DNA from: a virus
Lineage: Duplodnaviria; Caudoviricetes
IMG/VR virus record: IMGVR_UViG_3300030372_001726
Coordinates: 1 to 34,280 of that record
Direction: 5' to 3' (one strand)
DNA length: 34,280 bases
In this document: positions 1-34,280 of the stretch, piece by piece
Layout: each line of letters starts with the position of its first letter
How positions within the stretch are numbered: position 1 is the first letter of the stretch
Made by a program: the position numbers and the translations under genes
The notes under the pieces: model-generated
Seen by the model: the letters and a program-made list of their open reading frames with translations, nothing else
What the model was told of the DNA's origin: nothing
The model's database searches: none

Positions 1-1
1 T

Positions 2-235
2 GGAAAAGGAGCATATATTTCTTCTTGGTCAGTAGATGGTTTAGCAAAACCAACTGACGAACAAATAGCTTCTTATGAAGCTGACGCAGATAAAGAGGAG
101 TCTAACAATCAAGTTAGAGCAACTCGTAAAACAGCGTACGGAGACATCGGTGAGCAGCTCGATGAAATATATAAGGACATTGACGCTTGGAAAGCAAGAA
201 TCAAAAAAATAAAAGACGATAATCCAAAGGCATAA
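2..235 (+). CDS. Partial (5'-truncated) tail-fibre assembly/chaperone-like protein
   Basis: Open frame from base 2: GKGAYISSWSVDGLAKPTDEQIASYE...RKTAYGDIGEQLDEIYKDIDAWKARIKKIKDDNPKA, stop TAA 233-235. Resembles small proteins that follow fibre genes in marine phages. Confidence 0.7.
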   Translation, partial: GKGAYISSWSVDGLAKPTDEQIASYEADADKEESNNQVRATRKTAYGDIGEQLDEIYKDIDAWKARIKKIKDDNPKA

Positions 236-239
236 TTAA

Positions 240-776
240 ATGGCAAGTATAATACGAGTAGATGATTTACAAGATAGTGGAGGTAACTCTATTCTTTCTA
301 GTAATGGCTCTGGTACATTTAGTAATAATTTGGGTGTTGCCAATACACCTGCTTTTTTAGCAACAATGACTTCAAATCAAACTGTTGCAAATAATACTTA
401 CGCAACTGTTGCTTGTAATAATGAAGTCTTAGACTCAAATGGTTGTTATGACACAAGTACATATAAATTTACACCAAATGTTGCAGGATATTATTTTCTT
501 TCTGGCTCTGGCAGATTTGATGGTACAGGAGGAGACAATGAATACAGAATGCAAATATTTAAAAATGCCGATAGTGTTTCTCAAGTAATGACTGAATGGC
601 TTTCGCAAGAAGTTCAGTCTATTGTTTCTGGCGTACATTATGCAAACGGGAGTTCAGATTTTTTTCAATTTAAAGTTAGACAATCTTCTGGTGGTAATGC
701 AACTTTTAATGGTGGTACTTGGGAATCAACATCAGAAATTGCAAGATTTTTTGGTTTTAAATTAATAGGAGCATAG
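240..776 (+). CDS. Tail-fibre-associated protein with C1q/gp53-like beta-sandwich domain
   Basis: 178 aa; motifs TPAFLA, YDTSTYKFTPNVAGYY, terminal FFGFKL typical of C1q-like phage fibre-tip proteins. Confidence 0.65.
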   Translation: MASIIRVDDLQDSGGNSILSSNGSGTFSNNLGVANTPAFLATMTSNQTVANNTYATVACNNEVLDSNGCYDTSTYKFTPNVAGYYFLSGSGRFDGTGGDNEYRMQIFKNADSVSQVMTEWLSQEVQSIVSGVHYANGSSDFFQFKVRQSSGGNATFNGGTWESTSEIARFFGFKLIGA

Positions 777-777
777 A

Positions 778-1299
778 ATGGCATTAACAAAATTAAATTT
801 AGCAAGTGGTGTTACAGGAACTTTGCCTAGTGCAAACTTTAGTGGGGGTAAAACTTTACAAGCTGTAACTTCTGTTAATACTTATGGCTCACAAAGTTCT
901 ACTTCTACCAGTTATTTTGATATGCAAAGTGCTAGTGGTACAAGTTGGGAAACTTCAATTACTCCTTCTGCAACTTCAAGTAAAATATTAATTCTTTTTA
1001 GTTCGCAAATAATGGGTACTGGTAATGAACAAGAACAACGCAACATGACTAAATTAGTACAAAAAATAGGTAGTAATTCATATACTGATTTAACTTATCA
1101 AAAAGGTGGAATTTATAATAGTGGTGCTTCGGTAAGTATTCAACCAAATCAAAGTATGGGTTTAATATATTTATCTTCTCCAAATACTACTGATGCTTGT
1201 ACTTATAAACTTCAACTTTTAAGTTCAAGTAGTGGAGTAACTATTATACCTAATCATGGCTCTTACTCTACTTGTGTTTTAATGGAAATAGCAGGATAA
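778..1299 (+). CDS. Tail-fibre-associated beta-rich protein
   Basis: 173 aa, S/T-rich; GGKTLQAV, ITPSATSSKILI, SPNTT..TYKLQ, terminal LMEIAG typical of small fibre-like proteins of marine phages. Confidence 0.6.
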   Translation: MALTKLNLASGVTGTLPSANFSGGKTLQAVTSVNTYGSQSSTSTSYFDMQSASGTSWETSITPSATSSKILILFSSQIMGTGNEQEQRNMTKLVQKIGSNSYTDLTYQKGGIYNSGASVSIQPNQSMGLIYLSSPNTTDACTYKLQLLSSSSGVTIIPNHGSYSTCVLMEIAG

Positions 1300-1302
1300 T
1301 TT

Positions 1303-1506
1303 ATGGATAAATTTTTTGAAGCAGTAAAAATATTACGACCTAATACTCAAATGATTTGGGAAACCCCTATAGAAACGGAAGAAAATTTTAATAAGGTCGA
1401 ATGGGTAACTGGTGCTAATAGTGATAATGAAGCTATAACAACTACAACTAATCCTCATTCAGAGATTACATGGACTAAAGTAAAAGCTGAAATGGATAAA
1501 CTATGA
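1303..1506 (+). CDS. Small tail-fibre partner protein (hypothetical)
   Basis: 67 aa ORF tightly packed after the fibre-like gene. Confidence 0.6.
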   Translation: MDKFFEAVKILRPNTQMIWETPIETEENFNKVEWVTGANSDNEAITTTTNPHSEITWTKVKAEMDKL

Positions 1507-1550
1507 TTAATCCTTGTGGCTGTAATGGAAGTTGTGTTTGTGGTAAATGA
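1503..1550 (+). CDS. Cys-rich 15-aa micropeptide MINPCGCNGSCVCGK
   Basis: ATG 1503 overlaps the upstream stop (ATGA) and TGA 1548-1550 overlaps the downstream ATG 1547 (ATGA); fills the gap exactly. Confidence 0.55.
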   Translation: MINPCGCNGSCVCGK

Positions 1551-1906
1551 AAATATCAGACAACACGGCAATTTCAATGCCAATGCGAAATCTAATCGCT
1601 TTAATTATGGCGATAGGAATTGGAATTCTAGGTTACAGCGATCTTACGACTAGGCTAACCCAACTTGAAACAGCAAGACAATTAATGGAAGCTGACCTTT
1701 TAAAAAAGGCAGAGCAAACTCCTGTTAATCAAGAATTATATATGCTGTCAGAATGGTTAGCAGGTCAAAATGAAGATATGGCTAAAGAAATAGAAACTAT
1801 TGAGTCATTAAACATAAATATTGATTTTATAAAAACTCAAGTTGAAAAATTACAAAACGATGTAGAGCAATTAAAAGATAAAGTGAGGAATAATGGGAGT
1901 CATTGA
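1547..1906 (+). CDS. Membrane-anchored coiled-coil protein (hypothetical)
   Basis: N-terminal hydrophobic segment LIALIMAIGIGILGY followed by heptad-rich region. Confidence 0.75.
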   Translation: MKISDNTAISMPMRNLIALIMAIGIGILGYSDLTTRLTQLETARQLMEADLLKKAEQTPVNQELYMLSEWLAGQNEDMAKEIETIESLNINIDFIKTQVEKLQNDVEQLKDKVRNNGSH

Positions 1907-2129
1907 AACAGTTTTTAGTCTTTGTATGTTTGTTAATGGCTCGTTAGACGGACACATGATAACTGATGGTTTATCTCATTGTTTAAAAGCTAAAAGAGAA
2001 GCTGAGAGAAATTTAGCAGAAGGAAGAACTAATGTTATTCGCTATGAGTGTGGTCAAGTCAAAGCAGAGTTAAGACCAGATGCAGAAGGTAACATGAAAA
2101 TATATAAAATTATAGAGGACAAATATTAA
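1893..2129 (+). CDS. Hypothetical protein with Cys residues
   Basis: 78 aa ORF, GAGG RBS, overlaps upstream gene. Confidence 0.7.
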   Translation: MGVIETVFSLCMFVNGSLDGHMITDGLSHCLKAKREAERNLAEGRTNVIRYECGQVKAELRPDAEGNMKIYKIIEDKY

Positions 2130-2165
2130 TGTTTGGATATTGCTTTTTTTTAACAATGGAGATTT

Positions 2166-2237
2166 ATGGAAATAATTATTACAATGTACCTCGTTAGTTT
2201 TATTGGTGGATCAATAATCTTAGCCATACAAAATTAA
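2166..2237 (+). CDS. 23-aa hydrophobic micropeptide MEIIITMYLVSFIGGSIILAIQN
   Basis: GGAG RBS at 2158-2161, single TM-like segment, TAA abuts next ATG at 2238. Confidence 0.5.
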   Translation: MEIIITMYLVSFIGGSIILAIQN

Positions 2238-2651
2238 ATGTTAAAATATCTAGCTTCAGTTCCGATTGTTCTTTCTGTGTTAGCAGGAGCTTATGGAACT
2301 TTAAATTATGCAAATAAATTAACTACACAAATTGATGACTCAACAAAAGAAATAATGATGTTGAGAAAAGATATTGAAAACATACATCAAATTTATACTG
2401 AAAAAACTAATGTTAATTCTGATAATTACTCAATGGCTAGAGAAGAATTATTAAAAGAAATGACAAGTTTAAATACATGGGTTGGCAGAATAGAAGCTAA
2501 AGGTCAAGCGATGGAGAAACTTATGTATGAAACATCAAGCCAAGCAGAATATCAAGCCTTAGAAGAAATAGTTAGAACAAACTCAAATGCTATACAACAA
2601 TTTAAGTATGACATGAAAGACTTGGAGAGACAATTAAGTGGTGGGTACTAA
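2238..2651 (+). CDS. Membrane-anchored coiled-coil protein (hypothetical)
   Basis: N-terminal TM/signal segment then coiled coil, 137 aa. Confidence 0.75.
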   Translation: MLKYLASVPIVLSVLAGAYGTLNYANKLTTQIDDSTKEIMMLRKDIENIHQIYTEKTNVNSDNYSMAREELLKEMTSLNTWVGRIEAKGQAMEKLMYETSSQAEYQALEEIVRTNSNAIQQFKYDMKDLERQLSGGY

Positions 2652-3043
2652 TGCGAACTTTATTTTTGGTACTAACTTTTATACTCATAGTTTCTGCTAT
2701 TACAAGTCAGAGCCAAGCAGTTAATGAATATCTAAATAGTTATACAAGTTGCGAAAGAGGAAGAATAGAACTTTATACTGAGCTTGATAGATACGACTAC
2801 GATCAAAGAACTTCATCTAGTTCAGATTATTTTGGCGATAGTGGTAAAGTAGGAATACGATTTACTTATCCATTACAATCTACCTGCACAAAAGAGTCTA
2901 TTAGTTTAACTTTAGAAAATGAAAGACTTAAACAGCAATTAGAGTTACTTAAACTTTGTGGCAGGTATCAAGGATTAGAATTACCAGATCATTTTTCAGA
3001 TGTAAGAGAAAAGTGTGAGGGAATTAAAAAGAAGAATGACTAA
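2651..3043 (+). CDS. Secreted/periplasmic hypothetical protein
   Basis: Signal-peptide-like N-terminus ending SQA; four Cys; TAATG coupling. Confidence 0.72.
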   Translation: MRTLFLVLTFILIVSAITSQSQAVNEYLNSYTSCERGRIELYTELDRYDYDQRTSSSSDYFGDSGKVGIRFTYPLQSTCTKESISLTLENERLKQQLELLKLCGRYQGLELPDHFSDVREKCEGIKKKND

Positions 3044-3266
3044 GATTTTTTTATTGTTGATGTTATTATCAATACCTAACCAACCTTCAGTTAAATATAA
3101 TGCTGTTATATATTTTACAGAACAAGAATGTTTGACAGCAAAAAAGGAATATATGAAAGCATACGATAATAAAGAACAAGAATATAAAAATAGAGTTATT
3201 ACAGATGCTTATTGTATTCCTTTTAATTCCTTTCCATTAACCACAATGAACAACACAGCTGCATAA
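3036..3266 (+). CDS. Small secreted hypothetical protein with two Cys
   Basis: Likely start ATG 3036 (MTKIFLLLMLLS...); F.TEQEC...AYCIP pattern. Confidence 0.68.
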   Translation: MTKIFLLLMLLSIPNQPSVKYNAVIYFTEQECLTAKKEYMKAYDNKEQEYKNRVITDAYCIPFNSFPLTTMNNTAA

Positions 3267-3460
3267 TGAGTGAGTGGGAAAATCAATATTTACAAATTTG
3301 TAAAACCTTAGATGAAATTAAATCTGAGGTAAAAGAAAACCGAAGTGAAGTAATGAAATTAAAACAAGAAATGGCAACAGGCAAAGGTGCAATACGCACA
3401 GCCATTTTTATAGGATCAGTTTTAGGAGCAATTTATACATTCTTTAAACTATTAGATTAG
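3266..3460 (+). CDS. Coiled-coil protein with C-terminal TM helix (holin/haemolysin XhlA-like architecture)
   Basis: 64 aa; coiled coil then GKGAIRTAIFIGSVLGAIYTFF. Confidence 0.6.
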   Translation: MSEWENQYLQICKTLDEIKSEVKENRSEVMKLKQEMATGKGAIRTAIFIGSVLGAIYTFFKLLD

Positions 3461-3535
3461 TGGTGCTGTTGGAGGTAATCGAAACCTCGATCTCTTACTT
3501 ACCAAGCAAGTGCTTTACCACTAAGCTACAACAGC
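3461..3535 (-). tRNA. tRNA-Thr (anticodon GGT), 75 nt, CCA encoded
   Basis: Reverse complement folds as a cloverleaf: GCTGTTG TA GCTT AGTGGTA AAGC A CTTGC TTGGTAA GTAAG AGATC GAGGT TTCGATT ACCTC CAACAGC A CCA. 7-bp acceptor stem, D, anticodon and T arms; Thr identity elements C2-G71, G35, U36. Confidence 0.93.
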
Positions 3536-3543
3536 AGGATAGT

Positions 3544-4251
3544 ATGAATACAAAATCTATACTTATATTGAGTGATACTCATTTTCCTTATCAAATACCA
3601 CAATATTTTGATTGGATTAAAAAAATCAAAGAAAAAGTAAAACCAACTATGGTTGTTCACATTGGAGATCTAGTTGATTTTCACGCAATAAGTCAGCATT
3701 TACATAGTGCAGAACTACCAAACATTAAATACGAAATAAAAGATGCAATAAAGTGCATCCAAAAGTTACATAAAATATTTCCAGGTCCTCTTAAAATATT
3801 AAATGGCAACCACGATATTAGAATTCAAAGACTTGCAGAAAAATCTTTAATACCAAACTCTTTTCTTAGAGATATAAATGACATTTTAGAAATAAATAAA
3901 AAGTGGAAATGGACTTGGCATGATAAAATAGTCATGAATCTTCCTAATAAAAATCCGGTCTTTTTTACACATAATTTTAAAACAAATGTATTGAGTAGCT
4001 CGAAAGAATTAGGTATGAGTCTAGTGACAGGTCACCAACATACTAAATCGTCTATTGAATATTGGTCATCACCCACAGCCTTAAATTTTTCTTTATGTAC
4101 TGGATGCAGTATAAATCCAAAACATGAGGCTTTTAAGTATGGCAAAAACTTTATTAAGCGACCTATTATAAGTGTTGCAAGTATAACTGATAGTTCCCCA
4201 ACTATTCACAGTATGCCAATAGTAGATGGAAAGTGGACAGGTAAATTATGA
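3544..4251 (+). CDS. Calcineurin-like metallophosphoesterase
   Basis: Motifs SDTH, GDLVD, GNHD, FTH, GHQH. Start moved to ATG 3544 (AGGA RBS) because the upstream extension overlaps the tRNA. Confidence 0.88.
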   Translation: MNTKSILILSDTHFPYQIPQYFDWIKKIKEKVKPTMVVHIGDLVDFHAISQHLHSAELPNIKYEIKDAIKCIQKLHKIFPGPLKILNGNHDIRIQRLAEKSLIPNSFLRDINDILEINKKWKWTWHDKIVMNLPNKNPVFFTHNFKTNVLSSSKELGMSLVTGHQHTKSSIEYWSSPTALNFSLCTGCSINPKHEAFKYGKNFIKRPIISVASITDSSPTIHSMPIVDGKWTGKL

Positions 4252-4481
4252 ACACTAACGATCCTTTAGTTCAAAAAGTTATAAACCGAATGGCAGCTAG
4301 GAGTGAGTCTGGAATAAAAAAGTTTGGTAATACAATGGATCAAGCTGATAAAACTTTAAATGAGTGGATATTAGACACGCAAGAAGAGTTGATGGATGCT
4401 TGTTTGTATTTAGAAAAATTAAAAGAAGAAATACGAAAGAAAGAGGATTTATGGAATTTGAAGAACTTAAAGAACGAATAA
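4248..4481 (+). CDS. Small all-alpha phage protein, possibly MazG-like/nucleotide diphosphohydrolase-related
   Basis: GIKKFG.TM...EW...QEELMDACLY pattern; function is inference. Confidence 0.55.
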   Translation: MNTNDPLVQKVINRMAARSESGIKKFGNTMDQADKTLNEWILDTQEELMDACLYLEKLKEEIRKKEDLWNLKNLKNE

Positions 4482-4885
4482 AAATTCACGAAGGATATCG
4501 AGATACAATATACCTGGATAGTTTAGGAAAAAAAACAATAGGATATGGTCATCTTATAACTGCAACAGATAAATTTGTTGAAGGAACAAAATATTCAAAA
4601 GAAGAATTAGAACAGACTTTTTTAGAAGATTTTAACAAAGCAGTTGATGGTGCAAAGCGAGTAACCGATTTTGATAAATTACATTCAAAAGCAAAGGAAA
4701 TAGCGATTGAATGTTGTTTTGTTTTGGGTGCTAAAGGATTTTCAGCCTTTAAATTGACCATAGGACACCTTAACGAAGGTCGGTGGACTGATGCATCATC
4801 TGAGCTAAAAAACAGCCTGTGGTATCGAAATCAAGCCACTAACAGAGTTTCGGCATTATGCGAGATATTGGAGAGTATAAAATGA
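4451..4885 (+). CDS. Endolysin, T4-lysozyme-like (GH24) muramidase
   Basis: LKERIKIHEGYR..IYLDSLG..TIGYGHL with E-D-T catalytic triad spacing; start ATG 4451 with GAGG RBS. Confidence 0.9.
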   Translation: MEFEELKERIKIHEGYRDTIYLDSLGKKTIGYGHLITATDKFVEGTKYSKEELEQTFLEDFNKAVDGAKRVTDFDKLHSKAKEIAIECCFVLGAKGFSAFKLTIGHLNEGRWTDASSELKNSLWYRNQATNRVSALCEILESIK

Positions 4886-4980
4886 AGATAATTATAACAA
4901 CACTATTTACTGCATTAGTCGTAATAGAATTCTGCAATCTATATATTTACTATCATCAAATTAAAGGTGTTTTATGTTAA
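4882..4980 (+). CDS. 32-aa TM micropeptide (possible lysis accessory)
   Basis: MKIIITTLFTALVVIEFCNLYIYYHQIKGVLC; ATGA overlap with the endolysin stop, overlaps the holin start. Confidence 0.55.
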   Translation: MKIIITTLFTALVVIEFCNLYIYYHQIKGVLC

Positions 4981-5354
4981 ATCTATTAATTAAACCTCTT
5001 TTAAATTTAGGAGGAGATGTTGTTAAAGGTGTAATAGAAAGTAAACGATTAAAGTCTGAACAAAAATTAACAAAAATAAAAGCTGAAACTGAATTATTAA
5101 ACAAGCAAATTTCTGGCGAAGTAGAGTGGGATATACAAGCAATTAAACAAGCTGAAGGATCTTGGAAAGATGAATATTTAACAATACTTTTTTCTATACC
5201 TTTATTGCTTTGTTTTATTCCTTTTACTGTTGAATATGTTGAAAGAGGTTTTACAGCATTACAACAAACTCCAGATTGGTACAAATATACTTTAGGTGTA
5301 ATTGTTAGTGCATCATTTGGAATAAAAGGTGCAAGTAAATTTTTTAAAAAATAG
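4974..5354 (+). CDS. Putative holin (3TM/GTA-type-like)
   Basis: SWKDEYLTILFSIPLLLCF and PDWYKYTLGVIVSASFGIKG hydrophobic segments; next to the endolysin. Confidence 0.7.
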   Translation: MLNLLIKPLLNLGGDVVKGVIESKRLKSEQKLTKIKAETELLNKQISGEVEWDIQAIKQAEGSWKDEYLTILFSIPLLLCFIPFTVEYVERGFTALQQTPDWYKYTLGVIVSASFGIKGASKFFKK

Positions 5355-5362
5355 GAGGAACT

Positions 5363-5482
5363 ATGAACTTAATTAGAGACTTATGGGATCATTTAAAAGA
5401 GTGGTCGGAGTGGTCAATGAAAGATTGGATTAAGGCAGCTATTGTTGCAATAATCGTAATCGTAGTAATCGGTGCAATCTAA
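5363..5482 (+). CDS. 39-aa membrane peptide
   Basis: MNLIRDLWDHLKEWSEWSMKDWIKAAIVAIIVIVVIGAI; strong GGAGG RBS. Confidence 0.72.
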   Translation: MNLIRDLWDHLKEWSEWSMKDWIKAAIVAIIVIVVIGAI

Positions 5483-5615
5483 AGAAGAACTAAATAGAAT
5501 TGTAGAAGTGTTATCTGGTGCATTTATCATTGGTAAATGTACCGACACACCATTTATTATTAAAAAAAAGGAAAAAAAAATGCAAAAAAAGAAACCAAGA
5601 AAACCTAGATACTAA
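5472..5615 (+). CDS. 47-aa basic hypothetical peptide
   Basis: GTG start overlapping the upstream gene, TAA abuts ATG 5616; Lys-rich C-terminus KKKEKKMQKKKPRKPRY. Confidence 0.4.
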   Translation: MQSKEELNRIVEVLSGAFIIGKCTDTPFIIKKKEKKMQKKKPRKPRY

Positions 5616-5945
5616 ATGAAAATAAAACTGCCTAAAGAAGTTACCATTGGTGCTTTTACTATTGAGTTAGTAACTATTCCTCATGAAGTTAGTTATGAAG
5701 TAGGCGAGGCTCAAGGAGTTTTTTTAGGCAAACCACCTTATAAAATCTTTTTAGATGAAGGTATTATTGAACGAGGTGGTAGGGATGCAGTTAATGTAGT
5801 TATCCATGAATTTCTTCATGTAGGATTTTATCAATATTTATTAAAAGACAAAGAAGAAGAGACAGTAGTCAATTCGTATGGCAATTTTATAACCGAACTA
5901 CTGTCTCGTTCTGAACTAAAGAAATGGATAATCGATAATATTTAA
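5616..5945 (+). CDS. Putative zinc metallopeptidase-like protein (HExxH)
   Basis: VVIHEFLH motif followed by EEETVV. Confidence 0.65.
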   Translation: MKIKLPKEVTIGAFTIELVTIPHEVSYEVGEAQGVFLGKPPYKIFLDEGIIERGGRDAVNVVIHEFLHVGFYQYLLKDKEEETVVNSYGNFITELLSRSELKKWIIDNI

Positions 5946-6334
5946 TCATTTTTAGAATAATAACTATTTACACACCATAGTCTTGGATCTCCTGTATCAT
6001 AAACACAATTATCTATAACGCAGGTTAAATGTCTAGTTGTGTGAACTAAAGCTAAATCATGACTCCATTCCATCAATCTTATTTTTTGATTTTCAAATCT
6101 TGGTGTTTTTCTTTTAATAAAACCATGTTTTTTTAAGTAAACACTGTAGCATTGAGGAAGGTTAGGCATAAAACCAATGTCCCTACCTAATTCAAATAAA
6201 TCGTTCCAGACAACTAAATATGGTTGCTTTGTTGCTATGGCAATAGACCTAACTACGCAGTCGCTTACACTTTTTTTATTTCTAAAATCTGTGTAGTAGC
6301 GACCACCATCATTATATTTATATTCCATTAACAC
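5942..6334 (-). CDS. Conserved phage hypothetical protein
   Basis: NDGGR, DCVVRSIAIA, HLTCVID...YDT motifs (Cys/His/Asp, papain-like triad possible). Confidence 0.7.
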   Translation of the reverse strand: MLMEYKYNDGGRYYTDFRNKKSVSDCVVRSIAIATKQPYLVVWNDLFELGRDIGFMPNLPQCYSVYLKKHGFIKRKTPRFENQKIRLMEWSHDLALVHTTRHLTCVIDNCVYDTGDPRLWCVNSYYSKND

Positions 6335-6627
6335 TCAAAAGTTTTAATATTTAATTTATCATTATTATCTAAAGTAATTTCATATCTATAAGATAAATCT
6401 CCATGATTTTTCCAATGATTAGTTAATCTAACATCGCCTTCAGAATCTTTATTTGCTTTAATAAAAGCACACGCAAACTCATCAGCCTCAAATCGTGGCA
6501 ATCTCCAAGCATACTCTTTTGCTCTTTCCATATATTCGTTAACATTATCTGGGTGACCATCATAATGTTTGTAAACATGAAATTCGCTATCATTATCTTT
6601 AAAAGTATAAACTGCTCTAGTACCCAT
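6328..6627 (-). CDS. Conserved phage hypothetical protein
   Basis: MGTRA...YKHYDGHP motif, 99 aa, GGAG RBS. Confidence 0.75.
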   Translation of the reverse strand: MGTRAVYTFKDNDSEFHVYKHYDGHPDNVNEYMERAKEYAWRLPRFEADEFACAFIKANKDSEGDVRLTNHWKNHGDLSYRYEITLDNNDKLNIKTFEC

Positions 6628-6814
6628 TTTTTTCCTCCATATAACTAGACATTACAACATTAAATTCATTGTCATAAACTGCTGTACTACCATCTAAAAA
6701 AGTTAATTTAATATAATGTTTTAAAACACCCTTCTCAACAAGAGTTACCTTTTGGGACTTAGTAAATATAATTTTATATTTATTTTTGCCCTCTTTCATT
6801 GTTTCAGTAAACAT
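6617..6814 (-). CDS. Hypothetical protein
   Basis: 65 aa, GAGG RBS, coupled to neighbours. Confidence 0.65.
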   Translation of the reverse strand: MFTETMKEGKNKYKIIFTKSQKVTLVEKGVLKHYIKLTFLDGSTAVYDNEFNVVMSSYMEEKNGY

Positions 6815-7038
6815 TATATACCTCTTGATTGTTGAACTTTTTTATTAAGTTCTTTAATTTCTTGGTCACACAAATTTTGTAAAAAATCTCTATGTGCATT
6901 CCAATTAGCACCCACAGTATCTACATATCTGTAAACAATTCTGTGAAATAAAGTTGTTCCCCATCTGTAATCCTTAGAGAACATAAAACCTGTTATTTTC
7001 ATAAAAGGGTAAAGTAATTTTGCATTTAATTTTCTCAT
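6814..7038 (-). CDS. Hypothetical protein
   Basis: 74 aa, AAGGA RBS; first gene downstream of the att region. Confidence 0.65.
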   Translation of the reverse strand: MRKLNAKLLYPFMKITGFMFSKDYRWGTTLFHRIVYRYVDTVGANWNAHRDFLQNLCDQEIKELNKKVQQSRGI

Positions 7039-7061
7039 AAAGTTTCCTTTTCTATAAGGAT

Positions 7062-7287
7062 ATCAATCTGGGGAAAATCTGGGGTGCATTTTGGGGGTCT
7101 TTTATCTTCCTTATTAATCCTTAATGCTCCCCATAGTCCCATAAAGTTGCCAAATTTCCCAAATTGTTACCTTATGTTCCCTATTCTGCATCATTACCAA
7201 TGGTTTGCAAGAAGAAAAAACCATTATTTTATCGCAGTTTTCAGCCATTATTTTTTGCAAAAATCAATCTGGGGGGAATCTGGTGCA
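7062..7287. other. Candidate attP site
   Basis: Non-coding gap immediately 3' of int. Paired arm-type repeats AATCTGG at 7065/7076 and 7266/7277 (11-bp spacing), a 10-bp-phased CC array at 7109-7181, and a core at about 7189-7208 resembling a tRNA-Thr(GGT) anticodon arm. Confidence 0.72.
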
Positions 7288-7291
7288 AAAA

Positions 7292-8359
7292 TTAAGGTAA
7301 TAAATTAATTTTTTTAGGCATAGTTTGTGGCATTATATGAGAATAAACAGCCACACTCTTACTATTTTTCCACCCACCAATATCTTTCAAATCCTCAGTA
7401 TCACAACCTGCATAGGCTCTAAGCCATGTTGCAAAAGTGTGCCTACATTTGTGAGGAGTTTTTTCAAAACTAATATCAGCTTGTCTTAGCATATCTCTCC
7501 AATTAAAATATAACCCCTCGCCATCTTTTTTATTACTCCATGCTTTTCTCCAGATAAAAACATAGCGACCTCGATCATTAACTTTATTAAGCCATTCTTT
7601 TAAATTTTTATGGATAGTTACAGTTCTACTTTTATCGCCTTTACCTTCCCACAATTTAATTTCATCGTTATTAAAATTAATATGTTCCCATTTGCAATTT
7701 AAAGCTTCTTGAAGTCTAGCACCAGTATATATGCAAAACATCATTAACAACTTTATTTGAAACATACTTGTTGTTTTCATACATCTATCAACTTCTTCTG
7801 GAGTAAAATATATTGGATCTCTCTCAATTAATTTTAATCTAGAAATTACCATTTTATGACTCTTGCCTAATTGGTTTGCATAATTAATAACTAATGATGC
7901 AGGACATATAAAACTTCTATTTATAGTATTAAATCTGGCCGACTTTTGTTTTTTCTCAGATTCAGATAAATCAGAATAAGCAGAATTTTTTAAATATTCT
8001 TCCATTGGATAACACTCAAAGGCTTTTTCTTTTATTAGTTTGTTTGTTATGTGTCGAACATCATAGCTGCCTAGATAAGTAACTACTTTATCTATTAATT
8101 TTATTGTTTTAATAGATGGTGGTTTATCTACATCTTGTTTTTTTTCTTCGGCTATGCCTTTAAATTTATATGACTTTGTGCAATTAATATCTTTTTTTAA
8201 TCGTTCTATTAAGTGATATATAAATTTATTAGCCTCGCCTAATTTATCAGTTTTAGCACTAATATTTTTAATAACCTTAGTCTGTCCTTCATAGTTAAAA
8301 GTTCCATTTATATAATAAATATTACTTTTTACATCTGGTCTTCTTCTTGCCTTGAGCAT
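7292..8359 (-). CDS. int: Tyrosine integrase
   Basis: Catalytic residues R (TGARLQE), K (GKGDK), HxxR (HKCRH), GGW, Y (VYSH). Confidence 0.95.
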   Translation of the reverse strand: MLKARRRPDVKSNIYYINGTFNYEGQTKVIKNISAKTDKLGEANKFIYHLIERLKKDINCTKSYKFKGIAEEKKQDVDKPPSIKTIKLIDKVVTYLGSYDVRHITNKLIKEKAFECYPMEEYLKNSAYSDLSESEKKQKSARFNTINRSFICPASLVINYANQLGKSHKMVISRLKLIERDPIYFTPEEVDRCMKTTSMFQIKLLMMFCIYTGARLQEALNCKWEHINFNNDEIKLWEGKGDKSRTVTIHKNLKEWLNKVNDRGRYVFIWRKAWSNKKDGEGLYFNWRDMLRQADISFEKTPHKCRHTFATWLRAYAGCDTEDLKDIGGWKNSKSVAVYSHIMPQTMPKKINLLP

Positions 8360-8535
8360 AGTTCTATAATCCTTTCTATATGTTTATCGGTAAACCTTTG
8401 TTGCCTACCGACATAAGTATTCAAGGCATCTTCATTGGGAAATTTGGACTTTAATTCTTTGAGATTTCTTAAACAAGTTTTGTAGTGAATCTCAAGTCGT
8501 TCAGATAGATGTTTTATATTGTGGAGTCGAGTCAT
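8329..8535 (-). CDS. Excisionase/recombination directionality factor (MerR-like HTH)
   Basis: 68 aa basic HTH-like protein with VGRQQRFT wing, immediately upstream of and overlapping int. Confidence 0.7.
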   Translation of the reverse strand: MTRLHNIKHLSERLEIHYKTCLRNLKELKSKFPNEDALNTYVGRQQRFTDKHIERIIELCSRQEEDQM

Positions 8536-9039
8536 TTAATATTTTCCTTGTAAAATATGGGAATTTTCATCTTCATTCTTAGCCTCTTCTATGACTTTCT
8601 TGCGAAATTCATCAAGTTCTTCCCTCTCAGTTTGAGTTGTTGTGGATGGTGGATGAAATAAAGCTGCATTTTGTGGTGCTTTTTTTTCCTGCAATTTTGC
8701 CTCTAATTCTTTATATTTTTCCTCATCTTTTCTTTGGTGACCTAGATATAATTTATCTCTAAATTGACTTGGACTTAAAGATACATCCTCATAATCAATT
8801 AATATTACATTCCAAAAAGTTATTTTTTTATCATCTTTCATTGTAAAAAATTTCTTTTTAAAATGATGAACCATTTTATCAAAAGCCTTTGATAAATATT
8901 CTTCCATTTTAACTTTACCTAAAATTCTGGTACTATCATCTTCAAAATGCAACTGCCATAATGGTTGTTCAAACAATCCAGATTTGGGATTATCGCCACC
9001 AGAGTCTATTTGTATTACATCAATAATTTTTTTACTCAT
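8536..9039 (-). CDS. Hypothetical protein
   Basis: 167 aa, GGAG RBS, coupled within the operon. Confidence 0.75.
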   Translation of the reverse strand: MSKKIIDVIQIDSGGDNPKSGLFEQPLWQLHFEDDSTRILGKVKMEEYLSKAFDKMVHHFKKKFFTMKDDKKITFWNVILIDYEDVSLSPSQFRDKLYLGHQRKDEEKYKELEAKLQEKKAPQNAALFHPPSTTTQTEREELDEFRKKVIEEAKNEDENSHILQGKY

Positions 9040-9313
9040 TTAACAACTCCAACTGATTTGTATTTTCTTTTTGTTTCCAAAAAACATTACATAACCTAAA
9101 TGGTGGTTCGCCTTTAAATCTTGGAGGTTTAATTTGTTTTGTTTTTGTTAATAAAGCTGACTCTAATTGCTCAACATTTAAAAACATTTTCTCATTATTT
9201 TCTAATAATGTCAAAATAGCACCACCTTTTTTTATAGCTTTTTCTATTTCATAATCTTTTAAAGTTGCTTTGCCTTGCCATAATCTGCCAATATTTCTTT
9301 TATAATAATTCAT
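9032..9313 (-). CDS. Hypothetical protein
   Basis: 93 aa, GGAGG RBS, ATGA coupling. Confidence 0.72.
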   Translation of the reverse strand: MNYYKRNIGRLWQGKATLKDYEIEKAIKKGGAILTLLENNEKMFLNVEQLESALLTKTKQIKPPRFKGEPPFRLCNVFWKQKENTNQLELLNE

Positions 9314-9678
9314 GGTGTAAGACCTCCAAGTTTCATTTCTGCTCTTGCTGTTGCGTTATGGTCTCTCATTTGTTCTATTTTTTCAGTTACTCGTTCTAAT
9401 TCAGCATAAGCCTCATCCATTAACTCTTCTGCTTGTTGCAGCTTTGGGTTAATCTCAGTAACTTCTTTATCAATAAATGCTTTAGCTTTAGCATCTTCAA
9501 CACTATGTTTTTCATTAGTTAAAAAACGATAATGTAAATATTTAGTTTTAATTTTTTCCTCTTTAATTCTAGTCAAAGAGTTAAACATTCTTTTTGCTTT
9601 GCGATGATTAATAATTGCCTCATATTTAGTGTTGGCAACTATATGAGGATCATATTTATTTATTCCTTTGTCGTTCAT
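9310..9678 (-). CDS. Hypothetical coiled-coil protein
   Basis: 122 aa helical; within the recombination operon. Confidence 0.72.
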   Translation of the reverse strand: MNDKGINKYDPHIVANTKYEAIINHRKAKRMFNSLTRIKEEKIKTKYLHYRFLTNEKHSVEDAKAKAFIDKEVTEINPKLQQAEELMDEAYAELERVTEKIEQMRDHNATARAEMKLGGLTP

Positions 9679-9956
9679 AATTCTTCCTCTAATTTGTCTG
9701 CTATTAATCTAAGTGTGGTTGCTCTAACTCTGATATTATAATCTTTATCTTTATGACAACGATCATGACATTTTCTGCAAAGGCAGGTTAAGTTTTCAAT
9801 ATAATCTTTAAACTTGCTACCTCCCATACCTCTTGAAGATATGTGATGTATGTCTGTTCCTTCCCAACTATTACATTCAAAGCATTGCCAAGTTTGTACA
9901 AGAGTTAATTCCGGCAACCAGAAATCATTAAATATTTTAAAATGTTTAGTCGGCAT
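9675..9956 (-). CDS. HNH endonuclease-like protein
   Basis: CFEC...DIHHI..RGMGGS....IENLTCLCRKCH. Confidence 0.85.
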   Translation of the reverse strand: MPTKHFKIFNDFWLPELTLVQTWQCFECNSWEGTDIHHISSRGMGGSKFKDYIENLTCLCRKCHDRCHKDKDYNIRVRATTLRLIADKLEEEL

Positions 9957-10248
9957 AATTTTTTTTTGAGTAATAAAGGACTGTTGTATGATCTTTGTCT
10001 AAAAATTTACCAACAGCACTTAAAGATTTGTTAAGTTCTTTTATACATCTTTTAGTAAATTCAATTCTAGCAATCACATGGTCTCTTGTTCTCTCTTTAG
10101 ATTTTAAATTTTCGAGAGTGAGACCATGCTTGAAACATATTTGCTCGGCAATATCGTGCATACCACCTTTAAGAATAAATCTAGTTTCAACTAAATTATA
10201 TTTATTAGCAATGTATTTTAATGTTCTAACTTCGTCTGGAGTAAACAT
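9946..10248 (-). CDS. Stand-alone DnaA C-terminal (domain IV)-like HTH protein
   Basis: LKSKERTRDHVIAR...SLSAVGKFLDKDHTTVLY matches the DnaA signature S..R......R and SL..IG..F..RDHTTV. Confidence 0.82.
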   Translation of the reverse strand: MFTPDEVRTLKYIANKYNLVETRFILKGGMHDIAEQICFKHGLTLENLKSKERTRDHVIARIEFTKRCIKELNKSLSAVGKFLDKDHTTVLYYSKKNYAD

Positions 10249-10496
10249 TAAAAAGGAATATCCTCTCCCTCTGCTTGAGCATTGGCTTTAGGTTTAAAAT
10301 TATTTTCAGCACAATACCACTTGCCTTGCTTTGAAACTAAAACATCAATATTAATCCACTCCTCATCTTTGTTTTCTAATTTCTTTTTGTACCAATTAGT
10401 AAATTGATCTTTTTTTATTGATAGCTGACATTTAACAAAATCAACTTTTCCTTCTTTGGGATATAATCCTTCAACTAATTTTTTTTCTTCACTCAT
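10248..10496 (-). CDS. Small SSB-like protein
   Basis: 82 aa with acidic SSB-type tail EGEDIPF, directly downstream of ERF. Confidence 0.6.
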   Translation of the reverse strand: MSEEKKLVEGLYPKEGKVDFVKCQLSIKKDQFTNWYKKKLENKDEEWINIDVLVSKQGKWYCAENNFKPKANAQAEGEDIPF

Positions 10497-10984
10497 ACTA
10501 TGTGCCTTTTTTTATTGGTCTGTTTTACTTCGGATGCTGCATTAGCATCATCATCACTTGCCAAACCATATAAGGATTGTAATCCATATCGTTTTGCATA
10601 AGTAATAGCTGATCCCATTTTCTGTGGGTTATCTTTATCGTTTCCATTTATTAAAACTGGAACGCAACAAGTTAAAATTTCTTTATCTATATTGTGATAA
10701 ACTGTTGTTGTTACATAAATATCTTTATGTATTTCTTGGTACTTTAATTCTGAATCTTCTTTTACTTGCACTCTATCAACTATAATATTTTTATATTCTA
10801 TTGATTGTGAAAAGGATAAACCAAATTCTGCACCATGATTTACTGCATTAATAACACTTGTTAAATCTGAATATTTACTTTTAAAATGTGGATTAACAGC
10901 ACTTTTAGTAGCTTTAATATTTAAATCTTGAAAGAAAGTAAGTGACTCCTTTAAAGTTTTAGGACTTATTTTTTCCTCATCCAT
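10493..10984 (-). CDS. erf: ERF-family single-strand annealing protein
   Basis: NPHFKSKYSDL and PQKMGSAITYAKRYGL..LYGLASDDD signatures. Confidence 0.92.
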   Translation of the reverse strand: MDEEKISPKTLKESLTFFQDLNIKATKSAVNPHFKSKYSDLTSVINAVNHGAEFGLSFSQSIEYKNIIVDRVQVKEDSELKYQEIHKDIYVTTTVYHNIDKEILTCCVPVLINGNDKDNPQKMGSAITYAKRYGLQSLYGLASDDDANAASEVKQTNKKRHIV

Positions 10985-11606
10985 TTTTTTTCCTCATTAA
11001 TTTATTAAGGTCTTTGTCTATATCGAATGCTTTTCTAAAAAGTTTAAACTGTTTAAATGCAGCTTTTAAATCTGCTTTAGAAAATGTTGCAAATTCTGTT
11101 GTGTCGTTATCTTTTGGAAACCTAACTATAATTGCTTGTTCTATTTCAATGCCATCAACTTCTTTTATTAAAGCTGCATAGGCTGATAATTGAATAAGAT
11201 AATCTAAATATATTCCTTTGCTTGTTTTAAAATCAATTAAGGTGTTGCCATTAACAAGCAAGTCTGGACACCCACCATAAAATAATTTTTTACTAGCATA
11301 AGGTTTTTCAGTCCATGTAACTTGATAGTTAGATTTATCCCACCAATCTAAAAATTGATTAAAACAATTTTTAACTGTCTCATCTTCTGGTAAATCGTAA
11401 TGTTCATTTTTAATATGTAATTCTGCAAGGTTGTGAAGTTCTGTTCCTATATCACCTGCTTTATTTAATTCTTTAAAATAATCTTTACCTTCTAAACCTA
11501 ATCGATTTGCCCAAATTATTAAAGGAGTGCTTAATTTAAAACGAGATAATATTGTTGTTACTCCAGGTACTTTTTTCTTATTTACTATGTATTCAATCGT
11601 CGGCAT
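10977..11606 (-). CDS. PD-(D/E)XK exonuclease
   Basis: PGVTTIL, GTELH, YGGCPDL, IDFKTS, QLSAY motifs. Confidence 0.85.
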   Translation of the reverse strand: MPTIEYIVNKKKVPGVTTILSRFKLSTPLIIWANRLGLEGKDYFKELNKAGDIGTELHNLAELHIKNEHYDLPEDETVKNCFNQFLDWWDKSNYQVTWTEKPYASKKLFYGGCPDLLVNGNTLIDFKTSKGIYLDYLIQLSAYAALIKEVDGIEIEQAIIVRFPKDNDTTEFATFSKADLKAAFKQFKLFRKAFDIDKDLNKLMRKKNG

Positions 11607-11731
11607 TCTTAACCTTTATTATGTGTTCCTCTGCCTCCCAATAAACTTTGATATATTTGTAGGTGGGTGCTTTATTTATTCGGAGGAGAAAATTAACAAA
11701 TTTTAACACACCCACCATATTCATTGTTTTA

Positions 11732-11884
11732 TCAATGAAACTTTTTAAAATTATTAGGACTATCTTTTTCTGTTGCTACTTTGATACCAAACCAAATATG
11801 TTTATGCTGTTTTTCATTAAATGGTTTTACAGCAGGTTTGATAATTTGATTTTTTGATTTAAGTTTAAAAAAATTTTTAATCAT
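11732..11884 (-). CDS. 50-aa basic protein, first gene of the leftward early operon (not in ORF track)
   Basis: MIKNFFKLKSKNQIIKPAVKPFNEKQHKHIWFGIKVATEKDSPNNFKKFH; strong AAGGAG RBS at 11895-11890. Confidence 0.62.
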   Translation of the reverse strand: MIKNFFKLKSKNQIIKPAVKPFNEKQHKHIWFGIKVATEKDSPNNFKKFH

Positions 11885-11977
11885 TAAAACTCCTTGTCTG
11901 ATTTAAGGTGGGATCAGCTTATCCAATCCCACCCAGACAGACCTTTTATGTCTTAGGAGCAATCTAAGACAATTTGG

Positions 11978-12006
11978 ATTATTAAAGATTAATTTGGAGT
12001 TGTCAA
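11978..12006 (-). promoter_or_regulatory. Leftward early sigma70 promoter (PL-like)
   Basis: Minus strand TTGACA (12006-12001), 17 bp, AATAAT (11983-11978). The -35 lies inside the palindrome TTGTCAAG-CTAA-CTTGACAA. Confidence 0.6.
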
Positions 12007-12026
12007 GCTAACTTGACAAAGTAAAG

Positions 12027-12788
12027 TTATAAGGAAATTTGTTCGACTTTATAGTCAGTTTCAAATAAAGAAATATTAGATATTTGTGGATAGATAGCAT
12101 CATATTCACAATTATCTCTTTTTTCCCATTTATTTATCATCATGTTTTTATAAGTAACTTTTTCGCCTTGTTCTGTAAATTCGATTTTATCTTTGTTCAT
12201 AAATGTACCTTTCCACCATTGAAAAACAGCAGTACCATTTTTATTAAAATCTAATACATGACCATAATAAAACTGTTGGTCTTTAGAACATTGCATAATT
12301 GCATCAACATATAATAAAGCTTCTTTTTTTGTTTTATCTTTTACCCAATCTTTATGTTCCATATCTATAATAGAAAAAGAAGGTACTTTTTTAAAACCAT
12401 CGGCATCCCAATACATAGCTTTATAAGATGAAGGCATATATAAATCTTTTAAAGAATAAATTAATTCTATTGGTTGATCGTATTGTCTTGGTACAAAATG
12501 ACTATTTTCTCTATTAAAATATTGTATAATTTCTATTTTAGGAATGTCATCAGAAATAAGTTTATTTATTTTAACATTTAAAATTCTTGAAAACTCTTGA
12601 AGCTGAGAAAATTTAATATCTGTATCACCTTTTATAATTGAATAAATTGTTTGGTGAGACATTTTACCAAATCCATTTGGTTTCTCTGCTGTCATTAAAG
12701 CCAATGAACGAGCATTTTGCCCACTCTGATCAATAACCATTTTAAGATTATCTAAGTGTTTTTGTTGACCTAAAAGTTTCATTTGCAT
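12027..12788 (-). CDS. CI-like (XRE HTH) repressor
   Basis: N-terminal HTH (MSHQTIYSIIKGDTDIKFSQLQEFSRILNV); sits between the divergent early operons; no recognisable S24 catalytic motif. Confidence 0.72.
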   Translation of the reverse strand: MQMKLLGQQKHLDNLKMVIDQSGQNARSLALMTAEKPNGFGKMSHQTIYSIIKGDTDIKFSQLQEFSRILNVKINKLISDDIPKIEIIQYFNRENSHFVPRQYDQPIELIYSLKDLYMPSSYKAMYWDADGFKKVPSFSIIDMEHKDWVKDKTKKEALLYVDAIMQCSKDQQFYYGHVLDFNKNGTAVFQWWKGTFMNKDKIEFTEQGEKVTYKNMMINKWEKRDNCEYDAIYPQISNISLFETDYKVEQISL

Positions 12789-12904
12789 AGCAACCTACCT
12801 CATTCTAGTGTAGGTTTCTATAAATAACCTACCTGTCTTTGACTTTATGTCAAAGCATATAAAAATAAATATTTATACATCAAAATTTACAAAGTAAAGT
12901 TTAT

Positions 12905-12940
12905 TTGACAAAGACAATTTTTATTATTATTTGTCTATTA
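12905..12940 (+). promoter_or_regulatory. Rightward early promoter (PR-like), possibly leaderless
   Basis: TTGACA 12905-12910, 17 bp, TATTTG 12928-12933, then 6 nt to the ATG at 12940; no SD upstream. Confidence 0.45.
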
Positions 12941-13209
12941 TGATTATAAAATGCACAATTTGTAAAAAAACTGTGGAATATAGCCAAAATCTGTCAAAAA
13001 AACAGATAAAAGTTTTAAAATTTATTCAAGATTATCAGCAAAAAAATAATAAAACTCCTAGCTTTCGTGAGATAGCAAAAGGACTAAATTATCAGACTCC
13101 GAGCAATGTTTTTAGGATGATTGATACATTAATAGACAAACAATACATACAAAAACGACCATATTCAGCCAGATCCTTTGTTATTTTAAAGGCTCTGCCC
13201 TGTGCATAG
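12940..13209 (+). CDS. LexA DNA-binding-domain-only protein with N-terminal CxxC
   Basis: LSKKQIKVLKFI...TPSFREIAKGL....PSNVFRMIDTLIDKQYIQKRPYSARSF aligns by eye to the LexA winged HTH; no peptidase domain; occupies the cro position. Confidence 0.85.
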   Translation: MIIKCTICKKTVEYSQNLSKKQIKVLKFIQDYQQKNNKTPSFREIAKGLNYQTPSNVFRMIDTLIDKQYIQKRPYSARSFVILKALPCA

Positions 13210-14056
13210 CCATTTAGATTTATGTTCTGGTATAGGTGGATTCGCTTTAGGCTTACAAAACACAGGTTATTTTAAAACATCAGCCTTTTGTGAAATTGAT
13301 TCTTATTGCCAGAAAGTATTAAATAAAAATTTCCCAGACATACCAATATACAGCGACATAAGAGAATTTAGTCCGACAAAAGAAAAAATTAATCCATTTA
13401 TAATTACATCTGGTTTTCCTTGTCAGCCATTTTCTGTTGCAGGAAGACAAAAAGGAAAAGATGACAACAGAAATCTCTGGAAAGAAACTTTTAGAATTAT
13501 CAAAGAGTCCAAACCTACTTGGTTCATTGGAGAAAATGTTAGTGGAATTGTTAGGATGTATCTCGACACCATACTTGAGGACCTGGAGAGTGCGAACTAC
13601 TCCACGAGGTGCTTTATTATTTCAGCTCAAAGCATCGGTGCAAAACATGAAAGGGAACGCATTTGGATTGTGGCGAACTCCAGATGGATCAGCAGGGGGG
13701 ACAAACATCAAGGGGATCAGAAGATGCCTCGACAAGAACCAACCTTTGCTAAGACCGAGTGGTCACGCAATACAAGTGAGATTGACCGATCAGATTCTAG
13801 AGCCGAGACTTTATCCAACTCCAACAACATCGGAACAAAAATACAGACTCAAAGGAAACTCTCAAGCTTCGAAATCTTTAGAGGCTCAAGCCAGACAAAT
13901 TGGTGGGAAATTGAATCCGAACTTTGTGGAACACCTAATGGGCTTTCCACAGAATTGGACAAAGATAGAGTAAAAAGAATTAAGGGACTAGGCAATGCTA
14001 TTGTTCCTCAAATACCATTTTATATAGGACAGGCAATAGGGAGGCTTTATGAGTGA
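13202..14056 (+). CDS. C5 cytosine DNA methyltransferase (alpha subunit)
   Basis: Motif I DLCSGIGG, IV GFPCQPFS, VI ENV, VIII HERERIWIV, X LGNAIV; motif IX not evident in this frame. Confidence 0.92.
   Translation: MHSHLDLCSGIGGFALGLQNTGYFKTSAFCEIDSYCQKVLNKNFPDIPIYSDIREFSPTKEKINPFIITSGFPCQPFSVAGRQKGKDDNRNLWKETFRIIKESKPTWFIGENVSGIVRMYLDTILEDLESANYSTRCFIISAQSIGAKHERERIWIVANSRWISRGDKHQGDQKMPRQEPTFAKTEWSRNTSEIDRSDSRAETLSNSNNIGTKIQTQRKLSSFEIFRGSSQTNWWEIESELCGTPNGLSTELDKDRVKRIKGLGNAIVPQIPFYIGQAIGRLYE
13461..13973 (+). CDS. Nested alternative-frame C5 methyltransferase beta subunit (TRD + motif IX)
   Basis: 170-codon open +1 frame inside the MTase gene; AAGGA RBS before ATG 13461; ends LNPNFVEHLMGFPQNWT (motif IX-like); two W/Y-x-TP repeats. 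Confidence 0.8.
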   Translation: MTTEISGKKLLELSKSPNLLGSLEKMLVELLGCISTPYLRTWRVRTTPRGALLFQLKASVQNMKGNAFGLWRTPDGSAGGTNIKGIRRCLDKNQPLLRPSGHAIQVRLTDQILEPRLYPTPTTSEQKYRLKGNSQASKSLEAQARQIGGKLNPNFVEHLMGFPQNWTKIE

Positions 14057-14822
14057 TAATATATCTTTTCCTTACCAGGATTTTTATTTTGCTGATTGGC
14101 GAATGGGTTGCTCTGGAATGACAGCACAACAAGAGGGATTATATATTCGATTATATACTCAGCTTGGCAGCTTAAATGGTCGAGGCTTACCTAATGACTT
14201 TAATATTATTTATCGCATGGTTTGTGATCCAACTGATAATCCAGATGTAACACAGCATCAAAAGGAAGATTTAATGTGGGTGATTAATGCAAAATTAACA
14301 CTGATTGATGGTCGTTATCATCAGCTTAGACAGAAAAAATCAAGGGAAGATAAGATTGAAATTGTTAAATTAAGGCAGGAATCTGGGAAAAAAGGTGGTC
14401 TAGCAAAAGCCAAGCAAACCTCTAGCAAACCTTCTGATTCTGATTCTGAATCTTATAACTATATATGGAGTAAATTATCAATTAAAAGAGGCTCTAAAAC
14501 TGTTGCTTACTCCTCTTGGTTAAAGTTTGCAAAAGACATTAAGCCAGACACATTAATAGAAAAATATAATGCTTTATGTTCGCAATCAGATGATCCAAAA
14601 TTTATTCCACACTTTAGCACTTGGTTAAATCACTCAAGGTGGGAAGAGGAACTGCCAAGTAAAAAAGAAACAAATAATTTTGGTGTTCAACCAAAAAAAT
14701 CACACAAAGATTATGTCGGTTTTGTAAAAAAAGGCATCAGAAGTACATCAATTTCTGACGATATGGTGCGTCAGATGAGAAAAGAAAATTTAATAACAGA
14801 AGAAGAATTTAAGGCATGGTAG
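14049..14822 (+). CDS. Phage replication initiator (DUF1376/YdaU-like N-terminus)
   Basis: PYQDFYFADW....MTAQQEGLYIRL N-terminus; FIPHFSTWLN..RWE C-terminal motif; GGAGG RBS. Confidence 0.8.
   Translation: MSDNISFPYQDFYFADWRMGCSGMTAQQEGLYIRLYTQLGSLNGRGLPNDFNIIYRMVCDPTDNPDVTQHQKEDLMWVINAKLTLIDGRYHQLRQKKSREDKIEIVKLRQESGKKGGLAKAKQTSSKPSDSDSESYNYIWSKLSIKRGSKTVAYSSWLKFAKDIKPDTLIEKYNALCSQSDDPKFIPHFSTWLNHSRWEEELPSKKETNNFGVQPKKSHKDYVGFVKKGIRSTSISDDMVRQMRKENLITEEEFKAW
14400..14465 (+). repeat. Candidate replication-origin iterons inside the initiator gene
   Basis: AGCAAA at 14402, 14413 and 14424 (11-bp period), then TTCTGA x3 and an AT-only-rich tract. Confidence 0.5.
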
Positions 14823-15643
14823 AAAGACTGCAAGTTTTATCATTTGGTGCAGGTGTGCAATCAACATCAATGTTTTTAATGTCAGTAAATGGTTTTTTAA
14901 ATAAAGTAGATCATTGTATATTTGCTGATACTGGTTTTGAGCCAGATTATGTTTATGACCAAGTTAAAAGATGTGAAAAAATAGCCAAAGATAATGGTAT
15001 AGGTTTTTATACTGTTAAAGCAGATTTTAAAGATAGCCATGAAAATATTTATACTCACACTATGGAAGCTACTAAAGGCAACACTTCAAGATATAGTGGT
15101 TTTCCAATGTATATGGAAAAAGGTTTTATTCGTAGGCAATGCACAAATGATTTTAAAATACAACCAATTAGGAAAAAAATAAGAGAATTATTAGGTTTAA
15201 AAAAAGGTCAAAGAGCAGGAAAAGAAATATTAGTAGATCAATGGATAGGTATTTCTATGGATGAAATACAAAGAACAAGAAGAAACAGAGATGTTTGGAT
15301 AAATAATTATTATCCTTTAATTGAAAAAAACTTAAACAGAAATGATTGTCTTAATTGGATAAAAGAAAATAATTTACCTATTCCTAAAAAATCTGCCTGT
15401 ATTAATTGCCCATATCACGACAATAAAACTTGGATTGATATGAAAAAAAATAGACCAGATGATTTTGCTAAAGCTGTTGAGATTGATTATGCTGTTAGGG
15501 AAGCTGAGTCTTTAAAATATCCTTTTGATGTAAAACTGTACACTCATAGAAGTTTACAACCATTAGATAAAGTTGAGTTTGATCCTAACAAAGATCAATT
15601 AGATATGTTTGATGAGGAATGTGAAGGTATTTGTGGCATCTAA
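14816..15643 (+). CDS. PAPS-reductase-like (PP-loop) protein
   Basis: LSFGAGVQS PP-loop, FADTG, RQCT..FK..PI, IGIS.DE..R, YPLI, KSAC..CPY, C-terminal EECEGIC. Confidence 0.8.
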   Translation: MVERLQVLSFGAGVQSTSMFLMSVNGFLNKVDHCIFADTGFEPDYVYDQVKRCEKIAKDNGIGFYTVKADFKDSHENIYTHTMEATKGNTSRYSGFPMYMEKGFIRRQCTNDFKIQPIRKKIRELLGLKKGQRAGKEILVDQWIGISMDEIQRTRRNRDVWINNYYPLIEKNLNRNDCLNWIKENNLPIPKKSACINCPYHDNKTWIDMKKNRPDDFAKAVEIDYAVREAESLKYPFDVKLYTHRSLQPLDKVEFDPNKDQLDMFDEECEGICGI

Positions 15644-16142
15644 AAAAAAGAAAAAAGATAAACATACTATTGATCTTGGTGGACAGGAATTAATTAGAGA
15701 TGATAAAACAAATACTTTTGTTAGAAAAGTTGATGGATCTAGGCTTAGACTTGTAGCTTATGGACAGGATAGACACTTAGAGAAAGAACACAAATCAGTA
15801 TTAGATAACTATTATGCCAGAGATTTATTAGATCCTTTTAATAAAGAACATAACAGCAAACGATATTGGGCAGGACAAGGCTTTGAGAAAGTATTTAATC
15901 GTGCAGGAATACAACAAAGAATTACTTCTAGTTTAAAAGAAAATTTAGGTCATGGTACTAAAGAAGATTATGCTGTTAATAATCTTGCAGCTTTAGATGA
16001 ATTTAGATTTATTAATAAAGAGTTAGGTAAATTATCTAATATATTATGGTTAGTTATTATTAATAATACACCGGCAAAAAAAAGAATGGATGAGTTAAGA
16101 GAGGCTCTTGATAAATTAATTTTGCATTTTGATATTAGTTGA
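15633..16142 (+). CDS. Hypothetical protein (position typical of a late-gene regulator)
   Basis: Likely GTG start at 15633; end of the early-right operon. Confidence 0.65.
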   Translation: MASKKKKKDKHTIDLGGQELIRDDKTNTFVRKVDGSRLRLVAYGQDRHLEKEHKSVLDNYYARDLLDPFNKEHNSKRYWAGQGFEKVFNRAGIQQRITSSLKENLGHGTKEDYAVNNLAALDEFRFINKELGKLSNILWLVIINNTPAKKRMDELREALDKLILHFDIS

Positions 16143-16216
16143 TGTTTTGTTGCTATTAACAAATGAATCGTAAATCTATAAAGATATATATAATCACATA
16201 AAATACGACTATTTTT

Positions 16217-16489
16217 ATGCCAGAACAACAACTCTTTAGAGCTGTTCTGTTGCAGGGTTTAACTGATGCATTGGGTAAATTTGAAATATCCTCCAGGTTA
16301 AATGCCAAATATGAAGTAGAAGCAAAAGATTGGTTAAAGAGCAAAGATTTTAATCTTATTTGTTCTTATGCTAATTGGCAACCATCTGAAATTATAAAAA
16401 TGTATTTAGACATTAGTAAACATAAACATTATTTAACAGCAACCGATATAAGATTTTTATTAAATGAAAGAATTACTAGAAGATATTAA
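16217..16489 (+). CDS. Conserved phage hypothetical protein
   Basis: LFRAVLLQ.LTDA...AKDWL.S.DF..IC pattern. Confidence 0.72.
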   Translation: MPEQQLFRAVLLQGLTDALGKFEISSRLNAKYEVEAKDWLKSKDFNLICSYANWQPSEIIKMYLDISKHKHYLTATDIRFLLNERITRRY

Positions 16490-16655
16490 CTGCACTATGT
16501 TTATGGTTAAAAATCCAGACACAGATCAGTCAGAAATTATTATTAGATTTAAGTTCGACTCAGAGCAAGAGGCATTGAGCTTTGCTGATACATTTAAAAG
16601 TACACCAGAATATACAGATTACGCACAGACAGGCAAAACAATAACATATCATTAA
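16464..16655 (+). CDS. Hypothetical protein
   Basis: 63 aa, stop abuts the next ATG. Confidence 0.6.
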   Translation: MKELLEDINCTMFMVKNPDTDQSEIIIRFKFDSEQEALSFADTFKSTPEYTDYAQTGKTITYH

Positions 16656-17903
16656 ATGAAGATAGAAATGTGGTCTATTGATAGACCAATAGCCTATGTT
16701 CGCAATGCTCGAAAGATACCTCAACAAGCAATCGATAAGGTTGCCGGAAGTTTAAATGAGTTTGGTTGGAGACAACCAATAGTTGTGGACACTAAAGAAA
16801 TTATAATTGTTGGTCATACAAGACTTAAAGCTGCACAAAAGTTAGGCTTAAAAGAAGTACCAGTTCATATTGCCGAAAATTTAACTGAGGCTCAAGTCAA
16901 AGCATATAGACTAGCTGATAATAGAACAGGTGAAGAGACTGATTGGGATCAAGAGTTATTATCTTTAGAGATAAAAGACTTAACTGATTATGATATTAAC
17001 TTAGACTTAACAGGTTTTGGTGACAAAGAAGTAACGCAGCTGTTAAACCAATATTTAGAAACCGAACAAGGTAATATTGGCGATGATGAGATACCAGATA
17101 CTATTGAGACTAGGACTCAGCATGGTGACTTATGGCAACTTGGCAGACACAAATTATTATGTGGTGATGCAACAATAAAAGAGGATGTTGCAAAGCTAAT
17201 GGGTGACATGAAGATAGATATGATCTTCACTGATCCTCCTTATAATGTTAATTACTCTGGTCGTGGCAAGAATGAATTAGGGACAATTAAAAATGACAAT
17301 ATGGATAATGATTCCTTTATGTTATTTTTAAATGACACTTTTAGTTTAGCTCATGAGTATTTAAAACCATTAGGCTCACTCTATGTTTGTCATGGTGATA
17401 GTAAATCAGATGCTAAAATAAGTTTTGAAGTTATCTTTGATAAATATTTTAAGAAGTCATCGACTATTATTTGGGTTAAGCAATCAGCCGGAATGGGTTG
17501 GCAAGATTATAGGTGTCAACATGAACCAATATTATATGGTTGGAAAGAAGGTAAAGGAAAGCACTCCTTTTATGGTGATAGAACTAAATCAACTGTTTGG
17601 AATGTATCAAGAGACTCTCAATCATCTTATAAGCATCCGACTCAAAAGCCTATTGCATTAATAGAAGAGGCTTTAAGAAACAGTAGTAAAGAAGAGGACC
17701 TGGTATATGATTCCTTTGGTGGAAGTGGTTCAACACTCATAGCTGCAGAAAAGAATAATAGAATTTGTAACACAATAGAATTAGATCCTAAGTTTTGTGA
17801 TGTTATATTACAACGATGGGAAGACTTTACAGGAGACAAAGCAAAATTAAATGGAAGAAATAAAAAAGGGCAGACCGACAAAGTACAGCAAGACTCTAAT
17901 TAA
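16656..17903 (+). CDS. ParB-like domain fused to N6-adenine/N4-cytosine DNA methyltransferase (beta class)
   Basis: N-terminal RNAR, FGWRQPIVVD, GHTRL, ADN; catalytic TDPPY precedes HPTQKP and SAM-binding DSFGGSGST. Confidence 0.92.
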   Translation: MKIEMWSIDRPIAYVRNARKIPQQAIDKVAGSLNEFGWRQPIVVDTKEIIIVGHTRLKAAQKLGLKEVPVHIAENLTEAQVKAYRLADNRTGEETDWDQELLSLEIKDLTDYDINLDLTGFGDKEVTQLLNQYLETEQGNIGDDEIPDTIETRTQHGDLWQLGRHKLLCGDATIKEDVAKLMGDMKIDMIFTDPPYNVNYSGRGKNELGTIKNDNMDNDSFMLFLNDTFSLAHEYLKPLGSLYVCHGDSKSDAKISFEVIFDKYFKKSSTIIWVKQSAGMGWQDYRCQHEPILYGWKEGKGKHSFYGDRTKSTVWNVSRDSQSSYKHPTQKPIALIEEALRNSSKEEDLVYDSFGGSGSTLIAAEKNNRICNTIELDPKFCDVILQRWEDFTGDKAKLNGRNKKGQTDKVQQDSN

Positions 17904-18273
17904 GAAGATATTAGAACGACTGGCCAAAGGTGAGCCAATAAGAAATGCAGTAGTTGACGAGGGAATAAGTTGGGCAACATTTCGTAACTGGTTATTAACT
18001 AAAGATGGATTAAGACAGCAGTACGCACTTGCCAAGCAAGATGGTATTGAATGGTCTATCGGTGATGTTGAGACTATTGCTATGCAAACAGTATCAAGGT
18101 CGAGGGAAAAGAAAGCAGATATATCTGAGGTTAAAGCAGTAAGTGAATTAATAAAGCACAGACAATGGAAGGCACAGAAACTCTTTCCTAAAGTCTATGG
18201 AGATAAGACACAGATGGAAGTATCTGGTGGAGATAAAGCAATAGAGATTAAATGGGAGTCAGATAAGGACTAA
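17851..18273 (+). CDS. terS: Terminase small subunit
   Basis: GRPTKYS...ILERLAKGE HTH, RQWKAQKLFPKVYGDK motif of Sf6-type TerS. Confidence 0.88.
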   Translation: MEEIKKGRPTKYSKTLIKKILERLAKGEPIRNAVVDEGISWATFRNWLLTKDGLRQQYALAKQDGIEWSIGDVETIAMQTVSRSREKKADISEVKAVSELIKHRQWKAQKLFPKVYGDKTQMEVSGGDKAIEIKWESDKD

Positions 18274-18424
18274 TTACTAGCCAATATATGCTTATACAAT
18301 AGGTTAATGGGTGGTAGATAAGGAATGATAAGGGAGTGGTGTTTAGTTAAGTTGTTGATTTAATTAAATAGATTAAGAGATTTGTTTTAATTGACACAGA
18401 AACTCTCGTGAGCAAAAGAATTTA

Positions 18425-18439
18425 GAACAAAAATAGAAC
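18425..18439 (+). promoter_or_regulatory. Alphaproteobacterial LexA (SOS) box 1
   Basis: GAAC-AAAAATA-GAAC, perfect GAAC-N7-GAAC. Confidence 0.7.
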
Positions 18440-18541
18440 AAACTAACTAAAAAATAATATTATTACTCCATATTTAATCCAGACTGCTGATTAATGGCAG
18501 ACTTCTGCCAAAAGAAAGCCATTGGGATTGGTATTCCTTTT

Positions 18542-18556
18542 GTTCCTGTTTTGTTC
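18542..18556 (-). promoter_or_regulatory. Alphaproteobacterial LexA (SOS) box 2
   Basis: GTTC-CTGTTTT-GTTC on + strand, perfect GTTC-N7-GTTC. Confidence 0.7.
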
Positions 18557-18561
18557 ATGTA

Positions 18562-18576
18562 GAACAATACCAGAAC
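18562..18576 (+). promoter_or_regulatory. Alphaproteobacterial LexA (SOS) box 3
   Basis: GAAC-AATACCA-GAAC, inverted relative to box 2 and 5 bp from it. Confidence 0.7.
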
Positions 18577-18659
18577 AAATAATAAAATAACCCCACAGGC
18601 TTGATGCAGTGAACATGGGGACTGATTTTAAGACAGATGAATTTCCTACGAGGCTTTTT

Positions 18660-18842
18660 ATGATTAAAAAAACTAAAACAAAAAAAAGAAAATCTAAACA
18701 GACCAACGATCCTTTTAAAGAATTAGTTATGGCATTAAGCGAAAAGCCTACCCTACCAGAATCATCTGGAAGAGGCATTGTTAAAGGCAATGATGTTTCA
18801 CGCATGAAAGATTTCTTAGAGCAAGAAAGTAAGGATGTTTGA
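18660..18842 (+). CDS. Small basic hypothetical protein upstream of terL
   Basis: Likely ATG 18660 (GAGG RBS), MIKKTKTKKRKSK...; stop overlaps the terL start. Confidence 0.65.
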   Translation: MIKKTKTKKRKSKQTNDPFKELVMALSEKPTLPESSGRGIVKGNDVSRMKDFLEQESKDV

Positions 18843-20119
18843 AAATTGTTATACCCTACAAGCCTAGAGAACATCAAAAGGCTGTTCATAAAAAATTAAA
18901 AAGATTTAATGTCTTGGTCTGTCATCGCAGGTTTGGAAAAACTGTGCTGTGTATTAATGAGCTAATTAAACACTGCATGATTAATCCTCTGCCAAGACCA
19001 CGATATTATTACATAGCACCAACTTACAGCATGGCAAAAAGAACTGCTTGGGATTATGTAAAAGAATATACAAAGGTTATACCAAACACCGAGTACCATG
19101 AAACAGAGCTTAGATGCGATCTTCCAAATGGAGGAAGGATTCAGCTGCTTGGTACTGAGAGACCAAATAGCCTAAGAGGACTGGCCATAGATTTTTGCGT
19201 GATGGATGAGGTAAGTCAATTCCCTCCCTCGCTGTGGAATGAAGTAGTTAGACCGGCATTGGTCGATAGGTATGAACTTGGACAAAAAAAAAATTTTTTA
19301 ACTGGGGGGATGATCGCTATTGGCACTCCTCAAGGACACAATGCCTTTTTTGATCTTTATGATTATGCCAGTCATAATGATGATTGGTATGCTGAAACAT
19401 TTAAAGCATCGGATACAAACATTATATCCGAGTTAGAGCTTAATGAAGCTAGAGCCTTAATGCCGGAAGAGGTCTATGAGGCAGAATTTGAATGCTCGTT
19501 TGATTCAGCTGCAATAGGATCTATCTATGCAAAAGGCTTAACAAAAGCCGACGAAGAAAAAAGAATTACAAAAGTCCCATATCAAACAGATGTTAAGGTT
19601 TCAACTTTCTGGGATTTAGGAATGGCAGATAAAACTGCTATATGGTTTGTTCAACAAGTAGGATCAGCATTCCACATAATTGATTATTATGAGGATAGTG
19701 GCGAGAGTTTAGAATTCTATGCAACTGTCTTGGATGAGAAAAAATATATTTACAATACACACTTCCTCCCACACGATGCTCAAGTAAGAGAGCTTGGGAC
19801 TGGAGTTAGCCGAGTAGAGACAGCACAGTCTTTAGGTATGCGAACTTCCATTGTTCCCAAACTCTCTATTGAGGATGGTATTAACGCAGTTAGAATGATT
19901 TTAAGCAGATGTTGGTTTGATCACGATAAATGCAAACATGGTCTAGATGCTTTAAGGCAATATAGATGGGCTACATCAGAACGAGGAGAGCTTAAAAATA
20001 AACCAGAACATAACTGGACAAGTCACGCAGCCGATAGTTTTAGATATTTTGCTGTGGGCAATCAGCAGAGTACCGAATGGACTACAAAATTAAAATATAA
20101 CAATGCAGGAATTATTTAA
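18839..20119 (+). CDS. terL: Terminase large subunit
   Basis: Walker A HRRFGKT, Walker B VMDE, GTP coupling motif, nuclease WDLG..D and SHAADSFRY. Confidence 0.96.
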   Translation: MKIVIPYKPREHQKAVHKKLKRFNVLVCHRRFGKTVLCINELIKHCMINPLPRPRYYYIAPTYSMAKRTAWDYVKEYTKVIPNTEYHETELRCDLPNGGRIQLLGTERPNSLRGLAIDFCVMDEVSQFPPSLWNEVVRPALVDRYELGQKKNFLTGGMIAIGTPQGHNAFFDLYDYASHNDDWYAETFKASDTNIISELELNEARALMPEEVYEAEFECSFDSAAIGSIYAKGLTKADEEKRITKVPYQTDVKVSTFWDLGMADKTAIWFVQQVGSAFHIIDYYEDSGESLEFYATVLDEKKYIYNTHFLPHDAQVRELGTGVSRVETAQSLGMRTSIVPKLSIEDGINAVRMILSRCWFDHDKCKHGLDALRQYRWATSERGELKNKPEHNWTSHAADSFRYFAVGNQQSTEWTTKLKYNNAGII

Positions 20120-20122
20120 CGA

Positions 20123-22120
20123 ATGGCAAAATTAACAAAAACAAAGCTACTATCACAAATATCACAGGAGATACAAAGTTCTCTTGGCTTTTATTCAAGT
20201 GATTTATCTACGCAACGCAAAGAAGCACTCAAGTATTATCTTGGTGAGCCTCTTGGTAATGAAGTAGAAGGTAGATCAAGTGTAGTATCACAAGACATAT
20301 TAGAAGTTGTTGAGTCTATGTTGCCTAGTTTAATGCGTATGTTTACGCAATCAAACAAAATGGTTAACTTTGATCCCCAACAACCAGAAGATGTGCCTTA
20401 TGCAGAGCAAATAACCGACTACTGCAACTTTATTTTTAATAGAGACAATGAAGGTTTTAATATTTTGCACTCCATGTTTAAGACTGCACTCCTTCAAAAG
20501 AATGGTTTTTGCAAAGTTTATTGGAAGAAGTCAAAAAAACAGAAAAAAGAGTCTTACAAGCACTTAGATGAGACGCAATATCAAACATTATTAATAGATG
20601 ATGAGATAGAATTGCTTAGTGTGGAAGAAATATCCGAAGAGGATGGTACTTTTTATGATGTAGAGCTTAGACGCACAAAGGAATATGGCAGATGCCAGAT
20701 AGATCCTGTGCCACCAGAAGAAATCCTGGTATCAGCTAGAGCAAAAACTTTAAAAGATTGCAATTTCATCGCACACCGAGTTGCTAAAACAGTTTCCGAG
20801 TTAATTGACATGGGTTTCAATAAAAAAGATGTTGAAAGTCTGCCTAGTAGCGAAGAACAAGTCTATAATACAGAGGCTATTGTAAGACGCAGCTATGATG
20901 ATCCCTCAATGGATCTAGAAATCTCTAATATTGACTCTTCACAGCGAGTTGTTCAGATAACCGAGTGCTATATGAAGGTTGATATGGATGGTGATGGCAT
21001 TGCCGAGCTAAGAAAGATCATTGTTGGAGGTAGTGGCTATAATAATTACATTATTTTAGAGAATGAAGAAATAAATAAGCTGCCTTTTGCTATGTGTGTG
21101 GCGATACCAATGCCTTTTAGGTTTTTTGGTCTATCCATGTACGATTTATTAGCTGATGTGCAGATGATGAGTACTACGATCATGAGAAATACTCTTGATA
21201 ATATGTATTTTCAGAATAACGCAAGGACTGTTGTTGTTGATGGTCAAGCAAACCTAGATGATTTACTTACTTCAAGAGCAGGTGGCATTGTTCGAGTTAA
21301 ATCGCCTAATGCTGTCACTCCTTTACAGACTCCAAACTTCTTAAATGATGGTTTATCTATGATGAAAAAAATAGATGAGCTAAAAGAAAAGAGATCTGGT
21401 GTACCAAATCAACTAATGGGACTTAATCCAGATACAATAAACAAATCACATACCACAGCACAGTCTGTTAACCAGATGATGAACAGTTCTACACAAAGAA
21501 TTGAATTAATTGCCAGGTCCTTCGCTGATGGAGTAAGAGATATATTTGAAAATATACTTGCTGTTGTATGCGAGTACCAAGATCAAGAGAGAATAGTTAA
21601 ATTACGAGGCGAATTTATTCCAATGAATCCTCGACAATGGACTGATCACTATGATTGCACAACACAAGTTGGACTAGGAACAGGAAACCAAGATCAACGA
21701 CTAGAAGTTTTACAACAAGTTTTAAATGTCCAAGAAAAATTAATTGGCATGGGTGGGATGGGAATGGTAACTCCACAAACAATTTATAATACTTTAGAAA
21801 ATTATTTACAAAATAGTGGATACAAAGATGCATCACAATTTTTTAATGATCCATCACAGCAACCACCTCAACAACCACAACAAGAAAAACCAGATCCGGC
21901 TCTGCAATTAGCAGCACAAGATATCGAAATGAGAAAACAAAAGGCTATGGCAGATGCAGATTTTAAAAATAGAAAATTAGAAGCTGATAATCAATTTAAA
22001 ATGCAAAAAATGAACTTAGATGAACAAAAATTGGCAACGCAAGTAGTCAAAGAACAAAACATAAATAGTTTAGAAAAAGAGAAATTAGCTTCTAAAATTC
22101 TAGAACAAGGGATGAATTAA
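20123..22120 (+). CDS. Portal protein
   Basis: 665 aa after terL; YYLGEP.GNEVEGRS, PSLMRMF, Q-rich C-terminal coiled coil. Confidence 0.92.
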   Translation: MAKLTKTKLLSQISQEIQSSLGFYSSDLSTQRKEALKYYLGEPLGNEVEGRSSVVSQDILEVVESMLPSLMRMFTQSNKMVNFDPQQPEDVPYAEQITDYCNFIFNRDNEGFNILHSMFKTALLQKNGFCKVYWKKSKKQKKESYKHLDETQYQTLLIDDEIELLSVEEISEEDGTFYDVELRRTKEYGRCQIDPVPPEEILVSARAKTLKDCNFIAHRVAKTVSELIDMGFNKKDVESLPSSEEQVYNTEAIVRRSYDDPSMDLEISNIDSSQRVVQITECYMKVDMDGDGIAELRKIIVGGSGYNNYIILENEEINKLPFAMCVAIPMPFRFFGLSMYDLLADVQMMSTTIMRNTLDNMYFQNNARTVVVDGQANLDDLLTSRAGGIVRVKSPNAVTPLQTPNFLNDGLSMMKKIDELKEKRSGVPNQLMGLNPDTINKSHTTAQSVNQMMNSSTQRIELIARSFADGVRDIFENILAVVCEYQDQERIVKLRGEFIPMNPRQWTDHYDCTTQVGLGTGNQDQRLEVLQQVLNVQEKLIGMGGMGMVTPQTIYNTLENYLQNSGYKDASQFFNDPSQQPPQQPQQEKPDPALQLAAQDIEMRKQKAMADADFKNRKLEADNQFKMQKMNLDEQKLATQVVKEQNINSLEKEKLASKILEQGMN

Positions 22121-23052
22121 TGGCTGATAAATTTACACCTTTTATGGTTGGAACACAGGCTCAAAATATTATCAATGATTTTTTGGATGGTAAATTAACA
22201 ACAAGTCCTAATGTTAATTCAGCAGGAAAGTTTCGTAATCCAAAATATGATATACGAACAGAACAAGAAAAAGCAGGAACATTAGATCCAACAGCAGATT
22301 TTCCTAATCCACAAATAGATTATTCTTCTGTACCAGATACTCCAGTTGATCCTTGTCCTCCAGGTTTCATGTTAGTTGATGGTGTATGTCAGCCAGTAGA
22401 ACAATTTGGTCAATCAGCTTATGATGAAAATAGAGATAGAGACGATAATCAAGAAGAGCCAAGAAAATATTATTCTATTGATGCAATGAAAGATTTATCT
22501 GATGAAGAATTAATTAATTATTTAAAAGATGGATGGTTAAAAAATAGTCCTTTAGGTTTTCTTGATAGTAAAGGAAGTCAAGTTACTCTAGGTGGTCAAT
22601 GGATGCCTTGGCAATTCGGTTTAATTGGTGGAGAACAAAATCAAATGCGAAGAGATGCTATGGATATAGAACTTCGCAGAAGAGGTTATTTTACAGGTCA
22701 ATATGATGATAACTACAATCCTATTTATGATTTAAACCAAGAGCCTAATGTTTTCTTAACTCCTCCTGCTACCACAAATGAAGCAGAAGTACCATATTAT
22801 GATGGATCAACTAATGGTAGTTATGGAAGTGGAGAAGATTTTGGTGGTGGCAATGTTGTCATTAGTCCAAACAATCCAAACAATAATAATGTTGTAAATT
22901 ATACAGGTAACGAAGGACAAGGAACATCACAATCTGGTGGTGGTGTAGCAAATCCACACACAAACACAGGTTTTAGTGGGGGTAATCCTTTTATTACTCC
23001 TCCACAAATGACTGCTTCACAACAGCAATACATGGAAGATTACGATAAATAA
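22120..23052 (+). CDS. Hypothetical protein (probably virion-associated)
   Basis: 310 aa; DPCPPGFMLVDGVCQP motif; G/N-rich low-complexity C-terminus. Confidence 0.75.
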   Translation: MADKFTPFMVGTQAQNIINDFLDGKLTTSPNVNSAGKFRNPKYDIRTEQEKAGTLDPTADFPNPQIDYSSVPDTPVDPCPPGFMLVDGVCQPVEQFGQSAYDENRDRDDNQEEPRKYYSIDAMKDLSDEELINYLKDGWLKNSPLGFLDSKGSQVTLGGQWMPWQFGLIGGEQNQMRRDAMDIELRRRGYFTGQYDDNYNPIYDLNQEPNVFLTPPATTNEAEVPYYDGSTNGSYGSGEDFGGGNVVISPNNPNNNNVVNYTGNEGQGTSQSGGGVANPHTNTGFSGGNPFITPPQMTASQQQYMEDYDK

Positions 23053-23297
23053 TGGATAAAGAAAAAGAAATACAAAGAGGACATGAAGCAAAACGAATAT
23101 TAGAAGATCCTATATTTGTTGAAGCTATACAAAAGGTTTCGGCAGAGTTAGACCATGAATGGTTAAACTCACCGATAAGAGATACTGAAGGAAGAGAAAA
23201 AATTTACATGATGAAAAGAATGTTAAATGTCCTTCATGTACAACTGCAATCTGTAATGGAGACAGGCAAACTAGCCTCAAAGCAGATTAATCAATAA
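23052..23297 (+). CDS. Conserved small head-module protein
   Basis: RG.EAKRILEDP...W.NS...D.EGRE pattern commonly found before scaffold genes. Confidence 0.75.
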   Translation: MDKEKEIQRGHEAKRILEDPIFVEAIQKVSAELDHEWLNSPIRDTEGREKIYMMKRMLNVLHVQLQSVMETGKLASKQINQ

Positions 23298-23308
23298 AAG
23301 GAGTTATT

Positions 23309-24328
23309 ATGGCAGATACGCCTCAAGAGGAGTCTGTTGTTTCAAAACCAACCTATAATACAGAAGAAACAACTCAAGCATTCGCTACCCTACTAAACAA
23401 AGAAGAGACTGCAAGGAACGAAGAGCTTGAAACACCTACATCGGACAAAGGAGAAGTCGATCTAAAAGAAGACACCGATGATCCCTTAATGGAAGATGTA
23501 GATGTTAGTGAAGAAGTAGTAGATAACGAAGAAGCCTTATCAAAAAACGAAGAGACACTTTATGATGTGACCATAAATGGTAACAAGCAAAAAGTTACAC
23601 TCAATGAGTTAATGAAAGGCTACTCTAGGGAATCAGACTATACCAAAAAGACGATGGATTTAAGTAATCAACGCAAAGAGGTTGAATCTATGCAAGAAAA
23701 CTTAAAGAAAGAGTTTGACGCAGTCAAAAGTTCTCGTGATCAATATGCAACACAATTAGAAATTTTAACTAATAATTTGCAACAAGAAGAGAAAGTAAAT
23801 TGGGATGAGCTTTATCGTGAAGATCCTGCTGAGTATGTACGCAAAAAAGCAGAAGATGATAAACGAAAAGAGTCTTTAAATATTGCTCGTCAAGAGCAAC
23901 TTAGAATTCAAAAAGAACAACAAGAAGAGCAAAAGAAAGTATATAACGAGTATATTGCTAATGAACGAAAAATCTTGTCTGAAAAACTTCCCCAATATGC
24001 TGACAAAAATAAAAGTGCAGAGTTTACAAGACGATTAACAAATTTTGCTAAAGAGAGTGGTTATTCTGATCAAGAAATTGCTATGATGGTAGATCATCGT
24101 GCAGTTTTATTGTTAGCTGATGCTTACAGATATAATCAACTGAAAAAAACAAAATTGTCTAATAACAAAGTAAACAAAACTTCTAAAGTTGTCACTTCTA
24201 ACGCATCTAATGTTAGAGAAGATTCTGAGGTGAAACAAAATATTGATAAGAGAATGTCGAGACTCAAAAAATCTGGACATCTCAAAGATGCACAATCGGT
24301 GTTAAAGGAGATGTACTTTAACGAATAG
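23309..24328 (+). CDS. Capsid scaffolding protein
   Basis: Acidic N-terminus, VTL.EL..GYSRESDYTKKT motif, coiled coil; precedes the capsid gene; AAGGAG RBS. Confidence 0.88.
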   Translation: MADTPQEESVVSKPTYNTEETTQAFATLLNKEETARNEELETPTSDKGEVDLKEDTDDPLMEDVDVSEEVVDNEEALSKNEETLYDVTINGNKQKVTLNELMKGYSRESDYTKKTMDLSNQRKEVESMQENLKKEFDAVKSSRDQYATQLEILTNNLQQEEKVNWDELYREDPAEYVRKKAEDDKRKESLNIARQEQLRIQKEQQEEQKKVYNEYIANERKILSEKLPQYADKNKSAEFTRRLTNFAKESGYSDQEIAMMVDHRAVLLLADAYRYNQLKKTKLSNNKVNKTSKVVTSNASNVREDSEVKQNIDKRMSRLKKSGHLKDAQSVLKEMYFNE

Positions 24329-24337
24329 GAGACTACA

Positions 24338-25342
24338 ATGGCTGTACCTAATAATACAGTACAAACCTATACTCGTGTTGGTATAAGAGAAGATTTAGCA
24401 GATGTTATTTATAACATAGCACCTACTGAAACACCTTTTATGTCTAATGCAGGTACAGGATCAGCTTCTCAAAGTAATCATGAGTGGCAAACAGACGGAT
24501 TGGCTAACGCAGCTGCCAATAAACAAATTGAAGGCGATGATGCAGCAAACTTAGCTACAGTTGCAACAACTAGATTAGGAGATTTTACACAAATATCTAC
24601 AAAAGTTATTGGTGTATCTGGAACTGATCAAGCAGTTACAAATGCAGGTCGTGGTGATGAACTTGCTTACCAAATGGCTAAAGCAGGTAAAGAACTAAAA
24701 AGAGACATGGAGTTTACACTCGTAGGTCAAGAAAATTTTAAAACAGCAGGTGCAGCCGGAACAGCAAGAGAGCTTGGATCAGTTGGAACTTGGTATGGAG
24801 GTAACATACCTGGAACTGCTACTGCAGCTAACAACTATTCAGCTGCAGCCAACACTACTTATGCTAATGCAGCAGGAGCTGTTGGTGCAGGTTTAAATGG
24901 TGATGGTCTTGTTAAAAGAAATGCCAATGGAACTTTAAGAGCTTACACAGAAGATTTACTAAAAGCAGGTTTGAAAAAAACTTTTGAACTTGGTGGAAGT
25001 CCAGATTGTGTAATGATGACTGCTTCTCATAAGCAAACTGCTTCTGGTTTTAATGGTATCGCTACAAACACAAACAACATTGCTGATAAAAGAGTTATCG
25101 GTGCTGTGGATGTGTATGTATCAGACTTTGGCGAAGTAACTTTCGTACCAAATAGACACCAACAAGAAAACAGAGTTGACATTTTGGAAATGGATAAGTG
25201 GGAACTATCTTATCTTAGACCTTTCCAAACTAAAGAACTTGCTAAAACTGGTGACTCAGACAAAAGAATGCTTTTAACTGAGTACACTTTAACTGCAAGA
25301 GCTCCAACTGCCAACTATGGTATTTTTGCTCTAACAGCTTAA
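24338..25342 (+). CDS. Major capsid protein (DUF5309/SU10-like)
   Basis: REDLADVIYNIAPTETPF, HEWQTD, ELKRDME, YVSDFG, LAKTGD motifs; AGGAG RBS. Confidence 0.94.
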   Translation: MAVPNNTVQTYTRVGIREDLADVIYNIAPTETPFMSNAGTGSASQSNHEWQTDGLANAAANKQIEGDDAANLATVATTRLGDFTQISTKVIGVSGTDQAVTNAGRGDELAYQMAKAGKELKRDMEFTLVGQENFKTAGAAGTARELGSVGTWYGGNIPGTATAANNYSAAANTTYANAAGAVGAGLNGDGLVKRNANGTLRAYTEDLLKAGLKKTFELGGSPDCVMMTASHKQTASGFNGIATNTNNIADKRVIGAVDVYVSDFGEVTFVPNRHQQENRVDILEMDKWELSYLRPFQTKELAKTGDSDKRMLLTEYTLTARAPTANYGIFALTA

Positions 25343-25356
25343 ATTAAATTTATATG

Positions 25357-25385
25357 AGGGGAGGAAATTAGTTCCTCCCTTTTTA
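25357..25385 (+). terminator. Rho-independent terminator after the capsid gene
   Basis: GGGAGGAA-ATTAG-TTCCTCCC followed by TTTTT. Confidence 0.85.
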
Positions 25386-25423
25386 ATTGAAGAGCATTAT
25401 GCTCGGAACAATTAAGGAAAACA

Positions 25424-25777
25424 ATGAGAACATTAAACGATTATTTTTTAACAGGAAAAATTACAACTATCTCAACAGCAGGTAGTAGTTTTGTAACTGC
25501 TCCTGATAGTGGAAAAATTATTAAAATTTATACTACAATTAAAAATGCAATTTCTTCTGCTGATGCAGGTCTATCTTTTGAAATAGGTGGAGTAGCTGTC
25601 GGTGGTGGTGGCATTACAGTAACACAATCTGGTTCAGCTGCAGGAGATGTTGATTCAGCAACTCCTTCAAGTGCAAATTATGTAGCAGAAGGACAAGCAA
25701 TAGAAATGATAACAGATGGTGCATCTTCAACTGCTTGTGAGTGTGAAGTAACTTTTGTAATCAGAAGAATGGGGTAA
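25424..25777 (+). CDS. Putative capsid decoration/structural protein
   Basis: 117 aa, small-residue beta-rich; follows the capsid gene. Confidence 0.65.
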   Translation: MRTLNDYFLTGKITTISTAGSSFVTAPDSGKIIKIYTTIKNAISSADAGLSFEIGGVAVGGGGITVTQSGSAAGDVDSATPSSANYVAEGQAIEMITDGASSTACECEVTFVIRRMG

Positions 25778-25779
25778 TT

Positions 25780-26076
25780 ATGGCTAATGCAGGAATATAT
25801 TATGGCAGACCTTCAACAATACATAAAATTGATTTTACTGATTCATCAGTAGCAAATTCAACTGCTTTTAGTTCAGACACGAGTTATGTAATGTTATGTT
25901 CAAAAACAGCAGGGTGTCATTTTGTTGTTGCATCATCTCCAACTGCAACTGTTAATGGAGGATCTTATTTACCAAAAGATGAAGTTATTTTTATCAAAGT
26001 AAGTGGTGGCGATAAAATTGGAGCTATCAGAGAAGCATCTACAAGTGGCAGTTTATACGCAACCGAGATGGTATGA
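25780..26076 (+). CDS. Putative structural protein
   Basis: 98 aa beta-rich. Confidence 0.65.
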   Translation: MANAGIYYGRPSTIHKIDFTDSSVANSTAFSSDTSYVMLCSKTAGCHFVVASSPTATVNGGSYLPKDEVIFIKVSGGDKIGAIREASTSGSLYATEMV

Positions 26077-26429
26077 CAAAAAAACTTTGGATAGACGATA
26101 CAAATAGTGCATCAACTTTAAAAACAAGAATGCACATTGATGAAAGTGAAAATAAATATCACTTTGAAGATGTGCAAGATGTTGAGCCTTTAATAGACAT
26201 GAATAAAAAAGAGTCTAATTTAGGTAATGATGCACTAAAGTTTCATGGTGAACTTGGTAAACACGCAGGAATGACTAAGGTTGCCTCTATCCCTCTTGTT
26301 GTTGTTCAACAACTTGCCCAAAAAGGAATAATGAACCAAGCAGGTGGTATAAAAGACAAAGAGGCATTTAAAAAATGGCTTAATGATCCTGATAATAGAT
26401 TTTTTAAAACTTATAATGGAAAAATATAA
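26073..26429 (+). CDS. Conserved phage protein
   Basis: QDVEP, KVASIP, KKWLNDPDNRFF motifs. Confidence 0.75.
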   Translation: MTKKLWIDDTNSASTLKTRMHIDESENKYHFEDVQDVEPLIDMNKKESNLGNDALKFHGELGKHAGMTKVASIPLVVVQQLAQKGIMNQAGGIKDKEAFKKWLNDPDNRFFKTYNGKI

Positions 26430-27058
26430 TGGCTTTGGACTCATACGCAAATTTAAAAACAGAGATTGCAAATTATCTAAACAGAACAGATTTAACATCT
26501 TATTTAGACACATTTATTGAATTAGCAGAATCTCGTATAGCTCGTGATTTACGATTACGAGAAATGGAAACTATAGACACATCAATAACAACTGTTTCTG
26601 GAACACAAAGTTATGATTTGCCAACAGGATATTTAGAAATGCGATATGTTGCTTATCAAACAAGTCCTTATACTTTTCTTACTTTCTTAGCTCCACCAGA
26701 TTTTATGCGAGTGTATAATGCAGGTGAAGGATCTGGAACGCCATCACATTACACTATTATTGGTAGTAAAATTTATTTAGGAATGCAACCAGATGCAGCT
26801 AAAGTTTTAGAATTAGGATTTTTTAAAAGACCAACAGGATTGTCTGCTGTTAATACAACAAATGAAATTTTAACAAACTTTCCAGATATTTATTTATATT
26901 CTTGCCTTGCAGAAAGTGAGCCTTTTTTAATGAACGATGAAAGACTACAAGTTTGGGCATCGCTATATAAAGAAGCAGTAGAGACTGCAAATAATTCTGC
27001 ACAAAGAGGAAGATCATCTGGAGCACCTTTAAATATGACTGCTAGAATGGTGGTCTAA
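26429..27058 (+). CDS. Head-tail adaptor (tail tubular protein A-like)
   Basis: Y..LK..IANYLNRTDL....FI.LAE.R..R.LR; PDIYLY. Confidence 0.82.
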   Translation: MALDSYANLKTEIANYLNRTDLTSYLDTFIELAESRIARDLRLREMETIDTSITTVSGTQSYDLPTGYLEMRYVAYQTSPYTFLTFLAPPDFMRVYNAGEGSGTPSHYTIIGSKIYLGMQPDAAKVLELGFFKRPTGLSAVNTTNEILTNFPDIYLYSCLAESEPFLMNDERLQVWASLYKEAVETANNSAQRGRSSGAPLNMTARMVV

Positions 27059-28555
27059 ATGGCTGACATTCAATTTGGTCAATTACAAGCAGATTTACCT
27101 GCTTATCAAAACACAGGATCAATAAAGATTAATAATGTGATTCCTTTAGCTCAAGGTTATAAATCTTTTCCAAGATTTGTAGCTTTAAGTGGAACAGGAT
27201 TAGGCAATACACCAGTTGGGTTATTTACTTCTTTCTCTGCATCTGGAACAACTAATTATGCAGGAGATACAACTAAACTATATCAAATGGATAGTTCACT
27301 TGTATTTCAAGATAAATCTAAAGCAGGTGGTTATAGTAATTCCACAACAGAAAACTCAAGAGACTTTTGGGCATTCACACAGTTTGGATCAAATATAATT
27401 GCAACTAACCATGCTGATAATATTCAAAAATTTGAAGAGGGTGTAGACTCAGCTTTTAGTGATCTTGTTTCTTTAAAAGCAAAATATTTAGCTGTTGTTA
27501 GAGATTTTGTTGTTGCAGGATATACAACCGAGTCTGGAACAGTTTACAATCAACGAGTTAAATGGTCTGGATTAAATAATTCGGCTCAATGGACTCCAAG
27601 TCAAACCACACAGTCTGGTTATCAAGATATTGTTGGTACTCATGGTAATGTACAGGCAATAGTAGGTGGTGAATCTTTTGGTATTGTTTTCATGGAGAGA
27701 GCAATATTTAGAATGAGTTATGTTGGAACTCCACTTATCTTTCAGTTTGATAAAATTGCAGATAACATTGGAGCTTTTTCTCCTAAAAGTGTTGTTTCTT
27801 TTGGATCAGACATATTCTTTTTGGCTCAAGATGGTTTTTATAAATTATCTGGTGGTCAACAATTAACACCAATAGGTATAGGAAAAGTTAATGAATTTTT
27901 CTTCGCAGATACAACAAGCAACTTTGAAGGGATTTGTAGTGCAGTAGATCCAAATAATTCAATGGTTATTTGGTCTTATAGAGGAAGTGGTGCAACCGGC
28001 ACAGGAACAGTTAATAATAAATTACTTTGTTATAACTATGCAGTTGATAGATGGAGTACAGGTAGTGATCAAGATTTACATTTTATTAATTCTGCATCGC
28101 AAGAGGCTTTTACTACTTTAGAGGCACTTGATATTTTAGGAACAATAGACGAGTTGCCATATAGTTTAGATTCTTATGCTTATGGTGAGGGAATTATAGG
28201 TTTAAGTGGATTTAATTCTGCAAAAAAATTTGGAAAGTTTCTTGGTGCAAGTTTAGATGCAACAGTAGACTCAACCGAATTTGAAGGTGCAAAAAATCGC
28301 AACAGTACATTATTAAATGCTAGACCGATTGTTGATGCTAATGGAAGTGCAAATACAACAATAACAGTTACACCTATTACCAGGTCCTCTCAAGCTGATG
28401 CAGTTACAGAAGGATCGGCTGTTAGTACGCAATCTAATGGTGATTGTCCAATGCGATCTACAAGTAGATATCATCGTCTTAGAGTTAATGTGACAGGAAA
28501 CTTTAAAACTTTATCTGGAATTGATGTAGAGGCTAAAGAAACAGGAAAAAGATAA
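27059..28555 (+). CDS. Tail nozzle/stabilisation protein (tail tubular protein B-like)
   Basis: 498 aa beta-propeller-like; position after the adaptor. Confidence 0.8.
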   Translation: MADIQFGQLQADLPAYQNTGSIKINNVIPLAQGYKSFPRFVALSGTGLGNTPVGLFTSFSASGTTNYAGDTTKLYQMDSSLVFQDKSKAGGYSNSTTENSRDFWAFTQFGSNIIATNHADNIQKFEEGVDSAFSDLVSLKAKYLAVVRDFVVAGYTTESGTVYNQRVKWSGLNNSAQWTPSQTTQSGYQDIVGTHGNVQAIVGGESFGIVFMERAIFRMSYVGTPLIFQFDKIADNIGAFSPKSVVSFGSDIFFLAQDGFYKLSGGQQLTPIGIGKVNEFFFADTTSNFEGICSAVDPNNSMVIWSYRGSGATGTGTVNNKLLCYNYAVDRWSTGSDQDLHFINSASQEAFTTLEALDILGTIDELPYSLDSYAYGEGIIGLSGFNSAKKFGKFLGASLDATVDSTEFEGAKNRNSTLLNARPIVDANGSANTTITVTPITRSSQADAVTEGSAVSTQSNGDCPMRSTSRYHRLRVNVTGNFKTLSGIDVEAKETGKR

Positions 28556-28884
28556 TGGCTCAAAACCAATATTTAAAAGTTCCTGTATCAATGCCGGATA
28601 GTTCACAGCATTTACGATTAATTTCAAATACTGTAAACAACACACTTGATGGAAAATTAAACTCAACAGGAAATATAACTTTAACAGCAAGTGCAACAAC
28701 AACAACTTTAACTGATAGAAGAATAGGTGCAAACTCTATAATTTTATTTATGCCTACGACGGCAAATGGAAACACAGCAAAAACTAATTTATATGTTTCT
28801 GCAAGAGCAGATGGATCAGCAACATTAACACACGCTAGTTCGTCAAATAATGATCAGACCTTTGGATATATTGTTATTGGATGA
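28555..28884 (+). CDS. Putative tail needle/structural protein
   Basis: 109 aa, Thr-rich, GKLNSTG motif. Confidence 0.65.
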   Translation: MAQNQYLKVPVSMPDSSQHLRLISNTVNNTLDGKLNSTGNITLTASATTTTLTDRRIGANSIILFMPTTANGNTAKTNLYVSARADGSATLTHASSSNNDQTFGYIVIG

Positions 28885-29270
28885 TCATAAAAGTACCTCC
28901 AGAAGATTTACATATTATCTGGAACGAAGTTGAGCCAAAAATAAAAAAAGCTCTTGATGACTGTTACTCAAGTCAAGATATTTTAGATGGTTTAATACAA
29001 AATAAATTTCAACTTTTTATTAGTTGGGAAAACAAAGTGGAAAGTGCAGTAATTACAGAAGTTGCACAATACCCACAAAAAAAGATTTGTCGTTATTTCT
29101 TAGCAGGAGGTAGCAACATGAATAATTGGCTTGAGCCAATACAACAAGAAATAGAAAAATTTGCCAAATACAATAACTGTCAAGCAATAGAGGTTGCAGG
29201 GCGAAAAGGATGGGCAAAAAAATTAAAAGGATATGAACAAAAAATATATTTATTTAGCAAGGAATTATAA
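28881..29270 (+). CDS. GNAT-fold-like phage protein
   Basis: ITEV..YP.KK....LAGG....W and GRKGW motifs; position before the ejection proteins. Confidence 0.65.
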   Translation: MIIKVPPEDLHIIWNEVEPKIKKALDDCYSSQDILDGLIQNKFQLFISWENKVESAVITEVAQYPQKKICRYFLAGGSNMNNWLEPIQQEIEKFAKYNNCQAIEVAGRKGWAKKLKGYEQKIYLFSKEL

Positions 29271-30085
29271 TGTCAAAAGGTAGTAGTCCAACAAATGTAA
29301 CAACAACAACGAGTGCAGAGCCATCGGAGTTTGTTAAACCTTATGTTACAGAAGCATTCGATCAAGCACAAAATTTATTTCAATCAGGTGTACCAAATTA
29401 TTATCCAAATCAAACATATACAAATTTTGCACCAGAGACTACTGCAGCTTTACAATTAGCAACAAACAGAGCATTAAGTAATCCTCTTCTTGCATCTAGT
29501 CAGAGTGAAATAAATAAAATATTACAAGGTGATTATCTTGATCCAAGTACAAACCAATATTCAAAAGCATTATATGATCAAATTGCAGGAGATGTAACAT
29601 CTGGTGTTCAATCACAATTTTCGAAAGCAGGAAGACTTGGCTCGGCAGCTAATCAAAGTGTATTAGCAGAAGAGTTAGGTAATGTTGCAAATCAAGTGTA
29701 TGGCGATCAATATAACAGAGAACGAGATCGTATGGCTCAAGCAACACAAATTGCACCAAATCTTGCAGCTATGGATTACCAAGATATACAAGCATTATCT
29801 GGTGTTGGTCAAACTAGAGAAGCGATGGAAATGGCACAGATACAAGATGCAATGGCTCGTTTTGATTTTGAACAACAAAAACCATATTACAAACTTAGAG
29901 AATATTTAGGATCTATTGGTGCTAATGTTCCAACAACAACATCTTCTACAAAACCTATATTTAGAAATACTGGTGCAGGTTTACTTGGTGGTGCAATGCA
30001 AGGAGCTGAGTTAGCAGGAATGATACCTGGAATGGGATCTGGTGTAGGTGCTATCGGTGGTGGCATACTTGGAGGATTCTTTTAA
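29270..30085 (+). CDS. Internal virion/DNA ejection protein
   Basis: Q/A-rich helical with G-rich hydrophobic C-terminus. Confidence 0.72.
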   Translation: MSKGSSPTNVTTTTSAEPSEFVKPYVTEAFDQAQNLFQSGVPNYYPNQTYTNFAPETTAALQLATNRALSNPLLASSQSEINKILQGDYLDPSTNQYSKALYDQIAGDVTSGVQSQFSKAGRLGSAANQSVLAEELGNVANQVYGDQYNRERDRMAQATQIAPNLAAMDYQDIQALSGVGQTREAMEMAQIQDAMARFDFEQQKPYYKLREYLGSIGANVPTTTSSTKPIFRNTGAGLLGGAMQGAELAGMIPGMGSGVGAIGGGILGGFF

Positions 30086-31596
30086 TGGCAAATCAGTATG
30101 ATACTAGAAAAGCTATTTTAAATGCTGGTTTAAGTTATCCAGTCAATACAAATCAAATGAATAATGCAGTAAAAAATTTTAGTGCTATAAATACACCTAG
30201 TGGTTATTCTTCTTTAGGTAGTCAAATGGCTGCACAAAATCAATTTCAAAACATTCAACCAAAAGGTTTTTCTTCTCTTGGTCAGCAAATGAATGCAAAT
30301 AATGTTCCAATGCCAACAGGAAGATTTTCAGCAATAAGTGATAAAGGTGGATCAGTAACTCCACCAAACTTTAAAAATAATTTATTAAATTATGTTTTTT
30401 CACCAGAAGGCAAAGGGATGGCTCAAGGTCTTTTAGAGGCTAGTGGTTATTCAGACACTCCAATTAGTTTTGGTCAAGCACTTGCTATGGGAATGAAAAG
30501 AGGTAATGAAGCAAAGGCTAGTGCCTCTGCATCACAATTAGCTCAAGATAAATTTAATTATCAAAAAGAACAAGATATTTTAGACAGAGCTTTAGCATAC
30601 GCACAAATAAAACCTGCATCTGTTCCGGCATTGCAACAAAACATTAGAGCAATGTTAGAAGGACAAGGTTTAAAACCTGGAACTCCAGAATATGATGTTG
30701 CTTTTGCAAATGCAATTAATGATTATTTAACAAAATCTAGTGGCACAAAAGTAGATATTGGAGGAATAAATTTAAAAGCAGAGGGCAAAGGTACTGAACA
30801 AATGTACATTAATGCAGCTAATAGAAATGATGCAGCTTTTACAAAGATTCAAGAAACATCACAATTAGCCTCTGATCAAAATATTAGCATAGATTCCATG
30901 ATGAGAATTATGCGAAATATGGATGAGTCTGATTTTGGTACTTTTGGAACTACAAAATTATATCTTAAACAATTTGCAAAACAAATGGGTTTAAATGAAG
31001 AAGATATTTCAAGTCCAGAAGTATTTTATTCTTTAGCAGGTGATTTTGTTATGGGACAAATTGCTAAAACAAAAGGTGCAATTTCAAATAAAGAAATGGC
31101 ATATTTTGAAATGATATCTCCAGGTTTATCTCGTTCTAAACAAGGTAACATTTTACAACTACAATTAGCAAAAGAAGTAAATAAATTTCACATTGACTTA
31201 GAAGAGAAAAGAGCTGATTTTCAAATGTTGGCTGCAAAAGAAGGTTGGGATTCAATTAGAACTGAAGCTGAATGGATTAAAGAGTCTAAAAGATTATATT
31301 CAGAAAATAAAGTTATTGGAAATTTAGAAAAGAAAATGGAAAATAATATTATTAACCAAGCGAACAAAATGGCTAATAAAAATAACATTCAGTTAGTATT
31401 TAATCCTAGTAGTTTAGAAGATAAAAAAATTATCCAAAATCAAATACAATCTTATTATGACAATACTGATGGCTCAGAAGTTATTGGTATGCAATTAGTT
31501 GGTTATACTGATGAGGGTTATTTAGAGTACATGGTTGATCTAGGAAATGATCGTTATGAAAAAAGAACAATTAAAACAAACTTAGGAAAAGAATAA
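30085..31596 (+). CDS. Internal virion/DNA ejection protein
   Basis: 503 aa; GLLEASG...P.SFGQAL and KGAISNKEM motifs. Confidence 0.72.
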   Translation: MANQYDTRKAILNAGLSYPVNTNQMNNAVKNFSAINTPSGYSSLGSQMAAQNQFQNIQPKGFSSLGQQMNANNVPMPTGRFSAISDKGGSVTPPNFKNNLLNYVFSPEGKGMAQGLLEASGYSDTPISFGQALAMGMKRGNEAKASASASQLAQDKFNYQKEQDILDRALAYAQIKPASVPALQQNIRAMLEGQGLKPGTPEYDVAFANAINDYLTKSSGTKVDIGGINLKAEGKGTEQMYINAANRNDAAFTKIQETSQLASDQNISIDSMMRIMRNMDESDFGTFGTTKLYLKQFAKQMGLNEEDISSPEVFYSLAGDFVMGQIAKTKGAISNKEMAYFEMISPGLSRSKQGNILQLQLAKEVNKFHIDLEEKRADFQMLAAKEGWDSIRTEAEWIKESKRLYSENKVIGNLEKKMENNIINQANKMANKNNIQLVFNPSSLEDKKIIQNQIQSYYDNTDGSEVIGMQLVGYTDEGYLEYMVDLGNDRYEKRTIKTNLGKE

Positions 31597-33599
31597 TGGC
31601 TGAAAAAACAAGTGTAGGATCTGATGTAGGAAATAGTTTACCCTCTGGTTTATTAAAAGCAGGAGCAGGATTATTATCTTTTCCAGAGACAATTTGGAAT
31701 CTTGCAGGTCATGGTGGTGCTTGGGCAGAAAGAAAACTAGGTGATGCTACTGGATTAAAAATACCTGGATTAATGAACTCCGATGCAAAATACGAAGATG
31801 TTAATATTCCTTTGTTGCCTAGTTACGATGAAGCAAAAAATTATATGCGTATTTTTAAAAATGTTGATGGTGAGCCTATTGTAGATTATGATTCAAAAAC
31901 ATTACCAGGAAAAATGGTTAACACAGCTGCAGAGTGGGGATTAGGTGGTGGAGCTTTTACTAAGTTTCAAAAATTTCCAACCTTAATGGCTGCAGGTGCA
32001 GGTGCAACAGGAGAGGCTGTTGAAGGCACAGGAGTTATAAGTGAAGGTCAAGCATGGAAGGTCGGTTTGGCAGTAGATATTATTGGCAATATTTCTCATG
32101 GTGTTATTAAACCTAATGATGCCAAAAGATTAAAAATGATTTTAGATGATCTAAGTGAAAATGGTCAATTAGATGAAGTACAAAATATTATAAATGCAGC
32201 TAATGAAAAAGGCATTAAATTAACAGTTCCAGAAGCTATTGCAGGAGTTACTGATGATACAGCTATTTTATCAGTAGCAGATAATGTCTATGCAACATCT
32301 GGTGGTGGAACAATTATAGATAAATTTACTAAAAATAGATTTCCACAACTTAACGAAGCTAATAGAAATTTTTTAAATGAAAATTTTGATATAATTAATG
32401 TTGATAGCATTGATCCAAAAATTGTTACTAATAAATTTGTTTCTACATTAATAAAAGGACAAGATGACATTCGAATTGCTATAAATAATAAAGCAAGACA
32501 ATTAAAAGATGGTGGTTGGGCAAAGTTTGATGAAGGAACATTTAATTTTGAAGTAACTGCAGCTTACATGAAAAATCTGTCTAACAGAATTAAAAATGGT
32601 GATACTGCATCAAAAGGTTTAATCCAAGAAAATATTTTAAATAAAATAACAGCACAAGGTAAAACAGATTTAAGCATTACAAATTTAAAAACAATTTATG
32701 ATGATGGAATGGATGTTGTAAAAGATTTAAAAGCAAATAATCAGCACAATAAAGCATTTCAATTAAATGCAGAATTAAAATTAATTAGAACAGTTTTAGA
32801 TAATAACCAATATTACAAAAGAGCAAGTGAATTTACTGTTAAAGCCAATAAAAAACTTTCAGAAAAAATGGATGCTTTTACTATTGGTGGTCAAGTAAAC
32901 AAAATTAAAAATTTAGAAAATTCTATGAGTACTATAAGAAAGGTTTTATTTTCAGAAGATGTAAGTCCTTTAAATATTCAAAAGTTATCTAAAGAATTAA
33001 ATAAAATTGATCCTAGTTTATTTCCAGAAGTATCTGGTATGTTGTTTTCTAAAAACTTTACTAAGTTAATGAATAAAGCTGATGATCCGATGATTGGAAT
33101 GAAGTTTTATAACTTAATGATGGGTAAAAACCAAAAACTTACAGAACAATTAATTAAAGGTACTGCCTCTGCTCAAGGTAAAAATGTTGATGAGGCTTGG
33201 TTAGGTTTTCAAAAACTAATGACAATTTATAAATCAACAGGATTTAGAGCAACAAAAGGATCTTCAACTGCAGCTAGAAAAGAGCAATTTGAGGAATGGA
33301 AAAAATTAGGCATACCTCTTGAAGGAGTTGATATTACAAAACCATCTACATTATTAGAAGGTTTTAAAAATTATTTATTTAATTCAAGAGCCGAAGATTT
33401 AGCAACAGCATTTACTGATCCTAATGGCATAGAAAAATTAATTAAAATTGCTAATGCAAGTAGATGGGGACAGATATCTTCTAATATGAATGCTTTGTTT
33501 GGTTTAATTCCAGAAGAAGTAAAAGAAGGTGAGCCGGAACATATAAAGCAACAAAATATAATTAAAAATGAATTACTAGAAAAGACAGGAGTAAGTTAA
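31596..33599 (+). CDS. Large internal virion/DNA ejection protein
   Basis: 667 aa helical with G/A-rich segment; third of the ejection-gene trio. Confidence 0.7.
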   Translation: MAEKTSVGSDVGNSLPSGLLKAGAGLLSFPETIWNLAGHGGAWAERKLGDATGLKIPGLMNSDAKYEDVNIPLLPSYDEAKNYMRIFKNVDGEPIVDYDSKTLPGKMVNTAAEWGLGGGAFTKFQKFPTLMAAGAGATGEAVEGTGVISEGQAWKVGLAVDIIGNISHGVIKPNDAKRLKMILDDLSENGQLDEVQNIINAANEKGIKLTVPEAIAGVTDDTAILSVADNVYATSGGGTIIDKFTKNRFPQLNEANRNFLNENFDIINVDSIDPKIVTNKFVSTLIKGQDDIRIAINNKARQLKDGGWAKFDEGTFNFEVTAAYMKNLSNRIKNGDTASKGLIQENILNKITAQGKTDLSITNLKTIYDDGMDVVKDLKANNQHNKAFQLNAELKLIRTVLDNNQYYKRASEFTVKANKKLSEKMDAFTIGGQVNKIKNLENSMSTIRKVLFSEDVSPLNIQKLSKELNKIDPSLFPEVSGMLFSKNFTKLMNKADDPMIGMKFYNLMMGKNQKLTEQLIKGTASAQGKNVDEAWLGFQKLMTIYKSTGFRATKGSSTAARKEQFEEWKKLGIPLEGVDITKPSTLLEGFKNYLFNSRAEDLATAFTDPNGIEKLIKIANASRWGQISSNMNALFGLIPEEVKEGEPEHIKQQNIIKNELLEKTGVS

Positions 33600-34280
33600 T
33601 GACAGTCAAAGATTATAGTACCACAGCATCACAAAATACAGCGATTAATGGTATTAACATTAATACAGGGATGCCTCCCTCAAATGTTGATAACGCATTA
33701 AGACAATATGGAAAAGATATTAGAGATGTGTGGAATGATAAAGAATGGTTTGAAATTGGAACTGGCTCTGGAACAACAACTGTAAATAGAACTGGCAACA
33801 CAACTGTTACAATAGCTGCCGATGTAACTTCAACGCATCATGTAGGAAGAAGAGTAAAAATTGTTGGAGCAAATACTGGCACAATTTATTCTCATATTTC
33901 TATTAGTGCTTATTCTTCGCCTAACACTACTTTAACTTTTGCAAGTGGAACTATATCTGCATCGGACTCAACTATATCTTTATATCTTGGATCGCCTTAT
34001 GTTAATCCAAGTGTATCTATTGTTGATGAAGATAACATGGCAAGTAACTCAGCAGTTCTTCCTCCTTCACAGCAATCAGTTAAGGCTTATGTAGATGGTG
34101 GAACAGCTACTATTACAGGAAAAACAATTAACCTTGCTAACAATACTCTTACAGGTACTACTGCACAGTTTAACACAGCATTAAGTGATAATGATTTTAC
34201 AACTCTTGCAGGTTCAGAAACTTTAACAAATAAAACATTAACCTCTCCTATTTTAAACACAGGAATAAGTGGTACAGCTT
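33599..34280 (+). CDS. Tail fibre protein (3'-truncated at window end)
   Basis: ATG 33599 (TAATG coupling): MTVKDYSTTASQNTAINGINI.TGMPPSNVDNALR..., later DEDNMASNS....SQQSVKAYVD and TLTNKTLTSP repeats. Confidence 0.82.
   Translation, partial: MTVKDYSTTASQNTAINGININTGMPPSNVDNALRQYGKDIRDVWNDKEWFEIGTGSGTTTVNRTGNTTVTIAADVTSTHHVGRRVKIVGANTGTIYSHISISAYSSPNTTLTFASGTISASDSTISLYLGSPYVNPSVSIVDEDNMASNSAVLPPSQQSVKAYVDGGTATITGKTINLANNTLTGTTAQFNTALSDNDFTTLAGSETLTNKTLTSPILNTGISGTA

What the first reader, a model, noticed from the sequence alone, without database searches (positions are those of the whole stretch)
3461..7208. Destroy-and-replace integration: attP core mimics a tRNA-Thr(GGT) anticodon loop, and a separate phage tRNA-Thr(GGT) lies 3.7 kb away
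Seen: between the arm-type repeats next to int, the minus strand of 7186-7208 reads GCAAACCA-TTGGTAA-TGATGCAG. This has the same 7-nt loop TTGGTAA as the intact tRNA-Thr(GGT) at 3461-3535, but no T arm, acceptor stem or CCA follows and no D arm precedes it. The intact tRNA has a different anticodon stem (CTTGC/GTAAG). Known: many tyrosine integrases cross over in the 7-nt anticodon loop and normally carry the displaced tRNA half in attP. Phage-tRNA-dependent lysogeny has been reported in actinobacteriophages. Inference: this phage breaks the host tRNA-Thr(GGT) and complements it in trans with a recoded copy its own integrase should not recognise, which could also penalise partial prophage loss. 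I know of no description of this in marine alphaproteobacterial phages.
Basis: partly seen in the sequence, partly recalled or inferred. Interest (0 to 1): 0.9.

Follow-up and report, generated by a model that had tools for sequence, protein, structure and literature searches.

The report
Marine phage splits tRNA-Thr, carries spare
This marine virus carries a short attachment site matching the anticodon loop of a bacterial threonine tRNA plus its own complete copy of that tRNA, so it likely breaks the host gene when it inserts and supplies a replacement, a trick already published for other marine and soil phages and seen here across a whole uncultured phage family.

Summary
Observation confirmed. 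An intact tRNA-Thr(GGT) lies at 3461-3535(-). A TTGGTAA core (7194-7200) between arm-like repeats follows a tyrosine integrase and has no tRNA half beside it. The core shares 12 bp with tRNA-Thr(GGT) of marine SAR11-like and HIMB59-order genomes, and simulated junctions rebuild no tRNA. Among 27 attachment-site types in relatives, core and carried tRNA agree in 15 (12 Thr, 3 Val) and never disagree. Three Thr-core types lack the tRNA, 8 types have neither, and 1 is a tentative Thr match. A same-family phage's site is joined exactly at the loop to a host tRNA-Thr 3' half in a HIMB59-order genome. No junction of this very phage was found, so its host (HIMB59 or SAR11) is open. The novelty claim fails: pelagiphages (10.1101/410191) and a Fonsibacter phage (10.1101/672428) were reported to do this, and PMC10865867 named and tested it. 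This scan also noted the pattern before on other DNA. That the recoded stem evades the integrase is untested. Verdict: new member of a known kind.

The parts
3461..3535 (-). Intact phage tRNA-Thr(GGT) with encoded CCA, antisense to the late genes, in an 83-nt gap between two ORFs
   Evidence: identical sequence in 12 related loci
7194..7200 (-). Predicted 7-bp crossover region of attP (TTGGTAA), equal to the tRNA-Thr(GGT) anticodon loop
   Evidence: invariant in Thr-type relatives; junction of a same-family phage falls here
7191..7202 (-). 12-bp core identical to tRNA-Thr(GGT) of GCA-002718135 (alleles A and C) and of three marine SAR11-like genomes
7062..7082 (.). Repeat copy, candidate arm-type integrase site
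   Evidence: role inferred
7263..7283 (.). Repeat copy, candidate arm-type integrase site
   Evidence: role inferred
7125..7184 (.). Two of three TGTTCCCYAT-type repeats (third at 6955-6964), candidate arm or accessory-factor sites
   Evidence: role inferred
7292..8359 (-). Tyrosine integrase, 355 aa, catalytic R-K-H-R-W-Y set intact
8329..8535 (-). 68-aa ORF overlapping the integrase start and kept beside it in relatives; candidate excisionase (inferred, no family hit)
3544..4251 (+). Metallophosphoesterase gene bounding the tRNA slot; used as the synteny marker
3266..3460 (+). 64-aa ORF bounding the other side of the slot
12027..13209 (.). Divergent pair of HTH regulators (12027-12788 minus, 12931-13209 plus), a likely lysis-lysogeny switch
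   Evidence: weak hits for the first gene

Best explanation
The phage has a tyrosine integrase, a short attP whose centre equals the tRNA-Thr(GGT) anticodon loop, and a separate intact tRNA-Thr(GGT); it likely integrates at that loop in a streamlined marine alphaproteobacterium, would leave the host gene in two dead halves, and likely complements the loss with its own tRNA (tRNA-dependent lysogeny). Predicted prophage order: host 5' half, loop, right arm, small leftward ORFs, lysis genes, phage tRNA about 3.7 kb inside, rest of the genome, integrase, left arm, loop, host 3' half. Shown: the anatomy, the core match, the absence of repair in simulated junctions, the isotype coupling across relatives, and loop-exact junction scars of relatives in HIMB59-order chromosomes. 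Inferred: integration by this phage itself, expression and charging of its tRNA, and dependence of lysogens on it. The host is more likely the order HIMB59 than SAR11 proper (about 60:35).
For: (1) Isotype coupling. Of 184 phage loci screened, 84 had the att region plus the tRNA slot or a tRNA; they fall into 27 att types: Thr core with Thr tRNA 12, Val core with Val tRNA 3, mismatches 0, no recognised loop and no tRNA 8, Thr core without tRNA 3, and L561, whose loop lies 425 nt past its tRNA-Thr. (2) L508 has a slot neighbour 94% identical to the window's ORF 3266-3460, a different att and an empty slot. (3) Junction: HIMB59-order genome G183 holds 482 bp 93.8% identical to the integrase end and left arm of phage contig L552; identity stops at TTGGTAA and the host tRNA-Thr 3' half follows, whereas L552 has no tRNA half after the loop. 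(4) G111 (GCA-002718135) has a window-clade att-like site just after its tRNA-Thr: alignment score 50 to the window's attP, maximum 32 in 1000 shuffles. (5) Contig L090 joins GCA-type tRNA-Thr halves and transporter genes to an integrase C-terminus 70% identical to the window's. (6) Simulated attL and attR give no tRNA for 4 HIMB59-order alleles and 3 SAR11-like loci. (7) The Val and Ala cores equal HIMB59-order anticodon loops. (8) The mechanism is proven in mycobacteriophage Fionnbharth (PMC10865867).
Against: No attL or attR of the window's own phage in contigs of 8 runs, in genome contigs or in 187 HIMB59-order genomes. Three of 15 Thr-core types (L026, L552, L549) have no tRNA in the covered region, and L026 has the same core and arms as L003, which has one; these contigs are partial. 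The clean junction comes from L552, whose integrase is only 30% identical to the window's and which shows no tRNA; in G183 the tRNA at the native position is intact. L090 is a metagenome contig and could be chimeric. Hosts also have tRNA-Thr(TGT), so essentiality of the GGT gene is unknown. Loci with a tRNA were admitted even when the slot was not covered, which favours positives, and the types are phylogenetically linked. No promoter-like site was found in 3300-3900.
Confidence: 0.8

Rival explanations
1. Integration does break the host tRNA-Thr(GGT), but the loss is only a fitness cost because tRNA-Thr(TGT) can read the ACN box; the phage tRNA is helpful rather than required, so lysogeny is not strictly tRNA-dependent.
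For: Three Thr-core types lack the tRNA. All three targets (Thr GGT, Val GAC, Ala GGC) are G34 tRNAs of four-codon boxes, and Ala(GGC) was found in only 1 of 116 GCA-002718135 genomes and not in the tRNA lists of G460 or G499. Hosts carry Thr(TGT).
Against: Thr(GGT) is kept in the streamlined genomes whose tRNAs were listed (G460, G068, G073, G499) and in at least 69 of 116 incomplete GCA-002718135 genomes. PMC10865867 reports a tRNA-less short-core phage (Daredevil) that simply fails to lysogenise, so exceptions are expected.
Confidence: 0.25
2. The tRNA serves lytic growth (supplying ACU/ACC decoding or replacing tRNA cut by host defences) and merely travels with the integration module.
For: It lies among late and lysis genes 3.7 kb from attP, and ACU plus ACC make up 303 of 630 Thr codons in window ORFs of 100 aa or more. 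Its stem differs from most host stems, as expected of nuclease-resistant phage tRNAs (recalled idea; discussed in PMC10865867).
Against: It does not explain why the slot holds Val(GAC) exactly when the core is the Val loop (L012, L480) and is empty in 8 types with other cores. ACC, the codon most dependent on this tRNA, is 41 of 630.
Confidence: 0.1
3. The core is a chance 7-mer or targets a non-tRNA site, and no tRNA is broken.
For: A 7-mer match arises in 5.3% of shuffles, and CATTGGTAATG also occurs outside tRNAs in most HIMB59-family genomes.
Against: The loop is invariant across integrases down to 44% identity and switches as a block to two other anticodon loops; host scars end exactly at the loop.
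Confidence: 0.04

Closest known systems
Pelagiphages HTVC019P, HTVC025P, HTVC119P, HTVC200P (Zhao et al., 10.1101/410191; passages and section 11 read, supplements not seen)
   Same: [quoted passage not shown]
   Different: Those are cultured T7-like phages using Cys and Leu tRNAs. This phage has a divergent-regulator layout and a head protein 44% identical to phiM5 and 42% to HTVC106P, uses Thr(GGT), and its family also uses Val(GAC) and Ala(GGC) loops.
tRNA-dependent lysogeny of actinobacteriophages (Fionnbharth, cluster L, Gaia, BrutonGaster/OneUp; PMC10865867; abstract and sections 6, 10, 11 read)
   Same: Tyrosine integrase, 8-17 bp core, no rebuilt tRNA, cognate phage tRNA on the opposite strand and unlike the host copy, isotype co-switching between relatives, and a tRNA-less exception.
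   Different: Proven experimentally there and with essential Lys, Ile2 and Leu tRNAs. Here it is computational only, and the targets are G34 tRNAs with a U34 partner, so lethality is uncertain.
uv-Fonsiphage-EPL (10.1101/672428; passages read)
   Same: 11-bp core splits a SAR11-clade tRNA and the phage encodes its own replacement.
   Different: Freshwater Fonsibacter host, tRNA-Leu(TAG), HTVC019P-related phage, prophage observed directly.
HTVC010P-type temperate pelagiphages (PMC8477408; passages read, one supplement file searched)
   Same: Int-adjacent cores in SAR11 tRNA genes, with core tracking the integrase lineage.
   Different: Cores of 14-43 bp; HTVC028P repairs the tRNA. The supplement search gave Thr-TGT twice and no TTGGTAA.

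Membership tests
tRNA-dependent lysogeny (PMC10865867) | Phage tyrosine integrase | tested here: met
   PF00589, E 7e-26; R-K-H-R-W-Y intact
tRNA-dependent lysogeny (PMC10865867) | attP shares only a short (about 10 bp) core with an attB inside a host tRNA gene | tested here: met
   7-12 bp with candidate host tRNA-Thr(GGT) genes; loop-exact junction for same-family phage L552; host of this phage not fixed
tRNA-dependent lysogeny (PMC10865867) | No functional tRNA rebuilt at attL or attR | tested here: met
   ARAGORN finds none in simulated junctions with 7 host loci; simulation only
tRNA-dependent lysogeny (PMC10865867) | [quoted passage not shown] | tested here: met
   tRNA-Thr(GGT) at 3461-3535; coupling in relatives
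tRNA-dependent lysogeny (PMC10865867) | The disrupted host tRNA is essential and single-copy | tested here: inconclusive
   One GGT gene in each of four listed tRNA sets, each beside a TGT gene; G111 has two; essentiality not testable
tRNA-dependent lysogeny (PMC10865867) | Phage tRNA is expressed and required for lysogen survival | not testable with these tools
   No culture data; no promoter-like match; 3 Thr-core types lack the tRNA
Canonical tRNA-repairing attP (long core carrying a tRNA half) | attP carries the displaced 5' or 3' tRNA half | tested here: not met
   No D arm, T arm or acceptor strand beside the core
HTVC019P-type (T7-like) pelagiphages | attP between integrase and a phage RNA polymerase gene | tested here: not met
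   No RNA polymerase hit among 50 ORFs scanned against PHROGs; small ORFs and lysis genes follow attP

The most novel reading that the evidence does not exclude
A widespread uncultured phage family retargets its integrase by swapping only the 7-nt overlap among G34 anticodon loops (Thr, Val, Ala) and refits its spare tRNA to match, once by putting a Val anticodon arm on its Thr scaffold (L012: 77% identical to a phage tRNA-Thr, 51-61% to host tRNA-Val). Repeated break-and-replace cycles would then drive turnover of the chromosomal tRNA-Thr(GGT) in HIMB59-order bacteria, which show three dissimilar alleles (53-77% identical; two checked sit at the same locus), orphan halves beside intact copies, and one host copy with the phage's exact anticodon arm.
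Probability: 0.3. Interest if true: 0.62.

Novelty: new member of a known kind. Interest (0 to 1): 0.38.

Why it matters
It gives a clear role to a lone phage tRNA and extends tRNA-dependent lysogeny to a new isotype set and a new phage lineage of very abundant ocean bacteria. Host-prediction rules that need an exact att match of more than 30 bp (as in PMC4981710) miss such phages; the pairing of a 7-nt core with a carried tRNA is a usable substitute. If the HIMB59 link holds, it names a temperate phage family for that order. Four searches listed no paper describing one, though a 2026 preprint reports integrated phages in HIMB59 single cells. The mechanism itself is not new.

Tried and rejected
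Direct junction search: contigs of 8 runs laid on the att region showed no loose end at 7194-7200; contigs drop rare forms, so this is not absence. No integrase relative in genome contigs. The window's attP against 187 HIMB59-order genomes gave only short matches; of six followed up, only the two in G111 proved att-like.

'SAR11 lacks tRNA-Thr(GGT), so it cannot be the host': I held this, then rejected it. A full tRNA list of G499 shows the gene with an unusual T-loop that those patterns missed.

Searches used patterns that were off by one base and are void; 81 and 88 replace the Ala and allele-B searches, and the Val search was not repeated. The SAR11 column was mis-anchored and is replaced.

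'Allele B of the host tRNA is phage-derived': not supported; it is 61-68% identical to phage tRNA-Thr, no closer than other host alleles. C33 in the Val loop as a host marker: rejected, about 4800 stretches across many phyla have it. The length match between G122:C41 and L007's contig was coincidence. No longer contig for the Ala-core phages was found, so their slot is unseen. The L027, L501 and L547 att types matched no listed tRNA beyond 9 bp.
Full report
What is there. The window is a 34,280-bp phage record, 32.5% G+C. PHROGs hits give a leftward block with integrase, Erf and exonuclease, a divergent regulator pair, then terminase, portal, scaffold, capsid and tail genes. The capsid protein's nearest named relatives are phiM5 (44%) and HTVC106P (42%); no integrase in the phage collection exceeds about 29% (40 of 122 records listed). 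The one tRNA is Thr(GGT) at 3461-3535 on the minus strand. The TTGGTAA core lies 91 nt after the integrase stop and the tRNA 3757 nt after it, with repeats on both sides of the core. The integrase keeps its catalytic residues.

Relatives. An alignment of 20 integrases fetched 45 viral and 73 metagenome loci, and the neighbouring metallophosphoesterase fetched the best 80 of 151. In integrases 44-100% identical the 7-mer is fixed while its flanks drift, and it switches as a block to TCGACAC or CTGGCAG in some lineages. I screened 184 loci (L035-L045, L090 and L118 left out). Of these, 84 had both the att region and the slot or a tRNA, and they collapse to 27 att types: Thr with Thr 12, Val with Val 3, no recognised loop and no tRNA 8, Thr without tRNA 3, and L561, scored 'none' but with a loop 425 nt past its tRNA-Thr. 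No type pairs a core with the wrong tRNA. The types are related, so they are not 27 independent events; the Val pairs fall on three separate branches of the tree. L012 is the clearest switch: a phage sharing many genes with the window, with a Val core and a Val tRNA in the same slot, built on the phage Thr scaffold.

Host. A tRNA-Val match led to G001, which is AG-891-E17, order HIMB59, family GCA-002718135 (Table S1 of PMC10734472). In that family 28 of 116 genomes have a Thr(GGT) with CA-TTGGTAA-TGA, and 41 of 57 others have a second allele. Most Thr(GGT) matches in the remaining 71 genomes of the order have a CACCC stem, and 50 of them have Ala(GGC) with loop CTGGCAG. Marine SAR11-like genomes, so labelled by a recalled 16S probe, also have CA-TTGGTAA-TGA in 3 of 5 checked. 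The window's core is 12 bp identical to both groups, and the L075 clade has 15 bp with SAR11. The Val and Ala cores do not fit G499. Other alphaproteobacteria with CA/TG stems also exist. HIMB59 is favoured by the scars below and by a 17.5-kb contig in G068 syntenic with the window's virion genes (capsid 43%), but SAR11 was not surveyed as deeply.

Junction scars. G183 holds the integrase end and left arm of an L552-like phage (482 bp, 93.8%) joined at TTGGTAA to the host 3' half; this is the attR layout predicted from the window. G136, G180 and G148 hold L552's other arm, reversed, joined the same way, which fits the 7-mer being the overlap that sets orientation. G136 has an orphan 5' half with an intact copy 1.6 kb inside, and G006 a similar pair. 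G111 has a window-clade att-like site right after its tRNA-Thr. L090 fuses GCA-type sequence to a 70% identical integrase end. None is the window's own prophage, L552 shows no tRNA, and contigs of 8 runs gave no junction.

Mechanism. Crossover in the loop would leave a 5' half without a T arm and a 3' half without a D arm; ARAGORN finds no tRNA in simulated junctions with 7 host loci. The phage tRNA would then be the cell's only GGT reader. Whether it is needed for survival is open: hosts keep a TGT partner, yet retain GGT widely. The phage tRNAs differ from the usual host stems, or in L104 in the loop itself. That fits self-avoidance but does not show it, and G122 carries the same anticodon arm in a host genome.

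Prior work. Section 11 of 10.1101/410191 reports the same arrangement for four pelagiphages. Passages of 10.1101/672428 report it for a Fonsibacter phage. PMC10865867 defines and tests it and includes isotype co-switching and a tRNA-less exception. A passage of PMC12429752 says it was described for prophages in Sinorhizobium. The supplements of the bioRxiv papers could not be seen and may hold further att sequences. Earlier notes of this scan describe the same pattern in other elements (unchecked), and none on look-alikes of this window.

Verdict. A real feature, most likely tRNA-dependent lysogeny at tRNA-Thr(GGT) (0.8), and a new member of a known kind. What is fresh is the phage family, the Thr/Val/Ala loop switching, the refitted tRNA and the probable HIMB59 link. 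Interest 0.38.

Noticed in passing
L012:14915-14989 (same sequence in L480): tRNA-Val(GAC) with a tRNA-Thr-type acceptor stem, 77% identical to a phage tRNA-Thr and 51-61% to host tRNA-Val: a likely identity switch by anticodon-arm replacement.
   Followed up: partly
L004, L006, L056-L058, about 70 nt after the integrase stop: Integrase nearly identical in the tree to L003's, same arms, but the core is the Ala(GGC) loop; contigs end before the tRNA slot.
   Followed up: partly
L432 (G068) versus L455 (G073); L281-L300, L587-L598: GCA-002718135 genomes carry dissimilar tRNA-Thr(GGT) alleles (53-77% identical); A and B sit between the same flanking genes in the pair checked, and upstream flanks vary widely.
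   Followed up: partly
L301:602-676 and L302:8138-8212 (G122): One hybrid tRNA-Thr with an unpaired anticodon stem, and one intact copy whose anticodon arm equals the window's phage tRNA.
   Followed up: partly
L597 and L598 (G111): Two copies of an island: intact tRNA-Thr, window-clade att-like site, one gene, then a decayed tRNA-Thr with a mutated loop.
   Followed up: partly
L634-L636 (G499, G515, G571): SAR11-like tRNA-Thr(GGT) has a non-canonical T-loop lacking the usual TTC motif, so motif searches miss it.
   Followed up: partly
L409 (G068:C16): 17.5-kb phage contig in a HIMB59-order genome, syntenic with window 23309-34280 and 240-1299 at 25-65% protein identity.
   Followed up: partly
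L104-L106; L303-L305: The 7-nt core is reversed relative to the integrase or arms in some lineages, which would flip prophage orientation.
   Followed up: no
L027 group, L501-L510, L547: Same phage family with 27-31% identical integrases, other att cores and an empty tRNA slot; their targets are unidentified.
   Followed up: partly
window 13202-14056, 14816-15643, 16656-17903: Two DNA methyltransferases (one fused to a ParB-like domain) and a PAPS-reductase-family gene.
   Followed up: no
L480 (contig of L498): Val-type att site and tRNA-Val present, but no match to the window's integrase upstream.
   Followed up: no
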